Virus record (IMG/VR): IMGVR_UViG_3300013936_000025
Span: 4,048 to 68,047 of that record
Source: a virus
Taxonomy: Duplodnaviria > Caudoviricetes
Direction: 5' to 3' (one strand)
Length of the DNA stretch: 64,000 bases
The notes under the pieces are model-generated. The model had not been told where the DNA came from. It did not search any database and saw only the letters and a program-made list of their open reading frames with translations. Position numbers and translations under genes: made by a program. Shown piece after piece: positions 1 to 64,000 of this stretch (within the stretch, counting starts at the first letter, position 1; every line of letters begins with the position of its first letter).

Positions 1-63
1 ATCGCATGATAAAATGATTGAAAATGTTTTGCCTCTACCATCTGTGAAGACAGTAGAGGATTT

Positions 64-138
64 GGTCCTGTAGTTTAACTGCATAAAACATCCCTCTCCT
101 AAAGGGAAGATGTAGGGGTTGGAGTCCCCTCTGGACCA
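64..138 (+). tRNA. Degenerate tRNA-Arg(CCT)-like cloverleaf
   Basis: Acceptor stem GGTCCTG/CTGGACC (one mismatch), D-stem GTTT/AAAC, anticodon stem TCCCT/AGGGA with loop CTCCTAA, T-stem AGGGG/CCCCT. Atypical T-loop (TTGGAGT), GC instead of GG in the D-loop, followed by CTA not CCA. Confidence 0.65.
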
Positions 139-168
139 CTAAGTTTCAAACAGTTAAAGTAAAAGATT

Positions 169-336
169 ATGGTTTGGTTTTTAGTTGCTTTTGTATATGT
201 AATGATTGGAGTTGTAACCTACAAGTATATGAATGACAAGTGGGATAACACCAAGTTTGAGAAAGTATGGTTCAGTTGTGTATGGGTAACTCTCATTCCT
301 CTGTATATCGTACATCTCCTGCACAACAAGAAATAA
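169..336 (+). CDS. Small membrane protein, 55 aa (not in ORF track)
   Basis: ATG169..TAA336; MVWFLVAFVYVMIGVVTYKY...VWFSCVWVTLIPLYIVHLLHNKK has two hydrophobic segments. Confidence 0.6.
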   Translation: MVWFLVAFVYVMIGVVTYKYMNDKWDNTKFEKVWFSCVWVTLIPLYIVHLLHNKK

Positions 337-343
337 GCAGGAT

Positions 344-420
344 GCTCCCTTAGCTCAGTGGATTAGAGCAGCTTACTTCTAATAAGCAGGTCGTAGGTTC
401 AAGCCCTACAGGGAGTACCA
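344..420 (+). tRNA. trnR: tRNA-Arg(TCT)
   Basis: Canonical cloverleaf: GCTCCCT/AGGGAGT, GCTC/GAGC D-arm, GCTTA-CTTCTAA-TAAGC anticodon arm, GTAGG-TTCAAGC-CCTAC T-arm, encoded CCA. Confidence 0.95.
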
Positions 421-522
421 AGAATCATAATATCTAAATTTTATTAGTTAATGGATTGTTAACAGTAAGCTATAAAGAGTTATAGCAGTTGTTTGTTTAG
501 TAAAATAGATTATTATTATTTC

Positions 523-555
523 ATCCTCCTTGCTGAGATAGCTGGGAGGATTTTT
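523..555 (+). terminator. Rho-independent terminator
   Basis: ATCCTCC...GGAGGAT stem followed by a T-run, downstream of the tRNAs. Confidence 0.6.
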
Positions 556-617
556 AGTGTAAAGACAATGGTATATCGTCTTGATATGCTATAATATATA
601 ACTTAATTCTTTAAATA

Positions 618-908
618 ATGAGTACAAACAAAAAATGGACTGCCTCAGAAGATGAGATTCTCTTGCAGTCAGTAAAGCAAAGTCCACAAAATCTTAGTAG
701 ATGTTTCCTATCAGTAGCACAGAACATTGACAGAAGTCCAAGTGCAGTAGCTAATCATTGGTACACAGTAGTATAAAAGAGACCTGATACCACATGCTTC
801 TTTACTGCATCATCAAAACACCTGTCAAAAAACAGAAAGAATGGTGCAGGGGTTGAGATAAACAGAAGCATCTGGCAAAGATTTATGCAAATAATCAGAA
901 ACTTATAG
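618..908 (+). pseudogene. Myb/SANT-like HTH protein with an in-frame TAA at 774-776
   Basis: MSTNKKWTASEDEILLQSVKQ...RSPSAVANHWY is Myb-like; the frame stays open for 43 codons after the TAA, to TAG 906-908. Confidence 0.5.
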
Positions 909-911
909 CTT

Positions 912-1181
912 ATGATAGTAGAAGATAACATTAGGTCTCTCCTATCCCAGTGGAAGGAGAGGCTAAGTAATGAAAGTTACTCCGAGGAATATAGATGTGC
1001 CCTTGGAGAGTGTATGTATGACCTACAGAACATCCTTGATAAGATTAAGAAGGAAGAGGCAGCTAACCTTCAGGAGGTAATAGCTAATCTTCCCTCTAAG
1101 GAAGTAGAGGATTATCTCATGCAACAAGAGGCAGATGAATATCTAGCATCAATGGAGGCTCATGATTCATCAGCTGCCTAA
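912..1181 (+). CDS. Hypothetical protein, 89 aa
   Basis: ORF track; tight packing with neighbours. Confidence 0.75.
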   Translation: MIVEDNIRSLLSQWKERLSNESYSEEYRCALGECMYDLQNILDKIKKEEAANLQEVIANLPSKEVEDYLMQQEADEYLASMEAHDSSAA

Positions 1182-1228
1182 GTTATAAACATTAAGTTAA
1201 GAGAAGAAACAGAATAAATAAATAGACA

Positions 1229-1639
1229 ATGAAGAAGGTAGAAGTGAGTTGTGGATGTGCATTATGGATTATGATGATTGTGGGAATGATATGTCTTACT
1301 TGCATCAAATGCTGTGCTCAGACAACTCATGTGACATTGACCTATTACCAACCAGTCAGGAGCCAATGTGATAACAATCCATTGGTAACTGCTGATGGTA
1401 GTAAGATTAACTTGCATCATTTGAGGAACAATAGAATCAAGTGGTGCGCAATCTCTAGGGATTTATTATATCTCTTTCCAAAAGATAAGCCAAAGAGAGT
1501 GTCTATCGAGGGTTTTGGTGTCTATCAAGTCAAGGATGTAATGGCTAAAAGACATCATCACAGGATAGACATTCTCATCCATCCTAAGGACAGCAGGAAA
1601 ATATCAATAAACAATGTTAAAGTAAAGATATTAAAGTAA
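1229..1639 (+). CDS. 3D-domain (MltA-like double-psi beta-barrel) protein with N-terminal signal/anchor
   Basis: Hydrophobic N-terminus; VTLTYY...TADG...AISRDLL...VKDVM...RIDIL pattern of 3D domains. Confidence 0.7.
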   Translation: MKKVEVSCGCALWIMMIVGMICLTCIKCCAQTTHVTLTYYQPVRSQCDNNPLVTADGSKINLHHLRNNRIKWCAISRDLLYLFPKDKPKRVSIEGFGVYQVKDVMAKRHHHRIDILIHPKDSRKISINNVKVKILK

Positions 1640-1839
1640 TGGAAAGTAAATTTAATGTAGGTGACAAGATAGTTTATCAAGACAACAATGGTAAGTTTGT
1701 TGAGGGTACAGTAAAGGAAGTTTGGTTCTCATACTTTGTAGAATCCAATGATGAATTACATTCTCATCAATGTGTCTCACAAGATAAAGCCTACAAAGAT
1801 AAACAGGAAGTAATAGAAAATCTAGGATTAAATGACTAA
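1639..1839 (+). CDS. Hypothetical protein, 66 aa (KOW/SH3-like start, FNVGDKIVY)
   Basis: ORF track; 1-nt overlap with the upstream gene. Confidence 0.65.
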   Translation: MESKFNVGDKIVYQDNNGKFVEGTVKEVWFSYFVESNDELHSHQCVSQDKAYKDKQEVIENLGLND

Positions 1840-1876
1840 GGATTATTCAACAATACCTGAGATATGGTATTCTTAA

Positions 1877-3106
1877 ATGTATATAGATATGACAAGAGAA
1901 GAAGCTAAGAAGGCTTGTTTTGCAAGCTTGAAGAAGTCCAATTTCACTTTATTGGAACTACCTACTGGATTTGGAAAAACCTTCACTGCAATCCAGATGG
2001 TAAATCACTTGGTAGAGACAAAATATAAGGGAAAGCAGACCTCCATGCTTCTCCTTGTTGCTAAGATAGTACATAAGCAGACTTGGCAGGATGAGTTTGA
2101 TAAATGGGGAGGCATCAAAGTGGATAATCTTACCATAGAGTGCTATGAGTCATTGAAGAAGCACCAGTATGAGTCTTATGACATCATTGTTGCTGATGAG
2201 GGGCATCATTTAAACAGCGATAAAAGGCTAGATTTACTCAGTACCCTTACTTATGGTAATTTCATTGGTCTTAGTGCTACCTTTCCAAAGAAACTCAAGC
2301 AATATTTTCAGTATGCATATCATGCTGACATAGTATCATGTGACCTTGGTGATGCCATTGAGGATGATGTTCTTCCTGACCCTCAGATAGTATTGTTACC
2401 TCTTGAACTGGACAATACCAATTCTACAGAGGAAATAGAACTTAACCCTAAAACTAAGGGCAAGATATACTATGGTAATTATGCTGAGTTATGGAAGTAT
2501 AAGAAGATGAAGGTTCATGCTTTTATTTCCTGTACAGAGAAGCAAAGGTTGCTGGAATATAATTCTCAAATTTTATGGGAGAAGAATCTATATTCAAGGA
2601 ATAGGCAGGACTTCTTCAAGAACAGATGGCTGCATGATTGTGGTGAGAGAATCAAGTACCTAGCTAATCTAAAGAATGATGTGGTAAAGGATATTCTCAA
2701 GAAATTATCCAAGGAAAGAACCATTACCTTCTGTAAGACTATTGAACAAGCAGATTATCTTGGTAAGCATAGCATCCATTCAAAGAACAAAGAGTCCGAA
2801 GAGACATACAATGCCTTCAATGCAAGGAAGATAAATCATATTACGTCTGTTAATGTCCTTAATGAGGGAGCAAACCTAGTAGATTGTAAGTTTGCTATTT
2901 TTGCCAACTATTCCTCATCAGAGATATGTAGTGTTCAGAGATGTGGAAGGGCATTGAGACACAAGTCTCCTGTCATTATTCTACCTTTTTACAAGGGTAC
3001 TAGAGAAGAAGAGATTCTTACTAGTATGATTGAAGGATTCAACAGAGATAATATCATTGTTATTCATAATGTTGATGCCTTGGGACAATTTACAAAAAAT
3101 AAATGA
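1877..3106 (+). CDS. SF2 (DEAD/DEAH-like) helicase
   Basis: Walker A PTGFGKT, motif II DEGH, motif III SAT, motif V LNEGAN, motif VI QRCGRALR. Confidence 0.9.
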   Translation: MYIDMTREEAKKACFASLKKSNFTLLELPTGFGKTFTAIQMVNHLVETKYKGKQTSMLLLVAKIVHKQTWQDEFDKWGGIKVDNLTIECYESLKKHQYESYDIIVADEGHHLNSDKRLDLLSTLTYGNFIGLSATFPKKLKQYFQYAYHADIVSCDLGDAIEDDVLPDPQIVLLPLELDNTNSTEEIELNPKTKGKIYYGNYAELWKYKKMKVHAFISCTEKQRLLEYNSQILWEKNLYSRNRQDFFKNRWLHDCGERIKYLANLKNDVVKDILKKLSKERTITFCKTIEQADYLGKHSIHSKNKESEETYNAFNARKINHITSVNVLNEGANLVDCKFAIFANYSSSEICSVQRCGRALRHKSPVIILPFYKGTREEEILTSMIEGFNRDNIIVIHNVDALGQFTKNK

Positions 3107-3203
3107 TTTCATAGACAATAAATAGTAATATAATACGTTTATGGAAATAGAAACATAATCTAAGTAATTTGCTTTGAGCATATTGAGTTATCACAGAATC
3201 AGT

Positions 3204-3211
3204 TATCTTTG
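3204..3211 (+). promoter_or_regulatory. Bacteroidota-type -7 promoter box (TATCTTTG)
   Basis: Exact TAnnTTTG, ending 18 nt upstream of ATG3230. Confidence 0.65.
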
Positions 3212-3229
3212 CATAAAAATAAAAGCATT

Positions 3230-4636
3230 ATGGCAAATAAGAATAAAAGATATACAAGAGAGTTTAGTTATACTAGACCTATTATGTATCAGGGGGAAGC
3301 ATATCCCTCTGCTGATTCTGTGATAACTGATGAGCTTGGCAACAAGACCAATGGAACTATCTTTACAGATGCCTATGGTCAGTACTATACAAAGGATAAA
3401 GAAAACAATATCTTTCCAGTGATGCCTGTGGAGAACCTTGACGAAGTTACTATAACTGCCAAGAATAAGAGAGAACCTTTGTTGTTTAATCATTACTTGA
3501 CAGTGAATGATAACACAAGAGTGAACAACCTACCTCATAGAGAATATAATACACATCTCAAGGCTAATACTGAGAGAGGTGCTAGAGAACATGCTTTATG
3601 GGATAAAGAGCATCCTAACCTATCAGCATGGAGGGATGCAGCTACAGCAGTACCACTTGCAGTTGCTGCTACCCCTATAGTGTTAGGTACTGGGCAAGGA
3701 CTCCTTGGCACTACAGCAGGTCAAGCAGTTAAACATGGACTGACAGCTCTTATGGAGAATCCTTATGTAGTAGGTGCTAATGATGTACTTGGATTGGGGT
3801 TTGCAGGAAAGGGTGCTTATGATGTGACACAAGGTAAGTTTACTCCTGAGACTGCTATGGAATTAACAGGCTTCTATCCTTTTGGTAAGTCTCTTACAGG
3901 ATTGACTAAATCTAGGAAGATAAATAAAGGAATGGAAAATATTCTTGCAAACAGCAATAACTCTAACCCTTTTATCAATGAAGATATAGTATTCAACTAT
4001 AAACAAGACCCTTTAGAGATGCATTATGCAAGAGCTAAGGTTAAAGGTTATAGTCCTAATAGAATAGAATATTATAACTTAACAGAGGATTCTAATAAGA
4101 ATATGCAACTTATGCAAGAGTTAGCACCAATGTATGATGCTACTCCAGAAGAACTATTATCAGCATATAGAAATCATTTAGCTACAAGAAGTGGTCATGC
4201 AGCAACTTTAATGGATAAAAGAAATACTATAATTCATGATGGAATGCTTCCTAAGTCTCATGCTAGTGCTATTCTCTCACATGAAGTAGATCATGCTTTA
4301 CACATACCAGATGAACCTGTACCTGATGGAACATTTTTCCCCAGGATTAAGCTAGGTGGAGATTATTTTACAAGAAATAATAATACAGAGGTAGCAGCAA
4401 GAGGAAGTCAATTACATGATTACTTTGGACATACAGGGTCAGAACCTATTACAGCGGAAGAATTGAAATATGCCAAAGAACATTATGTCAAAGACACAGG
4501 TATTAATAACAATATGAGTAATATGTTGTGGAGTATTAATGATTATGATGCTTTAGCTAAGTGGATGACAAAGTATTCTACTGGCATTGTACCATTAGGA
4601 ATTATAGGTAATAATCAATTAAGCAATAATGAATAG
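3230..4636 (+). CDS. Modular protein with C-terminal HExxH zincin metallopeptidase (polymorphic-toxin-like); likely start ATG3230
   Basis: LDEVTITA linker, Ala/Gly-rich hydrophobic middle, C-terminal SHEVDHALH with downstream TEVAAR. Confidence 0.7.
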   Translation: MANKNKRYTREFSYTRPIMYQGEAYPSADSVITDELGNKTNGTIFTDAYGQYYTKDKENNIFPVMPVENLDEVTITAKNKREPLLFNHYLTVNDNTRVNNLPHREYNTHLKANTERGAREHALWDKEHPNLSAWRDAATAVPLAVAATPIVLGTGQGLLGTTAGQAVKHGLTALMENPYVVGANDVLGLGFAGKGAYDVTQGKFTPETAMELTGFYPFGKSLTGLTKSRKINKGMENILANSNNSNPFINEDIVFNYKQDPLEMHYARAKVKGYSPNRIEYYNLTEDSNKNMQLMQELAPMYDATPEELLSAYRNHLATRSGHAATLMDKRNTIIHDGMLPKSHASAILSHEVDHALHIPDEPVPDGTFFPRIKLGGDYFTRNNNTEVAARGSQLHDYFGHTGSEPITAEELKYAKEHYVKDTGINNNMSNMLWSINDYDALAKWMTKYSTGIVPLGIIGNNQLSNNE

Positions 4637-5012
4637 TATGTATATGATAACTGGTGACATTCATAATGATGAAGATGCTAAAAAAGCATTAGATAATACA
4701 TGTAAGCATTACAAATCTATATATAAAAAAATATTAAGTAGTATTAGCCATAAAGACCTAACGTTTTTAAATGCTAAAGAATGGTTCAAGAACCTTCCTT
4801 TACGTTATGCAAATAATTATTATCCTGAGGAAGTTAATCAAGTAATAGATGAATGCTTCAAACTATTATATGATTATTGCATAAAGGAACAAATTATAGA
4901 TTCAAATATTACTTATGTAGAGTTTTATGATGGAAAAGGGCTTTGTAATGAAGATTATCCTATAAGTAGGTGGTATGGAGAGAATGGTCCTCTAGGAAGA
5001 TTATTAGACTAA
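4629..5012 (+). CDS. Hypothetical protein, 127 aa (candidate immunity protein)
   Basis: Overlaps the end of the upstream gene, AT-rich, followed by a terminator; the function is inferred from position only. Confidence 0.65.
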   Translation: MNSMYMITGDIHNDEDAKKALDNTCKHYKSIYKKILSSISHKDLTFLNAKEWFKNLPLRYANNYYPEEVNQVIDECFKLLYDYCIKEQIIDSNITYVEFYDGKGLCNEDYPISRWYGENGPLGRLLD

Positions 5013-5030
5013 AATATATTTATTATAAAT

Positions 5031-5063
5031 AAAGGCACAATCCTTAACTGGGTTGTGCTTTTT
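5031..5063 (+). terminator. Rho-independent terminator
   Basis: GGCACAATCC/GGGTTGTGCT stem followed by a T-run. Confidence 0.75.
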
Positions 5064-5092
5064 GTATTTATATACCCTTAAATAATTAAGAT

Positions 5093-5632
5093 ATGGACAT
5101 AACAATCAACAATGAGGTGCTAAAGAAAGAGCATCTTACCATGGGTGAGTTCCTTGTGATGCTCATGGGATTCTACAATGTGAGATATAAGGACTGTTTT
5201 GACAGCTTAGTGGATAAGAAGATAATCTATAAAAATGTCTTTGACAAGGATGACATGGTTCTATCAGATAACACAAGGAACTTGATTACCAATATCCTTA
5301 TGAAGTCTGACAAGAGAATGTCCAATAGTAACATTGATTTTACGAAACTTGCCAAGAAATTGCAAGACCTATACCCTACTGGTTGTAAGTCTGGCACTAC
5401 CTACTCTTGGAGAGATAACACAGAGACTATAGCTGATAAGTTGAGGGCTTTGGTAGTAGTACATCATTTCTCTTTTACAGAGGAAGAAGCTATCAAGGCT
5501 ACCAAGGAATATGTAAGTTTCTTTGGTGAGGATAAAGGGAATATGCAATTATTGAAGTATTTCATCCTAAAGACAAAGAAAGATGGTGACATAGAATCTA
5601 TGTTCATGACCATCATAGAAAATAATAGATAA
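5093..5632 (+). CDS. Hypothetical replication-region protein, paralog of 6030..6629
   Basis: Shared pattern I.ATK.YV...M.L.KYFILK. Confidence 0.8.
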   Translation: MDITINNEVLKKEHLTMGEFLVMLMGFYNVRYKDCFDSLVDKKIIYKNVFDKDDMVLSDNTRNLITNILMKSDKRMSNSNIDFTKLAKKLQDLYPTGCKSGTTYSWRDNTETIADKLRALVVVHHFSFTEEEAIKATKEYVSFFGEDKGNMQLLKYFILKTKKDGDIESMFMTIIENNR

Positions 5633-5652
5633 TATTTTAAACTTTAAATAAT

Positions 5653-6027
5653 ATGAGCAACAAGAATTTTACAGAGACTTTTAAGTTAAAAAACATTAGT
5701 ATTGATTATAAAATCAATGAAGAGAAAGGTATTGTAGTAGCCATTGAGAAATTTGATTTTCCAAGTGGTTTCAAGAAGAAATACAATGACCATATCAAGA
5801 CCACTGGTGTAGCCAAGGTTAATAAAGAGGCAGGTGAAATCTTTAATGCTGAGATTGGTAAGAAGATTGCAAGAGCTAAGGCTGAGAAAGAGGCATTCAT
5901 CCAATTCAAGCTTAGAGTTCTTGAGATGAAGTGTAAGTTGGAAGGATTGCTGACAATCACCAACAATACCATTGACAAGATGACTACCAACATTCAGCAT
6001 CAGAAAGAATACATTAAATCATTTTAA
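5653..6027 (+). CDS. Hypothetical phage protein, 124 aa
   Basis: ORF track; FN.EIGKKIARAKA pattern seen in small phage proteins. Confidence 0.75.
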   Translation: MSNKNFTETFKLKNISIDYKINEEKGIVVAIEKFDFPSGFKKKYNDHIKTTGVAKVNKEAGEIFNAEIGKKIARAKAEKEAFIQFKLRVLEMKCKLEGLLTITNNTIDKMTTNIQHQKEYIKSF

Positions 6028-6029
6028 TC

Positions 6030-6629
6030 ATGAAGATAATATTAGATGAAAAAGCATGTCTCAAAAAAAAGTTAACCTTGCAGGAAGCACTCATTGCAGC
6101 AGCTGTAAGCATGGGAAATTTCAAAGGAACCTTTGATAACTTGATTAATAGGCAAGTTCTAGGTATCACAGGACAAAGCATAAACTCTGAATGGGAAAAC
6201 ATCATCAAGGGACTAATTGGCTCTGATGATGATGAAAGACTTGCTGCATTAGCTGTAAAGGTACAGGAATGTTTCCCTAAGCAGAAAATGGTCAATAACT
6301 ATGGTCAGGAATCACCATTCTATTTCAGATGCAACAAGACTGAGATTAAGAATAAACTCAAGAAGTTCTTGGAAGTATATGGTGAGGTATCTGATGAAGA
6401 CATCATTGATGCCACCAAGAGATATGTCAACTCCTATGCTCCTAAGGGATACAGAGGCATGAGACTTGCAAAGTATTTCATCTTAAAGGATGACAGGAAA
6501 CTATCAGCAGATGATGAAGTTCATGTTGAGCAACTTTCAGACTTGGCTACCTTCTTGGAAAATAAGACTGAGGAGAAAGCAGAGGATATTGTTGATGGTG
6601 ACGATTGGTTAATGAATAGTAGGAACTAA
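6030..6629 (+). CDS. Hypothetical replication-region protein, paralog of 5093..5632
   Basis: EDIIDATKRYV...MRLAKYFILK. Confidence 0.8.
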   Translation: MKIILDEKACLKKKLTLQEALIAAAVSMGNFKGTFDNLINRQVLGITGQSINSEWENIIKGLIGSDDDERLAALAVKVQECFPKQKMVNNYGQESPFYFRCNKTEIKNKLKKFLEVYGEVSDEDIIDATKRYVNSYAPKGYRGMRLAKYFILKDDRKLSADDEVHVEQLSDLATFLENKTEEKAEDIVDGDDWLMNSRN

Positions 6630-6630
6630 C

Positions 6631-6774
6631 ATGGATAAGGAAACATTGAAAGGTATTCTAGACCCATACTACCCTACTCTTCAAGAGATGATGTGCAATC
6701 TAAAGGAACATACCTTAGGAGGAGATGTAATCAAGGTAAACACATCAGCAGGAACAATAACAATTAGATTATGA
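6631..6774 (+). CDS. Small hypothetical protein, 47 aa (not in ORF track)
   Basis: ATG6631..TGA6774, with an ATGA overlap on the dnaB start. Confidence 0.5.
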   Translation: MDKETLKGILDPYYPTLQEMMCNLKEHTLGGDVIKVNTSAGTITIRL

Positions 6775-7401
6775 GTTTAGTTCAAAGAGTATTACAAAAT
6801 GCAGAGGAAAGGAGGAAAAGGATTCTTAGTGGAAAAGTTAATTGCATACCATCTCCTTTCAAGACCTTTAGATATGACTTTCCGGGAGTGGAATTAGGTA
6901 CCTATTATTTAGTGTCGGGAAGTGCTAAAGCTTCTAAGTCTAAGATAACAAATTTCTTATTCCTCTATAATACAATCTTATATGCTTATGAACATCCAGA
7001 GTTAGTTAAGGTAAAGATATTCTATGCTCTTCTTGAAGAGAAAGCTGAAAATATTACAGGCAAGTTTATTTGCTATTTACTATATAAGCTATCAGGAGGT
7101 AAAATAAGGATAGACATTAAGACATTTAAATCTGTAGATGAGGGAAGAATACTTTCTGCTGATATACTTGAGTTATTAAATACTCTTGAATATCAATCTA
7201 TACTTAATTTTTATGAAGAACATGTAGATTTTATTGTGGATAGGAATCCAACAGGTATCTATCATACATTGGAGAAGTATGCAGAAGCCAATGGAACTAT
7301 TCATAGGAAGAAAGTAAAAGGGTATGATAAAGAAGTGTTTGACTATTATGAACCAAATAATCCAGAAGAATATGTAATGTGCATTATAGACCATATAGGG
7401 T
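6771..7401 (+). CDS. dnaB: DnaB-like replicative helicase, exon 1 (spliced product about 365 aa)
   Basis: Walker A-like SGSAKASKS and Walker B IIDH. Joining nt 7401 to 8602 gives in-frame IIDHIGLISTERGMDL. Confidence 0.85.
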
Positions 7402-7505
7402 TAGAAATTAGCCGTCCTTAACAGTAATGTTTAGGATTATTAAGGAGCAAAGTCGGTGGATTTTAAGGGTTTTATTAAGTACTTTAGTTTCTGTTTCAAT
7501 TAATG

Positions 7506-7513
7506 TAACTTTG
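7506..7513 (+). promoter_or_regulatory. TAnnTTTG promoter box for the intronic endonuclease (TAACTTTG)
   Basis: Exact motif ending 25 nt upstream of ATG7539. Confidence 0.6.
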
Positions 7514-7538
7514 TACCATAATTATAAACTATATAAGT

Positions 7539-8429
7539 ATGGAAGATAAAAGTTACATGGAGTATAAAATATGCGCTCCTAGAGACCCAAGGTTTATTCA
7601 AATGTTAGTAGATGAATACAACAATACTAATATCTCTCTAAAAGATTTAAGTAAGAAGTATCATACTGATGCTTATTATGAATTTAAAATTCATAATATT
7701 CCAATTAGACCTAAGGGTGTGCAGAGAAGTTTAACTAGAATAAATTGTATAACCTTAAATTGGAACTTTGAGTCTATAGAAACAGAAGAACAAGCATATA
7801 TTACAGGACTATTATTTGCAGATGGATATACTAGTCATATGCAAATAGGTCTAAAATTAAAAAGAAGTGATAAAACATTATTGAAAAGAGTAAAAAACTA
7901 TTTTTCTCCAAATATAACTATTCAAGAACAATCAAATGGTTTTGGTTTTGTAATATCTTCAGATATTGCTTGTAAAAATTTAAAGCAACTTGGAAAAGTT
8001 AAAACTGGAGAACCTATACATATTCCTCAAATGAAGGATTCTTTAATTAGACATTTCATTAGAGGTTACTTTGACGGTGATGGTACAATATTTGTCTGTA
8101 ATAATAATAATGTAAAATTTTTCAAGTCCAATATTTGTTGTGTTACTACAAGTATTCTAGAAGAATTTCAGCAACAGTTACAAGCCAATGACATTTGTTG
8201 TACTATCAATAAAGAAAATAGGAAAGGTAAAACAATGAGAGTTCCAGAAGGAACTTGTATTTGTACTTTTGATATGTATAGATTATTCATTCGCAAGAAA
8301 GACTCAATAAAAAAGTTTTATCATTATCTTTATGATAATTGCAATATATACATGGAAAGAAAAAGAAAAGTATTTGAAGACAACAAAGAGCTGTTCAATT
8401 ATATAAGACCTAAGAAAATACCGAGCTAA
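7539..8429 (+). CDS. Intron-encoded LAGLIDADG homing endonuclease
   Basis: Two motifs, AYITGLLFADG and FIRGYFDGDG; the last codons overlap the intron Q element. Confidence 0.9.
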   Translation: MEDKSYMEYKICAPRDPRFIQMLVDEYNNTNISLKDLSKKYHTDAYYEFKIHNIPIRPKGVQRSLTRINCITLNWNFESIETEEQAYITGLLFADGYTSHMQIGLKLKRSDKTLLKRVKNYFSPNITIQEQSNGFGFVISSDIACKNLKQLGKVKTGEPIHIPQMKDSLIRHFIRGYFDGDGTIFVCNNNNVKFFKSNICCVTTSILEEFQQQLQANDICCTINKENRKGKTMRVPEGTCICTFDMYRLFIRKKDSIKKFYHYLYDNCNIYMERKRKVFEDNKELFNYIRPKKIPS

Positions 8430-8601
8430 CTTAGTGGATTGCGAAAGGCTACTAAGTAGTGTAGAGCATAGGAGATGAATAAATATAATTCTCCCAAGAG
8501 TGTTCCTCACCCTTTTTTACCTAAGGAGGGTGAATATATATGCCGACCTTATGGGAAACCATAAGAACTATAGGATAAAAAGCCTGTAGGATAACAAAGT
8601 G

Positions 8602-9068
8602 TAATTAGCACAGAACGTGGTATGGACTTAAGAAACTCTATCAAAAAATTATCCGAGTATCTTAAGATAGTTCGTAATAAATTCAACTATATACCAGTAG
8701 TAGTACAACAGCAAAATTCTGAGAACAACTCACTTGAGGCATTTAAGGCAAATAAAATTCGTCCCTCACAGAAAGGGTTACTGGATTGCCAAGACACCTC
8801 ACGCGACGCAGACCTATTTTTAGGTATAACTTCACCGTATGCTTGGGAATTAAAAGATTACTTGCATTATGACATAACCAAATTAAAAAGCTATGCAAAA
8901 TTCTTGGAGGTTGTACAAGGAAGAGATGGAGAAAGTAATGCCATCCTTGGTATGTATTTTGATGGAGCGACAGGATATTATGCACCACTTCCAAAGTATG
9001 ACAATCTAGAGCAACTTAACAAGGTATATCAGTTAATCAAAAAGAATCAAGAGAATACATCTAAGTAG
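8602..9068 (+). CDS. dnaB: DnaB-like helicase, exon 2
   Basis: VVVQQQ, CQDTSRDADLFLG and VVQGRDG match C-terminal DnaB motifs; in frame after splicing. Confidence 0.85.
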
Positions 9069-9126
9069 CTTTCTTGGTTTAACATAGTAAAATCAAAAGC
9101 AAGATACTTAAGATACTTATCCTAAG

Positions 9127-9134
9127 TATATTTG
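9127..9134 (+). promoter_or_regulatory. TAnnTTTG promoter box (TATATTTG)
   Basis: Exact motif upstream of ATG9175. Confidence 0.6.
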
Positions 9135-9174
9135 CAGTCCAATAACAATTTAAATAATAAAGAGTAGAAAAAAA

Positions 9175-9873
9175 ATGGCAACAATTATTGCAATTTTAGG
9201 AGCCTCTGGTGATGGTAAGACAACATCTACTATCATTAATCCAGATGGCAAGTTTGACCTTGAACATTATCAAGGTATGGATCCAAAGAGTCATTTTATC
9301 ATTAACCTTGATAGAAAAACTCTTCCTTTCCCAGGAGGTATGTGGGACACAGAACATAAGAATTATATAGAACCTACGGATTTTGCAGGTATTAAGAAGG
9401 CACTTGAATATTGTGCTAAGACAGAAAGCATCAAATCTGTAGCTATTGATACAGTAAACATCTATCTTGCTATGAAGGAGTTTAATGACCGCAGAAAAAT
9501 GACTTTTGATCAATGGAGAGATGTGGCAAATGATATTATTGAGCTTAATATCCTCTGTAATACTACTCTTCGCAAAGACCAAATTGCCTATATCTTTGGT
9601 CACACTATGTTTCAAACACAGCAAGATGGTACAGAGAAAATGGTATTCTCAGTTATTGGCAAGAAACTTACAAAGACTCAGCCAGAAGGTTTCTATCCTA
9701 TTGTTCTTATGACAAGAGTAGAATATGGTAATGATGGTGCTAATAAGTATTTCTTCCAAACAAAGGCTAACCACTCATCAGCAAAAACTCCATTAGGTCT
9801 CTTCAATGACTTTGAGATTCCTAACAGTCTTAAGTTAGTAGATAGCAGAGTAAGAGAATACTATAAAATGTAA
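9175..9873 (+). CDS. P-loop ATPase (AAA_24/Sak4-like recombination ATPase)
   Basis: N-terminal ILGASGDGKTTS, Walker B VAIDT; located next to SSB and primase. Confidence 0.8.
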   Translation: MATIIAILGASGDGKTTSTIINPDGKFDLEHYQGMDPKSHFIINLDRKTLPFPGGMWDTEHKNYIEPTDFAGIKKALEYCAKTESIKSVAIDTVNIYLAMKEFNDRRKMTFDQWRDVANDIIELNILCNTTLRKDQIAYIFGHTMFQTQQDGTEKMVFSVIGKKLTKTQPEGFYPIVLMTRVEYGNDGANKYFFQTKANHSSAKTPLGLFNDFEIPNSLKLVDSRVREYYKM

Positions 9874-9949
9874 ATAATTCGTATATAGGAGTACTCTAAG
9901 AATACCTTAGCAGGATATTTATAGATAAGATAAAGTAGATACCTTTTCA

Positions 9950-9957
9950 TAACTTTG
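9950..9957 (+). promoter_or_regulatory. TAnnTTTG promoter box for the GIY-YIG gene (TAACTTTG)
   Basis: Exact motif ending 23 nt upstream of ATG9981. Confidence 0.6.
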
Positions 9958-9980
9958 CAATTATTAAAATTGTAAAGATT

Positions 9981-10805
9981 ATGAAATTAAATGAGACAAA
10001 ATCTTTTTTAAGAATTCCTGTAATTTATGGTATTCAAAATACAAAGAGCTGTAAATGGTATATTGGAAGTTGTATTGACATGAAAGACAGATTTCAACGC
10101 CATAGATACTATCTAAGACATAATAGTCATCACTCTCCAAAATTACAAAGAGCTTATAATTTATATGGAGAAGATTCTTTTGAAGTTCATATTTTGCATT
10201 TCTTACAAGAAAATGAGGATAGATTTATTTTAGAAGAACAATATATTAAAGATTATGATAGTGTAGCAAATGGCTACAATATACTAGATAAATGCAAACA
10301 TGTGGATGGTTTTACTTTTTCTATGAAGGCAAAAGAGCATTTCCTAGAATATATTAAAACATTAGAAAAATCTGTTATTGCAATAGATAGATTCTCTGGA
10401 AATATAGATAAAACATTTGAATCCATAACACAAGCTGCAAAATACTTCAATACTAGTACTTCTAATATTAGTAGGGTTTGTAAAGGTAATCTTAATTATA
10501 TCAAGGATCATGTGTTTGTTTATACCAAAGACTTTGAAGAAACAAAAGATTATAGAGTACAAAATCATTGGAAAGGAAAACCTAAAAGTGAAGCTCAAAA
10601 AGAGAAAATGCGAAGAAATAGCAAATTAAATTGTCCTATTTATAAGTATGATTTAGAGAATAATCTCATTAGCGAATATTATTCAATCTCTGATGCAGCT
10701 AGACAACATAATATGAGTGCTGATTCTTTAAGGTATCAAATAAATAAGCATCAAATAGTTAATGGTTTCCTATTTTCACGAGTAAAAGTAAACAAAACAT
10801 TATAA
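9981..10805 (+). CDS. Free-standing GIY-YIG homing endonuclease with NUMOD1-like C-terminal DNA-binding repeats
   Basis: VIYGIQN...WYIGS...RFQRH; repeats FESITQAAKYF...ISRVC and YYSISDAARQ; AT-rich. Confidence 0.9.
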   Translation: MKLNETKSFLRIPVIYGIQNTKSCKWYIGSCIDMKDRFQRHRYYLRHNSHHSPKLQRAYNLYGEDSFEVHILHFLQENEDRFILEEQYIKDYDSVANGYNILDKCKHVDGFTFSMKAKEHFLEYIKTLEKSVIAIDRFSGNIDKTFESITQAAKYFNTSTSNISRVCKGNLNYIKDHVFVYTKDFEETKDYRVQNHWKGKPKSEAQKEKMRRNSKLNCPIYKYDLENNLISEYYSISDAARQHNMSADSLRYQINKHQIVNGFLFSRVKVNKTL

Positions 10806-10829
10806 ACAACAATTTAAAATATCAAGATT

Positions 10830-11282
10830 ATGGAAAAAAGAATTTCATTTGATCAGTTTCAGTCAGTAAAGCGTGTAGCACAGGCATGTAATCCTCTTAT
10901 TGTAAAGAGAAATAAGATTAAAGAGAAGATTGAGAAACTTGCTAAGGAATACAAGGACTATGATACACAAGTTGCTTCCTTGGAGGCAGGTATTAAGCAG
11001 GTAATTGGTTTCCGTGTAGAGGAGCTTGTAAAGAAAGTAATTGAGCCTGGTGTAGATGCTAATGGTCAGCCTAAGAAGACCACCAAGTATCTTCCTACAG
11101 ACATTGTATCTTATGATGAGCAGCACAAGCAGTTTGTCATTTCCCTTCCTAACCCAGAAAATACTGCAAATCCCTCAGTTGAGAGTGAAAGTACAGAAAC
11201 CTCAAATGAGGAAAATAAAATGGAAGCCCCAACTGATGTTGCAGAGGAGGAACCTACTACAGATGCACCAATCTTTGAGTAA
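10830..11282 (+). CDS. Hypothetical protein with coiled coil and acidic tail, 150 aa
   Basis: ORF track; phage-typical codon usage. Confidence 0.8.
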   Translation: MEKRISFDQFQSVKRVAQACNPLIVKRNKIKEKIEKLAKEYKDYDTQVASLEAGIKQVIGFRVEELVKKVIEPGVDANGQPKKTTKYLPTDIVSYDEQHKQFVISLPNPENTANPSVESESTETSNEENKMEAPTDVAEEEPTTDAPIFE

Positions 11283-11337
11283 CAAACAATAAATATATTA
11301 ACAAATATTCACAATTTAAATTTTAAATCAAACAGTT

Positions 11338-12252
11338 ATGATTAACAAAGTAAATTATTGCCTTCTTGCCATTGGCAAGACACAGGAATCAACAGAGACA
11401 GCAGAGTTCAAGAAGTATATTGGAGTAGGTTCTTCATTTGTAGTGGCAGTAAACCCTACAAAGAAAGAACTTGAGACAATTTATGGTAGAGAAATGACTA
11501 ATGACCCTGAATATGTAGTTGACACTGATAATGGCAAGGAAGCACGTATTACATTTGTGGTAAAGACAGACCCTAATACCTGCAATGGTGTTGAATTACT
11601 CAACAGAGTAATGTTCACCTTACGTAATACCCCTGCTTATAACAGAGACCAAACTAAAGTACAGGTTATTGATAAGTATGGCAATGTTACATGGACAGAT
11701 GTTGAGACTGCCAAGGCAGGTAATAAAATCGTTACACCTAATGGTCATGATGCTAAGATTGCCACAGGCTATCGCATGGCATGTGTAGGTGAGGCAGACC
11801 TTGTAGGATTTTTGAAGTCTTATCTCTGTGTAGGGGATGTCTTTAACTATGTGAATGGAGCTTGGGTACTGAAAGATGATGCTGAGAATTATGTTTTTGG
11901 TCTTGAGCACATCAAGGACTATTTCACAGGTGATTTCTCAGAGATTAAGGAAGCCATCAAGCTTCAACCAAACAATAAGGTAAAGCTTCTCTATGGTGTA
12001 CGTACAACTGATGAGGGTAAACAATATCAAGCTGTAGCTACTCGCAATGGTATGGTTCTTCGCAATAGCGCAGGTTCCAATGCTCTCGCTAGATTGGAGA
12101 AAGAGCTTGCTAGTGCAAAGGAAGCTGGTAGCTATTCCAATGTAGAATATAAGGTTCAGGAACTTACAGAGTTTGATGTAAAGGCTACAGACCTTTCTTC
12201 TGCCCCATCTGAGGATTCTACATCTACAGATGATGACCTTCCTTGGAATTAA
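11338..12252 (+). CDS. ssb: Probable single-stranded DNA-binding protein
   Basis: Acidic C-terminal tail EDSTSTDDDLPWN; position between the AAA ATPase and primase. Confidence 0.65.
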   Translation: MINKVNYCLLAIGKTQESTETAEFKKYIGVGSSFVVAVNPTKKELETIYGREMTNDPEYVVDTDNGKEARITFVVKTDPNTCNGVELLNRVMFTLRNTPAYNRDQTKVQVIDKYGNVTWTDVETAKAGNKIVTPNGHDAKIATGYRMACVGEADLVGFLKSYLCVGDVFNYVNGAWVLKDDAENYVFGLEHIKDYFTGDFSEIKEAIKLQPNNKVKLLYGVRTTDEGKQYQAVATRNGMVLRNSAGSNALARLEKELASAKEAGSYSNVEYKVQELTEFDVKATDLSSAPSEDSTSTDDDLPWN

Positions 12253-12285
12253 TTGTAAATAAATAACTTTCAAAGTAATAATCTT

Positions 12286-13290
12286 ATGGTAATAGGTAAA
12301 ACCTCTCCTAGTACTATTTCAAAGACAGAGATATTCAGTAAGTTCAGTGAGGCGCAGGTATTAAATACTGTGCTTCCTGAAGTTACAGAGATTCCATGTC
12401 TCATTAACTCCCCATTAAGAGTTGACAAGCATCCTTCCTTTAGAATATATATGAGTGAGCATAATCACATCAGATATATAGACTATGCAACAAATGACAA
12501 GGGAACATTGCTTGAACTATTGTGTAAGTATTGGAATTGCACATTCAATCAAGCATTAGATAAAATCTGCAAACTAATGATAAAGGATGACAATGTGGTC
12601 ATTAAGCCAAAGCAGATAAAGACCTTCACCAGAAAGGAGACTAATCAGATGTCTAAGATTGAGGTGAAGGTTAGACCTTGGAGAGACTATGACTATGAGT
12701 ATTGGGAATCCTATGGCATCACTAAGCCATGGTTGAAATATGCAGAGGTTTATCCTATCTCCTATAAGATTATTACCAAGAAAGATCCTACCACAGGTAA
12801 GAGTAGCAGATATATCTTCCCAGCAGACAAATATGCTTATGTCTACATAAATAGAAAGGAAGGTAAGTTACAAATGAAAATCTATATGCCATTTAATACG
12901 AGAGGTTTTAAATGGTGTTCCAAGGCTGACAAAAGTGTCATAGACTTATGGACTAAAATCCCTGAATATGGGGATAAAGTTATAATATGTAGTTCCATGA
13001 AAGATGCATTATGCATTAGTTGCAATCTTCATATACCTACCCTATCCTTACAAGGAGAAGGTTACAGCATGTCTCAGACAGCCATCAATGAGTTAAAGAG
13101 AAGGTATAAGAAGATATTCATATCATTTGATACAGACATTCCTGGTAGGCAAGACTCTGCTAAGTTGGCAGAGGAAACAGGTTTCATTAATATAGTTCCT
13201 GACCTAAGGGAATGCAAGGACTATAGTGATGCTTTCAAAGCTTATGGAAAAGAATGGTTTGTAAAAACCTTAAAAGACCTATTCAACTAA
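12286..13290 (+). CDS. dnaG: DNA primase (DnaG/TOPRIM-type)
   Basis: SPLRVDKHPSF N-terminal domain, SSMKDALC, ISFDTDIPG, KDYSD. Confidence 0.85.
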   Translation: MVIGKTSPSTISKTEIFSKFSEAQVLNTVLPEVTEIPCLINSPLRVDKHPSFRIYMSEHNHIRYIDYATNDKGTLLELLCKYWNCTFNQALDKICKLMIKDDNVVIKPKQIKTFTRKETNQMSKIEVKVRPWRDYDYEYWESYGITKPWLKYAEVYPISYKIITKKDPTTGKSSRYIFPADKYAYVYINRKEGKLQMKIYMPFNTRGFKWCSKADKSVIDLWTKIPEYGDKVIICSSMKDALCISCNLHIPTLSLQGEGYSMSQTAINELKRRYKKIFISFDTDIPGRQDSAKLAEETGFINIVPDLRECKDYSDAFKAYGKEWFVKTLKDLFN

Positions 13291-13343
13291 ACTACAGAAA
13301 CACACTAATCATTAATTTAAAAATATTTTAAAAAGAAATTATT

Positions 13344-14108
13344 ATGGAAAGAGAAATTCTTATTGCAAATACAAAGACACAGAAAAGAAGTAAGATTACT
13401 AGTAGTGCAATGACACTTGGTGAGTTGAAAGCAGACTTGCGTGCAAAGGGCATTGATTATACTGATATGACCTTCACTGAGGGAATCTCAAAAACTCAGT
13501 TGCTTGATGATGCTACACAGCTTCCTCAGAATGTAATGTATAAGGGACAGCCTACCAACAATTTGGTTATTCTTCTTACCAATACAAAGAAGAAGATTGC
13601 CTCTGGTGCAATCAATAGAAAGGAAGCTTATACACTCATCAAGGAGGCTGGATTACAAGAAGCAGTAAAAACTAAGTTTGGCAAGAACTTTACACAGGTA
13701 TCTACAGAAGATTTGATTCATACATTAATGGAAAATGGTGTAAAGATATATGATACTACACCAAAAGAGGTTTCTAAAGAAGAGCCTAAGGAGGAAGCTT
13801 CTACTGAGGAAGAATCAAAGGATATAGAAGAGGAGGAATACTATGAGGACGAGGATAATTATACCCTAAAGGATTTCATTACTCAAGTATGCCCAGATAC
13901 TATCGAGGATACACTTGTCATACATATTGCATCTCTTGCAAAAAACAATGCCATTAGTGTAGATAAACTTCAAGAGTTGAAGAATGACATTGACAATATC
14001 ATTAATCTTCTCAATAAGAAGGAAAAGCAGGTTTCAAATCCTATAAGTACATCTGATGGTAGCATCAATGATGATGATATTGATGACATGATTAATGACA
14101 TCATGTAA
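13344..14108 (+). CDS. Putative ubiquitin-like (beta-grasp) protein with C-terminal extension
   Basis: First ~88 aa show a beta-beta-alpha(TLGELKADL)-beta-beta pattern ending NLVILLTNTKKKIASG; lies immediately upstream of E2-, JAB- and E1-like genes. Fold is inferred. Confidence 0.6.
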   Translation: MEREILIANTKTQKRSKITSSAMTLGELKADLRAKGIDYTDMTFTEGISKTQLLDDATQLPQNVMYKGQPTNNLVILLTNTKKKIASGAINRKEAYTLIKEAGLQEAVKTKFGKNFTQVSTEDLIHTLMENGVKIYDTTPKEVSKEEPKEEASTEEESKDIEEEEYYEDEDNYTLKDFITQVCPDTIEDTLVIHIASLAKNNAISVDKLQELKNDIDNIINLLNKKEKQVSNPISTSDGSINDDDIDDMINDIM

Positions 14109-14136
14109 TCTGACTGTTTGGTATTTTGATTGTATA

Positions 14137-14168
14137 GGGAGTAGGGATTAAGTTCTTTACTCCCTTTT
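14137..14168 (+). terminator. Terminator/attenuator between the Ubl-like and E2-like genes
   Basis: GGGAGTAGGGA/TTCTTTACTCCC stem followed by TTTT. Confidence 0.65.
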
Positions 14169-14192
14169 ATTTTAACTTAAAACAATATCATT

Positions 14193-15428
14193 ATGCAATA
14201 CACAATCAATCAACTATACCAGCATATTTACGAAAAGGTAGATAACATCTATGATATATTCAAGGGATTCTTTGGCGAAAATAATGTAGATTTACAGTAC
14301 ACAATTGCTAGAAATACAGTAATATCATACATTATAGCTGAACTACAGCGTAAGAATGTAGACCTAGACCTTAAAGACCAGGAATATAATACAAGCTATG
14401 ATGTTCCTGATAGTGCCCTAGAGTCTCTGGAAGCCTTCTTTGCTCTGAATAAATCAATTATCTATGTATGGTGGAACAGGGTTAAAATTACCAATGAGAA
14501 CAATAAGTCTGTCACTATCCAAGACCTTTATGCAAAGATTGAGGTGCAAATGAATGGCAGAATTCCTTATGAGAATCATGGATTTCTTCTTAATAGAGCT
14601 ACTTATAGCAAAGAACAGTTCCTAAGTGACTATATGCATAGTCATATCTGTGAAATACCTAAAGACGATTTTACTAAATTTGAGAAGCCATGTCTAGGTA
14701 CTGGACCTATCAATGGTACCATTATGACATTAAAGAATGATTATGATGAGGTTACTTGGATGCTATTCTGTGATGAGTTATCCTTGTATGTTACAGTAGA
14801 ATCTTTAACAGGAAGACCTTATAAATATCTAGAACATATAGGATACAGAGAAAGGCTTTATAGATACAATGGCTTTGATTTTACCAATAATGCGTATGCT
14901 AAAAAATTCTATATATGTTTCTCTAAGGAGGACTTTATAAAATTTATCAAGTATTATCTACAGAAAGGGCATTTATCTATTACCTATAAGAATGGCAAGT
15001 ACTCATGTGGTATGCCATATTATGAATATATCATAGATATTAGTAATGCATTCATTGATTATTACAATGCTTATCTTATAGGTAAAGAAAATTCAGATAG
15101 ACTGTTTAACTGTGGTATACTTAACTATGTATTATTTGTCAATGGTAAATTCTATAGGAATGAAAATACTACTTGTAGAAATCTAGATAGATATAGGAAT
15201 AACTTCGTTCTTAACTTTAAAGGCAAGGATATATACACAACCATTACAGAGGATGCAGAAAGCGAGAGTACTTTAACTACTGTCATAGATAATGATATAG
15301 CTATGTATATCCTGAAATCAATTCTTAGAATAATTAATTTTAGATACAATAAAAATGAACATAAATTCACAACAGCAGGAATCAATCAAGGAACTTCCAC
15401 AGTTAAAGAAAGGATCAGCTACCTATAA
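14193..15428 (+). CDS. Putative prokaryotic E2 (UBC-like) conjugating enzyme, 411 aa
   Basis: YMHSHI...KPCLGTGPI (His149/His151, Cys167) resembles the E2 HPN/HxH...CL signature; operon context supports it. Confidence 0.62.
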   Translation: MQYTINQLYQHIYEKVDNIYDIFKGFFGENNVDLQYTIARNTVISYIIAELQRKNVDLDLKDQEYNTSYDVPDSALESLEAFFALNKSIIYVWWNRVKITNENNKSVTIQDLYAKIEVQMNGRIPYENHGFLLNRATYSKEQFLSDYMHSHICEIPKDDFTKFEKPCLGTGPINGTIMTLKNDYDEVTWMLFCDELSLYVTVESLTGRPYKYLEHIGYRERLYRYNGFDFTNNAYAKKFYICFSKEDFIKFIKYYLQKGHLSITYKNGKYSCGMPYYEYIIDISNAFIDYYNAYLIGKENSDRLFNCGILNYVLFVNGKFYRNENTTCRNLDRYRNNFVLNFKGKDIYTTITEDAESESTLTTVIDNDIAMYILKSILRIINFRYNKNEHKFTTAGINQGTSTVKERISYL

Positions 15429-15684
15429 GCTTATTGTTCCTGAGAAGGTAGAAGAGAAGATTAGGTATCTACTTAGGAAGTTCCCATCTACAGAATGGTC
15501 TGGAGTATTATTCACCAAGCATACAGGTACTTTTGAGAACAATGACTTGGTTATTACTTGTGAAGACCTATATCCTATGGACTTAGGTACATCAGGTTGG
15601 ACAGAGTTCAAGATGAATGAGGATGTATCAGCTTATATGGCTGAAAACATAGAGCTGTTTGATTGTGATGTAGCATTAGTGCAT
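15355..15684 (+). CDS. JAB/MPN+ (JAMM) metalloprotease, exon 1 (spliced product 427 aa)
   Basis: STEWSGVLF (Glu47). Splicing gives VH|SHHNLGAFLSSQD, an exact HxH-x7-S-x2-D JAMM motif. Confidence 0.88.
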
Positions 15685-15831
15685 TAACTTGTGAGTGCAC
15701 ATTAAATTGGGTGAATTGCTGGAAACTGGTTGACAAACCACAATCAGCAGCCAAGCTTAGTGGATTAAAATCCCTTTGAAGGTTCAACGACTAACAAATA
15801 TTTATTGTAATTAACAAGCCTAGAGTTTGAT

Positions 15832-16443
15832 ATGAATAAAGTAGAAAAAGCAACATTAATTGGTTTAGTACTAGGAGATGGTCATATAGACTGTTCTAAG
15901 AATAAAGGTATATATACAAATTCTGCAATAACATTTATTCATTGTAAAAAACAAAAAGAATATTTAGAATGGAAAGCAGATTTGTTATATAAAATATTTG
16001 GAGGTAATAAACCAAAAGTTATTGAGTTTACTAATAATGGGTATAATGGAGTAAAAATGATGAAATCTAATAAATATTTTAGAATACTCCATAAATATCT
16101 ATATAAAAATGGCAGAAAAACCATACCATTAAAAGCATTAAATCGTTTAACACCATTAGCATTAGCAATATGGTGGATGGATGATGGGTGTTTGTTTGCT
16201 AAAAAAAGAAATAATAAAATACATGCTTGGGAACTTTATCTTAATACTTATTTATCAGATGAAGAAAATCAAATAATTATTAATTATTTTCAGCAAAGAT
16301 GGAATATATTATGGAAGATAAACCATGATAAAGGACGTAGTAGATTAAGATGTTCTACTAAAGAAGGTAGAAAATTTCTTAATATAATACGTCCTATAGT
16401 AAACAAAATACAATGTATGCAATATAAAGTTATAAATATTTGA
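15832..16443 (+). CDS. Intron-encoded LAGLIDADG endonuclease (sense, P8 region)
   Basis: LIGLVLGDG and LAIWWMDDG motifs. Confidence 0.9.
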   Translation: MNKVEKATLIGLVLGDGHIDCSKNKGIYTNSAITFIHCKKQKEYLEWKADLLYKIFGGNKPKVIEFTNNGYNGVKMMKSNKYFRILHKYLYKNGRKTIPLKALNRLTPLALAIWWMDDGCLFAKKRNNKIHAWELYLNTYLSDEENQIIINYFQQRWNILWKINHDKGRSRLRCSTKEGRKFLNIIRPIVNKIQCMQYKVINI

Positions 16444-16465
16444 CACGAGTGCCCAACCCTACAGA

Positions 16466-17530
16466 TTATTTCGTAGGTGATGATATAGTCTGAACTTGTT
16501 TATATTTGTCATAGGAAGGATGATTTACTCTTTGTAAAAATCTATCATGCTTCCTTTTATAATAAAATGGAAGATGCTCATAGCATTGAAATAATCTATA
16601 AGTATCTTTTTTACGTGCAAAAGATAAAGAAGGTATGGAATCATATTGATGTATATGCTTCTTATCTATCTTTAGATGTTCACATATCCCTTCAAGAATA
16701 GCATGGGTACCTCTAATATTAATATACATTGTATTATCTTGACATAAGACTCCTGAGGATTTTCGTACAGAATCTTGTATATGAATAGAACCGTCTGCAT
16801 CAAATAAGCCCATGATGAAAGCATCTCTAAATTGCTTTGGAATATTTGGGATAATGTTAGGTAGTGTAAAACTCTTTCTAGGAGTAATACCATACTTCAT
16901 AATATCATGTACAATCTGAGGGGTACTAAAAGCTAATCTAGCATGATGAATTATCTTAGATTTATCAAAACCTGATGGTCTTCTTATTTCTAATATTTTA
17001 TGTGTGTTACCAATTTCTGATTTTATGAACTCCAATATAGCCTTATCTTCCCACTTAACAGTGATAGTTAAGGTTATTGTTGGTCCATACTTTGCAGGAA
17101 CTAGAGCACCATCAGCAGCAATGAAACCTAAGATATAGGCTTTAGCATAGGTATCTATAGTTTCAAAGTAATGAATATTCCCAGGATCAGGTCTAAACTT
17201 TAATCCTAGACTACGGATATAGCTAGATACTGTGACAGCATTTAAATTCAGAATCTTAGAGATTTGGGTAGGAGTATTCCCTTCATGTAATAATATACCA
17301 ATTTGTTGCTTTACTTCATCTGTAATAACACAATTTGGATGAGCATTTATAAATACTCCTTCTCGTCTTAATAGCTTCCTAATACACTGAGCATCATTAT
17401 CAATATTAGAAGAATTAAGGAGTCTAGCTATATTAGCACAAGTATTACCTTGTTTATAGCTTTCAAGAATAAAATCCTTTTGGTTTTCAAATTTAAATCT
17501 ACTCATAATTTTATTATTTATTATGAACAA
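16466..17530 (-). CDS. Second intron-encoded LAGLIDADG endonuclease (antisense, P9 region; start probably ATG at 17506)
   Basis: AYILGFIAADG and FIMGLFDADG motifs with N-terminal HTH-like repeats; the 3' end runs antisense through the intron S element. Confidence 0.9.
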   Translation of the reverse strand: MFIINNKIMSRFKFENQKDFILESYKQGNTCANIARLLNSSNIDNDAQCIRKLLRREGVFINAHPNCVITDEVKQQIGILLHEGNTPTQISKILNLNAVTVSSYIRSLGLKFRPDPGNIHYFETIDTYAKAYILGFIAADGALVPAKYGPTITLTITVKWEDKAILEFIKSEIGNTHKILEIRRPSGFDKSKIIHHARLAFSTPQIVHDIMKYGITPRKSFTLPNIIPNIPKQFRDAFIMGLFDADGSIHIQDSVRKSSGVLCQDNTMYINIRGTHAILEGICEHLKIDKKHIHQYDSIPSLSFARKKDTYRLFQCYEHLPFYYKRKHDRFLQRVNHPSYDKYKQVQTISSPTK

Positions 17531-17643
17531 AAATACAGAAAAATCATGAATAAGTGAACATTCTAAAATATACGCTAATGCAAACTAATTTTATTATTAA
17601 GAACAAGATTCCTAGGATAAAGAGCCTAGGAGATAACATAACG

Positions 17644-18597
17644 TCACATCACAATCTCGGAGCCTTTCTGAGCAGTCAAGACATTAAGATGGTACAGCAA
17701 GAAGGCAATGATACCAACTGCTTTGTATCTCTTGTTGTTGATACTCCAGGAAACTATGTAGCTATTGTAACTAGAAAAGTACAAACCAAGTCTGAGGTTA
17801 CAATCAAGAACTTGGGAACATCTTATGAGTTCTTTGGAGAAGGAAGCAAGACTATTACCAAAGAGAATTCTGAGATTACAAAGGTAATTGATAAGGAATT
17901 TATTGAATACTTTGACCTTGAGGTAGAAAGGCATGAGGTTATTAACAATCTTGCTTATCTTGATGACAGATTTGATGAAATAGAGAAGAAGAAAGCTTCA
18001 ATAAAGAACAATAATCTTGGACTACCTTCTTATAGTAGCAAAGAAAATAATCAACCTAAGTTCCAATTGGGTGATGGAAACTATGATGATTTCAGAAGCT
18101 ATCTACATAGAGATAACAATAAGGAAACCACAGGTAAGGAATTAGATTTATTTAATCAAGAACAGGATGAGTTATCTAAAGAAGACTATGATAAGTTAAA
18201 TGAGGTTGCTAGCTCCAACTGGAAGCCAGACCCTAAGAAAGTTCATAGAGCTGTATGCAATATGGTCACATGCAACCTCATCATTAATCCTGATAAGCTC
18301 GACTTGAAGCAATGGATTCATAAGCACATGGTGAATGTATATGAGAGAATTTTCAATGATACACAATCCAATACTTATGAGAATGTGAATGCCTTTGCAG
18401 AATGGAGAGATTTCATCACTCAATTCACAATGGATTACTTTGATGTATCTGATGCTCCAGATGAACTGCTAGATAATTGGGATGTCCTCATGAGCACAAT
18501 AGCCATAGCCATCTATGATGAGCTTAGTAAATATGCTAATGAGAATATATACATTCAATCTTATCAAGATGCTATTGAACAATATATAGTACAATAA
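17644..18597 (+). CDS. JAB/JAMM protease, exon 2 with long C-terminal extension
   Basis: Begins SHHNLGAFLSSQD...FVSLVVD; in frame with exon 1 after splicing. Confidence 0.88.
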   Translation, partial: SHHNLGAFLSSQDIKMVQQEGNDTNCFVSLVVDTPGNYVAIVTRKVQTKSEVTIKNLGTSYEFFGEGSKTITKENSEITKVIDKEFIEYFDLEVERHEVINNLAYLDDRFDEIEKKKASIKNNNLGLPSYSSKENNQPKFQLGDGNYDDFRSYLHRDNNKETTGKELDLFNQEQDELSKEDYDKLNEVASSNWKPDPKKVHRAVCNMVTCNLIINPDKLDLKQWIHKHMVNVYERIFNDTQSNTYENVNAFAEWRDFITQFTMDYFDVSDAPDELLDNWDVLMSTIAIAIYDELSKYANENIYIQSYQDAIEQYIVQ

Positions 18598-18599
18598 TT

Positions 18600-19697
18600 A
18601 TGGAAACAAATACAATAGATAATATTCTTAATGACTTGGGAATGAGTACTACTCCTACTACACCTCCTACAGAAGCTATTTCTACAGAGAATGTTTCCAG
18701 TACTTTCTCTAATGAAGACATTAATGATATTCTAGAAGATAATGGCTTTTCAGAAGAAGGAATACAAGATGCTGTATTTGAAGAAGAAGATTCTGAGGAA
18801 GAAAGGGAGAATACCCAAGATTTAAGTAATACTGCCCAAGATGATGAAATGGAACATCAGCTTTATCAACAAGCTTTGGAAGAAGTAGACTCTGAAGTAA
18901 ATGGTGATTCTGAGGATGCTACTCCTACAGAGGGACATGAAATCTCTAAGAATGATAAGATTCCACTGAATTCTCCTACCCTACTTATAGATGAATCTAC
19001 ATCTAGGTTCTCAGGTGCTGAATGGTTCAATGAGATACAGAAAGCTAGAATCATAGTAGCTGGATGTGGAGGTATCGGCAGCAACTTAATATTCCAACTA
19101 GCAAGAATGGTACCAGCTAATATTACCATCTATGATGATGATGCGGTAGAGATGGTTAATATGGCAGGGCAGTTATATAGCTATAGTGATATGGGAAAAG
19201 CAAAGGTTGATGCCATAGCTGATATGATAACTTCTTATTCCTCAATGCGACAAGTTAATGCTATTAAGGAAAAGTTTACCAGTCTTACTGAGGCAGGAGA
19301 TATTATGATGTGTGGCTTTGATAATATGTCTGCAAGAAAGACGTTCTTTAACTCTTGGTATGAGCATATTAAGAATAAAAGTAAGGAAGAAAGGACTAGG
19401 TGCTTACTGCTTGATGGTCGTCTTAGCATGGATACCTTACAGATATTCTGTATAAGAGGTGATGATACTTATAACATTAATAGGTATCAGAGTGATTTTC
19501 TTTTCTCAGACTATCTAGCGGATGCTACAGTATGTTCCATGAAACAGACTACTTATCTAGCCTGTATGATTGGCTCATTGATGGTAAATCTCTTTACTAA
19601 TTTTGTAGCTAATTCCTTAAATCCAGTCATTCCTTATGACTTACCTTTCTTTACAGAGTATGATGCACAGAATATGATATTTAAGACAGAAAGCTAA
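18600..19697 (+). CDS. E1-like (ThiF/MoeB/HesA) adenylating enzyme with acidic N-terminal extension
   Basis: IIVAGCGGIGS, YDDDAVEMVNMAGQ, KAKV, CGFDNMSAR, LDGR; candidate catalytic Cys312 (TVCSMKQ). Confidence 0.9.
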   Translation: METNTIDNILNDLGMSTTPTTPPTEAISTENVSSTFSNEDINDILEDNGFSEEGIQDAVFEEEDSEEERENTQDLSNTAQDDEMEHQLYQQALEEVDSEVNGDSEDATPTEGHEISKNDKIPLNSPTLLIDESTSRFSGAEWFNEIQKARIIVAGCGGIGSNLIFQLARMVPANITIYDDDAVEMVNMAGQLYSYSDMGKAKVDAIADMITSYSSMRQVNAIKEKFTSLTEAGDIMMCGFDNMSARKTFFNSWYEHIKNKSKEERTRCLLLDGRLSMDTLQIFCIRGDDTYNINRYQSDFLFSDYLADATVCSMKQTTYLACMIGSLMVNLFTNFVANSLNPVIPYDLPFFTEYDAQNMIFKTES

Positions 19698-20434
19698 TGA
19701 GAGATTTACAATTTATTATACATAATTGCTTTGAGGATACTTATCATACTAGATGCTATGCTCCCCCATATCCAGACTGTCCTAATGGGAAATTGGCAAA
19801 CTTAATTGTTCCTATAGAGGATTCCTTTGAGATGCCTGTATTTGCCCTCAGGGCTTTAAAGCCAGATGTCAACTATATAGTAGCAGATTTACAGGATATT
19901 GGTAATCGTACGGAATATAAATCCTTAGATACTGGAGTTAGGGATATTCTAACAACTGACTTTGTAAATAATAGGTTAGTAGAGCTTAACACTAAGGTAG
20001 GAGAGCCTAAATACTATGGTACTTATGGGGCTATATTTGACAAAGACTTCAATCTAACAATGGCTATCTTATGGAAAATGCAAAGGTATATTGTTGAAGA
20101 TAATGAGAAATATCCTTATAAATTCAGATATAAGTTTGTTGAACCAATCCTAAGGGTCAATCCCCAGGTATTTATCAATAGAAGTAATTCTGTTGAGAGG
20201 TATATCATCAACAAAATCTTGTCATCTGCTGTCCTGAACTATAGTATTGACAGACCTAGACTATCAAAAATCTATGTTGATGATAGTAATCCTTATTCTA
20301 TATTTAGGTTAAAGGTAGAGATTGGTACATTTCCTTCCTTTTATATAAAGAAACCTGATGTTCCATCAATTTCCACCACCAATGAAGAGTTACTAAAGGC
20401 AGCGTTTGATAATATAGAGGACATAATAGAATGA
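19697..20434 (+). CDS. Hypothetical protein, 245 aa, translationally coupled to E1
   Basis: TAATG overlap with the E1 stop; no recognised motif. Confidence 0.8.
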   Translation: MRDLQFIIHNCFEDTYHTRCYAPPYPDCPNGKLANLIVPIEDSFEMPVFALRALKPDVNYIVADLQDIGNRTEYKSLDTGVRDILTTDFVNNRLVELNTKVGEPKYYGTYGAIFDKDFNLTMAILWKMQRYIVEDNEKYPYKFRYKFVEPILRVNPQVFINRSNSVERYIINKILSSAVLNYSIDRPRLSKIYVDDSNPYSIFRLKVEIGTFPSFYIKKPDVPSISTTNEELLKAAFDNIEDIIE

Positions 20435-21168
20435 CAATACAGGAATACTTTGGAGATTGGTGTAAGGTCATAAACTTAACAGAAGCAGAGAGAATAATCA
20501 AGAGATTAGCTAGCTCAAAACAAGTTGTTTGCCCTCAGATAAAAGACATTTTTAGAGCTTTTACTCTTTGTTCATTGCATGATTTGAAGGCTGTTATAGT
20601 TGGAATGGATCCATATCCAGACCTAATAAAAGGCAAGCCTAGGGCTACAGGAATAGCTTTTGGAAATTCATGGGATACCTTAGAAGAAAACTATTCCCCA
20701 TCCTTAGATGTGCTAAAAGAGTCAGTAATAGACTACTCTATGCCACATGAAAGAATTACCTTTGACCCAAGTTTGGAGAAGTGGGAAGAACAGGGAGTGT
20801 TGATGCTAAACTCGGCACTCTCTTGCTTTGCGGGCAAAATAGGCTCACATGCACTCATGTGGAGACCTTTCATAAAATTCTTTCTCACTAAACTTTCCAA
20901 CTATGACAGTGGCATTGTCTATGTATTAATGGGTACTGAGGCACAAAGCTTTGAGTCTTGCATCAATGCCAAGTATAATCATATAATAAAGACAAAGCAT
21001 CCATCATGGTATGCAAGAAATCACATCAAAATGCCTTCTGACTTATGGAATCAAATAAACAAGATACTTATAGGTCATTATGGCTATGGTGTTGAATGGT
21101 ATAAAGAGTATAAATTTAAAAATGAACAAGAAGAAAATGAAAAAGTATTTTATGCAGGGAACTGCTGA
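20431..21168 (+). CDS. ung: Uracil-DNA glycosylase (family 1)
   Basis: VIVGMDPYP, WEEQGVLMLN, KHPS. Confidence 0.92.
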   Translation: MTIQEYFGDWCKVINLTEAERIIKRLASSKQVVCPQIKDIFRAFTLCSLHDLKAVIVGMDPYPDLIKGKPRATGIAFGNSWDTLEENYSPSLDVLKESVIDYSMPHERITFDPSLEKWEEQGVLMLNSALSCFAGKIGSHALMWRPFIKFFLTKLSNYDSGIVYVLMGTEAQSFESCINAKYNHIIKTKHPSWYARNHIKMPSDLWNQINKILIGHYGYGVEWYKEYKFKNEQEENEKVFYAGNC

Positions 21169-21478
21169 AGAGTTAAAGTTTGGGGATATGATAGTCCTTG
21201 ATTTGTCAGATGACTTAAAAAATGGTCATGTAAAGCATCATCACTTGGAGTGCAAGTTCATTCCTCAGATTGTACCTTTGCTTGTAGAGGAAGGTATCAT
21301 TGAGGTGAAGAATGTAAGAAGGTCAAAGGAAGAGCCTAAGCCAAAACTGAAAGAGCAGCCTCTAGACTTTACTGATGACTGTTCTATGATTGAAGAGCTT
21401 GTAAAGGCTAATCAGAACTTGGAGCATAGGGTGTATGACCTGGAGAAAAAAGTCTCTAACTTAATTTCTCTACAGTAG
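21137..21478 (+). CDS. Hypothetical protein (start probably ATG21137)
   Basis: ORF track 21080..21478; internal ATG in a coupling position. Confidence 0.7.
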   Translation: MKKYFMQGTAEELKFGDMIVLDLSDDLKNGHVKHHHLECKFIPQIVPLLVEEGIIEVKNVRRSKEEPKPKLKEQPLDFTDDCSMIEELVKANQNLEHRVYDLEKKVSNLISLQ

Positions 21479-21529
21479 TTTATCTACAGACAATGGTTGG
21501 TCTAAAGTTAAAGGTAAATACCAAGGCAA

Positions 21530-21976
21530 ATGCAAAGTAAGGTAGAAAATAAGAAGATAATAAATGCCTCTCCCTTAGAGTATGATGGTATCTCCTTTAA
21601 ATCAAAGTTAGAGAAGATGGCTTATCAAACTCTAAAGGAACAAGGCTTTCCTGTTGAATATGAACCTAAGAAATTCATTATATGGGAAGGCTTTAGACCA
21701 AATGTCCCTTTTTATAATAAAGATACTTGTACAAGAATGCTAAAGTTGGATAGTAAAAAGGTAATTGATATTTCCTATACACCAGACCTAATGTTTGAAT
21801 ATAACAAGCATCTTATTATTATAGAAATGAAGGGCTTTGAGAATAATACCTATCCTTTAAAGAAAAAGATATTTAGGAAATGGCTTGAAACAAACTATCC
21901 AAGTAGTATTTACTTTGAGATTTTCACCAAAAAACAACTTCTTCAAGCTATAGACATCATTAAGTCCCTAGCATGA
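21530..21976 (+). CDS. PD-(D/E)xK endonuclease (DUF1064-like)
   Basis: YDGISFKSKLE...YTPDL...IEMKG. Confidence 0.8.
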   Translation: MQSKVENKKIINASPLEYDGISFKSKLEKMAYQTLKEQGFPVEYEPKKFIIWEGFRPNVPFYNKDTCTRMLKLDSKKVIDISYTPDLMFEYNKHLIIIEMKGFENNTYPLKKKIFRKWLETNYPSSIYFEIFTKKQLLQAIDIIKSLA

Positions 21977-22001
21977 AATACAAAACATAACAAGAAAAAC
22001 A

Positions 22002-23096
22002 ATGGAAATACCAAAAGAATTAAAAGATATTAGTTGGCAAGTAGATGAGCCAACATACAGGGCTGATCCTGCATTAAGTTACTCTACTCTTGCTAGATAT
22101 GAGAGAGAAGGCTTCAATAAGTTGGACCATCTCTTTGATAAAATCTCAACACAGTCTCTACTTGAAGGTTCTATGGTAGACTGTCTTATTACAGGTTCTC
22201 AAGAAGAGTTCAATGAATTGTACTATGTTGCAGACTTTCCTTCCATTGGAGATAAGGAGAAATTAGCAGCACAAGAGTTAATTGATAGATATAGTAATTC
22301 ATGTGAGTTGTTTTCCTACATTCCACATAATGCTATTCTTGAAGTACTTAATGAAATTGGATGGCAAAAGAATTGGAGGGATGATACTAGAGTTAGGGTA
22401 ATTTCTGAAAGAGCAGCTATGTATTATAATCTTGTAGTGCAAGCAGGCAATAAGACAGTTGTAGATAGAAATACCTATGATAGGATTATTAAGATGGTGC
22501 AAACCCTAAAAACTTCTCCTGCAACGCAAGGTTACTTTGCAGACAATGACCCTATATCACCTGTAAGAAGGTATTATCAACTAAAGTTTAAGGCAAGATT
22601 CAAAGGGGTAAACTATCGTTGCATGGCGGATTTGATAATAGTGGACTATGAGGATAAGAAAATTATTCCTGTAGATCTTAAAACAAGTGGGCATCATGAA
22701 TGGGATTTTCAAGAGAGTTTTTTACAGTGGAAATACCTCGTCCAATCAATGCTATATTGGAGGATTATCAAGGCTAATTTAATGCAAGATTCCTACTTCA
22801 AGGACTTCACTCTTGAAAACTACAGATTCATTGTAGTCAACAAGGAATCACTCACACCTTTGGTATGGGAGTTTCCCCTCACCAAGATGGTAGGTACACT
22901 TGTTGACAAAGAAGGTAAGGAATATAGAGACCCATTTGAGATAGGTAAGGAACTGCAAGGTTACTTGAACCTAAGACCAAGAGTTCCTAATGGAATAGAT
23001 ATAGATGGTGTAAACACTATTGATTGTCTAAAGCTAAAAGAAGAAGTACAAAAGGATAGTTTAGATTCTATTCTAGATGCACCTTGGAGACAATAA
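22002..23096 (+). CDS. PD-(D/E)xK exonuclease (RecE/exonuclease VIII-like)
   Basis: ALSYSTL...CMADLI...VDLKTS...YLVQSMLY. Confidence 0.8.
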   Translation: MEIPKELKDISWQVDEPTYRADPALSYSTLARYEREGFNKLDHLFDKISTQSLLEGSMVDCLITGSQEEFNELYYVADFPSIGDKEKLAAQELIDRYSNSCELFSYIPHNAILEVLNEIGWQKNWRDDTRVRVISERAAMYYNLVVQAGNKTVVDRNTYDRIIKMVQTLKTSPATQGYFADNDPISPVRRYYQLKFKARFKGVNYRCMADLIIVDYEDKKIIPVDLKTSGHHEWDFQESFLQWKYLVQSMLYWRIIKANLMQDSYFKDFTLENYRFIVVNKESLTPLVWEFPLTKMVGTLVDKEGKEYRDPFEIGKELQGYLNLRPRVPNGIDIDGVNTIDCLKLKEEVQKDSLDSILDAPWRQ

Positions 23097-23138
23097 TACA
23101 TTATATATAAATATTTTTAATTGTTTAATAAATAGGAA

Positions 23139-26100
23139 ATGTTAATAAAGAAAAGAGATGGCTCTCAGGAGGAGTTTGACCCTAAGAAGATAGAGACAGC
23201 TATCTACAAGGCATTTGAGGCTGTCCATAATAAAGAGGCTTGGAAAGATGCTAAGGATAGGATTTCCCAATTCCTCAAGAGCTTTGATGGTTGGGAGGAG
23301 AAAGACCTTACTGTAGAAAGAGTACAAAATAAAGTAGAAAAATATCTTTGTACTCATGGTTTCTATAAAGTAGGCAAAGCTTATATGCTCTATAGGGAGC
23401 GACATAAGAAACTTAGGGACAATGTAGCAAGGAATCTTCAGTTTATTGATAACTTTGTAAAGTCAGACAATACAGCCAATGCAACTATTGATGATAATAG
23501 TAATGTAGCTACTCATAATGTCGCAGTGATGAATACAGAGATTCATAAGGAAGACAATAAGGAAACTAATATAAGAATTTGGTATAACAAGATTAGGGAA
23601 CTGTATGGTAAGGAATTGGCTGAGCAATTTTTGACAGATATTGACACTATTCTTTATCCTCATGATTTATCTTCACAGATAGGTATGCCTTATTGTGTTG
23701 CCATTACCCTATATCCTTTCCTTAAGAATGGTATCAAGGATATTGGTGGTTTAAGTGCTGCCCCTAAGAATATTGATAGTTTCTGTGGTCTTTTTGTTAA
23801 TCTTGTGTTTGCAGTAGCAGCACAGTATAAGGGCGCATGTGCCACACCTGGTATGTTACTCTGCATGGACTATTTTCTCAGAAAGGAATGGGGAGATAAC
23901 TATTATATGAAGCCAGAGACCATTATTACATCTGAGCATTGTCTTAGACAGATGACTATTCAAAAGCAGATACATCAATACTTCCAGCAGATTTGCTATT
24001 CCTTAATGCAGCCTTCAGGTTCTAGGGGAAATCAAGCATGTTTCTGGAATCTCTCTATCTTTGACAAACCTTTCTTTGACACTATGTATGGGGATTTCTA
24101 TTTCCCTGATGGGACTAAAGCTAAGTGGGAATCATTATCATGGTTACAAAAGGATTTCATGCATTGGTTTAACCAAGAGAGGTTGAAATGTATATTGACA
24201 TTCCCAGTGGTTTCACTCTGTCTTATTTATCAAGACCACAAGTTCCTTGATGAGGACTTATACCAGTTTGCAGCAAAGGAGTATGCAGAAGGAGACAGCT
24301 TCTTTACCTATATAAGTGACAGTGCAGATAGTTTATCATCTTGCTGTTTTAGTAGAGATACAAAAGTTCTTTGGAAGAATTCCTATGATGGTGTGAAATG
24401 TACTACATTAGAAGAACTTCATAACTTAAAATGGGAACCTAACAAAAAGAATTTAAAAATATTTCATAATGGCTCTTGGGTAAGAGGTAAGAGTATAAAA
24501 CTTCCTTGTAGAGATATGTATAAAGTTACAACTCATAATAATAAGGAATTTTATATGACAGACAATCATATAAACCTTACCTTACAAGGAGAAAAACAAA
24601 CCTCAGAATTGACTACTGATGACTATTTGTTGTTTAATACCCAAGTACTAAATAGAATACCAGAGAAAGATGAAGGTTTGACTTATGCAGAGGGCGTAAT
24701 GCTAGGAGCTTTCTTAGGAGATGGAACAATTAGTGGTTATACCTGCCAAGATGGTTGTATTCATAGTATGGACTACTCCCTCAATGAGATTAAGTACAAA
24801 AAGCTTGCTCCTTATTTAGACCAACTACAGGAAAAGTATAATATGCACTATTCTTTAAATACAGTATATAATAATGTCTTTCCAGTTAAGGTCTATAGCA
24901 AAGAGTTTGTTGCTTTCGTTGTAAAATGGACTAATTGGGTAGAGCATACTACTGCTGTTACAAAAGACTTGAACTTGAATTGTCTACTTCAATCTGCTGA
25001 CTTTAGACGTGGTATTCTTGATGGATGGTACATAACTGATGGTGGTAACTCTAATAGGTGCTACACTGTATCTAAAAAGTTAAGGGATGCTATGGAAATT
25101 CTCATTACTTCTCTTGGTATGCAGTCTATTATTGATGTAAGTGATAGGACTGATGAGAATGTAGTAATCAGAGGTGAGTTCTTTAATAGAAATTATCCTT
25201 TATATTGTATTAGGTTCTATACTCCTACTAATCATAGGGTATGTAAGAACCCTGAGCATTCTTGGATTAGAAAGAACAATAGTCTTTATTTCAGAATTAG
25301 AAGCATTGAAAAGGTTGATTATAATAATGAAGTATATTGCATTGAGTGTACCAATTCTAATGAGCCTTATTTCACTCTACCATCTGGTTTGATTACTCAT
25401 AATTGCCGTCTTTCCTCAAAGTTATCAAAGCCTCAGTTCAACTTTACCAACGGTCAGCTTAGTGAAATGACAGGCTCCAAGAATGTAATTACACTTAACC
25501 TTAATAGAATTGTTCAGGATTGGGCAAAGCAGCCTGCAAAGACAGGGGTTAATGTTCCTGGTTTAACAGGACTTAGAGAGTACATTATCACTATTCTCGA
25601 TAGAGTCTATAAGTATCAAACAGCATATAACGAAATCCTCAAATACCTCTATGAGAAGAATCTTCTTACTGTGTATAATGCAGGATTCATTAATATGAGA
25701 AAGCAATATCTTACTATAGGTATTAATGGCTTGAACCAAGCAGCAGAGTTCTTGGGAATGAAGTGCAATAAGAATGAGGAGTATGAGGAGTTCTGTAGAA
25801 ACATCTTTAGTACTATCAAGGAACAAAATACCCTTCACAAGACCAAGGAATGTATGTTCAACACTGAATTTACACCATGTGAATCCGCTGCCATCAAACT
25901 ATACAACAGAGATAAGAAGGATGGATATTGGGTTCCTAATGACACTAATCTCTATGCTTCTTATATCTTTAAGCCTAATGATGTTAATATTCCAGTACTA
26001 GATAAGATACATCTTCATGGAAAGGAAGTATGTGGAGATAATCTAGATGGAGGTTCAGCATGTCATGTTGGATTGGATAGTCATTTGGATAAAGAACAAT

Positions 26101-26348
26101 ATCTAAAGATTATAAAATATGCAGCAGAAGAGGGATGTAAGTACTTTACATTTAATGTACCTAATAGTGAATGTAATGATTGTGGTTTTATCACCAAGCA
26201 TCCTATTACTGAATGTCCTAAGTGTGGAAGTAAACATATTAGTTATTATGACCGTGTAATAGGCTATCTCACTAAGATTAGCAACTGGTCTAAAGGAAGG
26301 CAGATAGAACAAAAGACCAGAGTATATACTAAAAAAGAAGATGTATGA
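23139..26348 (+). CDS. nrdD: Class III anaerobic ribonucleotide reductase with ATP cone, intein-containing (about 716 aa after splicing)
   Basis: IKKRDG ATP cone, spliced SSC|CRL active site, CxxC...CPKC zinc site, RVIGYL glycyl-radical motif. Confidence 0.95.
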   Translation: MLIKKRDGSQEEFDPKKIETAIYKAFEAVHNKEAWKDAKDRISQFLKSFDGWEEKDLTVERVQNKVEKYLCTHGFYKVGKAYMLYRERHKKLRDNVARNLQFIDNFVKSDNTANATIDDNSNVATHNVAVMNTEIHKEDNKETNIRIWYNKIRELYGKELAEQFLTDIDTILYPHDLSSQIGMPYCVAITLYPFLKNGIKDIGGLSAAPKNIDSFCGLFVNLVFAVAAQYKGACATPGMLLCMDYFLRKEWGDNYYMKPETIITSEHCLRQMTIQKQIHQYFQQICYSLMQPSGSRGNQACFWNLSIFDKPFFDTMYGDFYFPDGTKAKWESLSWLQKDFMHWFNQERLKCILTFPVVSLCLIYQDHKFLDEDLYQFAAKEYAEGDSFFTYISDSADSLSSCCFSRDTKVLWKNSYDGVKCTTLEELHNLKWEPNKKNLKIFHNGSWVRGKSIKLPCRDMYKVTTHNNKEFYMTDNHINLTLQGEKQTSELTTDDYLLFNTQVLNRIPEKDEGLTYAEGVMLGAFLGDGTISGYTCQDGCIHSMDYSLNEIKYKKLAPYLDQLQEKYNMHYSLNTVYNNVFPVKVYSKEFVAFVVKWTNWVEHTTAVTKDLNLNCLLQSADFRRGILDGWYITDGGNSNRCYTVSKKLRDAMEILITSLGMQSIIDVSDRTDENVVIRGEFFNRNYPLYCIRFYTPTNHRVCKNPEHSWIRKNNSLYFRIRSIEKVDYNNEVYCIECTNSNEPYFTLPSGLITHNCRLSSKLSKPQFNFTNGQLSEMTGSKNVITLNLNRIVQDWAKQPAKTGVNVPGLTGLREYIITILDRVYKYQTAYNEILKYLYEKNLLTVYNAGFINMRKQYLTIGINGLNQAAEFLGMKCNKNEEYEEFCRNIFSTIKEQNTLHKTKECMFNTEFTPCESAAIKLYNRDKKDGYWVPNDTNLYASYIFKPNDVNIPVLDKIHLHGKEVCGDNLDGGSACHVGLDSHLDKEQYLKIIKYAAEEGCKYFTFNVPNSECNDCGFITKHPITECPKCGSKHISYYDRVIGYLTKISNWSKGRQIEQKTRVYTKKEDV
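24345..25403 (+). mobile_element. Intein with LAGLIDADG endonuclease in NrdD (353 aa)
   Basis: Starts CFSRDT, ends GLITHN followed by Cys; internal LGAFLGDG and GILDGWYITDG motifs. Confidence 0.93.
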
Positions 26349-27124
26349 CTCAATATATAAAAGAAAGACTGTCTTTTCAGAAAAATCTAGCTCTTAGTGG
26401 TATAGCAGAGGAAATTAAAAGCTTTCCTCAAAAGAATGGAGAAATATTGATAGTAACAAATAAATCATCTTTAAAGAGAAGAAATAGATTTTTTTATGAG
26501 GGATATTTCAAAGGGTATAATAGAAAACTTGTGTTTGATATTACCTTAGCTAAAAATGGACAAGTTAAAAATCCTGACCAAAAAGATAAATATGGCTTCT
26601 ATGTTGGAACATATATGATAGATAAGTATATCTATAATATTTGGAAAAATATGGAAAGAAGATGTTATTATCCAAATTATCCAAGCTATGAGAATTATGG
26701 GGCTAAAGGTATTACGGTATCAGATTCTTTTAAAAACTATGTATTCTTTGAAACATGGTATAAAGCTATTTGGGATGGGAAAACTAAATTAGAATTAGAC
26801 AAGGATATAAAGTCAAATGGGGAATGTAAAATATATTCCCCAGAGACTTGTATTTTAATTCCCTCTGCAATAAATACTTTTATCTCTACTTTAGGAGAGA
26901 ATAAGGGCATAGAGGAAGTTCATAATAAAAATCATACAACTTACTGTGTTCATTATAGGAGAAAGTATAAAAAGGTTAATAAGAACTTTAAAAAATTGGA
27001 AGATGCCAAAGACTTTAGAAAAGAATTAGATAAGGTATATATTGAAACATTATTCAGTATGTATCAGTTACCTGAAGAAATAAAAAATTTAATAAGAAAA
27101 TATGTTGAAGTACAAATATACTAA
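26345..27124 (+). CDS. Free-standing HNH-type (His-Me finger) homing endonuclease between nrdD and nrdG
   Basis: YNIWKNMERRCY...YGAKGITV...ELDKDI...YSPETCILIP..IN; AT-rich; overlaps both neighbours. Confidence 0.75.
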   Translation: MTQYIKERLSFQKNLALSGIAEEIKSFPQKNGEILIVTNKSSLKRRNRFFYEGYFKGYNRKLVFDITLAKNGQVKNPDQKDKYGFYVGTYMIDKYIYNIWKNMERRCYYPNYPSYENYGAKGITVSDSFKNYVFFETWYKAIWDGKTKLELDKDIKSNGECKIYSPETCILIPSAINTFISTLGENKGIEEVHNKNHTTYCVHYRRKYKKVNKNFKKLEDAKDFRKELDKVYIETLFSMYQLPEEIKNLIRKYVEVQIY

Positions 27125-27590
27125 AGAGGTTTTTGCAGAAGTACCTAATGAAATAAGTCTTGCTATAGCAATTACAGGATGTATCCAACATTGCATTGGA
27201 TGTCACTCAAGAGAATTATGGGAAGATAAAGGTACTCCTTTAACTATCGAGGAATTACAAAGACTCCTAGATAATCATAAGGGAGTTACTTGCTTACTAC
27301 TCCTTGGAGGAGAGCATGACATTGACTCCCTTATAGAGTTGTTTCAATATGCTTATAAAAAAGTAAAGACTGCATGGTATTGTGGGCTAGACTTAATACC
27401 TAGAGATAAGATAGGTATCATACAATACTTGGATTTTCTTAAAGTTGGGCATTATGACCAAGAGTTAGGTGGACTAGCATCTCCTACTACCAATCAGAGA
27501 TTCTATAAGGTCAATCATCAAGGAGATGGTTGGTCATTAATTAATGAAACATATAAATTTAACAACAAAGAAAAAACAAATGAAGATTGA
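27102..27590 (+). CDS. nrdG: Anaerobic RNR activase (radical SAM)
   Basis: GCIQHCIGCHS (CxxxCxxC), LLGGE, TTNQRFY. Confidence 0.93.
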   Translation: MLKYKYTKEVFAEVPNEISLAIAITGCIQHCIGCHSRELWEDKGTPLTIEELQRLLDNHKGVTCLLLLGGEHDIDSLIELFQYAYKKVKTAWYCGLDLIPRDKIGIIQYLDFLKVGHYDQELGGLASPTTNQRFYKVNHQGDGWSLINETYKFNNKEKTNED

Positions 27591-28131
27591 GATATTAGAA
27601 AAGGTAGCTGGCTGTATGCCAGAGATTATTAAGGTTGGTGATTGGGTTGACCTTATGACTGCTGAGGAATATACATTCAAGTGTCCTCATGCAAAGATGC
27701 TACATAAGCAGAAGAATGAGGAGGAAAAGAAGATTGACAGATATAGGGATGTAATGTTTACCTATGGCTTGATGGAGTTAGGTGTTGCCATGCAATTACC
27801 AGAAGGATATGAAGCTATTGTTGCCCCACGTAGTTCAACATTCAAGAAATGGGGAATTATGGAAAGTAACTCGATGGGCATCATAGATGGTAGTTACTGT
27901 GGGAATGATGATACTTGGAAGTTCCCTTGTATTGCTACTAGAAACATTACTATCCCTAAGGGTACACCTATCTGCCAGTTCAGAATACAATTATCTCAGA
28001 AGGCTACTATGTGGCAGAAGATTAAGTGGCTCTTCTCATCAAAGATTGAGCTTGTCAAGGTTGATTCTCTTGATGGAGAGAATAGAGGAGGTATTGGTAC
28101 TGGCTCTGATAAGTATAGAACTAAACAATAG
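27580..28131 (+). CDS. dut: Trimeric dUTPase (start probably ATG27580)
   Basis: DLMTAE, VAPRSS, GIIDGSYCG, RGGIGTG motifs. Confidence 0.9.
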   Translation: MKIEILEKVAGCMPEIIKVGDWVDLMTAEEYTFKCPHAKMLHKQKNEEEKKIDRYRDVMFTYGLMELGVAMQLPEGYEAIVAPRSSTFKKWGIMESNSMGIIDGSYCGNDDTWKFPCIATRNITIPKGTPICQFRIQLSQKATMWQKIKWLFSSKIELVKVDSLDGENRGGIGTGSDKYRTKQ

Positions 28132-28134
28132 ACT

Positions 28135-28335
28135 ATGATTATAGTAATATTAGACTATAATGTTGGTGAGGTTATCATCAAGAATGTTCCTAAGGAATAT
28201 GAGGAACTGGATGGTGATGATATTCTCACCAACATGGGATATAAAATGAGCAATACCAACTATATGATAGCTGACAATGAACTTGATGTTCATATTGATA
28301 CTAAGGATTGCTCAAGTAAGTTAACTTTAAAATAA
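28135..28335 (+). CDS. Hypothetical protein, 66 aa
   Basis: ORF track; packed within the operon. Confidence 0.65.
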   Translation: MIIVILDYNVGEVIIKNVPKEYEELDGDDILTNMGYKMSNTNYMIADNELDVHIDTKDCSSKLTLK

Positions 28336-28340
28336 AAAAT

Positions 28341-28784
28341 ATGATTAAAAAGACATTATATAAACTATTGGATATTCACCCTAATGCCATGTCCTTTCAA
28401 AGTAGCATGGACTTGACTGAACTTCCTGTTGTGACATTCTACCAAGGAAACAAGAAAATCAACTTTTTGCTAGATACAGGAGCCACTTGCTGCACCATTG
28501 ATGAAACCTATTTGAAAGAACTCAAGTATACAATGCTTGACATGGAAACCAATCAATATGGCATAGATGGACAGAAGGTTACATGCAAGACCTGTAACAT
28601 AGATATTACTTACAAGGATAAGGGTTATCATTGCCCATGCATTATCAGGGATTTGAGTGACATTATCAAGAGTATAAAGCAAGAAAGTGGTATTACATTG
28701 CATGGTATCATAGGAACCAATTTCTTTAGTTCTTTTGACTATGTGTTGGATTTTGAGAAATATATAGCTTATAGTAAGAAATAA
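28341..28784 (+). CDS. Retropepsin-like aspartic protease
   Basis: FLLDTGATCCTI and GIIGTNF motifs. Confidence 0.85.
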   Translation: MIKKTLYKLLDIHPNAMSFQSSMDLTELPVVTFYQGNKKINFLLDTGATCCTIDETYLKELKYTMLDMETNQYGIDGQKVTCKTCNIDITYKDKGYHCPCIIRDLSDIIKSIKQESGITLHGIIGTNFFSSFDYVLDFEKYIAYSKK

Positions 28785-28785
28785 T

Positions 28786-30996
28786 ATGATATATTTGGTA
28801 AGTGCTAATCAACAACTATTTGAAAGTGAGGTCTATAAAACTATCTCTGTAGAAGAGTCTCTTGCCATTATGAAAGATTGGAAAATGATTCAGTTTGACA
28901 CTGAAACCACTGGTCTTGATGGACACATAGACAGTAGTCTAATGTGGCAGTTTGGTAATATAGAGGAAACTATTCAAATAGTTGTTGATACTTCTACTAT
29001 AGATGTAAAACTGTACAAAGATAAATTAGAGAGTTCCTTTATTATTGGTACTAACTTAGGCTTTGATTGTAAGTTTGGCTTCAAGGAAGGTATTATATTA
29101 AGAAAAGTATATGACCTAATGATTATTGAGCAATTACTCTATTTAGGTTTTCCTAACTTTATGATTGGTGCTTCCCAAGATATAATAGATTCTTATTGTC
29201 AAGCTGTAGATGAATGTTCCAGTTGGGGTAACATGAACTCCAAGCAAAAAAGTGAATATATTCAAGCTGTTGTGCCAGAAGTATCAGACTTTATCACTCA
29301 TCATAGTGGCGTAGGATTGAAAGCTATGTGTTATAGATACCTTGGGGAAGAGATGGACAAAACTGTAAGAGGTGAAATTATCTGGAGGGGTATAGATGAT
29401 AGAACAGTACTCTATGGTGCTGGAGATGTTAAGCCTCTATATAGGATAATGCAGAAGCAACTTGCAATCCTTAGACAAAGAAATATGATAAAAGCAGCTA
29501 AAGTAGAATGTGACTTTGTTCCCATCAAAGCATATTTTGAATGGTGTGGAGTCCACATGAATGAAGCATTATGGAAGCAAAAAATGCAACAGGATGAACT
29601 AAAGAGAGATACTGCTTTACAAAAGCTAAATGACTTTGTTGTTAACTTTGGGGATAAAAAGTTCTTTAAGGTTAATCTTGAAGGAGACTTATGGTCTGGT
29701 TATGATACTACACCTAAATGTACTATCAATTGGAATAGTACTTCCCAAATTATTCCTTTTCTTACAGCCTTAGGATTCAATTGCAGAGGTATTGATAAGA
29801 AAACTAAGGAAGAGAAAGACAGTATTGATGCCTCTGTATTAAAACCTCAAAGAGATATTAATCCCGAATTTTATGATACCTATCTAGCCTATTCAGAAGC
29901 TAACAAAGTATGTACTACTTATGGACAAAATTATCTCAATGCAATTAATCCTTTAACAGGAAGAGTACATACAACCTTCCGAGCACTTGGGACAGACACA
30001 GGAAGGCTTGCATGTGGTTCCCAACAACAGAATGCGTCCTTAGCAAAGCTAAAAGGATTACCATTGAAAACTCCTAAAGACACTAAACTGAAATGTGCAT
30101 ATCCCCAGTTACAGAACCTTCCTGCTGATGAAGTTACAAGAGCTTGTTTCTGTGCAGAGAAAGGCAATGTCTGGATTTCTAGGGACTACAAAGGAGAAGA
30201 AAGTGTTTTGATGGCAGATTTCTCACAAGATAAAGCTATGCTGAATGTATTCCTTAAAGGGGAAGATATGCACAGTACAGTAGCATATATGGTCTTTCCA
30301 AATGATATTCCAAGAGATACTCCCATAAAAGACATTAAGGCTAAATATAAGCATCTTAGACAACTTGCAAAAAACCCGGAATTTTGTTTTGCCTATGGTG
30401 GTAATGATACTACTCTTGTATCTCAATATGGAATGGAACCTACTTTTGCTAAATCTATTTATGATAGTTACATGAAAGGTTTCAGTGGTATCTCTAAATT
30501 CCAAGAAAAAGAAAAGAAATTTGTAGTAAACAATGGGTATATTCTTATCTCCCCTGTAACGGGACATAAGTCTTATTGGTGGGATTGGAAATATTGGAAG
30601 AAAGTGCAGCAATCTTTTGACTCAAAGTTTTGGGAAGAGTATAAAACCTATCATAAAGGTACAGGAGATAACATTGCAAAGAAGGTATCTACCCATTTTA
30701 AAGCAAAAACAAAGTATGAAAAGAATGCTTGCAACAGTCCTCTTCAAGGTTCAGGGGCAATTATCTTCAAGATATTCTGTAAAATGCTCTTTGATTGGGT
30801 TGTAGACAATGGATACTTTAATGTTATAAAATTCTGTATTCCAGTGCATGATGAATTGAATATAGAATGTCCAAAGGAACTACAAGATATTGCAGATGCT
30901 AAATTGGGAGAGGTAATGAGGGAGGCAGCAAAACCTTTCCTCAAAACTCTAGTATTGGATTCAGATAGTGAAATTTCAGATCATTGGGTTCATTAA
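28786..30996 (+). CDS. polA: Family A DNA polymerase with 3'-5' exonuclease
   Basis: FDTETTG exo I; TGRLA; motif A DYKGEE; motif B RQLAKNPEF..AYG; motif C VHDE. Confidence 0.93.
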   Translation: MIYLVSANQQLFESEVYKTISVEESLAIMKDWKMIQFDTETTGLDGHIDSSLMWQFGNIEETIQIVVDTSTIDVKLYKDKLESSFIIGTNLGFDCKFGFKEGIILRKVYDLMIIEQLLYLGFPNFMIGASQDIIDSYCQAVDECSSWGNMNSKQKSEYIQAVVPEVSDFITHHSGVGLKAMCYRYLGEEMDKTVRGEIIWRGIDDRTVLYGAGDVKPLYRIMQKQLAILRQRNMIKAAKVECDFVPIKAYFEWCGVHMNEALWKQKMQQDELKRDTALQKLNDFVVNFGDKKFFKVNLEGDLWSGYDTTPKCTINWNSTSQIIPFLTALGFNCRGIDKKTKEEKDSIDASVLKPQRDINPEFYDTYLAYSEANKVCTTYGQNYLNAINPLTGRVHTTFRALGTDTGRLACGSQQQNASLAKLKGLPLKTPKDTKLKCAYPQLQNLPADEVTRACFCAEKGNVWISRDYKGEESVLMADFSQDKAMLNVFLKGEDMHSTVAYMVFPNDIPRDTPIKDIKAKYKHLRQLAKNPEFCFAYGGNDTTLVSQYGMEPTFAKSIYDSYMKGFSGISKFQEKEKKFVVNNGYILISPVTGHKSYWWDWKYWKKVQQSFDSKFWEEYKTYHKGTGDNIAKKVSTHFKAKTKYEKNACNSPLQGSGAIIFKIFCKMLFDWVVDNGYFNVIKFCIPVHDELNIECPKELQDIADAKLGEVMREAAKPFLKTLVLDSDSEISDHWVH

Positions 30997-31005
30997 ACTA
31001 TAATT

Positions 31006-31746
31006 ATGAAAGTAACAGAAGAAGAATTAATAGAGATATGGCACTACTTTCAGTATTGTTGCCTGCCATCAATCATTATGGCAAGATATGCCTATCTTGA
31101 CTATATTGAAGACATCAAGAAAGACAAAGTATTATATAGACATGAAATGAAGCAAGCCATCAACAAGATAGGTAAATACCTAGAAACCTTACCTAACAAG
31201 TTGATGGATGTCAATACTCAGAATGTAAGGTATATGAATATACTTGGTGACAATATTGATGAGCAGTTTGATAATGAGACAGAGGAATTGCATAGAGCAA
31301 TTTACATATCATTCAGAAATGCCAAGTGGGAACATGCTAAGAGTCTTGCAGCTCTTCATTTTATCCTTACCATGATGGATATAGCTTCTGCTACCTTCAT
31401 CCAGTGTTGCAAGGACTTGAAGAATCTCTCTGGCAAGGATGCTACAGAGGCATTCCATGTATATGACTTGTCAGAGACAGAAGATAGCTGGCTCAAGATA
31501 GTAAGGAAAGCCAATATTCTCCTTGACAATAGGAAGAAAACAGAGCCAGTAGACTTGAATAATATTAGGTGTACCAAGGCAGTAGATGCACTAAGGAACA
31601 AACTCTCTGACATAGAAACCCTAAGGATAGCCATGGAGAAATCCTATCCTTGGAGTCCTAATTACAAGGAGGGTGTTCCTTATGAGCAATCTGCTGACTA
31701 TATGATAGTACACCATGAAGATAATGAAGCTAAGAAAATAATTTAA
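31006..31746 (+). CDS. Hypothetical protein, 246 aa
   Basis: ORF track. Confidence 0.8.
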   Translation: MKVTEEELIEIWHYFQYCCLPSIIMARYAYLDYIEDIKKDKVLYRHEMKQAINKIGKYLETLPNKLMDVNTQNVRYMNILGDNIDEQFDNETEELHRAIYISFRNAKWEHAKSLAALHFILTMMDIASATFIQCCKDLKNLSGKDATEAFHVYDLSETEDSWLKIVRKANILLDNRKKTEPVDLNNIRCTKAVDALRNKLSDIETLRIAMEKSYPWSPNYKEGVPYEQSADYMIVHHEDNEAKKII

Positions 31747-31756
31747 ACATAAGATT

Positions 31757-32215
31757 ATGCTGATAGAAGTAAAAGCCAAGGTAGCTTGGAAGATTGACAA
31801 TAAGATAAAGAAGAAACTTGAGACTTATATCATTGACAAAGAAATCTTTGCTGAGGCAGAGTATGCAGTGATGAAGCTACTCAATGATGCTATTAATGAT
31901 AGTACTGTAGAAAGCTTTGAAATTACAAGCCTTAGACTTTCTGTAGTCAAGGAAATCATCACTCAGTATGATGGAGAAAGCAGCTTTATTGCTACTCTTA
32001 GAGATACTATGCTTCAGGATGATGGCTCTGAGAAGCAAATTAAATACAAAGTGTTGTTATGGGCAAACAATATCTCTGAAGCAATAACTCATACAAGAGA
32101 GATAGCACAGCAAGGTTATGATATGCAAATAGATAGTCTCAAGGAAGTTAACTATACATATTTAGAAAACAATGACAATGAAGAAACAATCCCAGAAAAT
32201 CAAGTCTCAGAATGA
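31757..32215 (+). CDS. DUF4494-like protein
   Basis: EVKAKV...ETYIID..FAEAE and ...YKVLLWA.NI.EA pattern of this Bacteroidota family. Confidence 0.6.
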   Translation: MLIEVKAKVAWKIDNKIKKKLETYIIDKEIFAEAEYAVMKLLNDAINDSTVESFEITSLRLSVVKEIITQYDGESSFIATLRDTMLQDDGSEKQIKYKVLLWANNISEAITHTREIAQQGYDMQIDSLKEVNYTYLENNDNEETIPENQVSE

Positions 32216-32438
32216 GCTTGACACTCTCATCAAGAATACAAAGCATGACTATCCATTGGAGTGTTTCGTAATGTTGAACTTTGGTCTCAGAAGCTCAAAG
32301 TTTGTTTCTCTCAATGAAAATGGAGATTATTATGTCTACAATGAATGTGATGACTCTGAGGAAATCATTAACCATGGTGACCTTATGACATCATTCATTG
32401 GGGAAGCAATTAGTAAAGGTGCATTATATAAGTATTAA
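32172..32438 (+). CDS. Hypothetical protein, 88 aa
   Basis: ORF track. Confidence 0.7.
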   Translation: MTMKKQSQKIKSQNELDTLIKNTKHDYPLECFVMLNFGLRSSKFVSLNENGDYYVYNECDDSEEIINHGDLMTSFIGEAISKGALYKY

Positions 32439-32439
32439 T

Positions 32440-33060
32440 ATGGAACAGTTAAAAAAAATAAGTGATTCTTTAGAGAAATTATCATATCTATTAGACCAAG
32501 GATTTACAGCCCCAAAGGAAGCAAATTGGGATGATATACAAGATAAATTAAGTAATGTATGGAAAGATTTCAAGGAACTTGAAAAGATTCAGAACTATAC
32601 CAATGTCTCTAGTACTCCAATAAAGGATGAACCTAGGAAGATTAATTCCAATGGAGAGGCAGTAAATCACCCTCTTCATTACCAAGGTTTGGAAGTAAAT
32701 GGTACCTCTGTAGAGTGTATAGATGCCATGAAGTTTCTTAAAGGATGGTATAAGACAGCTATATTCAGTGAACTTAATGCCTTTAAGTATAATTGGAGAA
32801 GTGGTGAGAAAGATGCTATTCCTCAAGAGCTAGGAAAAATCGGATGGTATGGCAATAAGGCGCAAGAACTTTGGAAAGAAAACCTTAATTGGTTTTATCC
32901 TAAGAATAAACACTACTATGCCATTATAGATATAGGCACCATAAAGATGAAGAATCCTACTACTGGAGAATGGAAAACTGCTATCTTATATTCTGATGGT
33001 AAGGGACTATATGTAAGAGACCTTGAAGATTTCAATAATAAATTTAAGTTTGACAAATGA
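32440..33060 (+). CDS. DUF3310 (SaV-like) domain plus DUF1653-like C-terminus (start probably ATG32440)
   Basis: VNHPLHY...ECIDAM...NAFKYNWR..EK; then HYYAII...ILYSDG..LYVRDLEDF. Confidence 0.7.
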   Translation: MEQLKKISDSLEKLSYLLDQGFTAPKEANWDDIQDKLSNVWKDFKELEKIQNYTNVSSTPIKDEPRKINSNGEAVNHPLHYQGLEVNGTSVECIDAMKFLKGWYKTAIFSELNAFKYNWRSGEKDAIPQELGKIGWYGNKAQELWKENLNWFYPKNKHYYAIIDIGTIKMKNPTTGEWKTAILYSDGKGLYVRDLEDFNNKFKFDK

Positions 33061-33578
33061 GTTTAGATTTATATATTAAGAGTAAGACTCCTGTGCTTCA
33101 TAGAGGTACAGGAGTTTATATCAGAGAGAACGGAGAGACTATAGAGTTAAAGACTAAGCAGGAAGTATTAAGGCACTTTCCTGGTGCCAATCCTGATGAT
33201 ATTGAAGAGAAGACTTATGAAGATAATGAGTATTTTCACATGAATCTTACACACAATCTAACAGAGATGGCTGAGAAGTGTAAAGCAGAATACTATAGTG
33301 ATTGTATAACTATAAATGGAGAAAGGGCAACTTTATATGATTTGCTATGGCATCCTAAGGAAAAATTAGGGATTGAAGAACCTACTTTAGAATACTTACA
33401 AGGACTAATGTCTTGTTATAAAGTACTTTTGAAGGATAAGGACTATTATAGAAAGTTCAATCCTAGTAATGGTTGGGATACTTATGAGCAGTTAGTAAAG
33501 AGAACCAAGGAATATCTTACAGTCCTTCAATCAATCTCTGATAATTTCGAGAACTACACAATAATAGCAGATACTTAA
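33057..33578 (+). CDS. Hypothetical phage protein, 173 aa
   Basis: MSLDLY...NLTHNLTEMA...FNPSNGW pattern. Confidence 0.8.
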   Translation: MSLDLYIKSKTPVLHRGTGVYIRENGETIELKTKQEVLRHFPGANPDDIEEKTYEDNEYFHMNLTHNLTEMAEKCKAEYYSDCITINGERATLYDLLWHPKEKLGIEEPTLEYLQGLMSCYKVLLKDKDYYRKFNPSNGWDTYEQLVKRTKEYLTVLQSISDNFENYTIIADT

Positions 33579-33590
33579 TAAACAACAAAT

Positions 33591-34001
33591 ATGAAAGATA
33601 ATTGTCCTGTAATGATGCAATCAGAAGAAGCTAGAGCACCTTGGAATGAGAAGGAACCTACTCCTATACAAGTAGATTGCACTGTATGCTATTGCATGAG
33701 TAAATCCATGCCTGTGAATATAGTCAATCATCATGATAACTATTCTAAGTATGAAGATGTAAATTTCATTGAGGAATATAAGAATGATAATCATGCTATA
33801 GGCATCCCTACCCTACTTAGTGAATTGCAAAGACTATGTGATGAAAAGATAGCACAGCTTCGCACAGAAGGCATAATGCTTGAGGATAATGAAAAGAGTC
33901 TTCAAAACAAAATTATTAAGAAAATCAAGCATTATCAAAAAGTTTTAAAAGCTTCAGAAGATTGGGTAATAGATGACTTAGATGTAATAAATGAAGAATA
34001 G
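33591..34001 (+). CDS. Hypothetical protein, 136 aa
   Basis: ORF track. Confidence 0.75.
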   Translation: MKDNCPVMMQSEEARAPWNEKEPTPIQVDCTVCYCMSKSMPVNIVNHHDNYSKYEDVNFIEEYKNDNHAIGIPTLLSELQRLCDEKIAQLRTEGIMLEDNEKSLQNKIIKKIKHYQKVLKASEDWVIDDLDVINEE

Positions 34002-34212
34002 TATGATTAGAGATTTATCAATAAACTTTGAATATGAGGGGCTGCAACATTTCATTAAAGTCCCTACTGAGGATGAAAACCTCCCATATAACTTAGCAGA
34101 GGCATTCAAGGAAGTAATAACAAAATCCAATGCTAACTCTGAAATGGTTATTGACCAACTGACAGAGTACTTTGGATATATACCTAAAGATGAAAACTAT
34201 GACAAAGAATAG
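33991..34212 (+). CDS. Hypothetical protein, 73 aa
   Basis: ORF track; overlaps neighbours. Confidence 0.65.
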   Translation: MKNSMIRDLSINFEYEGLQHFIKVPTEDENLPYNLAEAFKEVITKSNANSEMVIDQLTEYFGYIPKDENYDKE

Positions 34213-34558
34213 CATTAAGTTAAGTCCTAAGCATGGTGTCAATCCATCAGTTCTCCATTGCATCTGCTGTGGTAAGGACTATGGAGTAGCCATGCTTGGA
34301 AAACTCAAAGGAGACAAAGAAGCTCCTAGGGACATATATCAAGGTCTTTGTAATGATTGCCAAGGGGTAGTAGACCAAGGTGGAGCAATGATTATCAAGG
34401 TAATTGATGGGGAGAAAGGCAATAATCCTTGTAGAACAGGTAGACTAGTTGGAGTGTCAAAGGACTTCAAGGAAAGAAACCACATGAATAACCCTATCAT
34501 GTATATGGAAAGAAGTTTATTCTCAAAGGTATTTGGAGGAGTAAACTTCAGTAAATAA
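34199..34558 (+). CDS. Zn-finger-like hypothetical protein (start probably ATG34199)
   Basis: KHGVNPSVLHCICCGK...CNDC. Confidence 0.7.
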   Translation: MTKNSIKLSPKHGVNPSVLHCICCGKDYGVAMLGKLKGDKEAPRDIYQGLCNDCQGVVDQGGAMIIKVIDGEKGNNPCRTGRLVGVSKDFKERNHMNNPIMYMERSLFSKVFGGVNFSK

Positions 34559-34577
34559 CAATTAAAACCAAACAGTT

Positions 34578-34895
34578 ATGTATTTAGAAGATGGAAGAGA
34601 AATCTATGAGAGTGACAAATACCCAGGTTACTACATAGATGCTGACACAGGAGATTTCTGTGATGAGAATGGCAACTATATAGGAGGAAATCAAGATAAT
34701 GGCGATACTCCTTATGGTAGAGGCATTGCATCCTGCTATATAGTATATGTCTCAAAGACTGGCAAGCAATATTATCCTAAGAGGACTAAGACTGCCACTA
34801 TCTCCATGAGGTTGTCAGAGGCTGTAAGGAAAGGCTATAGACCCTCCAGAGGTTATCAAAGTTATATTAAGAAACAATCCAAAAGAAAAAAGTAA
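34578..34895 (+). CDS. Hypothetical protein, 105 aa
   Basis: ORF track. Confidence 0.7.
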   Translation: MYLEDGREIYESDKYPGYYIDADTGDFCDENGNYIGGNQDNGDTPYGRGIASCYIVYVSKTGKQYYPKRTKTATISMRLSEAVRKGYRPSRGYQSYIKKQSKRKK

Positions 34896-34896
34896 T

Positions 34897-35544
34897 ATGT
34901 TAGAAATATCCAATGTAAAGGTATATGACCTAAGAGAAAGTGTAATTGCCTCTGGTAATGCTATGAGGCTAGAGCCTGTGGAATATTCAGATAGTGAGTT
35001 TATAAAAGGACTCAATAGAATGGCAAGGTTAGTTCATGCTAGTAATTCTACAGATGTACATTGTCATGATAATGCACTTTGTGGTATTAGGGTAAGCTTT
35101 GACATCAAGTATCCTCAATATTGGTCAATGGAGTTTCAAAGATACCATTTTACAGACATAGTGACTTCCTCATCAAAGATGCATAGACTCCTAAAAATGA
35201 ACTTGGACAGTGCTTGCAATGATTATGTTACTCAAGAGACTATCAATAACTTGAAGAAGTACATCTTTGAGTATAACTCTATAAAGGCCAAATATATGCA
35301 TGAGAATCTACTTAATTCAAAGGAAGCAAGTGAGGAAATCTATAATACTTGGATGAAGGTATTGTCCAATACTCCTTTAGGGTTAGAATTATTCATGAGA
35401 GTAAGTACTAACTACAAGCAACTACAAACTATATACCATCAAAGAAAGAATCATAAGTTAAAGGAATGGCATACTTTCTGTAAGATGATAGAAGGATTGC
35501 CATATTTCAAACAATTAATTCTAGGAGAAGAAGAATATGAGTAG
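34897..35544 (+). CDS. ThyX-like (flavin-dependent thymidylate synthase-like) protein
   Basis: EFQRYHF..IVTSSSKMHR...PLG...STNYKQL..IYHQRKNHKLKEW resembles the ThyX layout, but the RHR motif is altered. Confidence 0.55.
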   Translation: MLEISNVKVYDLRESVIASGNAMRLEPVEYSDSEFIKGLNRMARLVHASNSTDVHCHDNALCGIRVSFDIKYPQYWSMEFQRYHFTDIVTSSSKMHRLLKMNLDSACNDYVTQETINNLKKYIFEYNSIKAKYMHENLLNSKEASEEIYNTWMKVLSNTPLGLELFMRVSTNYKQLQTIYHQRKNHKLKEWHTFCKMIEGLPYFKQLILGEEEYE

Positions 35545-35953
35545 TTATTTATCATTTTTTATTGTTCCTAAGAGGAAAGACCTTCAAAAGGAACCTAAGA
35601 AGCACATTATCACAGCTTCTTATAGTAGAAGTACTGAAATATACCAATACTTTGATGAAAATATCCATCCTGTATGGGCAGGTAATGAGGAGAAATATAC
35701 TACTCTAACTCTAGAAAATCTAGCCTTAGTATTCAAGGACTTTGATAATGACATCAACAAAGCAAAGGCTAGACTTACAGAGTATGAGAAGTATGCTTCA
35801 AAGAATCCTGATTATATTCAGGAAATCATAGAGACTAAGGAATACATATCAGACCTAGAAGCATGGAAGAACAAACTTACCTTCATTGAGGATATTCTTG
35901 ATGATATGTCATGCTATGATGAGATAGAGGAAATATGTTGTAACATTAGTTAA
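35537..35953 (+). CDS. Hypothetical protein, 138 aa
   Basis: ORF track. Confidence 0.75.
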   Translation: MSSYLSFFIVPKRKDLQKEPKKHIITASYSRSTEIYQYFDENIHPVWAGNEEKYTTLTLENLALVFKDFDNDINKAKARLTEYEKYASKNPDYIQEIIETKEYISDLEAWKNKLTFIEDILDDMSCYDEIEEICCNIS

Positions 35954-35965
35954 TAGAAAAGAATT

Positions 35966-36145
35966 ATGATTAGACATAAATGGTCTGTAGGCTTGAGAAA
36001 TAAGCTTGACAGCATGTGGATGGAATGTGATTCCTGTGCTGCTATTGAAGGAGCCAAGATGACTCCGAGGGAAAGAGAGGAGCTAAAGAAATTAATAAAG
36101 AAGGCAGCAGATTGGATTGATAAGAAAATACTGCCACGCAAGTAA
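35966..36145 (+). CDS. Small hypothetical protein, 59 aa (not in ORF track)
   Basis: ATG35966..TAA36145 fills the gap before the terminator; preferred over the antisense ORF 35950..36141. Confidence 0.55.
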   Translation: MIRHKWSVGLRNKLDSMWMECDSCAAIEGAKMTPREREELKKLIKKAADWIDKKILPRK

Positions 36146-36149
36146 TATC

Positions 36150-36190
36150 AAGGGAGAGATAGCGCATATACTATTCTCTCCCTTATATTT
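36150..36190 (+). terminator. Terminator closing the replication block
   Basis: AAGGGAGAGATAG/CTATTCTCTCCCTT inverted repeat. Confidence 0.7.
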
Positions 36191-36258
36191 TAATAAGAAA
36201 CCCTTTAAATAATATAAAGATATTGGTTAATTCATAGCGATTTGCTAGATTAATTTTG

Positions 36259-36266
36259 TATCTTTG
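36259..36266 (+). promoter_or_regulatory. TAnnTTTG promoter box for the giant RNAP gene (TTTG at 36241 as possible -33)
   Basis: TATCTTTG ending 27 nt upstream of ATG36294. Confidence 0.7.
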
Positions 36267-36293
36267 CCTCAGAAATTAAATAACATATAATTT

Positions 36294-39200
36294 ATGGGAT
36301 GTGTAAATAAAGCAAGTAAAGAGTTCAAGGACTTAGCTGCAAGACATGACTTGGCAGCCAACCAGCTTGAGCTTTATACTCATAAGTATTGGTTACAGAC
36401 AGGGAATGAAACTCTCTTTCCTACAGATGTTTATATTCAGGCTCAAATGGGAAACACCCATTACCAGGAGTCTGGAGAGAATGTCAGGAGATTATGGCAA
36501 ATGAGATATAATTCTCCTATTGAGTGCGGGAATATTCATGTCTTGAATGCAGCTAAGAGAGAAGCTTCTAAGTATTTTCCTAAGGGAGCATTGTTCTCTT
36601 ACAGAAATGCTAATGGGGACTTAGTACTTTCTGTACAAAGACCTGTAGAAAAGGCTAACTATAGCAAGGATAGCTTCTTTGATGATATGGATAGCATGAA
36701 TCCTAAGGATGTCAAGACTTATAACTTAGGTATTAAGGAGAACTATTCCTATGGCATTGGCAAGGTACAGGAACTTTTCAATAAGTTCAATACAGATAGG
36801 ACTTCAAGGGACTTGGCAGATAGAGTATTCAATATTGCCAAGAACTTAGGTCTGAATATTACCTTCAATGAAAGTCTTCCTTTTGGTACCATTGGTAATA
36901 CAAAGAATAATAATACCATTACCTATAAGAAGTCTTTCTTTGAGAGAGCTACTATGGATTCCAAGAAAGCCCCTATCCTACTCCATGAGGTAATCCATGC
37001 CTTGTCTATGTATGCTCTTTCAAACCAAACACTCAATTGGAAGAGACCTAAAGAATTACAGCAATTCAGAACTGAGATAAACTCCCTTTATCAAGACCTA
37101 AAGAATAATCCTATCTTGAAAGGTGAAAGAGGTATTGTTGATGTAAATGAGTTTGTAGCAGAGTTAGGTAATCCAGTCTTTAGAAATAAGATTAAGGAGC
37201 TTGACAAGCAGAACAAAGAGAAAAAATCTTTTTGGTCTAGAGTACTTGATGCCTTTAAGTCTCTCCTTGGGCTTCATACATCAAATAGCTATTACCAAAG
37301 GTCAATGAATGCCCTTGACAAGGCTCTTGATGCCTTTGACCTTGATACTTATATGAGATATAATGGTATCAAGAATACATTGAGAAAAGGGTATAATGAG
37401 AAAGAATGGGATTTTAGAACATTGTCTGATGATAAGTTGAAGACTAAGATTAATGACTATTTTGATAGTAAGGTCTATGATGATGAGTTACTTTCCTTTA
37501 AAAGAAGGGCTATTGCCAATGGTACCTTTATGAAGGCTCCTAATGGTAAATCTACAAATCTTAATGAGAGACAGTGGCTTCAAGTAAGGACTAAAGCCTT
37601 TAAGAATTGGTTTGGTGATTGGGAGAATGACCCTAAGAATGCTTCTAAAGTTGTTGATGAGAATGGGGAGCCTTTGGTAGTTTACCATGGAAGCCCAAAG
37701 CAGTTTAGTATCTTTGATAAAAGTAAAAACAAGAAAGGGCAATGGCAAAATGTAGATGGTAGCCTCATTGATTTTGACACAAATAATACTTTCTTTTTCT
37801 CTGATAACAAAGCTGTAGCAAAATCATATTCTTTTCTAAACAAGCTGACAGGAAAAGAAATATCAAATAGCGGAATTAATACCATTAATAAATATTTGGA
37901 AAGTATTAAGTACTTAAATAACTTAACTATTAATGATAATATAGAAAAGTATACAAATACTATAGAAGATGCCATAAAAGATATAGGAACTTACCGAGAC
38001 ACTACAATCTATAAGGCATTAAAAAAAGAAAATATTAATGGAACTCTAACTATAGTCAATGGAAAGTTAGTACTTAAGTCTAATTTTCTTGAAGGTTTTA
38101 AGTATCAAGTATTGCCTGATAGATTCTTTGAAGATGCTATAAATTCAATAAAGACAGTATTAGATAAGAGGATAAAATCATATAGCAAACCAAGAACTGA
38201 TTGGGATGGGACTCCTATTCCAGTAGTAGATTTAAATAAAAATGTTTATGCTGTTTTCTTGAATATAAGAAATCCTTTTGCATATAATTATAAAGGAGCA
38301 AATATTAATGGAAAGTATAAAGAAAAATATCCTATAGAATATATTAATGCCAGGCAAGTAGCAAAGGCTATTAAAGAAGGAAATGATGGGGTTATTTATA
38401 ATAACATATCAGACCCATACTTGGCTAATAATTATGGTATTTTTAATCCTAATCAAGTTAAATCTGCCACAGACAATATAGGTACATTCTATACTGATAA
38501 TAATGAGATTTATAATTATGAGTTATCTAAAGACTTGATATATAGTCTCTCAGGCAAAGACCTAAAAGATGAGTTATCTCTCATAAAGCAGGAATCTGCT
38601 GACTATGACCTTGTAAATCATATTGAGGAAGAGAAGAAGCATAGTGGTAAGGCTATACCACATGACTTCACTTTCAATGATGGTACTGTAGTCAAAGCTC
38701 CTTTCATGCCAAATGCACAACAGATAGATGCCCTCAATGCCATGTCTGATTTCATCAAGTCAAGAGAAACCTCTATGACTCTTAGTGGATATGCAGGTAC
38801 TGGCAAGACTTCTCTTATGGAAATGATTGCCAAGAAATGTCAAAAGCAGAATAAGCCAGTGATGTTTTGTGCTACCACCAACAAGGCAGCGGCAGTACTC
38901 AATGAGAGAGTGTCCAAGGCAGGATTCAAAGCTGAGACCTTGAATAAGGTGTTTGGTATCAGTGTTGAGATAGACCCTAATAGCAAGACCTATAATGCAA
39001 GAAACTTAGTGAATAATCTCAAGGATATTGATATTCTTCCTAATACTACCATTATTATTGATGAGGCATCTATGATTAATGAGGAGAACTATAGGATTCT
39101 CAATGACATTGCAAGAAATAAAGGACTTAAAATTATCTATGTAGGGGATGAAGCCCAGTTAGCTCCTGTCAATGAGGAACAAATCTCTAAAGTGTTCAGA

Positions 39201-42200
39201 AATGGCGATGGCAAGGTAGTTACTCTTACACAAGTAGAGAGAACAGCTGACAATGCTATCTTAAAAGAAGCTACTGACATCAGAGAGGGAAAACCTTTAT
39301 CTGGAGAGACCTCTTTCAATAGTAAAGGTGAAGGGGTAGCTTATATACTTCCTCAGCATACAGAAGCTGTTAATGATGTGATTGAGAAGTACATCAAGGG
39401 CTTGAAAAAAGATCCTAACTATTTTAGGATTCTCGCTTATACAAACAAAGCTGTGTCCAACTATAATACCCAAGTGAGAAACTTATTGGGTTATACTTCT
39501 TCTATTCCTAATATAGGAGAGCCTATGACAGGATACAATAACTGGGGCTATACTTATGATAGGAAGAAAAAGAAAGGTACCTATAGGTTCATTAACTCTG
39601 AATCCTATAAGGTAACTAAGGTAGATAAGCCAAAACAAGTTTATACAAAGCTTGACAATGGTACATCCATCTCCATGCAAGCTATCCCTATTACACTTGA
39701 GGATTCCCTGGGCAAAAAGGATACTTTCAACTTCATGGACATCAAAAACAACTCTCAGAATAGACAAGCAGCTATGCTTCTTGCAGAAGAGAAGAAAAGA
39801 TTATGGGCAGATACTAAGAAGGTGGTAGGTATGCAAGCTAAGATAGCTTTGTATCAGAAAATCAATACCATTGATTCTTTCTTATTTGTTAATGACAACA
39901 TTGAGGATAATGATCATAATCTATTGCAAGCTAAGACCATTGACTTTGGCTATGCCATGACTGTTCATAAGTCACAAGGCTCTACTTTTACCAATGTTCT
40001 CATGGATGATGTTGATATTTCAAGAGTAGGCATTACCAAGTCTAATAATATAGAAGCTGTTAACTTTGAAGCACCCGCTGAGGTTGATATGTCAAAGATG
40101 GAACTTAAGAATGAGGAGGATGTAGATCTTGGAGACCTTAGTGGTGCAGAGGAAACCCCTACCCAACAGCCTGACCAAGTAGCTAATCTTAAGCAACAAC
40201 TGGAGTATGTAGGAGTGTCTAGGGCTACAGATACCGTGACTATTATCAGCAATCATGTAAAGAAGGAAGGTTCTCCTCTGCATCCTGAGAAGACAATAAA
40301 GGAGGATAATTTACGTTCTAATAGTAAACAAGAAAACAATGAAAGCAACAATACAGGAAATGCAGAAACTTCTGCAAGGAACCAACAGACAAGCAATGGA
40401 GGATTACTTGCTGAGTCACAAGCCAGAATCAAGAGAGGAAATGGAAACCTACGAGAATCTCAGAAACAAGGAGTTCTCACTGAGGAAAACATTGACCAAA
40501 GAAACAGAGAAGACAGAGAAACTCTTGAGAAATTCGCCAAGGAACAAGGAAAATGGGCAGAGGATGTAGATACCAAGTTAGAGAAGAAATATGGTGGTAA
40601 AATAGGTCATGGAAGTGAAGCTTGGATTTATAGAAAAGACAATAACACTGTAATTAAGTCTCGTAGTTTCACTGGTTATGATACTATATCTGATGCTTTA
40701 AGGTCTATTGAATTACATAATGAACTATTCCCAGAGACTGCAATGAAAGTTGTAGGTTTTGGCAATGGGGATGGTGAGTTTTCTGTCATTGTGGAGCAAC
40801 CTTTCATTGAAGGTTCCTATGCCTCAAATGAGGAAATAGAGAAATTTATCAAGGATAGGTTTAATGCAGACAAAGACAATACTGTAATAGGTAATACTTC
40901 CTATAAAACAGACAAGTATCTTCTACAGGACTTGAAACCACAGAATGTGATAGTAAGGATTGTAGATGGAAAAAGACAATTAAATGTCATTGATGGAGAC
41001 TTCTATGATAATCCATCAGCAATTAAGGGAACTGAACCTTCTGAAACACAGAGGGTATCTCTTCCAAGTTATGAATACTTTAACGACCTCTATGAGGACA
41101 CACCAGTAGATGCAGCTTGGAAGATACCTTATCTCAAGGAACTTGATGCTCAACTATCTGGTGAGAAATCTGAAGAGGAAAATCAAAACATTCTCAATCA
41201 AATGAACACAGTACTTGAAGCAACAAGCAAGGAGGAATACTCACAGAAAGTGATGGAATCAAAGGTTAATAAGGTAGACAAGACTCTTGATGAGTATGAC
41301 AAGTTCACCAAGCAGTTGGACAACCTTATGGGTGAGCAGATGATTTATACTGATACTGAATCTGCTACCCTTGATGAACTTGATGTTCCACACTTGGAGG
41401 CAACGGAGATTCGTCATATAGGTGAGCTTATTGGTAATGCAATCTCTGATATGATTACAGACCTTCAGAAAGAGAAAGGTCTTGCTGAGAAATGGTTCCC
41501 TGCCATCAAAACAAGAATTGACTTTCAAACAGCATCTAGAAAGAAGATTGTAGAGGCATTGGGTATCAACAATCTTGTGACTAGAGCTAGGGAGATGTTT
41601 AACTCTGAGGTTGTGTCTTGGGATGATATTAACCATTCATTCCAAATGGACTTAATCTATGACAACTGGGATGCTATGATGTCACTTGCTGCTGATACCT
41701 TTGCCTTCAATGAGGGCTTTGGAATCACCAAGGACTATGGTGATGGTCATTTTACCACCACAGACACTGCCAAGGTAGACTGGAACAACTTCAATGATTA
41801 TTCCAATGACCCTGATGTAGTTGGTGAGGAAGGAGGAAAGGATGACCAAGAGCATTGGCAGATAGAGCAAAGAACCATTGACATCCTTAACTCAATGAGT
41901 GCTTTGGTAAGACAGGGACTTCATGAGTGTTATCTCTTGGATAAGGATGGTAACAAGGAAATCAGCAAGTGGGGTATTCCAGAGAGGGTCAACCCTAGGG
42001 AAGCCACCAACAGCATCCTTAGATGGACACAGGGTACATTGTCACTTGATGATATGATAAAGAAGCTGTCTGACAAGCAGAAGAGCAATACTTGGTTATC
42101 CCAGCTTATCACAAGACTTAGTGACAAGAGTGGTAAAGAGACTGACTTCCAAAGTCAATTCTATGGTGTGTTCCAGAAGCACTTCCAACTTTACTCCATT

Positions 42201-45200
42201 ATTAGGTTTGAGGATGGAAAGTACAGTAGCATGACTGTGAATAGTCATCCTGCCCTTACAGATGTAATGAATACCATCACCTCTCAGTTTAAAATGGGCG
42301 AGCATCCTCTCTTTGGTAAGGAAGGTAAGATTAATGCAAAGTTATTGGGAAATGATGAAAATACTGTAGGAAAGAATGCAGCATTCAATCTCCACAAGGC
42401 TTATGCTGAGGTGAGTGAGGTAAACAAGTCTCTACAAAAAGGCAATGCCCTTGATGAGGAAATGAGTAAAACTATCTCAGATAACATTACCAAGATAGGC
42501 AATGTCCTTGGGTTCAAGATAGATAAGAATATGCTTTCTGATGTCATTAATAAAGAGAATATCAAAAAGTGGTCTGATGCTCTTAGATACTTGACTACAG
42601 ACTTGGACAAGGTATTTGCCAAGCAAAGAAAGGGAGAACTAAAAAGCTATGACCCTTTCAAGTTTGGAGGAGACAATAACATTGGTGGTACACTGAGAAA
42701 CTTCCTTACCCCTATCACTAACAAGTTGGAAGATACTGCAATAAATGCCTTCTATGACAGTGGCAAGATGTATCAATCCTATGTCACTCCTTCCTTTATG
42801 ACCAAGCTCTTCAATAAGTTCCATCAGGAAGGCAAGGCTTTCGAGGACTTCATTATGAATGAGTATGGTTCCTCAGAGTGGTTTAGGTTCAATCCTGAGA
42901 ATCCTGAGATTAATAGAGGTTGGAGAAATGATTGGCTTAAGAAACTTGCTACAGATGAGAATGCCAGAAAGGTGTTTGACCATAAGGTAGAGCTTAACTT
43001 CAACAAGCATAACTATATGAGAAACATGAGTGATACTGAGTATACATTGTCTCTTATCACAGAGTATTTCTCAGAAAGTGCCAAGAGAGAAGACCAAACT
43101 CCATCATGGTACAGGGTGCCTATGCAGTCCAACAAACCTTCATCAGAGTTCATTAAGTTCTATTCTTACAGAGGAAGTGAATACAAGCAACATATTACTA
43201 ATAGACTGTATGGTATATTCTTGCAGGAACTCAGTAGAATACAGACTGTAAGGATGAGAAATATGTCCAAGAAGGATGCAGGGTTTATCAAGAACTTTGA
43301 TACCAATGGACGTAAGTTCAATTTCCTTCCTGTATTGAATGCCTACTTGGAGAATGATGCCCTGTCCATAACAAGAAGGAATATCCTTAGAAATGAGGAT
43401 GATACCCTTTCTTATGACAATGCTAGGTTTGCATCTCTCCTACAGAAGAAACTGAATGGTGAGGAAGAACTTACTTCAGATGAGGAAACTCTTCTTAGTA
43501 ATCTTGCAAACAGAGTTATCAAACAGAGCATGGAAAACAGAGTGCAGTCTATCCTTGATTCTTGGGAAAACAATGGTATTCTTGATGCTGCAAAGAACAT
43601 CAAGGACATCTATCCTTCTGAACTTAGTGATGAGGATGCAAGTTCATGGACTAGAGAACAGGTGGAGAACTTCCTTTGGAATGATGCACTTGCCTCAAAG
43701 AACATCTTGCAGCTTACCTTGTCAGATATATCTTTCTATAAGGACACTGAGGACTTGCAAAAGAGATTGGCACAGCTTCATGCCCCTGGTGTAAGAGGTA
43801 ACATATTTGCTACAGACTATGATGGTAACAGAGTATCTGATGGTAAGTACAGAACCTTTATCTTGCAGGATTTTGATAGCTTTAAGTCCAGCATCATTGC
43901 CAATATCAGTGAGGTATTTGACAGGAAGATAACCAATGCCCCAGAACAAGACAAACCTGCAATGATTGCTTTGAAAGAATCTCTTGTAGGTAAGGATGGA
44001 AAGTACACCAAGATTAATGTCACTGATGCACAGGGATATTCCTCTCCTTCCTCTTACAGAAAGAAAGCTCTTATCTTTGGTAAGTGGTCAAAGGAGGCTG
44101 AAGGCATCTATCAGAAGTTGTTGAAGGGTGAGTATACCTATACTGACCTAGAGACAGCCTTCCAGCCTTTGAAGCCATTTGTCTACTCAAAGCTTACCAA
44201 GGACATGGGTGTTGAGGATGCTCCTATCCACAGTATGCAAGTGCCTTTCCAAGCCAAGAATGCCGAGTATCTCCTTATTATGGCTGATGCTATCCTCAAG
44301 GGAGAGAGTCTTTCTAGACCTAACTTATTGAGAGCAGTATATAGAGTAATGGAGGATTCCGAGAAGCTGATGCCTACCAAGGGTATTGACACTGTTCAGT
44401 TTGAGTCTTCCATTAAGTCTGGTCTTCAAGGTAAGATGAACATTCATCAATTCAGAGAGATGCAAGGTGGTGAGGAAGCTGCATATACCTTTATGAAGAA
44501 CCAAATCTTCAAGGAGGAATATGATCAAACCACAGGTGAGAGGCTATACAGGGACTATAACACTGATACCTTTGTACATGAGGCTTCCTATGATGACTAT
44601 TGCTTGCAGCAGGAGGTTCCTGAGCACTTCAAGGAGCATTCACAAGCCCATGGCTCTCAGATAAGAATGATTACTCCTTCTGACCTTGACCTCTATACCA
44701 CTGATGAGAAGGGAAACCAAGTAGACAACTACTATGAGTGGACAGAACCTAATGGTATTAAGAGAAGAGTCAAGGCTGATGAGTTCAGAAAAGAATATGA
44801 GCAAACCATTGCAGATAATATTAAGGAGAGTATCAGCAATCTTGAAAAGGAACTTCACTTCAACAGTGAGGATAAGAGGGAGAGAAACATAGCTCTCTCT
44901 AAGATCCTACAGAAGGAAATCCTCTCCTCTCCTAGATATGGCATTGACCTAGCACAGGCTTGTGCCATTGACAAGGAGACTGGTGAGTTCAGAATACCTA
45001 AGGGAGACCCTATACAGGCTAAGAGAATAGAGCAACTTATCAATTCCATCCTTAAGAACAGGGTTAACAAGCAGAAGATTGCAGGAGGTCCTATTGTACA
45101 GGTATCTAACTTTGGTATTTCAAAGCAACTTCATATTAGGTTCAATGACAGACAAGGCAACTTGATGCCTATGGAAGAAGAATATAATCCTTCAAAACAT

Positions 45201-48125
45201 AATGGTCAATCCTATAAGGACTACATAAAGGAACACCAAGGAGGTATTGCTTACTTTGAGGTGTTTGTCCCTATCTGGCATAATGAACTCTTTGATAAGT
45301 TTGCTAATCCTGATGGTACCATCAATGTGGATGCTATCAATGCTGTAGACCCTGAGCTTCTCAAGATGGTAAGTTACCGTATTCCTACAGAGGATAAGTA
45401 CTCTTGTGCTCCTATGAAGGTTGTTGGTTTCATGCCTAGGGAAGCTGGTGATGCCATCATGCTTCCTTATGAGCTTACTGAGATTGATGACTCTGACTTT
45501 GATGTTGACAAGAGATATGTCATGCGCAAGGACATTCCTATAAAGGAAAAGAATAGTGATGACTATGTTGATGAATTGGAGGAAAGAGGAAAGCAACTCT
45601 ATAAGTCTATCTTGAAGGAAGAGCCTGCCAGTGGTTATGTAGAGAGAACTGTTGATGAATTGCTTAGAAACCCTAAGAAGTTCAATACTGATAGTCCTTT
45701 CAGAAGGGCACTCTATGCAGAGCGTCAGAACCTTGCTTATTATACTGATACTCCTGTTGCAGGAAGAAGGTATAGAGATAACAAGATTATTGATATGACT
45801 TATGCAGTGCTTACCAACCAAATGACAGCAGACAAGATTCTTAACCCTGGCGGTTTTGATGCTCCTAAGAAGATGGGATATATGGTAGCTGCCTATAAGA
45901 ATCCTGCCAACAAAGGTATCTCTTGGGATGCTCTTGAGGGTATGTCCATTGATGAGTTGAAGAATCTATCCTATACTGATAAGGACTTGACTTTTGCTGA
46001 TACACAGGTTCAGTTCTATAAGCAGAATAGTGCAGCAGCTTCATTAATTGGTGTTTTTGCAGTCAACAAGGTAGCTCATGCTACTCTTGAGGGTAATGAC
46101 ATTCTCCTTGATGTATCTGAGATATGTGGAGATACACCTTTTACTATTGCAGTAAATCTTAAGAAAGATTCAAAAACAGGTAAGAGTCATATCATAGGAG
46201 GAACTACTTTTGAAGGTAGAATGCAGATAGACCAAAAGTATGACCAAGAAGGTACATTGATTGGTAAGACATTAGGTTCATTGGTATCAGCATCAGCAGA
46301 TGCAGTGAAAGACCCTATATTGAACTTGATGAACATTAACATGACTACAGCTGGTATGCTTAATACTATGCTTAGACTTGGAATGCCATTTAATGATGCA
46401 GCTCTCTTCCTGTCACAGGATGTAATAGAAAGATTGCTTGGTCAGTTCAATAGAGAGAATCTTGTAAGTTATGCTCCTTTGAATGGTATTATTGAGGATT
46501 GGCTTGATAAGTATAGAGCAAAGTATGACATTACAGACAGTTCTACTATCAATACTGAGGCTCTTACCAAGGAAGAACTCATTGAAGGTCTTACTACTGA
46601 TGAGCATGAGGCTATTGATTACAAGGTACTTCTTGCATTTCAAAAGCTAAGAGCACTCACTGACGCAATGAGAAATCCTACATACATCACTAGATTCAAC
46701 TCTATATCCAGTGCAGTGGGACCACTCATCATAGACAATCTCATTATGGAACATAAGATGGAACAATTCCTTGATGTCAATGCAGAGGATGGCACTCACT
46801 TCTATACCTCTGATGGTACTCCTGTGGATGCAAAGACCATCTTTGACAACCATCCTATCTTGCAACAGTTCTCTAGGACTGTAGGCATTGCAAAGTCCAT
46901 GTTCTCGGACATGCCAGCAGGCAGCAAGGGGTTCAGGGATTTGCTTGCAAACCTTCCTGTAGATATTGCCAACAAGATGTATGCTGATAAGAAGTTGTTG
47001 GATAGTTTCTCTAACTTCTATCAGTCATATCTTCTCATACAGTCTGGTGTAGTTGACCCTAAGCACTTGCATGACTTTGTAAAGGTGTTCCCTACATGGT
47101 ATTCAAATCATATCAAGGATAAAGACCATCAAGACAATGCCTTAGTACAAGCTATCAGGGTCAATGTTTCCAAGAAGACTGGAAGACCATACTTGCAGAT
47201 TAATATCACAGGCATGGATGAACAGCAGAAAGAGATGTTGAGAAGTGCTTGGACAGACCTTTATAAAAAAGGTAAGAGTGGCAAGCAATTAGCCACTTGG
47301 CTCTTTGAGTATAGTTTCTTCAGAGCTGGAATTGGGTTCTCCCCTAAGACCTTCATGGCATTGGTTCCATCCTATGTCAAGCAACATCTTAAGAATGAGA
47401 ATACAGGAGCCACCTATCTTGATACCTATAGAAACTTTCCTGAGGTAGTACCTGACATGGTGATAGACCAGTTTATCAGAAACAACTGGGATAACAACAA
47501 GTTGGTGCCTTGGAAAGGTGGAAAGGATTCCCATTATAACATAGACGTAAAGCATGGATTGCTTACTGTCTATAGAGAGGAAGAGAAGGCTGCTCTTGGT
47601 GATACCTCCTATATCAAGACAAAGGTAGGCAAGGAAACTTATCTTTGGAAGAGGGAAGAAGGCAATAATGTCAATGGTAACATTGTATTTAAGCCTATCA
47701 AGCCTCTTGGTAACAATGGTGAGTATCTTGAGATGAATACCTCTTGGATTGACAAACCTTTGTATGATACACTGAGTGAAGAGTCCAAACCTACTGATGA
47801 AAAGACTGATACCACAGATGTTCAACAAGAGGCATCTGAGTTGAAGACTGAAAGTCCTCAGGAGACCTCTACTGAGGAAATTCCAAATACCTCATTGGTC
47901 AGCAAGACTGAGAAAGTAAAGAATCTATCTTCTTTTGCAGACTTGGTAATGGGTCAAAATGCCTCTGTAGGAAAGGACATTTCAAAGGAAGAAGCACTCA
48001 AGAGGTCTGAGAAAATGAAGAGCAATCCTGAGCTATATGGAAAGTTCTTCCAAAATGTGTTCAAACAAAAAGGTTTGGACTTGAGTGTAGAAGAAGCTAT
48101 TGAAGAATTTAAAAAGTATTGTTAA
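36294..48125 (+). CDS. Giant polyvalent virion RNA polymerase, 3943 aa (zincin + ART-like + SF1 helicase + kinase-like + two-barrel RNAP)
   Basis: HEVIH at 36984; VVYHGS...FNPNQVKS; GYAGTGKT/DEASM/GDEAQL/TVHKSQG/VSRA; GHGSEA/DLKPQN/IDGD; RIP and DSDFDVD (45495-45509) catalytic motif. Confidence 0.88.
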   Translation: MGCVNKASKEFKDLAARHDLAANQLELYTHKYWLQTGNETLFPTDVYIQAQMGNTHYQESGENVRRLWQMRYNSPIECGNIHVLNAAKREASKYFPKGALFSYRNANGDLVLSVQRPVEKANYSKDSFFDDMDSMNPKDVKTYNLGIKENYSYGIGKVQELFNKFNTDRTSRDLADRVFNIAKNLGLNITFNESLPFGTIGNTKNNNTITYKKSFFERATMDSKKAPILLHEVIHALSMYALSNQTLNWKRPKELQQFRTEINSLYQDLKNNPILKGERGIVDVNEFVAELGNPVFRNKIKELDKQNKEKKSFWSRVLDAFKSLLGLHTSNSYYQRSMNALDKALDAFDLDTYMRYNGIKNTLRKGYNEKEWDFRTLSDDKLKTKINDYFDSKVYDDELLSFKRRAIANGTFMKAPNGKSTNLNERQWLQVRTKAFKNWFGDWENDPKNASKVVDENGEPLVVYHGSPKQFSIFDKSKNKKGQWQNVDGSLIDFDTNNTFFFSDNKAVAKSYSFLNKLTGKEISNSGINTINKYLESIKYLNNLTINDNIEKYTNTIEDAIKDIGTYRDTTIYKALKKENINGTLTIVNGKLVLKSNFLEGFKYQVLPDRFFEDAINSIKTVLDKRIKSYSKPRTDWDGTPIPVVDLNKNVYAVFLNIRNPFAYNYKGANINGKYKEKYPIEYINARQVAKAIKEGNDGVIYNNISDPYLANNYGIFNPNQVKSATDNIGTFYTDNNEIYNYELSKDLIYSLSGKDLKDELSLIKQESADYDLVNHIEEEKKHSGKAIPHDFTFNDGTVVKAPFMPNAQQIDALNAMSDFIKSRETSMTLSGYAGTGKTSLMEMIAKKCQKQNKPVMFCATTNKAAAVLNERVSKAGFKAETLNKVFGISVEIDPNSKTYNARNLVNNLKDIDILPNTTIIIDEASMINEENYRILNDIARNKGLKIIYVGDEAQLAPVNEEQISKVFRNGDGKVVTLTQVERTADNAILKEATDIREGKPLSGETSFNSKGEGVAYILPQHTEAVNDVIEKYIKGLKKDPNYFRILAYTNKAVSNYNTQVRNLLGYTSSIPNIGEPMTGYNNWGYTYDRKKKKGTYRFINSESYKVTKVDKPKQVYTKLDNGTSISMQAIPITLEDSLGKKDTFNFMDIKNNSQNRQAAMLLAEEKKRLWADTKKVVGMQAKIALYQKINTIDSFLFVNDNIEDNDHNLLQAKTIDFGYAMTVHKSQGSTFTNVLMDDVDISRVGITKSNNIEAVNFEAPAEVDMSKMELKNEEDVDLGDLSGAEETPTQQPDQVANLKQQLEYVGVSRATDTVTIISNHVKKEGSPLHPEKTIKEDNLRSNSKQENNESNNTGNAETSARNQQTSNGGLLAESQARIKRGNGNLRESQKQGVLTEENIDQRNREDRETLEKFAKEQGKWAEDVDTKLEKKYGGKIGHGSEAWIYRKDNNTVIKSRSFTGYDTISDALRSIELHNELFPETAMKVVGFGNGDGEFSVIVEQPFIEGSYASNEEIEKFIKDRFNADKDNTVIGNTSYKTDKYLLQDLKPQNVIVRIVDGKRQLNVIDGDFYDNPSAIKGTEPSETQRVSLPSYEYFNDLYEDTPVDAAWKIPYLKELDAQLSGEKSEEENQNILNQMNTVLEATSKEEYSQKVMESKVNKVDKTLDEYDKFTKQLDNLMGEQMIYTDTESATLDELDVPHLEATEIRHIGELIGNAISDMITDLQKEKGLAEKWFPAIKTRIDFQTASRKKIVEALGINNLVTRAREMFNSEVVSWDDINHSFQMDLIYDNWDAMMSLAADTFAFNEGFGITKDYGDGHFTTTDTAKVDWNNFNDYSNDPDVVGEEGGKDDQEHWQIEQRTIDILNSMSALVRQGLHECYLLDKDGNKEISKWGIPERVNPREATNSILRWTQGTLSLDDMIKKLSDKQKSNTWLSQLITRLSDKSGKETDFQSQFYGVFQKHFQLYSIIRFEDGKYSSMTVNSHPALTDVMNTITSQFKMGEHPLFGKEGKINAKLLGNDENTVGKNAAFNLHKAYAEVSEVNKSLQKGNALDEEMSKTISDNITKIGNVLGFKIDKNMLSDVINKENIKKWSDALRYLTTDLDKVFAKQRKGELKSYDPFKFGGDNNIGGTLRNFLTPITNKLEDTAINAFYDSGKMYQSYVTPSFMTKLFNKFHQEGKAFEDFIMNEYGSSEWFRFNPENPEINRGWRNDWLKKLATDENARKVFDHKVELNFNKHNYMRNMSDTEYTLSLITEYFSESAKREDQTPSWYRVPMQSNKPSSEFIKFYSYRGSEYKQHITNRLYGIFLQELSRIQTVRMRNMSKKDAGFIKNFDTNGRKFNFLPVLNAYLENDALSITRRNILRNEDDTLSYDNARFASLLQKKLNGEEELTSDEETLLSNLANRVIKQSMENRVQSILDSWENNGILDAAKNIKDIYPSELSDEDASSWTREQVENFLWNDALASKNILQLTLSDISFYKDTEDLQKRLAQLHAPGVRGNIFATDYDGNRVSDGKYRTFILQDFDSFKSSIIANISEVFDRKITNAPEQDKPAMIALKESLVGKDGKYTKINVTDAQGYSSPSSYRKKALIFGKWSKEAEGIYQKLLKGEYTYTDLETAFQPLKPFVYSKLTKDMGVEDAPIHSMQVPFQAKNAEYLLIMADAILKGESLSRPNLLRAVYRVMEDSEKLMPTKGIDTVQFESSIKSGLQGKMNIHQFREMQGGEEAAYTFMKNQIFKEEYDQTTGERLYRDYNTDTFVHEASYDDYCLQQEVPEHFKEHSQAHGSQIRMITPSDLDLYTTDEKGNQVDNYYEWTEPNGIKRRVKADEFRKEYEQTIADNIKESISNLEKELHFNSEDKRERNIALSKILQKEILSSPRYGIDLAQACAIDKETGEFRIPKGDPIQAKRIEQLINSILKNRVNKQKIAGGPIVQVSNFGISKQLHIRFNDRQGNLMPMEEEYNPSKHNGQSYKDYIKEHQGGIAYFEVFVPIWHNELFDKFANPDGTINVDAINAVDPELLKMVSYRIPTEDKYSCAPMKVVGFMPREAGDAIMLPYELTEIDDSDFDVDKRYVMRKDIPIKEKNSDDYVDELEERGKQLYKSILKEEPASGYVERTVDELLRNPKKFNTDSPFRRALYAERQNLAYYTDTPVAGRRYRDNKIIDMTYAVLTNQMTADKILNPGGFDAPKKMGYMVAAYKNPANKGISWDALEGMSIDELKNLSYTDKDLTFADTQVQFYKQNSAAASLIGVFAVNKVAHATLEGNDILLDVSEICGDTPFTIAVNLKKDSKTGKSHIIGGTTFEGRMQIDQKYDQEGTLIGKTLGSLVSASADAVKDPILNLMNINMTTAGMLNTMLRLGMPFNDAALFLSQDVIERLLGQFNRENLVSYAPLNGIIEDWLDKYRAKYDITDSSTINTEALTKEELIEGLTTDEHEAIDYKVLLAFQKLRALTDAMRNPTYITRFNSISSAVGPLIIDNLIMEHKMEQFLDVNAEDGTHFYTSDGTPVDAKTIFDNHPILQQFSRTVGIAKSMFSDMPAGSKGFRDLLANLPVDIANKMYADKKLLDSFSNFYQSYLLIQSGVVDPKHLHDFVKVFPTWYSNHIKDKDHQDNALVQAIRVNVSKKTGRPYLQINITGMDEQQKEMLRSAWTDLYKKGKSGKQLATWLFEYSFFRAGIGFSPKTFMALVPSYVKQHLKNENTGATYLDTYRNFPEVVPDMVIDQFIRNNWDNNKLVPWKGGKDSHYNIDVKHGLLTVYREEEKAALGDTSYIKTKVGKETYLWKREEGNNVNGNIVFKPIKPLGNNGEYLEMNTSWIDKPLYDTLSEESKPTDEKTDTTDVQQEASELKTESPQETSTEEIPNTSLVSKTEKVKNLSSFADLVMGQNASVGKDISKEEALKRSEKMKSNPELYGKFFQNVFKQKGLDLSVEEAIEEFKKYC

Positions 48126-48127
48126 GT

Positions 48128-51100
48128 ATGAGTAAAGACACATGTAAATTATATCCAGAAGTAACCACCCCCAAAGGAGGGGTGGAAGCTTCTAGATTAT
48201 ATAAGGATTTATTGAACAAGGATAAGTTTGACTATCCAAGACCATTTGTGAACATGGTATATGCCAACTATATAGTTTCAAACATCGAGGCTAAGATGGA
48301 GGCTGAGAAGAATGCAGATGGTACGCCAAAGTATCAAAGAAATAGACAGGGGCAATTCAGTGCCAAGGATGTAGTGGAATACCTTGACTTGAATAAAGTC
48401 TTTGGTGAGATTAACACCATGTCTGATGAGGAAAGGAGAATAGGCTCAGTAGATTCAAATGGAAACAAGGTTGATTACACCAATGCAGAGGAAGCCTTGA
48501 AAAAGATAGTTGATTTCAACAATACCCATAAAGGATTGGTTGCATATCTTATTCCTCATGGTGAGGTTTACAACATCAATGTATACACTAAGGATTCCAG
48601 AACTATCACCATGTCTACAACTATGCAGAACATGCTTGATACTTGGAATAGAAGAAAGCAAGTGTTTGAAGAGGCAGGTGTAGACATTACAAAGATGCCA
48701 GAGGAGCTTAACAGTATCTTTAATGCCAGCAATACTTTCCTAGACCAATATCTTAAGAATCTCACAAGTCAAAAGAATGGAGATTTCTATAAGAAAGATG
48801 CAATGGCATTGCTTTACATTGACAAGGATTCTGATGAAGTGCAGAGGCTAGTGAAGAAGTTTGGCTCCATAGAGGAAGCTGCCCTAGCCCTTGATGATTT
48901 CAATCATGGAAACATAACCTTACCTAGCAATGAGCAACATCTATTGCAGATGGCTTTAAACCATGCCAAGAAATTGCATGGTATAGATATAGATGCTTTG
49001 GTAGATGAAATGAACAAAATGACCAAATCAAGTCTTAAAAGTCCAGAGTGGAAGATTAAGCATGAGATTATAAGGGAAAACAAGAAATGGGGAATTGACA
49101 AGTTGGAGATTAACAGAATCAATAATGAAATCAAGTTCCTTTCCCAAGCAAATGCAGAGGCTGCTGTACAGATTGACAGGAGAATCAAGGAACTCTACAA
49201 GGAAAAAGGTACCAATGAGGAAGGCAGGCAATTGGAAAGTGTACTTAACAAGCTTATGAATGAGCTTAATACCAATCACTACTATACAGGTATCATTGAT
49301 TTCCTGAACATTGCAGGAGAGGATGCCTCTAAGCTAGACAAACTTTTGGAAAGTGTTCCTCAGGATGGGGATGAGAGAACTAGGATATTTAATACTATCA
49401 AGACATTACAGGATGCTAAGAAAGTTATTAACCAATATAAGTATATAGTGAAAGCTCTTGCATCAGATGGAATAACAGTCGATGAAGCTGTTACCATGGA
49501 AAACATTAAGAATATCAAGGATAAGGCAGAGAAACTCTCAAAGTTCTTTGCTAAGAAAGAAGGGGTCATAAAAGATCAAACCAAGACTATATTGCATGAT
49601 TTCTTTGTAATGGCTACTGATGGAAAAATGAGTGAAGGTGAAATCCATAGCATTCTTGAGAAGGAAGTGATGGAAGCTGGATGGACAGATAGGTGGCTAA
49701 ACAGTGTAGGTACTGCGAAAAATACATTCATTGCAGCAGCAGGAACCATTATGCGTAATCAAGAAATCCAAAGAGACCAAGCAAACACTGCCATCAAGCA
49801 TCAGATAAACAGGGCAAACTATAAACTTACCAAAGCAGGATACAATACTAGGTTCATGTATGAGGATGAACAACATATTGTTAGTAACATCAATTGGAAA
49901 GCCTATGATGCAGCCAAGGAAAAACAACAAAAGAAACTGACAAGACAAGGATATAGAGGCTTTGACTTCAAGCAGCAAATGGAAGACTGGGAAGCAGCCA
50001 ATACAGAGGAGAGACTTGTTGATAAGAAGAATGGCAGAAAGGAAAGAGTTCCTAATAAGAACTATAGAAAGATTGAGGATTTCCAGAAAGGATGGTCAAA
50101 GGAACAGAAAGAATACTATGATACCATGATGGAACTAAAGGGTGAGCTTGAAACCTTATATCCAGAGAAAGGAAGAAACTATTACCTACCTCCACAGGTA
50201 AGGAGAAACATGGTGGATGCCATTACAGATTCCACTAAGGAAGGAAATGTAAAAGGTATAGGTAAAGCTCTGAAAGATAAGTTAAAGAACTTTTATACCA
50301 TCAGGGAAGATGATACTGACTATGCAGAGAATGGCATGGTGAATGGTGAGGAGGTAACCTTTGGTGATGGTAATTATGATAATACTGAAAAGAAAGAGAT
50401 TCCTATATTCTTTCAGAAACCTGTTGAGAAGGGAGAACTATTACTTGATTTCTCCTCTGGCATGTCAAGACTTGCAGGTTCTGCCATAAACTATGATGCA
50501 ATGAATAGCATAAGGGATGTCATGGAGTTCATGAGAGATTATGCTGATGAGAAGAAAGCACCAGCAAACAAAACACAAGTAGTGGACAATGGCATGATAA
50601 GAGTAACCAAGGATTTATACAAGATAGCAAAGAAAAATGGTGTAGCAGAAATATTGAATGGATTCATAGACAGTCATATATATGGTATCAAGCAATTTGA
50701 TGAGAAAATGCCAAAGGGACTTGTGAAAGCACTTGATTCCATTAGGAACTATACTTCATTGAAAGGATTGATGTTCAATGCTCCTGGTGCCATGGCTAAT
50801 GCCCTCACTGGTGTACAACAGATATTCATTGATGCAGGCAGTGGTGAGTTCTTTGGTGGAAAGGACTTGATATGGGCAACAGGAAAGCTCTTTGGTGACG
50901 CAGGTCTAAAGGGGGAAGCCATGGAGATTCTATCCAATAATGCAAGTCATAAGGCAAAGCTTCTTAGGGATTTGTTTGACCCTATGCAAGAGAACTTTGA
51001 GAATGACAAGAACAAAAGGTATCACAGTTCAATGTTCAGACAACTTATCTCAAAGGATTGTTCCTTCATTGGCTATGGTGCTGGTGAGTGGGCAATACAC

Positions 51101-52072
51101 ATACTGCCAATGTATGCCATCCTTCATAAGCAAAAGGTAAAGCTCAATGGAGAAAAAATTTCCTTATATGATGCCTTGGAAGTAACCAATAAACAGGATG
51201 GCAATGCTGAGTTGAAGATAAAGGATGGAGTTACAGACCTTGATGGAAATCCTATAACTGACACATATATTAATAAAGTAAGAGGAATAATCTCCTATGC
51301 CAACAAGACTATGCATGGTGCCATGAATGCTGAGGACAGGGGACTCATACATCAGTATGTGCTAGGTAGACTTGCCATGAACTTTAGGCAGTGGATGGTA
51401 GGATTCTACTCTAGAAGATTCAGTAGGAGACACTTTAACTTTGACCTCAAGGACTATAGGGAAGGATATTGGACTACACTCTACAAGGCACTTGTTACAG
51501 ATGATGTAAAGGATGAATGGAAAGCAAGTACTTGGAAGAATGGTAGATTGAATGTCATGGGACAATTCCTAAAGGATTTCACTACTTTTATGTGTAGGTC
51601 TTCTACTCAATGGAGCAACCTTAATGATATGCAGAAAGCCAACATAAAGAGAGTTAGGTCAGAGATGCTTACTTATATAGCCCTAATAGGTCTTAGCTTT
51701 GCACTTGGGGAACCTGATGACCATAAGAAAGAGTTCTGGAGAAGGTGGTGGATATACCAAACAAAGAGAATGATAACAGATACTGAGGCTGGATTACCTA
51801 TGCCACAATTATTTAATAGTGGAATGACTATATTAAACTCTCCTATGGCAGGAATACCTACTATTACAGCTCTTATGTATACTGTAGCAGGACTTTATAA
51901 TGGTGATGTTTTTACAGAAATACAATCAGGTAAGCATAAAGGAGAAAATAGGTATATAAGAAATATGATTAAATACAATTTGCCTTTGTTTAAAGATATT
52001 GAGAAAATGGAAAACTTTGATTCTGATGATTCATTATTCAAAGTATTTGACTATAACTTAGGCAATCATTAA
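48128..52072 (+). CDS. Large helical virion cargo-type protein, about 1314 aa (start probably ATG48128)
   Basis: Size and position directly after the RNAP, as for crAss-like ejected proteins; no catalytic motif seen. Confidence 0.7.
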   Translation: MSKDTCKLYPEVTTPKGGVEASRLYKDLLNKDKFDYPRPFVNMVYANYIVSNIEAKMEAEKNADGTPKYQRNRQGQFSAKDVVEYLDLNKVFGEINTMSDEERRIGSVDSNGNKVDYTNAEEALKKIVDFNNTHKGLVAYLIPHGEVYNINVYTKDSRTITMSTTMQNMLDTWNRRKQVFEEAGVDITKMPEELNSIFNASNTFLDQYLKNLTSQKNGDFYKKDAMALLYIDKDSDEVQRLVKKFGSIEEAALALDDFNHGNITLPSNEQHLLQMALNHAKKLHGIDIDALVDEMNKMTKSSLKSPEWKIKHEIIRENKKWGIDKLEINRINNEIKFLSQANAEAAVQIDRRIKELYKEKGTNEEGRQLESVLNKLMNELNTNHYYTGIIDFLNIAGEDASKLDKLLESVPQDGDERTRIFNTIKTLQDAKKVINQYKYIVKALASDGITVDEAVTMENIKNIKDKAEKLSKFFAKKEGVIKDQTKTILHDFFVMATDGKMSEGEIHSILEKEVMEAGWTDRWLNSVGTAKNTFIAAAGTIMRNQEIQRDQANTAIKHQINRANYKLTKAGYNTRFMYEDEQHIVSNINWKAYDAAKEKQQKKLTRQGYRGFDFKQQMEDWEAANTEERLVDKKNGRKERVPNKNYRKIEDFQKGWSKEQKEYYDTMMELKGELETLYPEKGRNYYLPPQVRRNMVDAITDSTKEGNVKGIGKALKDKLKNFYTIREDDTDYAENGMVNGEEVTFGDGNYDNTEKKEIPIFFQKPVEKGELLLDFSSGMSRLAGSAINYDAMNSIRDVMEFMRDYADEKKAPANKTQVVDNGMIRVTKDLYKIAKKNGVAEILNGFIDSHIYGIKQFDEKMPKGLVKALDSIRNYTSLKGLMFNAPGAMANALTGVQQIFIDAGSGEFFGGKDLIWATGKLFGDAGLKGEAMEILSNNASHKAKLLRDLFDPMQENFENDKNKRYHSSMFRQLISKDCSFIGYGAGEWAIHILPMYAILHKQKVKLNGEKISLYDALEVTNKQDGNAELKIKDGVTDLDGNPITDTYINKVRGIISYANKTMHGAMNAEDRGLIHQYVLGRLAMNFRQWMVGFYSRRFSRRHFNFDLKDYREGYWTTLYKALVTDDVKDEWKASTWKNGRLNVMGQFLKDFTTFMCRSSTQWSNLNDMQKANIKRVRSEMLTYIALIGLSFALGEPDDHKKEFWRRWWIYQTKRMITDTEAGLPMPQLFNSGMTILNSPMAGIPTITALMYTVAGLYNGDVFTEIQSGKHKGENRYIRNMIKYNLPLFKDIEKMENFDSDDSLFKVFDYNLGNH

Positions 52073-52077
52073 TATAT

Positions 52078-52102
52078 AAGGGAGGTTAATAACCTCCCTT
52101 TA
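52078..52102. terminator. Bidirectional terminator between convergent genes
   Basis: AAGGGAGGTTA-A-TAACCTCCCTT perfect inverted repeat. Confidence 0.75.
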
Positions 52103-52798
52103 TTAATATCCCTTACCTTTATTAGCAAGTTTATACTTATTATTAGGAAGCTTCATTACAATAAGTTCATTCTTTCTTTCCCCTATTTCTTCTTCTGTAA
52201 GTTCTCCTAACTTTGATGAAAAACCTACAAAAGTTCTTGTAAAGCCTTTAGTAAACACACAACTATGAAAAGTTTCCCCAGTATCACTATTTACATATTC
52301 CTCTACTTTCATCTTACCAAACTCATCAGAGAAAGCTACAAGGCTCCAAGTTCTTAATGTTTGTTTTCCACTAGGAATAGGAAAATTATTAAAGTCTTTC
52401 TCAGACATTTCTTTATAGACTTGATACTTACTGAATACTTTCAATATATTTTGTCTTAAGTCCTCAGGAAAAGCTATATGTTGCTTGGCATTTATTTCTA
52501 TGTCCCAAAAAATGGCAGCATCCATCGTTGCCAATATTTGGGTATCATTGGAACTAAACATAAATTTAAACATACTGCAAATAACAGAAAGGAAATCTTC
52601 ATGAGTAGGCATGATGTTATATCTAGCAGACTCATTAAGTACCCTTGCTATTCTTGAGGAGTTAATTACAGTTTTCAAGACATTAGTAGCCTTATTTCTA
52701 CTATGGTTTTGATAATAGAAATGCTCTAGAAAATGTTCTCTTATTGCATAAAGATCTAGAGAACTCTTACTATAAAATTCATATAAAGAGTATAACAT
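52103..52798 (-). CDS. Hypothetical two-domain protein, isolated on the minus strand
   Basis: ORF track; AT-rich; C-terminal WSLVAF...TGETFHSCVF...FVGFSSKLGEL module. Confidence 0.75.
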   Translation of the reverse strand: MLYSLYEFYSKSSLDLYAIREHFLEHFYYQNHSRNKATNVLKTVINSSRIARVLNESARYNIMPTHEDFLSVICSMFKFMFSSNDTQILATMDAAIFWDIEINAKQHIAFPEDLRQNILKVFSKYQVYKEMSEKDFNNFPIPSGKQTLRTWSLVAFSDEFGKMKVEEYVNSDTGETFHSCVFTKGFTRTFVGFSSKLGELTEEEIGERKNELIVMKLPNNKYKLANKGKGY

Positions 52799-52915
52799 AA
52801 GCTTTCATTTTTAATCATAACGAGGGTTTTTATACAATATTGCATATACCATAAGAAAATTGCAAGTATCTCTTAGTACTTTTCTTAATATCTAGTTATT
52901 TTATCATAATACATC

Positions 52916-52923
52916 TACCTTTG
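52916..52923 (+). promoter_or_regulatory. TAnnTTTG promoter box (TACCTTTG)
   Basis: Exact motif upstream of ATG52947. Confidence 0.6.
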
Positions 52924-52946
52924 CATAAAGGATAGATATTGTTAAT

Positions 52947-53138
52947 ATGATAAACTGTAAGATACCATTTGAGAAATCAAGACCTAGGCAGCACTATACC
53001 TCTAGAGGCAAGTCAAAGGAAACTTATGAAACTAAAGAAGCTGCTGACAAATATATATCTAAGCATAAGTTAGTAGGTATGAAATCCTATTTCTGTAATG
53101 TATGCAACAAGTATCATATAGGACATTACACTATCTAG
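52947..53138 (+). CDS. Small Zn-finger-like protein, 63 aa
   Basis: YFCNVCNKYHIGH. Confidence 0.65.
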   Translation: MINCKIPFEKSRPRQHYTSRGKSKETYETKEAADKYISKHKLVGMKSYFCNVCNKYHIGHYTI

Positions 53139-53169
53139 GCATAGTAGTAAATGTATAAATAGTAATATA

Positions 53170-54003
53170 ATGTTAGAAAGAATTACAGGAGTGATACAGG
53201 CAATCACTGATTTTTTAGGGGGATTCAGTAAACTAAATGAGGTAAAAGACCATTCCATCACTATCTTCTTTAAGATAATTCTGTGCACCATAGTAGCTTT
53301 ATTCCTAGGAAAGCTATTTCTAAGGGACGAGCTTTATGATTGGGTAGTAGATGTAATACTAAAACCAAATCCTATTACTATAGGGGCAGTTATTGGGCTA
53401 GCAATGGTAGTGTACTCAATGTATGCCCAGAAGAGAACTATGAATGCAGTTCTTGATGCTTTGCAATGGCAGAAGAAAAGAGACAAAGAATGCTATGCAC
53501 AAACATCAAAGATAGAAGATGAGGCTAATGACCTTACAGATTACCTAAGGGAAGCATTACATTGTGATGTGGTAACAGTAGAATTGATGCATAATACTGA
53601 AAAATACATAGGTGGGTATCATAAGAGGTTCTATGATGAGAGCTTCCCATCAGTAAATACTGCTGAGGGAGTACAGTTCAATTGCAAGGATTACCAGAGC
53701 ATTCCTACCAACCTTTTTCCTATCATAGGTCACATGCTAAAGAATAAGTTTGAATGGTTCTCATCCATCAAAGAGGTTAATAAGATTGATGCTGGCTATG
53801 CTAAGATATTAAAGGACTACAAATGTATAGCACTAGGTATGAGGGCAATGAAGACCTCCAAAGGTGAAGACTTGGGTATTCTTACTGTCACCTGGAGAGA
53901 AGGCCATGAAGATAAGATTCCTTCAACAGATGTAATACAAGAGAAGATGACAGAGGTAGCCTCCAAGCTTGAGATTCTTCTTGATATGTCAGAATATGAA
54001 TAG
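53170..54003 (+). CDS. Membrane protein with two N-terminal TM segments and a GAF-like soluble domain (holin candidate)
   Basis: Hydrophobic 31-50 and 70-88; downstream alpha/beta pattern ending LGILTVTW. Confidence 0.6.
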   Translation: MLERITGVIQAITDFLGGFSKLNEVKDHSITIFFKIILCTIVALFLGKLFLRDELYDWVVDVILKPNPITIGAVIGLAMVVYSMYAQKRTMNAVLDALQWQKKRDKECYAQTSKIEDEANDLTDYLREALHCDVVTVELMHNTEKYIGGYHKRFYDESFPSVNTAEGVQFNCKDYQSIPTNLFPIIGHMLKNKFEWFSSIKEVNKIDAGYAKILKDYKCIALGMRAMKTSKGEDLGILTVTWREGHEDKIPSTDVIQEKMTEVASKLEILLDMSEYE

Positions 54004-54066
54004 ATTCTTTTCATTTCTTTTCAATTCTTTAAACATTGGAAAGATTTTGTCATGTTATTATAAGAC

Positions 54067-54101
54067 AAAAGGTAGGGGTTTACACCTCTACCTTTCTTTT
54101 T
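54067..54101. terminator. Bidirectional terminator
   Basis: AAAAGGTAGGGG/CCTCTACCTTT stem with A- and T-runs on either side. Confidence 0.75.
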
Positions 54102-54111
54102 ATCTAAATTC

Positions 54112-55878
54112 CTAAGAACATATCTGTCCTACATAGTTCAATAAGCTAGGCATATTGTTATCTACCAATCCTGTAAAAGGAGTATCCTGACCAAACAATC
54201 CCATAATAGTATTAAACCTCTGTAAGTTATCAAGCCTCTCTTGCTTAGGATTATATACAGAAGTCTGGGCAGGCTTAGGAGTATTGAATAATGACTCATC
54301 AATTACAGGGGACTTATAAACAGTAGTAGGGTCAATATCCATGACATCAGGAGCTTGTAATAGTGGAATATTAAGACTATCAATATCAGTATCAAGAGCA
54401 TTATAGTAATCCTGAGATGGTAAATACTGTTGTAAATCTATATGAGTGCCTAAACTATCATCACCTGTAAATCGAGTTCTAAAGTTACCACCAAAGAGTT
54501 CTCTTTCAGCATTTCTTCTAGTAGTCAGTCCCCTCAACTCATTATCTCTTGAAGCCCACATAGACCTCTGTACATCCTCCCTAGTAGCTTTACCTTGGGT
54601 ATAGGCAGTAAGGGTAGGTAATACTCTTTCCTTCAAGTTACCCATACCAACATTATATCCATAGGAATACAATGCATCAAGCTGTTGAGGAGATAATTTA
54701 TCTCTTACACTAGCAGGGATAACTCTATTAAAGTCATTAGCCTCTGCTGCAAAACTTCTATTGGTCTTCATGGAAGAACCTTCCCAATTAGTGATTCTTC
54801 TCTTAATGCTTTCAGAAGGCTTATAACCGCCACCAGCATATTGATTACCTTGCCAAGTCTCTGTATAAACATTCCCATTACTATCAGTAGTAGGATAATA
54901 TCCCAGTGAGGCATCTTCCATAAGAGCCTTGAGAAATGTAGGATGATGTGGAGCTTTGAGTATTTTACCACTCTGAGGGTCTCTAGAACCAAGGTGATAT
55001 GACTTATCTTCTGGATTCCACATAGGTTGCATACCTGCTTTATAAGCAGCCCTCATATCATAATCATTGTCATTGGTGCCTCTTAGGTTCTTAGGAAGCC
55101 TACTTCTCCAAGCTCTATAGCCTGCTTCATCCTGCATAGTCCAATCATTCATCTTACCACCTTTGGCAAACTCATTATAGGCTTGCCTTATCTCAGGAAG
55201 AGTAGTAATACCATTGGCAATGGCTACTCTCATCATCTCAGCCTTATCTTTCATAGATAGACTATCCCAAGAGTTATCATCAAGATAGCCTCCTTCATCA
55301 TACTTAGATGGAAATCTTGTTGGTTCTTTCCAAGGTCTTGGAGTCCATTTCTTGGGAGTGCTAGGATTTGAAAGAACCTCGTTTACAACTAATTTATTAA
55401 GAACTTTCTTACCTACTTTAAGTCTATTATTATAGGAATCTTCCTTTCCTTGAGGTCTTACATATCCATAGCTAAGTGCTCTAAATTTCTTATCAAAAGG
55501 AACTTTGTCACCATGAAAGTTTTCATAGGTCTCATTCTTAGAATTATACCCACTGCCCTTGCCTCCATGAGTCCAACTTTTACCATCTGTAGAATTATCA
55601 ATGGTATTTTTTATATACTGAATTTGATTTTGTAATTCCACATCATTATTAGAACTCTTTGGTCTATATCTATCAGCACCCCATTGGAGTAGCCCTTGAT
55701 AAGCACCACTAGGATTCTTAGCAAGAGGATTACCTCCAGATTCTTCTATAATAGAACCTAGAATAGCTGCCCTTTGATCAATTGGCATTGGCTTTAAGCC
55801 TTCATTTATCCTAATCAAATTAGGAGTTTCATATCCCCTACCTCTAGTAGTAGATATTCCTTCAAAATCTATCGGCAT
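54112..55878 (-). CDS. Modular virion-associated muramidase: tail-lysozyme-like N-terminus plus truncated GH24-like domain
   Basis: AAILGSIIEESGG...GLLQW; WEG...LDALYSYGYNVG...GLTTRRNAERELF. Confidence 0.75.
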   Translation of the reverse strand: MPIDFEGISTTRGRGYETPNLIRINEGLKPMPIDQRAAILGSIIEESGGNPLAKNPSGAYQGLLQWGADRYRPKSSNNDVELQNQIQYIKNTIDNSTDGKSWTHGGKGSGYNSKNETYENFHGDKVPFDKKFRALSYGYVRPQGKEDSYNNRLKVGKKVLNKLVVNEVLSNPSTPKKWTPRPWKEPTRFPSKYDEGGYLDDNSWDSLSMKDKAEMMRVAIANGITTLPEIRQAYNEFAKGGKMNDWTMQDEAGYRAWRSRLPKNLRGTNDNDYDMRAAYKAGMQPMWNPEDKSYHLGSRDPQSGKILKAPHHPTFLKALMEDASLGYYPTTDSNGNVYTETWQGNQYAGGGYKPSESIKRRITNWEGSSMKTNRSFAAEANDFNRVIPASVRDKLSPQQLDALYSYGYNVGMGNLKERVLPTLTAYTQGKATREDVQRSMWASRDNELRGLTTRRNAERELFGGNFRTRFTGDDSLGTHIDLQQYLPSQDYYNALDTDIDSLNIPLLQAPDVMDIDPTTVYKSPVIDESLFNTPKPAQTSVYNPKQERLDNLQRFNTIMGLFGQDTPFTGLVDNNMPSLLNYVGQICS

Positions 55879-55881
55879 AAA

Positions 55882-56214
55882 TTAATATTTTCCTTTTCTT
55901 AAATCATTATACTTGATGCATACAGTATCACCTTGATCACTAATCCAAAAGCTAACAGAGATAGAATCCTTCCAATAATTATAATAAGTTGAATCTAATG
56001 GAACATAATTATATTTTCGATAAATTATCTTATAGGTACCATAGTCTTTATAGCAATCTTGATTCCTAGTATCCACTACTATCTCCTTAACCAACTTACT
56101 ATGAGGAGTAAAATGCTCATAGTAATGATCCACCTTATAGGTATGATACTTAGCAAATGCTAGGACTACTGCTACCATGGTAACTAAAGCTATTATATAT
56201 TTCTTCATAATCAA
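55882..56214 (-). CDS. Hypothetical secreted/membrane protein, 110 aa
   Basis: N-terminal signal-like KKYIIALVTMVAVVLAFA. Confidence 0.7.
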   Translation of the reverse strand: MIMKKYIIALVTMVAVVLAFAKYHTYKVDHYYEHFTPHSKLVKEIVVDTRNQDCYKDYGTYKIIYRKYNYVPLDSTYYNYWKDSISVSFWISDQGDTVCIKYNDLRKGKY

Positions 56215-56225
56215 TTCTTTTTATG

Positions 56226-56233
56226 CAAAGATA
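56226..56233 (-). promoter_or_regulatory. TAnnTTTG promoter box (minus strand)
   Basis: Reverse complement TATCTTTG just upstream of the 56214 gene. Confidence 0.55.
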
Positions 56234-56272
56234 CTATAAATACTCTTACGCTACAAGTGTCAATGCTTTCTT

Positions 56273-56722
56273 TTAAGATTTCTTAGACTTATGATTCCAT
56301 TCATCTATCTTATCAAAGAGTACTGAACACATAAACTCTAATAAGTAAGCCTCTGTCTCTTCATCATCAACACCCCTATCCTTACATATTTTTCTCATAG
56401 CATGATACATTTCATGTATAATAACAGTCTTTGATAAAGTCTTTGGTGTACCATTAAGTATGACAAAGGTTCCCTTGCCACTATCTGAGCTTTGAATTAC
56501 ATAGGTTAACCCCAGGGGAAAAGGGTCTTCTATCTTTAGCTCTTCTCTAAGTACATTTGCAAATTCCTTTGCATAATTAGATTCCATAAGTAAATCATCT
56601 TTAAGAACAGATTCAATCTCCTCTTGAAGAAATTCCCTTGAGTTAGTGATGATTACTGCAACATCTCTACGGAATATATCTACAGGTATTCCCATAGACC
56701 ATATTTTATCTTTTTGTTTCAT
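56273..56722 (-). CDS. Small HExxH zincin-like protein
   Basis: IIHEMYHAM...ETEAYL. Confidence 0.75.
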   Translation of the reverse strand: MKQKDKIWSMGIPVDIFRRDVAVIITNSREFLQEEIESVLKDDLLMESNYAKEFANVLREELKIEDPFPLGLTYVIQSSDSGKGTFVILNGTPKTLSKTVIIHEMYHAMRKICKDRGVDDEETEAYLLEFMCSVLFDKIDEWNHKSKKS

Positions 56723-56723
56723 A

Positions 56724-57275
56724 TCAATCTACATTATCAAATATTGTAAGTTCCTGACTACCTCTAGCCTTGTCATTTTCAGTGAGTTCTTCCTCAACTT
56801 TCTTCTGTAAGCTCTGTATTGAATTTACTATACCCTCCACATTCTTCAATGTAGAGGTAATAGAGGATATTTGATACTTAGGTTTACCTTTATCATCCTC
56901 CTGCTCTAGAATATCTGGCTTCTTAAGAAATTCACTTACTGTATGAGCAGCCTTCAATGCAGCATTAAGTAACTCTTGTGAAGGAGTTACTGTATGCTTT
57001 TTATATACCTCCATGGCTTCCTTCAATAAAGGAGAAGGAGTAAAGTCCTTAGGTAATCCCTCCTGCTCTATGATAGTCTTAGCCCTCTCATTCATATCAA
57101 GAATATAAGAGTAAGTACTCCTAGGATCTATCATAAAATATAAGTAGGAAATTTGCTTAAAAAACTGTTCTTTTGATGAAGAACGGTCTTGGTTATACAG
57201 CTTCCTTATAGGCTTGACCAACATGGCTTCATCTGCCACTTGGATGGAAAAATTTTCAACTTTGATTAATTTCAT
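56724..57275 (-). CDS. Helical hypothetical protein of the portal region (possible small terminase, unproven)
   Basis: YLYFMIDPRS.Y motif with coiled-coil C-terminus; position near the portal. Confidence 0.6.
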   Translation of the reverse strand: MKLIKVENFSIQVADEAMLVKPIRKLYNQDRSSSKEQFFKQISYLYFMIDPRSTYSYILDMNERAKTIIEQEGLPKDFTPSPLLKEAMEVYKKHTVTPSQELLNAALKAAHTVSEFLKKPDILEQEDDKGKPKYQISSITSTLKNVEGIVNSIQSLQKKVEEELTENDKARGSQELTIFDNVD

Positions 57276-57305
57276 TACTTCTACTCTTTAAACATTATAT
57301 TTCTC

Positions 57306-57743
57306 CTACTTACTGAAATACCTATCAGCTTCCCATTGTCGTCTTTTGGCAAGTCCAGATAGCTTCTGCCCTCCACAATATACCCATTTCTTAAATTCAT
57401 CTCTAAGGAGTTTCTCAGAAGCTTTTGCTTTTATTCTTTTGAGAAGGGTACTTCCACCAAGGGCATTGCATCCAAGGTTATAGCTAAAGTCAACCAAGGC
57501 ATCAAACTGTCCTTGAGTCATAGCAACTCCCAACTTATTTACATAGTTTTCATAAGTTACTAAATCCTTCCATAGTAGCTTCTCTGCATTATCCTTGGTT
57601 ACAGTCATGGTAGCCTTTACATCAGCACCATAATGACCATAACCAATGGTTAGATATTTCTCAGATTTATCTGCCTTGTAAGGCTTTGCTGAGAATCCTT
57701 CAAACTCCTTCAATTTATTTATCAATATATCACTAGCTTTCAT
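57306..57743 (-). CDS. GH24 lysozyme (endolysin)
   Basis: EFEG...YLTIGYGH...QFDALVDFSYNLG...GLAKRRQWE. Confidence 0.92.
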   Translation of the reverse strand: MKASDILINKLKEFEGFSAKPYKADKSEKYLTIGYGHYGADVKATMTVTKDNAEKLLWKDLVTYENYVNKLGVAMTQGQFDALVDFSYNLGCNALGGSTLLKRIKAKASEKLLRDEFKKWVYCGGQKLSGLAKRRQWEADRYFSK

Positions 57744-57744
57744 A

Positions 57745-60153
57745 TTACTTCTTATTACTATTGTTCTTCTTTATTGTTGCCTTTATCTGCTGTTCTTTAA
57801 GTCTAGCATCATCTTTCTGTTTAGCTTTAAGATAGGAAAGGTTTTCATTGAATTGTCTTGTATTCTCTGATAGCTTTTCTCTTTCAAGAGCAGTAGTATC
57901 TACTGCATCACCTGCCTCTAGAGACATACGAATTTCTTCAGCTCTACTGTTTATCTGAGCCACCAAAATATTGTTCTCCATCTCATCTTGATGCATCTTA
58001 TATTTAAGTTCTAACTCAGCTTGTGCCTGTTGAGCTTGTTGCTGCAATTGTGCTTGTTGCATCTGAAGTTGTTGCTGTTGTTGTTGCTGTGCTTCCTCTC
58101 TTCTCTTCTTCTCATTATTCTCAACCATCCTTTGTTTCTCAGCAGTACTCTTAGTGGTATATATCTTCATGATAGCTGAGAAGTCAAGAGCTTGATTCTG
58201 AAGGGCAGCCTGTGCAAGTGTGTCAAGTTTCTGACTAAGTTCCATGGTACCATTGCTATTGTCTACTACAAGACCATAATCACACTCTGCAAACTCATCA
58301 CCATCAATTTCTACAATCTGTTTACTTCCATTGTCAAGGATATAGTCAAATTTCTTTTTTCTACCTCTAAGAGCAATCTTAGCTGTCTCTAGAAAACATT
58401 CAAGTACCCTCTTCTTTACATCATCATGTATGAAGAACAATCCTTCTGTAATAAGTGAAGATTGAAGAGTAGCCCTCTCAACACCCCCTACAGTCTCTCT
58501 GTTGGAAATCTGACCTTCCCTTTGCTTGGAGATTCCTGCTAGCTCTCCAATCTTAGTGGAAATCCATTCCAGCAAACTAATATATTGTTGAATCTCATTC
58601 CCAAGGGATGCATCTATAACTCCTGAGGAAGCATTGTTCATGGCACCTGCCAACTTACCAGTGGCTACACCTATGTTACCTTCCTTGAAGCTATCCTCAG
58701 CTGCTATATTATTGACATTGATATAGTACATCCACTTATCAACATCCCATCCTTTAGGCACCTTGGCAAAGTCCATCTTAATGATTTTACCTATGTTCTT
58801 TGCTATTACTTTATTAAGTCTATCATGGATAACATCATAGAGATAAGCATAAGGTTCCATTATATCCACAAGAGAGAAAGGCTCATTACCATTGATATTG
58901 TAGATACTACCAATAATGCCAAAATGACACCTTGAAGGATTACTAAGCCTATTGTACTGCACAGGTCTAGGTCTCATGTTTACATAGATGTCCTTACCTA
59001 TCTTAGTACCTTCCCATGCTTCATTAACCCAAAATGTCTGTTCTTCCTCTCCTTTCATAGGGTCGCAATGGTAAGTCTCTGGATAGAAGTTAAACTCTTC
59101 CTCACCAGTTTCAGGATCATAGCTCTTTACTTTCTTAATTTGTCTTCTAGATTTCCAATACACCCTAAGTACTCTCACATTACCATTGCTATCATAAGGT
59201 AAGTAAGACTCATCAAAGGTATTATCAAATAGACTATAAGGGTCTATTACAGCATCTCCTGCTGTCTCAACACTAATATTAGGAACAAATCCATACCTAG
59301 GATCTAGGTTATCCATACTATCAGTATAAGGACTGGCATTACTATTGTCAGGAGCATTCTCCAGGGCTTCTATATCTTTCTTAGACAGTTGGTCATAGAA
59401 AGTATCAATAACTCTACCAGGATTCCAATAATCCTCAAGTACTATCATGTCAGCATCCTCTATCTTATTTGAATAACCTGACTTGATGACTCTCATCTTA
59501 GTAGGATTTATTTTCTCCACATAAGGTTCCCCTCCCACTATATCACATTGATAAGCTTCCTCTCCTACAGTATAGGCATCAACAAAACCTTTATTGAATA
59601 ATTGGGGAATGTTAAGTTCCTTCATGTAATGATTAAGCAAAAGATTGCCTCTTACCTCTCTTTTATCTTGGTATTCATAAGTAAAATAATCTGATTGCTT
59701 CTGAATCTCTTGGTTAAACTCATCCTGACTTTGGGAATCATCCATAATTACTTGCTGAAGCATCATGTTTACTTGATTGTTCTTTTCCTCTTCTATCTCT
59801 GAAACAGCTGTTGGATTAGTAACTACAACCCTAAAGTCAAAGAGCCTCTTAGCTTCCTCACCTTTTAAGACAGAAAGCTTTGAGTTGATGATAGAATAGT
59901 GTTGAATATTATCTGGAATAAATGATGCATCCAAGCTATATGGATTTACCAATTGCTTGAGGTCACTCATGTGTATTTTACCATTGATAAGGTCATAGTT
60001 TATCTTCATAGCCTGTACAGACTTCCTTGTCAAGTGATAATGAAGTAAGCTATGATTGTCTCCAAAATCCACACATCTGCGCCTCCAAGATTTACCTTTC
60101 TTATTGAAGGTTAATTGTTGTGATGGAAATCCACCTATTGCGTTATATGCCAT
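57745..60153 (-). CDS. Portal protein (crAss-like, 802 aa)
   Basis: Size, FPSQQL...W N-terminus, GISKQREGQI...ETVGGVER segment and Gln-rich coiled-coil C-terminus as in crAss-like portals. Confidence 0.8.
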   Translation of the reverse strand: MAYNAIGGFPSQQLTFNKKGKSWRRRCVDFGDNHSLLHYHLTRKSVQAMKINYDLINGKIHMSDLKQLVNPYSLDASFIPDNIQHYSIINSKLSVLKGEEAKRLFDFRVVVTNPTAVSEIEEEKNNQVNMMLQQVIMDDSQSQDEFNQEIQKQSDYFTYEYQDKREVRGNLLLNHYMKELNIPQLFNKGFVDAYTVGEEAYQCDIVGGEPYVEKINPTKMRVIKSGYSNKIEDADMIVLEDYWNPGRVIDTFYDQLSKKDIEALENAPDNSNASPYTDSMDNLDPRYGFVPNISVETAGDAVIDPYSLFDNTFDESYLPYDSNGNVRVLRVYWKSRRQIKKVKSYDPETGEEEFNFYPETYHCDPMKGEEEQTFWVNEAWEGTKIGKDIYVNMRPRPVQYNRLSNPSRCHFGIIGSIYNINGNEPFSLVDIMEPYAYLYDVIHDRLNKVIAKNIGKIIKMDFAKVPKGWDVDKWMYYINVNNIAAEDSFKEGNIGVATGKLAGAMNNASSGVIDASLGNEIQQYISLLEWISTKIGELAGISKQREGQISNRETVGGVERATLQSSLITEGLFFIHDDVKKRVLECFLETAKIALRGRKKKFDYILDNGSKQIVEIDGDEFAECDYGLVVDNSNGTMELSQKLDTLAQAALQNQALDFSAIMKIYTTKSTAEKQRMVENNEKKRREEAQQQQQQQLQMQQAQLQQQAQQAQAELELKYKMHQDEMENNILVAQINSRAEEIRMSLEAGDAVDTTALEREKLSENTRQFNENLSYLKAKQKDDARLKEQQIKATIKKNNSNKK

Positions 60154-60179
60154 ATTTAATCTCTTTATTTATTTTTAGG

Positions 60180-60187
60180 CAAAGATA
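60180..60187 (-). promoter_or_regulatory. TAnnTTTG promoter box upstream of the portal
   Basis: Reverse complement TATCTTTG, 26 nt upstream of the ATG. Confidence 0.65.
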
Positions 60188-60328
60188 ATAAAAGGGATAA
60201 GCATTAAACAGGCCTTAATAACTTTGGTAGATGAATCTAAATATATTGGTTAGCATTATATATAAAAAGGAGAAAGACTCCCTTAGGAACCTTCCTCCTT
60301 GTATCAAACAGTTATTCTTAATATCCTC

Positions 60329-60832
60329 TTACACATGGAAATAGGAACGTATATTAAACATTCCATCTTTATCTTTCAACTTATCAAGAGCTAGTAGATG
60401 TATAGCTTCAAACAATTCATTACTAGGAATACTAGATAATGACTTACCTACTATCTTAGCAATAGAGGTTGAACTATCAGAGTAAATCATATTCATAGTT
60501 ACATACATAGCCCACTTATTATAATAAGGTTCCTCTTCCATACAGACACCTTGGGATTCCATCATGGTTTCCCATTCTGACATATCCCAACATCCCTTAG
60601 GAGTCATATTGCTTACTATAGTAGTTGCCTCCTTCTTAGAAAGATAGTTATGCCAATTAATAGCTTCCAACTTATCAAGATAATCCTGTGCTACATCTGG
60701 TCTTAACTCTACCATATCTTTCATCATACCCTTCATAGTCTCACCAAAGACCTGCATATACTTAGGCTCACTAGAAGTAGCCATCTTAGTGTAGAGTCTA
60801 TTAAATTCATTCATTATTTCTTTCTGTTCCAT
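60329..60832 (-). CDS. Hypothetical helical protein, 167 aa
   Basis: ORF track; YNKWAMYVTMNMIYSD...LKDKDG pattern. Confidence 0.8.
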   Translation of the reverse strand: MEQKEIMNEFNRLYTKMATSSEPKYMQVFGETMKGMMKDMVELRPDVAQDYLDKLEAINWHNYLSKKEATTIVSNMTPKGCWDMSEWETMMESQGVCMEEEPYYNKWAMYVTMNMIYSDSSTSIAKIVGKSLSSIPSNELFEAIHLLALDKLKDKDGMFNIRSYFHV

Positions 60833-60843
60833 AGCTTTATGTA

Positions 60844-61275
60844 TTATTCAACAAGTAAATTCTTTAACTCTAGGAAATCATCTTCATTGAAGACTATTGT
60901 CTTATTGCTACCAAAGATAATATTGGTGAAGATATTCTCAGGAAGGGTAAGTGCTATCTTTCCTTTGCCAATGGAGCCTTTTACTACTCCTATATCAAAA
61001 GGAGATTCCTCTATACCTTTGAATAGTTCCAAGGCATCCATAAACAAGGTGTCCATATTGATGTTACCTTCCTCATCAGCAAAGAACAAAGCAGCATTGT
61101 CAATTCCATTGCTTATCTTGCCTTTATACTTATTGATGATGTTATGACATCCTCTCTTAATATATACTGATGGTACTGCCAAGGTAGGATTCTCCTTTAA
61201 CATGTCATCAACTCTTTCCTCTAGCCATAGGTCAATACTGCCTAGGAATTTCTCTTTCAATGTCTCTATATTCAT
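60844..61275 (-). CDS. Hypothetical protein, 143 aa
   Basis: ORF track; coupled to neighbours. Confidence 0.8.
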   Translation of the reverse strand: MNIETLKEKFLGSIDLWLEERVDDMLKENPTLAVPSVYIKRGCHNIINKYKGKISNGIDNAALFFADEEGNINMDTLFMDALELFKGIEESPFDIGVVKGSIGKGKIALTLPENIFTNIIFGSNKTIVFNEDDFLELKNLLVE

Positions 61276-61754
61276 TTCTGTTCCCCTTTCTGATTCTTAA
61301 TATAATTCAAATATTCTTGCCATGTCTTATCACTATGGTTTGCTATATAGTCTTTCCATAAAGCCATATTTTTATCCTCTTCTTGCAAGGCATTTTTCTT
61401 TAGTTTCCTAATAAGTGCAAGGTGTCTTTCCAAGGCTTCCTTGCCATCCTTAGTACTTTCTACAAGGGGTCTTATGAGCTTGAGTTCTTCCCTTTGAAGA
61501 ATATTGGCAACATCTTGATAACTTTCTACAAAGTCTTTATTTTGATTAAGAAAACTTTTCTGTGAATTAGTTAGACCATCCATTATCTTATCAATTTCAT
61601 CCCAGATAGGTGTTTTAGATTGCTGAGGCTGCATTGTAAAGTTATTCTTTTGTTTTTGTAATTCAGCAAATTTCTGTGCCCATTCAGCCATTTGTGAATC
61701 TATTGTAGGAGTTGATTGTTGTCCTCCTAATATGGGATCTGATGCAAAATTCAT
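61272..61754 (-). CDS. Hypothetical protein, 160 aa
   Basis: ORF track. Confidence 0.8.
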   Translation of the reverse strand: MNFASDPILGGQQSTPTIDSQMAEWAQKFAELQKQKNNFTMQPQQSKTPIWDEIDKIMDGLTNSQKSFLNQNKDFVESYQDVANILQREELKLIRPLVESTKDGKEALERHLALIRKLKKNALQEEDKNMALWKDYIANHSDKTWQEYLNYIKNQKGEQK

Positions 61755-61871
61755 AATGTATATCTTTTAAGTTGGTGATTATAAAGGAAGGTGCAGGCTC
61801 ACCTAGTTATAGGGTATTGCCTCTCACCAACCTATTTATTCTTCTTAGTTCTCTTTCTAGAGACCTTAGTC

Positions 61872-62642
61872 CTATGCACCTGTAGTTGTGGTACTACTGG
61901 CACATGAGCAGCCTGAGTAACTGCCATAACCATTTACAACTGGTGTATTTGGTAAAACTAACTGACCTCGAATGCAAGTGCAGGTCTTCTTGTCAGTATA
62001 ATCCATCAACAACCTATCTTGATAAGGTCTGATAGCCTTCAATACAGCAACTTCCTTGTCAAGTTCATTGAACTTAGCTGCATATTTCTCATTGAGGACA
62101 TCATAGCTATCTCTTTGATTCTTGTAAAGACCAAAGCCCTGCTGAACCATAGCATCCTTCAACTTAGCATTACTCTCAGTCTGAGACTTATAGAGACTAA
62201 ACTCTGCCTCCATAGCTCTCCTATTTTCAGAGTTCAATGCTTCTACAAAGCCTTTCCACATAGAGAATTTCTCTGCAACATCAGTCTCCCTCATTGCATA
62301 GAATTTATTGGATGTGTCAAGCTTCAAACCAAACATGTCAGTAAGTAGCTTAACCTCATCAGCATTCTCCTTCTCCATTACCTCCAGTGCTGTAGGAGCA
62401 GTATTACTAGTACTCATTCCACCATAGGTATTGATGTTTACATTGTCAGGCATACCTCCATTAAGGGATCCAAAAATGCTTCTGTTGTTATTACCAAACA
62501 ACCAGGAACCTGCACCAAGTGCAGTACCAATAATACCCAGTGTTAAGCCTGCATTGCCTGTGGATTTGCTAGCATACTCATGCTTTCTGTTGTCATCCTC
62601 ATAAATTTTCTTCTCGATGACTTTCTCATTTGTCATATCCAT
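61872..62642 (-). CDS. Hypothetical protein with Gly-rich hydrophobic segment and coiled coil, 256 aa
   Basis: GNAGLTLGIIGTALGAG segment; C-terminal CTC...GCSC. Confidence 0.8.
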   Translation of the reverse strand: MDMTNEKVIEKKIYEDDNRKHEYASKSTGNAGLTLGIIGTALGAGSWLFGNNNRSIFGSLNGGMPDNVNINTYGGMSTSNTAPTALEVMEKENADEVKLLTDMFGLKLDTSNKFYAMRETDVAEKFSMWKGFVEALNSENRRAMEAEFSLYKSQTESNAKLKDAMVQQGFGLYKNQRDSYDVLNEKYAAKFNELDKEVAVLKAIRPYQDRLLMDYTDKKTCTCIRGQLVLPNTPVVNGYGSYSGCSCASSTTTTGA

Positions 62643-62705
62643 GATACAATCTTATTAAACAATTAATATTAGATTTATAAATACACAAGTAACCGATTAC
62701 TGGAG

Positions 62706-62713
62706 CAAAGATA
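62706..62713 (-). promoter_or_regulatory. TAnnTTTG promoter box for the 62642 gene cluster
   Basis: Reverse complement TATCTTTG immediately after an upstream terminator. Confidence 0.6.
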
Positions 62714-62716
62714 TAA

Positions 62717-62752
62717 CAAAAAAGGCTAAACAACATTAAGTTGCTCAGCCTC
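62717..62752 (-). terminator. Terminator after the HTH gene
   Basis: Minus strand AGGCTGAGCAAC-TTAAT-GTTGTTTAGCCT-TTTTT. Confidence 0.65.
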
Positions 62753-62772
62753 TTATAGTAAGTCATTAAATA

Positions 62773-63108
62773 TCAAATATTTCTCTTGAGCAACATAAGT
62801 TGCTTTAGTTGCTCAACATCATCATATTTCCATACTAAAGAATGTTGATGAAGTATCTTCTTTCCTCTAGGAAGGACTCCTTTCACTACAATCCTATCCA
62901 AAGTAGATGAACTAATACTCAGTTCCCCACACACTTCTTTCTTAGTTAACCATTCCTTTTTGTCTATAGCAGTACCTCTTCTATCTAATTCATACTTAGC
63001 AAGATTACTAAAGTAAGTAATATCTGCTTTTGAGCATTCCCCATTACTGATCATTGACTTAAATTTATCCAAAGCACTGCAAAGATATTGTTCTTTAAGC
63101 TGCATCAT
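62773..63108 (-). CDS. AlpA/excisionase-like HTH DNA-binding protein
   Basis: WLTKKEVCGELSISSSTLDRIVVKGVLP...W. Confidence 0.75.
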   Translation of the reverse strand: MMQLKEQYLCSALDKFKSMISNGECSKADITYFSNLAKYELDRRGTAIDKKEWLTKKEVCGELSISSSTLDRIVVKGVLPRGKKILHQHSLVWKYDDVEQLKQLMLLKRNI

Positions 63109-63674
63109 GTTTTTTTTCTCTCCATTGCCTTTACTATCTCATCATACTTTTCTTTTCTTGCTTTACTTCCTTTAAATAAATCTGTTATACCTAGTATAAA
63201 TGAGAAAAACAAGTTCTTAATTATCTTAGGAATATCTGCTTTATGTTTCCACCATAAACCAAGTATCTCCATAGCATATATGCAGAGAGTACAGTATATT
63301 AAAATGTAATGAGAGTCAACCATCTCATTAGTGCAAAAGTAAGAACCATAGTACCATCTCTCTACATTAATAAATATAAAGTAAACAAAAGGCACTCTGA
63401 ATAGATTACATCTTCTAAAGAGATAAGTAGCAGGTAAGAATATAGCTGGTATAACAAGATATATCAAGCTATAAATCCAAGCTATGCATATACTATTAGC
63501 CTCTGGATAATCAAGAACCTCATGAGTATTTTGAGAAAACACATAGAATATATACCAATGGGATAACATAATACCAAGAGGTACTATCACTGCACACCAT
63601 TTGTAAAGTGTCCATATACTTCTTTCTCCTTGAGTGGGCATACTACTTTCTTCTGAGTCTACAAAATCTACCAT
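63105..63674 (-). CDS. Multi-pass membrane protein, 189 aa
   Basis: Four hydrophobic segments; ATGG/TAG overlap with the HTH gene. Confidence 0.75.
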   Translation of the reverse strand: MVDFVDSEESSMPTQGERSIWTLYKWCAVIVPLGIMLSHWYIFYVFSQNTHEVLDYPEANSICIAWIYSLIYLVIPAIFLPATYLFRRCNLFRVPFVYFIFINVERWYYGSYFCTNEMVDSHYILIYCTLCIYAMEILGLWWKHKADIPKIIKNLFFSFILGITDLFKGSKARKEKYDEIVKAMERKKT

Positions 63675-63727
63675 AGTAATCTGTTTTTAAGTTAATTTTT
63701 TATTCTTATTTAAATTAAATGATGCTG

Positions 63728-63735
63728 CAAATATA
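63728..63735 (-). promoter_or_regulatory. TAnnTTTG promoter box (TATATTTG)
   Basis: Reverse complement motif upstream of the 63674 start. Confidence 0.6.
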
Positions 63736-63940
63736 ATAATTATTCTACTGAAATCCTCCATTTTGAAAATAAATTATAGTTAAACATTATTAATAGTATC
63801 AAATTAACAGATTTATTGGTTAAATAAGCAATATATCTTATAATTTGAAACTTTATACTTAACCTAAATAAGAAATATTCATTAAGTATGTATGGTGAGG
63901 AGGCTTGCTATCTGATGGGAGGATTGATGCAAGCAAGTAT

Positions 63941-63976
63941 AAGGAAAGGTAAGCTATAAACTTACCTTTCCCTTTT
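63941..63976. terminator. Hairpin terminator
   Basis: GGAAAGGTAAG-CTATAAA-CTTACCTTTCC followed by a T-run. Confidence 0.7.
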
Positions 63977-64000
63977 TGTTTAAATCCTTTGCCAGTGCCA

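Follow-up and report, generated by a model that had tools for sequence, protein, structure and literature searches.

Does a crAss-like gut phage carry a ubiquitin-like (Ubl) conjugation pathway of its own? Within the window, i.e. the whole stretch of 64,000 nucleotides analysed here (positions 4,048 to 68,047 of IMG/VR record IMGVR_UViG_3300013936_000025), four co-oriented and coupled genes on the plus strand (13344-19697) adjoin the DNA primase gene and encode, in this order, a Ubl, a probable E2, a JAB protease and an E1. To our knowledge, Ubl-E2-JAB-E1 kits have been studied to date solely as bacterial anti-phage defences. A literature search found no paper on this cassette as a system, and public records name its genes "thiamine biosynthesis" or "metalloprotease".

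The initial annotation had described the four genes as adjacent, co-oriented and tightly packed or overlapping behind the primase, and the coordinates (Table 1) confirm this. The E2 and JAB genes share 74 nt, only 2 nt lie between JAB and E1, and the E1 stop is overlapped by the start of a fifth gene. The order primase, Ubl, E2, JAB, E1, fifth gene, uracil-DNA glycosylase (UDG) is kept in all 24 crAss001-like loci that were mapped, with the fifth gene detected by tblastn in 20 of them, and the coupling of the four genes is likewise retained in 24 of 24. The counterparts in crAss001 are gp79-gp76, with gp75 at the position of the fifth gene, and Flavobacterium phage FpV4 also has all four genes (profile comparison probabilities of 97.8% for Ubl, 97.5% for E2 and 99.7% for JAB). 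The cassette is very widespread among phages of Bacteroidota. Because the order is kept throughout and the motif residues named at the outset are invariant (nearly so for the JAB motif), the arrangement goes beyond chance. As to the neighbours, the Toprim match to the primase is weak (Pfam), and the fifth gene product has few invariant residues (P47, Y106, Y107, G111, P223, S226) and no family or fold match.

Table 1. Features of the cassette and its borders (window coordinates)
Feature	Position	Strand	Evidence
DNA primase, upstream neighbour in every related locus	12286..13290	+	PHROG phrog_12622, E 1.1e-43
Ubl precursor, 254 aa	13344..14108	+	Predicted fold, Foldseek, alignment
E2-like protein, 411 aa	14193..15428	+	Predicted fold; invariant HSH and C167
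JAB/JAMM peptidase exon 1, 110 codons, catalytic E47	15355..15684	+	tblastn, alignment, PHROG phrog_21448 E 1.2e-10
Predicted group I intron, 1959 nt	15685..17643	+	Rfam Intron_gpI; P1/P10 pairing
LAGLIDADG homing endonuclease gene 1, intron-borne, 203 aa, sense	15832..16443	+	Pfam LAGLIDADG_2 E 7.4e-34; PHROG homing endonuclease
LAGLIDADG homing endonuclease gene 2, 354 aa, N-terminal HTH, antisense	16466..17530	-	Pfam LAGLIDADG_1, LAGLIDADG_3
JAB/JAMM peptidase exon 2	17644..18597	+	S-H-x7-S-x2-D, rest of MPN core; tblastn, alignment
E1-like adenylating enzyme, 365 aa	18600..19697	+	Pfam ThiF 73.7 bits (cut-off 28.1)
Fifth conserved gene, 245 aa, crAss001 gp75-like	19697..20434	+	tblastn at same position, 20/24 loci
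UDG, downstream boundary	20431..21168	+	Pfam UDG, E 1.6e-10

Residues 1-88 of the first product (13344-13607) form a predicted ubiquitin-like beta-grasp with the tail K83-x-I85-x-S87-G88, where the KKKIASG stretch closes at residue 88. Behind them lies a helical region, which an acidic disordered linker (137-172) separates from a helical domain at the C-terminus; the Ubl could remain joined to this domain. In the AlphaFold model the pLDDT is about 90 at residues 1-80, and the tail (83-88) is floppy. The beta-grasp read from the sequence pattern was borne out by Foldseek searches against the PDB, which returned ubiquitin, UBX, ISG15 and TINCR (probability 1.0, target TM 0.6-0.7); identity to ubiquitin itself, again at probability 1.0, is about 20%. 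In the same list, ThiS and MoaD resemble the Ubl less in structure than ubiquitin and ISG15 do. K83, I85, S87 and G88 are invariant in 16 sequences, and the FpV4 homologue ends in KQVKSGG, i.e. in Gly-Gly.

The JAB gene, searched for by tblastn with crAss001 gp77 and a homologue from a bajarodcaudo virus, consists of two parts. Exon 1 contains E47 (STEWSG), and its last codon (end of ALVH) encodes the His that opens the H-x-H motif; exon 2, beginning at 17644 with SHHNLGAFLSSQD, also encodes about 250 aa of C-terminal extension without an assigned fold. The junction is fixed because one part joins the other with single-base precision in uninterrupted homologues. Joining them yields H-S-H-x7-S-x2-D, and the JAMM motif is thus complete once the intron is removed, just as had been claimed; the full pattern E...H-x-H-x7-S-x2-D is nearly invariant across the family. 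In the motif region the family profile finds archaeal JAMM1 (5lda, E 0.012), Rpn11-like proteins and CSN5, and Prok-JAB gave 20-22 bits on full-length homologues, below its cut-off of 25. A 347-aa "GTG" ORF (17554-18597) in an ORF list is an artefact, its first 90 nt being intron.

The insertion cuts the gene exactly inside the zinc motif, between H and SH, and is, as judged from its sequence, a self-splicing group I intron. In P1 the exon sequence UGCAU (15680-15684) pairs with GUGCA (15695-15699), and in P10 the 3' exon sequence UCACA (17644-17648) pairs with UGUGA (15690-15694). Rfam Intron_gpI matches 15662-15850 (model positions 1-193, E 8.6e-11), and JAB is unbroken in all relatives examined except the 99% identical locus L003. 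A homologous intron lies inside the E2 gene of the related locus L014, where it holds a homologue of homing endonuclease gene 2 (PHROG phrog_4645 endonuclease, E 1.1e-36) in the same antisense position; homing endonuclease gene 1 is absent from the related introns, i.e. from that of L014 and from that of a contig of run X1. It might be argued that the insertion is a non-splicing mobile element, that the JAB gene of this phage is dead and that Ubl, E2 and E1 work alone, as the Rfam score of 45.2 bits is slightly below the gathering score of 50 and the 3' half of the core matches weakly (16400-16514). We regard this as very improbable. The pairings P1 and P10 fall exactly on the junction by which the frame is restored, with U ending the 5' exon and G ending the intron; the P10 of the L014 intron shows a compensatory change; and both exons have stayed open and intact in each of two independent contigs.

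The assignment of the fourth product to the E1/ThiF enzymes was upheld by the Pfam score (Table 1) and by the alignment, in which all residues named beforehand are invariant. An acidic, variable N-terminus (1-117) precedes one adenylation domain (about 118-365), and R136, G155-x-G-G-x-G160, D179, D181, N187, K202, D241 and C312 are invariant; the protein of this phage reads GCGGIG, D179-x-D181-x-V-E-x2-N187, K202, D241 and C312. The nucleotide loop, the Mg-binding Asp241 and Lys202 are conserved. In contrast to the N-L-x-R-Q of E1-like enzymes, however, the family has an invariant Gly (N-M-[AS]-G-Q) in place of the Arg, and its ATP site is therefore atypical. Cys312 follows Asp241 by 71 residues, and this spacing, rather than an alignment or a model, would place it in the crossover loop; the catalytic Cys of UBA5 is found near the C-terminal end of that loop (PMC11601596). 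Matches in the PDB are PaaA, MccB, UBA5, ThiF, UBA7, BubCD and Cap2, and the region matched by the Cap2 models of PADLOC is the E1 part only.

The 411-aa protein had been proposed to be an E2, which it probably is, judging solely from its predicted fold and middling Z-scores. The N-terminal domain (about 1-216) has a UBC-type topology with the invariant H149-S150-H151 and P166-C167-x-G-x-G-P (P166-C167-L-G in this phage), and an unassigned C-terminal half (about 235-390) lies beyond it. In the model (pLDDT 86.5), helix 5-27 is followed by strands 32-36, 87-100, 106-119 and 132-139, by a loop with HSH and then C167, and by helices 172-182 and 186-199. At least 30 of the best 50 PDB rows obtained with VIA-align wide are E2, UEV or RWD domains, among them the Cap2 E2 domain and BubB, with Z-values of 4.0-6.1, a size that can also reflect a common arrangement. 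Across 26 sequences, the most distant at 31% identity, H149, H151 and C167 do not vary, and the family comprises 2625 cluster representatives at E <= 1e-3. The predicted UBC-like fold thus stood. By sequence, no match was obtained in Pfam, PHROG, PADLOC or the PDB, and a Foldseek search of the model against the PDB gave nothing at E <= 1e-3.

The unproven identity of the E2 leaves room for a Ubl that is processed and adenylated by JAB and E1 without E2-type conjugation and that could act as a thiocarboxylate sulfur carrier or as an acyl-adenylate in the modification of nucleic acids, nucleotides or small molecules, with the Cys/His protein of 411 aa as the downstream enzyme of that chemistry. 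Such a role would fit the position among genes of DNA metabolism, from primase to UDG, the substituted Arg of the ATP site and the sequence of the E1, which is nearest to the non-conjugating or minimal PaaA, MccB, TcdA, ThiF and UBA5. We nevertheless consider it unlikely. The E2-type domains that dominate the fold matches and a Ubl closer to ubiquitin than to ThiS speak against it, and a precursor Ubl alongside a JAB is the arrangement seen in conjugating systems (PMC11601596). In addition, the initial statement that sulfur-transfer or cofactor genes are lacking nearby held for the 10 flanking ORFs scanned (Pfam, PHROG), which contain no rhodanese, cysteine desulfurase, ThiG/ThiH, MoaE or thiouridine-synthetase-like gene. 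The cassette shares with ThiS-ThiF and MoaD-MoeB the E1-like adenylation domain and differs from them by its E2-like protein and JAB, by the absence of sulfur-transfer or cofactor-synthesis partners and by the fold of its Ubl. The public label "thiamine biosynthesis protein", given because of the ThiF-family adenylation domain, is almost certainly a misnomer.

Among the known systems, Bil likewise has separate genes for Ubl (BilA), E2 (BilB), JAB (BilC) and E1 (BilD) and no recognisable E3, the cysteine-type E2 presumably choosing the target itself. Bil, however, belongs to bacterial defence islands, whereas the cassette lies in the replication module of a lytic-type phage. BilD has tandem inactive and active domains plus a mobile Cys domain (PMC11601596), while in the phage E1 an acidic N-terminus precedes a single minimal adenylation domain (about 245 aa). 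The phage Ubl is synthesised in fusion to a C-terminal domain of about 165 aa, E2 and JAB each have large extra C-terminal regions, and sequence similarity to Bil is undetectable outside the E1 Rossmann core. Type I Bub (BubAB, BubCD, BubE; formerly 6E.1), two proteins of which are among the matches above, shares with the cassette a precursor Ubl that the JAB is expected to cut after the conserved Gly, a minimal E1 of the homodimeric type, a JAB adjoining E1 and an extra fifth gene, the phage one having no DUF6527 match (Pfam). In the phage, however, the domain fused to the Ubl is not an E2, separate genes encode E2, JAB and E1, and C167 and C312 are invariant where Bub uses Ser/Tyr oxyesters. 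CBASS Cap2 (an E2-E1 fusion) and Cap3 (JAB) share the E1, E2 and JAB chemistry, and the phage proteins match Cap2 in the E1 and, by fold, in the E2 domain (Z 4.7). The phage genes are unfused and unaccompanied by a CD-NTase or effector, its E1 is, unlike Cap2, a single minimal adenylation domain, and it has a dedicated beta-grasp Ubl, whereas the CBASS substrate is a cGAS-like C-terminus.

Since bacteria use Ubl systems to tag the structural proteins of phages or to prime CBASS (PMC11601596), there is a motive for counter-defence on the side of the phage. The cassette might accordingly undo or jam pathways of the Bil, Bub or Cap2/Cap3 type, the JAB by freeing phage or host proteins of conjugated host Ubl or cGAS, and the phage Ubl, E1 and E2 by serving as decoys or competitors; its early or replication-linked position and wide distribution in phages of Bacteroidota would be in line with this. 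Stripping, however, needs a deconjugase alone, yet four genes stay together with their catalytic-type residues intact, and the phage Ubl and E2 show no similarity to a host system (PADLOC matches the E1 only), suggesting that a counter-defence function is quite improbable.

The only other phage-borne pairing of Ubl and JAB found in the literature search is TAPI (Ubl) with TAPK (JAB and NlpC) of lambda/T1 tail assembly (Iyer et al. 2006, PMC1779556). In TAPI, too, the Ubl ends in a conserved Gly, beyond which a linker leads to another domain; release of the Ubl is the predicted task of JAB (PMC1779556). That pair belongs to a tail-assembly module without E1 or E2, whereas the present cassette includes both enzymes and is part of the replication module.

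Support for the reading as a conjugation pathway comes from the fold or family of each of the four proteins, from the residues of catalytic type in them, from the intron and from the conserved linkage of the genes, and the analysis returned neither a non-E2 fold, nor a fold other than beta-grasp, nor a lack of co-conservation, the computational outcomes that the initial annotation had listed against its own proposal. Type I Bub offers a precedent, as its JAB domain cleaves a Ubl fusion directly behind the conserved Gly and the Ubl is next activated by a minimal E1 (PMC11601596). In the phage, splicing of the intron would render the JAB mRNA translatable, and the metallopeptidase would cleave the 254-aa precursor after Gly88. 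The minimal E1, probably a homodimer, would adenylate Gly88 using ATP and may next form a thioester on Cys312. The Ubl would then move to the E2-like protein, where Cys167, close to His149 and His151, would receive it. It would finally be passed to a lysine of a phage or host protein via the C-terminal half of the E2 or the fifth gene product, and JAB may also remove the mark. The roles suggested at the outset, which may apply, were the tagging of host defence or replisome proteins and action against host Ubl systems. The cassette is therefore probably best regarded as a phage-encoded Ubl conjugation pathway, which a crAss001-like (Steigviridae-type) phage would express along with its replication genes.

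The cassette lies between a DNA primase gene and a uracil-DNA glycosylase (UDG) gene, in an interval of co-oriented and tightly coupled genes: the E2-like and JAB genes overlap, a gap of 2 nt separates JAB from E1, and the E1 stop codon overlaps the start of a fifth gene, which resembles gp75 of the phage crAss001. The initial annotation had proposed an operon for a ubiquitin-like protein (Ubl), an E2, a JAB protease and an E1, and its gene coordinates between primase and UDG match ours exactly. The source virus record comprises 68 kb with a completeness estimate of 59%. At the DNA level, Megablast of the region detected nothing in the phage collection; relatives were found by protein-level searches, the nearest named ones being crAss001-like phages (Steigviridae), i.e. 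bajarodcaudo virus 1, cr85_1, cr112_1, crAss001, DAC15/17 and Kolpuevirus, with 30–59% amino-acid identity.

Features of the cassette and of its surroundings (window positions)
Feature	Position	Strand	Remark
tRNA gene	64-138		Rfam tRNA, 54 bits
tRNA gene	344-417		Rfam tRNA, 66 bits
DNA primase	12286-13290		upstream flank of cassette
Ubl precursor	13344-14108	+	254 aa
E2-like protein	14193-15428	+	411 aa
JAB, exon 1	15355-15684	+	ends in ..A-L-V-H
Insertion in JAB	15685-17643		1959 nt
LAGLIDADG_2 gene in intron	15832-16443	+	sense
LAGLIDADG gene with HTH in intron	16466-17530	-	antisense
JAB, exon 2	17644-18597	+	resumes S-H-H-N-L..
E1	18600-19697	+	ThiF
Fifth gene	19697-20434	+	crAss001 gp75-like
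UDG	20431-21168		downstream flank of cassette
Reversal of GC and AT skew	about 52000-54000

The proposed operon was checked for co-conservation, and the order pre-primase gene, primase, Ubl, E2, JAB, E1, fifth gene and UDG was the same in all 24 mapped loci (18 retrieved with the E1, four with the crAss001 E2, and two annotated records). In the Flavobacterium phage FpV4 (Fipvunavirus) the order is toprim, UDG and then the four cassette genes, the homologues of Ubl, E2 and JAB being identified by profile comparison (97.8%, 97.5% and 99.7%, respectively) and ThiF from the annotation. For the fifth gene no match was obtained in Pfam at E ≤ 0.01, nor in PHROGs or PADLOC, and the Atlas model of its product (pLDDT 0.29) is too poor for use. 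Elsewhere in the window, two tRNA genes were found at the left end, and both GC skew and AT skew reverse their sign near 53 kb, probably reflecting a coding-strand switch between genome modules.

The first gene of the cassette was modelled with a 16-sequence alignment. Residues 3–80 show a strand-strand-helix-strand pattern (pLDDT about 90), followed by a low-confidence tail (residues 83–88, K-K-I-A-S-G, pLDDT under 50) and, beyond residue 88, by helices, an acidic disordered linker (137–172) and a helical C-terminal domain. Foldseek matched the model in the PDB to ubiquitin, UBX domains, ISG15 and other ubiquitin-like domains with a probability of 1.0 and target TM values of 0.6–0.7, which bears out the beta-grasp N-terminus suggested in the initial annotation; no PDB sequence was picked up by a profile search, so that the matches come from the fold search alone. 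Within the tail K83, I85, S87 and G88 are invariant in the alignment, and the FpV4 homologue has the tail K-Q-V-K-S-G-G. Because of the fold model, the Foldseek matches and this invariant tail, the product is taken, as modelled, to be a ubiquitin-type domain which is made as a precursor. The gene codes for 166 residues past G88, and in analogy to BubAB (PMC11601596) cleavage of the precursor would expose this glycine.

The E1 is recognised by the Pfam model ThiF (PF00899) with 73.7 bits against a cut-off of 28.1. Its family profile matches PaaA, MccB, UBA5, TcdA, ThiF, UBA7, BubCD and Cap2 in the PDB over the Rossmann core, and PADLOC Cap2 models match it by their E1 part only. In the protein a single adenylation domain of about 245 aa follows an N-terminus that is variable, acidic and of low complexity. 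Invariant residues of the family include R136, the G-x-G-G-x-G loop (G155–G160), D179, D181, N187, K202, the Mg-binding D241 and C312, in agreement with the earlier reading of an E1/ThiF with GCGGIG, D-x-D, a lysine and Cys312. The arginine that the N-L-x-R-Q motif of E1-like enzymes places in the ATP site is absent, the family having N-M-A/S-G-Q with an invariant Gly190; in the window, residues 187–191 (19158-19172) read N-M-A-G-Q. C312, within T-x-C-S-x-K-Q-T-T, is found 71 residues past D241, a spacing which would place it in the crossover loop, and the PDB alignments end before this region.

An enzyme of this kind might also activate a Ubl that is used without conjugation, either as sulfur carrier or in other acyl-adenylate chemistry tied to DNA metabolism. 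We regard this as unlikely, if plausible: among the ORFs scanned from 9981 to 21168 no sulfur-donor or cofactor-synthesis partner genes were found, as had already been stated for the neighbourhood of the operon.

Acidic stretches recur in the proteins of this region. The C-terminus of the Ubl precursor (14040-14105) is an acidic amphipathic helix ending in ..D-D-D-I-D-D-M-I-N-D-I-M, and that of the fifth protein (20365-20431) is another one, ending in ..L-L-K-A-A-F-D-N-I-E-D-I-I-E. It is possible that these ends and the acidic N-terminus of the E1 (18600-18950) share a docking motif.

Assignment of the second gene relies on structure, as its product has no sequence match in Pfam, PHROGs, PADLOC or PDB profiles, the Pfam search covering single sequences as well as all 26 members of the alignment at E ≤ 10. 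The model, built with these 26 sequences down to 31% identity, reached a pLDDT of 86.5. It begins with a long N-terminal helix, strand 32–36, a helical insert and strands 87–100, 106–119 and 132–139, and continues with a loop holding H149-S-H151 and C167 and with helices 172–182 and 186–199. E2 enzymes carry an H-P-N motif and the catalytic cysteine in the loop after strand 4. In the model the invariant H149-S-H151 sits 10 residues past strand 4, and C167, part of the invariant P166-C167-x-G-x-G-P, lies 16 residues beyond it and just before helix 172–182; the predicted elements hence follow the order seen in UBC folds, and the His motif and the cysteine would take the places that these hold in E2s.

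Foldseek of this model found nothing in the PDB at E ≤ 1e-3, and among viral models only uncharacterised orthologues; the best PDB rows (E 0.08) were CENP-O/Mcm21 chains of yeast inner-kinetochore structures, which we take to be RWD proteins. In an exhaustive VIA-align search at least 30 of the best 50 rows were domains of the UBC superfamily (E2, UEV, RWD), with Z values of 4.0–6.1, a range that the tool itself calls middling, over 100–135 residues of model positions 5–216. These rows include 6h3c_C of the BRISC complex (presumably its UEV-domain subunit BRCC45), Ubc9, a Leishmania E2, the RNF25 RWD, Ubc8, the Tsg101 UEV, Ubc13 and the GCN2 RWD, and also the Cap2 E2 domain, UbcH5, UBE2S/J2/E1/O, BubB, Atg3 and UBC12. 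The ESM Atlas gave leads under 0.9 only, one of them a viral cluster (score 0.77) with Prok-E2_D on 11% of its members, and a predicted complex of the E1 core, Ubl 1–88 and E2 1–232 scored 0.00, which is no verdict either way. Since the Z values are middling, a UBC fold of the N-terminal part of the 411-aa protein is graded as probable but not proven; its C-terminal half has neither a fold nor a family assigned. The E2 of the initial annotation therefore stands in part: the dominance of UBC/UEV/RWD domains among the fold rows and the invariant C167 support it, while no sequence model and no Foldseek match at E ≤ 1e-3 do so.

The E2 family is very large: at E ≤ 1e-3 it numbers 2625 sequences, each standing for one cluster at 50% identity. 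A profile scan of genome contigs retrieved five contigs only, all of them in MAGs and two of them 88–111 kb in size. The gene occurs on contigs binned to Firmicutes, namely L067 and L068 (Bacilli MAG), L066 (Agathobacter) and L069 (Waltera). The MAG contigs bearing the gene are probably mis-binned contigs of crAss-like phages and not sources of bacterial homologues.

The JAB gene is interrupted in the window. Its crAss001 orthologue, gp77, is a single protein of 414 aa, and the two halves abut to the base in 21 other loci in which both were mapped; among the loci mapped, the insertion is shared with L003 only, a related locus 99% identical to the window. Joining of the exons rebuilds H-S-H-x7-S-x2-D, with E47 in exon 1, so that the full JAMM motif appears only after removal of the insertion, just as the first reading of the sequence had it. 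This zinc and catalytic motif, E ... H-x-H-x7-S-x2-D, is nearly invariant in the family, and the region aligns to JAMM1, Rpn11-like proteins and CSN5. The Prok-JAB model scores 20.4 and 21.6 bits on full-length homologues, below the cut-off of 25, and the window exons alone match no Pfam family model. That the gene is simply dead in the window phage appears very improbable to us.

The insertion is predicted to be a group I intron, because the 5' exon ends in U, P1 and P10 can be formed, the terminal base (17643) is a G, and Rfam Intron_gpI (RF00028) matches just below its gathering score. In detail, P1 is made up of exon UGCAU (15680-15684) and GUGCA (15695-15699) with a U·G pair at the splice site, and in P10 the adjacent UGUGA (15690-15694) is fully complementary to UCACA, with which exon 2 begins. 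When the 5' 190 nt were searched alone, Intron_gpI scored 45.2 bits against a gathering score of 50 (E 8.6e-11), the match covering model positions 1–193 on 15662-15850. The 3' half of the core is weak (12.8 bits at 16400-16514); a search of the 3' 180 nt alone gave nothing, and a search over 7 kb at once missed the intron. An intein was also considered and rejected, as exon 1 runs directly into a stop codon, and as both endonucleases are encoded by free-standing genes, of which one lies on the opposite strand. The second of these genes is antisense to the intron RNA and therefore needs its own promoter on the opposite strand.

In the related locus L014 it is the E2 gene that is interrupted by a homologous intron (L014 4267-5398), which is 81% identical to that of the window in the 5' core and 82% at the 3' end. 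Within about 35 nt of its 5' core, L014 has a counterpart (81% identical) of the stretch that comes after the first endonuclease gene in the window, and L014 therefore lacks the sense endonuclease gene. Its sole endonuclease gene is the antisense one, 66–68% identical to that of the window. Since no more than the antisense gene is present in the L014 intron, the sense gene appears to have been added later.

The insertion site in L014 is ATGCAT/TCTCAT, encoding M-H/S-H of the Y-M-H-S-H of E2, and that in the window is GTGCAT/TCACAT, encoding V-H/S-H of the JAB zinc motif. In each case the insertion separates the His codon from the Ser codon of an H-S-H motif (xTGCAT/TCxCAT). The two copies have the same P1; their P10 reads UCA/UGA for the window and UCU/AGA for L014, a compensatory change in which the guide has changed with the exon. 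Judged from these sequences, members of a single intron family have settled at two different H-S-H-coding sites within one operon, and the pattern suggests ectopic homing between two look-alike sites.

Sequencing runs with matching sequence numbered four, all from one study and available as contigs only, with no RNA run listed among them. A contig of the run X1 contains the intron 5' core with 29 other letters replacing 644 nt that include the sense endonuclease gene; relative to the window, 15689-15796 is joined to 16441. There the core follows a different JAB exon, ..L-D-C-Q-M-G-L-I-H, and the sample therefore holds another phage. By comparison with the window, this contig would represent a version of the intron without endonuclease, located at the same JAB site in that phage.

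Other genes of the module are interrupted by further introns in related loci. In L063 (2976-3500) the Ubl gene is broken directly after the codons for ..K-K-I-K-S-G by an insert of about 0.5 kb, which includes an HNH-type endonuclease ORF (3022-3495), and the break coincides with the predicted Ubl processing site. In L006 (9949-11015) an insertion that contains a LAGLIDADG ORF divides the UDG gene and is another intron of the replication module.

The closest worked-out precedent for the phage cassette is the Type I Bub system. In that system the JAB domain cleaves the Ubl fusion directly after a conserved glycine; the Ubl is then adenylated by a homodimeric E1 of minimal type and taken over by an E2 whose UBC fold has diverged (PMC11601596). 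Bub differs in having a Ubl-E2 fusion, a JAB-E1 fusion and a DUF6527 protease, whereas the phage genes are all separate and the fifth gene, with no Pfam match at E ≤ 0.01, has no DUF6527 match. In addition, Bub uses oxyester chemistry with an E2 serine and has no cysteine in the E1 crossover loop, in contrast to the invariant C167 and C312 of the phage proteins. With Bil the cassette shares separate genes for Ubl, E2 (of probable fold only), JAB and E1 in one operon; it has no recognisable E3, and its E1 is without the tandem domains and the mobile Cys domain of Bil E1 (PMC11601596). Because of its invariant cysteines (unlike Bub) and the absence of those E1 domains (unlike Bil), the cassette is a member of neither family; by analogy, it probably works like them. 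Among phages, the tail-assembly pair of lambda and T1 combines a Ubl and a JAB without E1 or E2 (PMC1779556), and no other phage pairing of the two was described in the literature searched.

With Type I Bub as precedent and a gene content like that of Bil, the following order of steps is proposed. The group I intron would be spliced from the JAB transcript, and JAB would then cut the Ubl precursor after G88. The E1 would adenylate the Ubl, possibly followed by a thioester at C312, and hand it over to a thioester at C167 of the E2, which would move it onto a lysine of a target protein; finally, JAB may remove the mark. We thus suggest, with about an even chance of being right, that these phages run a full Ubl-tagging cascade during genome replication, consisting of a precursor, a JAB maturase, a minimal E1 of the Cys type and a divergent E2 that brings its own substrate-binding half; the cascade would mark a host or phage protein and be the viral counterpart of the Bil and Bub defences in thousands of crAss-like and Flavobacterium phages. 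Counter-defence against Ubl systems of the host is a rather improbable alternative, and it concerns the biological purpose more than the chemistry set out here.

In public records the E1 is labelled 'thiamine biosynthesis protein' and once 'E1 enzyme family protein', the JAB 'metalloprotease domain containing protein', and Ubl and E2 'hypothetical'. No description of a phage Ubl-E2-JAB-E1 cassette was found in the literature searched, and the Bil and Bub papers checked make no mention of phage-encoded versions. The thiamine and metalloprotease labels mask the system, and their correction would touch thousands of gut-virome contigs. Its architecture is distinct, in that the minimal E1 has a changed ATP motif and the E2 escapes recognition by sequence, and cultured members are at hand for testing (crAss001 gp79–gp76, DAC15/DAC17 and FpV4). 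With an intron that splits the JAMM motif here and one of the same family in the E2 H-S-H of a relative, the operon would also present one mobile intron family with two similar targets. To our knowledge, prokaryotic Ubl conjugation has so far been characterised as anti-phage immunity of the host (Bil, Bub, CBASS Cap2/Cap3); if the proposed cascade is true, the same Ubl chemistry would be used by a virus, in a phage group that ranks among the most abundant in the human gut.

Follow-up and report, generated by a model that had tools for sequence, protein, structure and literature searches.

A group I intron with two convergent LAGLIDADG endonuclease genes at the active-site codons of a phage JAMM protease gene

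The interrupted JAMM protease gene

We analysed a 64,000-nucleotide stretch of DNA of a tailed phage (the window; IMG/VR virus record IMGVR_UViG_3300013936_000025, positions 4,048 to 68,047), in which a gene for a JAMM protease (JAB) is interrupted by a group I intron. Two genes for homing endonucleases, the sense HEG1 and the antisense HEG2, lie within the intron. The features of the locus are as follows:

15355–15684, plus strand: exon 1 of the JAMM protease gene; 110 codons ending in ...ALVH, colinear with the N-terminus of uninterrupted homologs
15685–17643, plus strand: IA-like group I intron of 1959 nt (from P1, P10, the terminal G and RF00028), opening with an in-frame TAA and ending in G
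15690–15700, plus strand: internal guide sequence; 15690–15694 pairs with exon 2 (P10) and 15695–15700 with exon 1 (P1)
15707–15793, plus strand: 5' part of the core, with the P3 5' strand, P4, P5, P6 and the P7 5' strand (Rfam alignment; covariation in P3 and P5)
15795–15803, plus strand: 5' strand of a 9-bp stem, CAAAUAUUU, read from the sequence; its partner at 16434–16442 closes the loop with the sense endonuclease gene
15832–16443, plus strand: HEG1, LAGLIDADG_2 homing endonuclease of 203 aa (PF03161, 117.5 bits, full length)
16451–16500, plus strand: 3' part of the core, with the P3 3' strand (16451–16456), P8 (16458–16477), the S element with the P7 3' strand (16479–16495) and the P9 5' strand (16495–16500)
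16466–17506, minus strand: HEG2, LAGLIDADG_1 homing endonuclease with HTH, 346 aa; likely ATG at 17506, frame open over 16466–17530, stop within the P8 loop
17528–17535, minus strand: TATTTTTG, matching TAnnTTTG, the -7 promoter motif of Bacteroidetes; it lies 21 nt before the ATG of HEG2
17602–17631, plus strand: P9 3' strand (17602–17607) and conserved terminal hairpin (17610–17631), with compensatory changes
17644–18597, plus strand: exon 2 of the JAMM protease gene, beginning SHHNLGAFLSSQD (from the alignment to homologs)
18600–19697, plus strand: ThiF/E1-like gene (PF00899, 73.7 bits), a conserved neighbour of JAB

The intron separates the codon of His110 from those of Ser111-His112 (H|SH, the zinc-ligand codons). 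Exon 1 ends with GTG CAT at 15684 and is followed directly by the TAA. Joined in silico, the exons give ...ALVH|SHHNLGAFLSSQD, a product that aligns gap-free to the homologs, themselves uninterrupted, from three crAss-like phages (...LIHSHNNMxTFFSGTD). The joined product contains EWSG, whose invariant Glu is encoded in exon 1, then H110-S-H112, seven residues, S, two residues and D, which fits the JAMM motif E...HxHx7Sx2D; the E...HSH...S..D residues are invariant across 32 JAB orthologs.

The Prok-JAB family (PF14464) scored 20.4 and 14 bits on two JAB orthologs, under its cut-off of 25. A profile search of the PDB matched JAMM1 (E 0.009) and Rpn11 (E 0.023). An AlphaFold2 model was built for the N-domain of a JAB ortholog, not for the joined exons of the window (pLDDT 82.5), and its top Foldseek matches were Rpn11, CSN5 and Citrobacter BubCD (probability 1.0, E from 1.8e-7). 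The host gene product is predicted, on this model of an ortholog, to have the MPN/JAMM fold. The order of JAB and the ThiF/E1 gene is the same in loci L001–L003. The first-pass annotation of this DNA had argued from homing into these codons that JAB must be conserved and widespread among phages, and this expectation was borne out: the gene was found in 45 phage records and 382 IMG/VR stretches, and is conserved in crAss-like phages. JAB genes are mostly without an intron, the best 80 of the 382 IMG/VR matches all being uninterrupted.

Ribozyme core and covariation

The boundaries of the intron are fixed by pairings of the internal guide sequence. P1 is formed by GUGCAU (15679–15684) and GUGCAC (15695–15700), six base pairs with U15684·G15695 at the splice site, and P10 comprises five base pairs between UCACA (17644–17648) and UGUGA (15690–15694), with G17643 as the 3'-terminal intron base. 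The junctions at H110|S111-H112 proposed in the first-pass annotation stand on P1, P10, the terminal G and the gap-free spliced alignment together. The R element, GTTCAACGACTA, is at 15782–15793 and the S element, GATGATATAGTCTGAAC, at 16479–16495, where P9 begins with CTTGTT (16495–16500), pairing with AACAAG (17602–17607).

In the window copy, RF00028 was matched by a local search at 41.9 bits (E 9e-9) over the 5' half only, below the gathering score of 50 bits, and an Rfam search over the whole window, at the gathering threshold or at E 0.001, did not find the intron. The score is low because HEG1 sits between P7 and P3', not because the core is missing. Seven relatives lacking a sense ORF scored 52.9–76.4 bits, above the gathering score. 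In the relatives the corresponding place is occupied by P7.1 (CACU/AGUG or CUCU/AGAG) and P7.2 (CUGC/GCAG or CUAC/GUAG), helices by which, from the sequences, the intron is assigned to subgroup IA. The window copy has in their stead HEG1 and the 9-bp stem around it, a stem lacking covariation support.

Across the introns compared, the core helices were paired in 420 of 424 cells (99%), and compensatory changes were found in 20 of the 53 pairs; slid controls gave 1–3 such pairs, with 32–39% of cells paired. P3, P5 and P8 covary, as do six of the seven pairs of the terminal hairpin. Two pairs of P1 show compensatory changes in relatives with other exon sequences, and P10 is re-fitted in L041, L042 and the cultured Flavobacterium phage Fpv1, whose exon differs. 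P9, the helix that closes the 1.1-kb loop containing HEG2, covaries as CUUGUU/AACAAG, CUUGUC/GACAAG and CUUACU/AGUAAG, the compensatory changes being seen in L009 and L042. The pairing of CTTGTT with AACAAG, noticed earlier in the single sequence, is thus confirmed as P9.

Since the Rfam match is confined to the 5' part, and a JAB-like gene with two tandem introns occurs in L067, one could read the locus as two elements: a short intron extending to about 16520 and a free-standing antisense endonuclease cassette, JAB being truly split. However, exon sequence is absent between 15684 and 17644, and the 3' strand of P9, the terminal hairpin, the terminal G and the P10 partner all follow HEG2 and show covariation with their counterparts upstream. 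Moreover, a 300-nt derivative of the intron in L009 joins precisely those parts. We consider the division into two elements extremely unlikely. HEG2 fills the P9 loop between the two strands of the helix and is, as first proposed, inside the predicted excised RNA rather than outside it.

Two endonuclease genes and the relatives of the intron

The positions given earlier to the two endonuclease genes, the sense one between R and S and the antisense one in P9, were confirmed on the sequence. The Pfam matches of HEG2 are barely above the cut-offs (PF00961, 24.4 bits against 23.1; PF14528, 23.4 bits against 22.5) and are accompanied by HTH families. Its last ten codons (QVQTISSPTK, then the stop) are the reverse complement of 16466–16498, which spans the loop and 3' strand of P8, J8/7, P7' and the start of P9, so that the reported overlap of the HEG2 C-terminal codons with the S element was found to be exact. 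Opposite HEG2, the plus strand has ORFs of 44 aa only, which speaks against a mirror frame being maintained there. HEG1 is located in the P7.1/P7.2 extension. The two proteins had been called unrelated, and BLASTP gave E 0.46 with nothing alike beyond the LAGLIDADG motif.

Because an antisense gene is unable to use the transcript of the host gene, HEG2 might be regarded as a silent passenger, a chance wrong-way insertion in decay, with HEG1 alone functional; the HEG2 of the window also has an odd duplicated N-terminal HTH that is absent from its orthologs. The orthologs argue against such a passenger. The ORF is intact in the window and in six further introns, that is, in seven of seven diverged introns, with dN/dS of 0.19–0.35, and both LAGLIDADG motifs (GFIAADG and GxFDxDGS) are invariant together with their acidic residues. 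The upstream motif is conserved too, and the intron, with HEG2 inside it, has spread to no fewer than three insertion sites. We regard a dead HEG2 as very unlikely.

TAnnTTTG occurs 19–23 nt upstream of the ATG in six of the seven orthologous introns, against a background of about 0.7 per kb with both strands combined; the motif is short, its carriers are related sequences, L041 has a near match only, and the window has a weak -33 element. HEG2 is probably expressed from a host-type promoter of its own within the P9 loop. A terminator-like hairpin on the minus strand (17631–17610) was rejected as a candidate: it is the complement of the terminal hairpin of the intron, and the count of such hairpins equals that in shuffled sequences.

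Relatives were compared for forms with no, one or two endonuclease genes, and all three were found. A twin contig, 99% identical over 7.9 kb, has the identical two-ORF layout with HEG1 intact. HEG1 is missing from every other JAB-site intron found, and eight relatives, representing at least seven lineages, have a JAB intron with the antisense gene only. The single lineage of L009 and L011 has the 300-nt deletion derivative, which is devoid of an endonuclease gene and retains roughly 60 nt from the 3' terminus of HEG2. The one-gene form was always antisense: a JAB intron with HEG1 alone was not found in the search with the HEG1 protein or among the relatives compared. In two phages (L041 and L042) the intron, with its antisense gene, is inserted at DYMH|SH of the gene upstream of JAB, and P1 and P10 are adjusted to that site. 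In all, there are three insertion sites, two in the active-site codons of JAB, 6 nt apart, and one at H|SH of the neighbouring gene.

The intron is also present, unannotated, in 22 records of cultured Flavobacterium psychrophilum phages. In Fpv1 the order is JAB exon 1, antisense endonuclease, JAB exon 2; an Rfam search of this locus gave no match, and by eye the core is homologous. Diverged introns with the antisense layout in L066 and L067, whose boundaries are not fixable by the P1/P10 rules, were used solely as evidence for the wider reach of this layout.

In a tree of the endonucleases, made by a quick IQ-TREE run, all antisense cases formed one clade (SH-aLRT 90), and the remote homologs were sense or free-standing. 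LAGLIDADG_2 genes are found at the spot equivalent to that of HEG1, between P7 and P3', in related introns of four other loci, in other genes (L027, L029, L039 and L047). A single-protein search with HEG1 revealed no close donor, the best match outside the twin being 37% identical. The double invasion suggested at first holds as far as separate acquisition is concerned, which is supported by the relatives with no gene and with the antisense gene only. It does not hold for the antisense gene as the second invader, HEG2 being the monophyletic partner of the intron lineage.

The proposal that antisense transcription controls JAB was weighed against the same series. The HEG2 transcript would be complementary to P9, P7', P8 and, in the window, HEG1, and by pairing with the pre-mRNA or colliding with its transcription it could reduce splicing and so time or limit the JAMM/E1 pair. 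In favour of this, HEG2 and the host gene converge, HEG2 shares sequence with the catalytic core, its transcription is suggested by the conserved promoter-like motif, and the antisense layout has been stable across long divergence. However, the same layout persists in a different gene in L041 and L042, and is therefore a trait of the mobile element rather than of JAB regulation. Since L009 and L011 have also lost the antisense gene with nothing in its place, and JAB genes mostly have no intron, any effect on splicing would be a by-product of the element rather than a control conserved for JAB. We judge this regulation unlikely. The more specific idea, that HEG2 mRNA doubles as a natural antisense regulator and that the firing time of the intron promoter switches splicing and with it the JAMM protease, appears similarly doubtful.

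We favour, as a probable explanation, a mobile IA-type group I intron, predicted to self-splice, with a long-standing antisense HEG2 and a later sense HEG1. Such an intron family would circulate in crAss-like and related phages of Bacteroidota. Self-splicing from the pre-mRNA is expected to restore the JAMM active site, and on unspliced RNA the in-frame TAA just past the 5' splice site would halt ribosomes. HEG2 would be the homing endonuclease of the lineage itself, its frame continuing into the complement of P9, P7' and P8 and ending in the P8 loop. HEG1 would have been acquired later by the window copy and its twin, displacing the P7.1/P7.2 module. Either recombination with a related intron through the conserved flanks, or cleavage of the module by HEG1 and subsequent repair, would have brought it in. 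DNA cleavage is predicted for both enzymes.

The locus presents a clean natural series in the assembly of endonuclease and ribozyme, from no gene through the antisense gene only to two convergent genes. It indicates that in phages of Bacteroidota the backwards layout is stable and under selection, and that an endonuclease frame is able to share sequence with a catalytic core on the opposite strand. JAB genes of such phages, for example that of Fpv1, are mis-annotated as two hypothetical proteins and an endonuclease. Splicing, the antisense promoter and homing are all amenable to experiment in the cultured Flavobacterium phages.

Comparison with known introns

The phage introns of the IA type in T4 td (I-TevI) and SPO1 (I-HmuI) carry one sense endonuclease ORF in a peripheral loop. 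The crAssphage dUTPase intron, with an HNH gene (BK010471), is homologous to the JAB intron, being 78.6% identical over 95 nt in a common P7.2-P3'-P8-P7' block. These three introns belong to the same ribozyme class, and HEG1 follows their classical sense layout; they have a single sense ORF, whereas the JAB intron adds an antisense ORF in P9 that overlaps the core.

For spliced phage introns, an antisense LAGLIDADG ORF has been published before: in the capsid-gene intron of mycobacteriophage LittleE, probably of group I, the bottom strand carries a LAGLIDADG-like ORF that is transcribed against the host gene (Pope et al. 2013, PMC3706429). The endonuclease ORF HEG2 of the JAB intron likewise points against its host gene. 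The LittleE intron differs in having a single ORF and in residing in the capsid gene of an actinophage, and overlap with the core, a promoter and a series of relatives were not described for it (PMC3706429).

Nuclear rDNA introns (I-DirII of Didymium iridis; L2066) contain antisense His-Cys box genes with their own promoter (PMC3073962, PMC9548176). They share with the JAB intron the antisense endonuclease gene within the intron, and the candidate motif here may be a counterpart of their promoter. However, they are eukaryotic and nuclear, with a Pol II promoter, a spliceosomal intron and poly(A), the endonucleases are of the His-Cys box type, and there is one gene per intron. In fungal mitochondria, more than one non-overlapping endonuclease gene can be present in one group I intron, and the passages considered here describe no gene on the opposite strand (PMC11835236). 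In the JAB intron, by contrast, the two genes belong to a phage and converge on the 3' part of the core.

Anatomy of the interrupted JAB gene

The window comes from a 68-kb IMG/VR record of a crAss-like phage, in which genes for a primase, two unknown proteins, the JAMM protease homolog JAB and ThiF/E1 follow one another, an order common to Kehishuvirus, Mahlunavirus and other Crassvirales. The JAB frame stops at 15684 (...ALVH, then TAA) and picks up again at 17644 (SHHNLGAFLSSQD...), and the joined exons aligned without gaps with three uninterrupted homologs (...LIHSHNNMxTFFSGTD...). On two JAB orthologs the Pfam Prok-JAB profile scored under its cut-off. Residues E54, H117, S118, H119, S127 and D130 were invariant in 32 of 32 orthologs, profile searches against PDB sequences matched JAMM proteins only (JAMM1, Rpn11-like proteins and CSN5), and an AlphaFold2 model of the N-domain of an ortholog, not of the window protein (pLDDT 82.5), matched Rpn11, CSN5 and bacterial BubCD with a probability of 1.0. 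The last three results support the prediction that the host gene encodes a JAMM protease with an HSH motif, and the intron therefore falls between the codons of the two zinc-ligand His residues. The first-pass annotation had inferred that JAB is conserved and widespread in the phage population, which agrees with its presence in 45 phage records and 382 IMG/VR stretches. The gene was uninterrupted in the best 80 of these 382 matches, so JAB genes with the intron are a small minority.

The 1959-nt insert (15685-17643) shows group I intron features: a P1 pairing (GUGCAU/GUGCAC) that places U.G at the splice site, P10 (UCACA/UGUGA), G as the 3'-terminal base and a match to Rfam RF00028 that spans P1-P7 (41.9 bits, E 9e-9). 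P1, P10, the terminal G and the gap-free joined product bear out the junctions proposed earlier. TAA opens nine of nine aligned introns. The elements are as follows:

15782-15793, plus strand: R element (5' strand of P7)
15795-15803 with 16434-16442, plus strand: 9-bp stem closing the cassette of HEG1, the sense LAGLIDADG_2 gene
16451-16456, plus strand: 3' strand of P3
16466-17530, minus strand: ORF of HEG2, the antisense LAGLIDADG gene, with the likely ATG at 17506 by comparison with orthologs
16495-16500 and 17602-17607, plus strand: P9 strands CUUGUU and AACAAG, with HEG2 in the loop between them

The pairings were examined across eight introns chosen to avoid redundancy, which set aside L045 and L011 as near-duplicates and L063 as far more diverged; the HEG1 loop was cut out of the window row only. 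Standard pairs filled 420 of 424 cells, whereas sliding the 3' partner by 1-2 columns left 32-39%; compensatory double changes were seen in 20 of 53 pairs, compared with 1-3 pairs in the slid controls. The covarying long-range helices include P3 (across HEG1), P10 and P9 (across HEG2; variants CUUGUU/AACAAG, CUUGUC/GACAAG and CUUACU/AGUAAG), so that the P9 pairing suggested around the antisense gene was upheld.

Two unrelated endonuclease genes

The 612-nt HEG1 ORF (PF03161, 117.5 bits) lies between the R element and the 3' strand of P3, an interval taken up in relatives by the P7.1/P7.2 module characteristic of IA introns (42-55 nt). The conserved P7.1/P7.2 sequence is absent altogether from the window intron, and the HEG1 cassette stands in its place. 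Copies with the module scored 52.9-76.4 bits with RF00028, over the gathering score of 50; the window copy falls under this threshold because HEG1 occupies the P7-to-P3' interval. Related introns from other genes (loci L027, L029, L039 and L047) carry distant LAGLIDADG_2 genes at exactly the same position. HEG1 could have arrived through recombination across its flanks, which are nearly invariant (...GGTTCAACGACTAAC and GACACGAGTGCCC...), or by its own cleavage of P7.2 DNA followed by repair; both routes fit, without preference.

HEG2, which most likely starts at the ATG at 17506, encodes two LAGLIDADG motifs and N-terminal HTH repeats. Its N-terminus in the window (17506-17200) has about 56 residues more than those of orthologs, and these resemble a second HTH repeat. 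The gene fills the loop of P9 and ends in codons complementary to P9, P7', J8/7 and the 3' strand of P8, with its stop codon in the loop of P8, 22 nt from that of HEG1; the two genes thus converge on the 3' core. The antisense position in P9 and the 3' codons opposite the S element, both noted at first pass, were confirmed by reading the sequence. Since the protein of L042, a relative with the intron in another gene, ends short of the core, the conserved tail ...KQVQTISS most likely reflects ribozyme constraint and not a need of the enzyme.

All seven HEG2 orthologs compared are intact, with both catalytic motifs invariant and pairwise dN/dS of 0.19-0.35 at dS of about 0.7-1.7. In six of seven introns TAnnTTTG, known as the -7 promoter element for the primary sigma factor of Bacteroidetes, stands 19-23 nt upstream of the HEG2 ATG amid diverged surrounding sequence (background about 0.7 per kb, both strands together, over the whole window). 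We regard it as a phylogenetic footprint, short of promoter proof.

A fast maximum-likelihood tree with 64 members of the family placed all the antisense cases in a single clade (SH-aLRT 90; 97 with its free-standing sister); remoter homologs are free-standing or sense-oriented beside a core. The closest outgroup, L065 (IMGVR_UViG_3300033514_000140), is free-standing between two genes of opposite orientation, and no ribozyme core was found near it. It may picture the state preceding capture by an intron.

Relatives and the spread of the intron

An IMG/VR search with the shared P7.2-P3' and S blocks yielded 46 loci, and a HEG2 profile search 80 more. The layouts found were:

JAB H|SH site, antisense gene only, normal P7.1/P7.2: L016/L045, L020, L034, L046, L026, L061, L063
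JAB H|SH site, 300-nt intron, P9 loop retaining about 60 nt from the 3' end of HEG2: L009/L011
DYMH|SH site (ATGCAT|TCTCAT) of the gene just upstream of JAB, ribozyme and antisense gene: L041, L042
JAB-like genes of other phages, more diverged introns, antisense gene ending at the S element: L066, L067
Flavobacterium psychrophilum phage Fpv1: gp56 (JAB exon 1), gp55 (antisense endonuclease), gp54 (JAB exon 2), then ThiF

The antisense-only genes at the JAB site are 59-61% identical to HEG2 (L063, 50%), and the 300-nt intron is evidently a deletion derivative. With the window and its twin, a contig 99% identical that is the sole other two-gene copy, versions with zero, one and two endonucleases were all found. 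The double invasion proposed at first pass is supported, with HEG1 as the newcomer: HEG1 and HEG2 are unrelated, relatives have the antisense gene alone, and a search for HEG1 relatives found no HEG1-only copy of the intron. Window and twin have 14 differences in the 330 positions of JAB exon 1 (4.2%), every one of them upstream of 15583 (15360-15582); over the final 100 nt of this exon and the entire intron (15583-17643) the difference is 0-0.6%. This step could be the co-conversion tract of a recent homing event, although the numbers are small.

In L041 and L042, JAB itself is uninterrupted, the antisense gene is 46-50% identical and a changed guide sequence preserves P1 and P10. In the window the upstream gene (14193-15428; no match in a Pfam search) has this second insertion site of the family, near codon 149, empty; in L041 and L042 the intron fills it. 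Gating of JAB by antisense transcription, as proposed at first pass, appears unlikely to us, given that the antisense layout moves with the intron into another gene and is dispensable in L009. The intron is best read as a selfish element. The ribozyme would excise itself and restore JAB, HEG2 would be made from its own antisense transcript and promote homing into the H|SH codons, and HEG1 would have joined later, its protein presumably made from the pre-mRNA or from the intron after excision. Two routes could explain how the intron reached the neighbouring gene: the endonuclease may have changed its specificity, or the intron may have reverse-spliced. The two sites have the 6-nt P1 target AUGCAU in common.

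The Fpv1 layout recurs in 21 further F. psychrophilum phage records (tblastn). Its core is plainly homologous (P1 GGUCAU/GUGACC, P10 AUACA/UGUAU), and its insertion point lies 6 nt upstream of the JAB H|SH site (VGH|IHSH). The Fpv1 record has no intron annotated; in this locus (L222, NC_031914 65369-67661) gp56 and gp54 carry the label hypothetical protein and gp55 the label endonuclease.

Two further loci were noted. The JAB-like gene of L067 (IMGVR_UViG_3300048672_001051, a 230-kb contig) seems to contain two introns in tandem, separated by a few codons; the first would carry an antisense HEG2-like gene, and the second a 213-aa sense ORF together with R and S elements of its own. In the window, a helicase-like gene (6771-9068) appears split into 6771-7421, ending ...IIDHIGLEISRP, and 8622-9068. 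The insert opens with TAA, contains a sense LAGLIDADG gene (7539-8429) and ends in a hairpin and tail (GGATAAAAAGCC...GGATAACAAAGTG) closely resembling the 3' end of the JAB intron. This insert probably represents another group I intron, more diverged than that of JAB; an Rfam search of the window did not report it.

Comparison with known introns

The antisense endonuclease layout is itself already known. Like the JAB intron, nuclear rDNA introns have antisense endonuclease genes (PMC3073962, PMC9548176), and the spliced capsid intron of phage LittleE has a LAGLIDADG-like ORF on the bottom strand, opposite its host gene (Pope et al. 2013, PMC3706429). The layout is mentioned neither in a 2014 review of bacterial group I introns nor in the crAss-like phage survey of Yutin et al. 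The crAssphage dUTPase intron (BK010471; RF00028, 65.9 bits) is a homolog of the JAB intron, but is annotated with an HNH gene, whereas the JAB intron carries two LAGLIDADG genes. What is new is the convergent two-gene state of one intron, the coding frame overlapping the catalytic core, the series of zero, one and two endonucleases together with the ectopic site, and the unannotated presence of this intron family in cultured phages.
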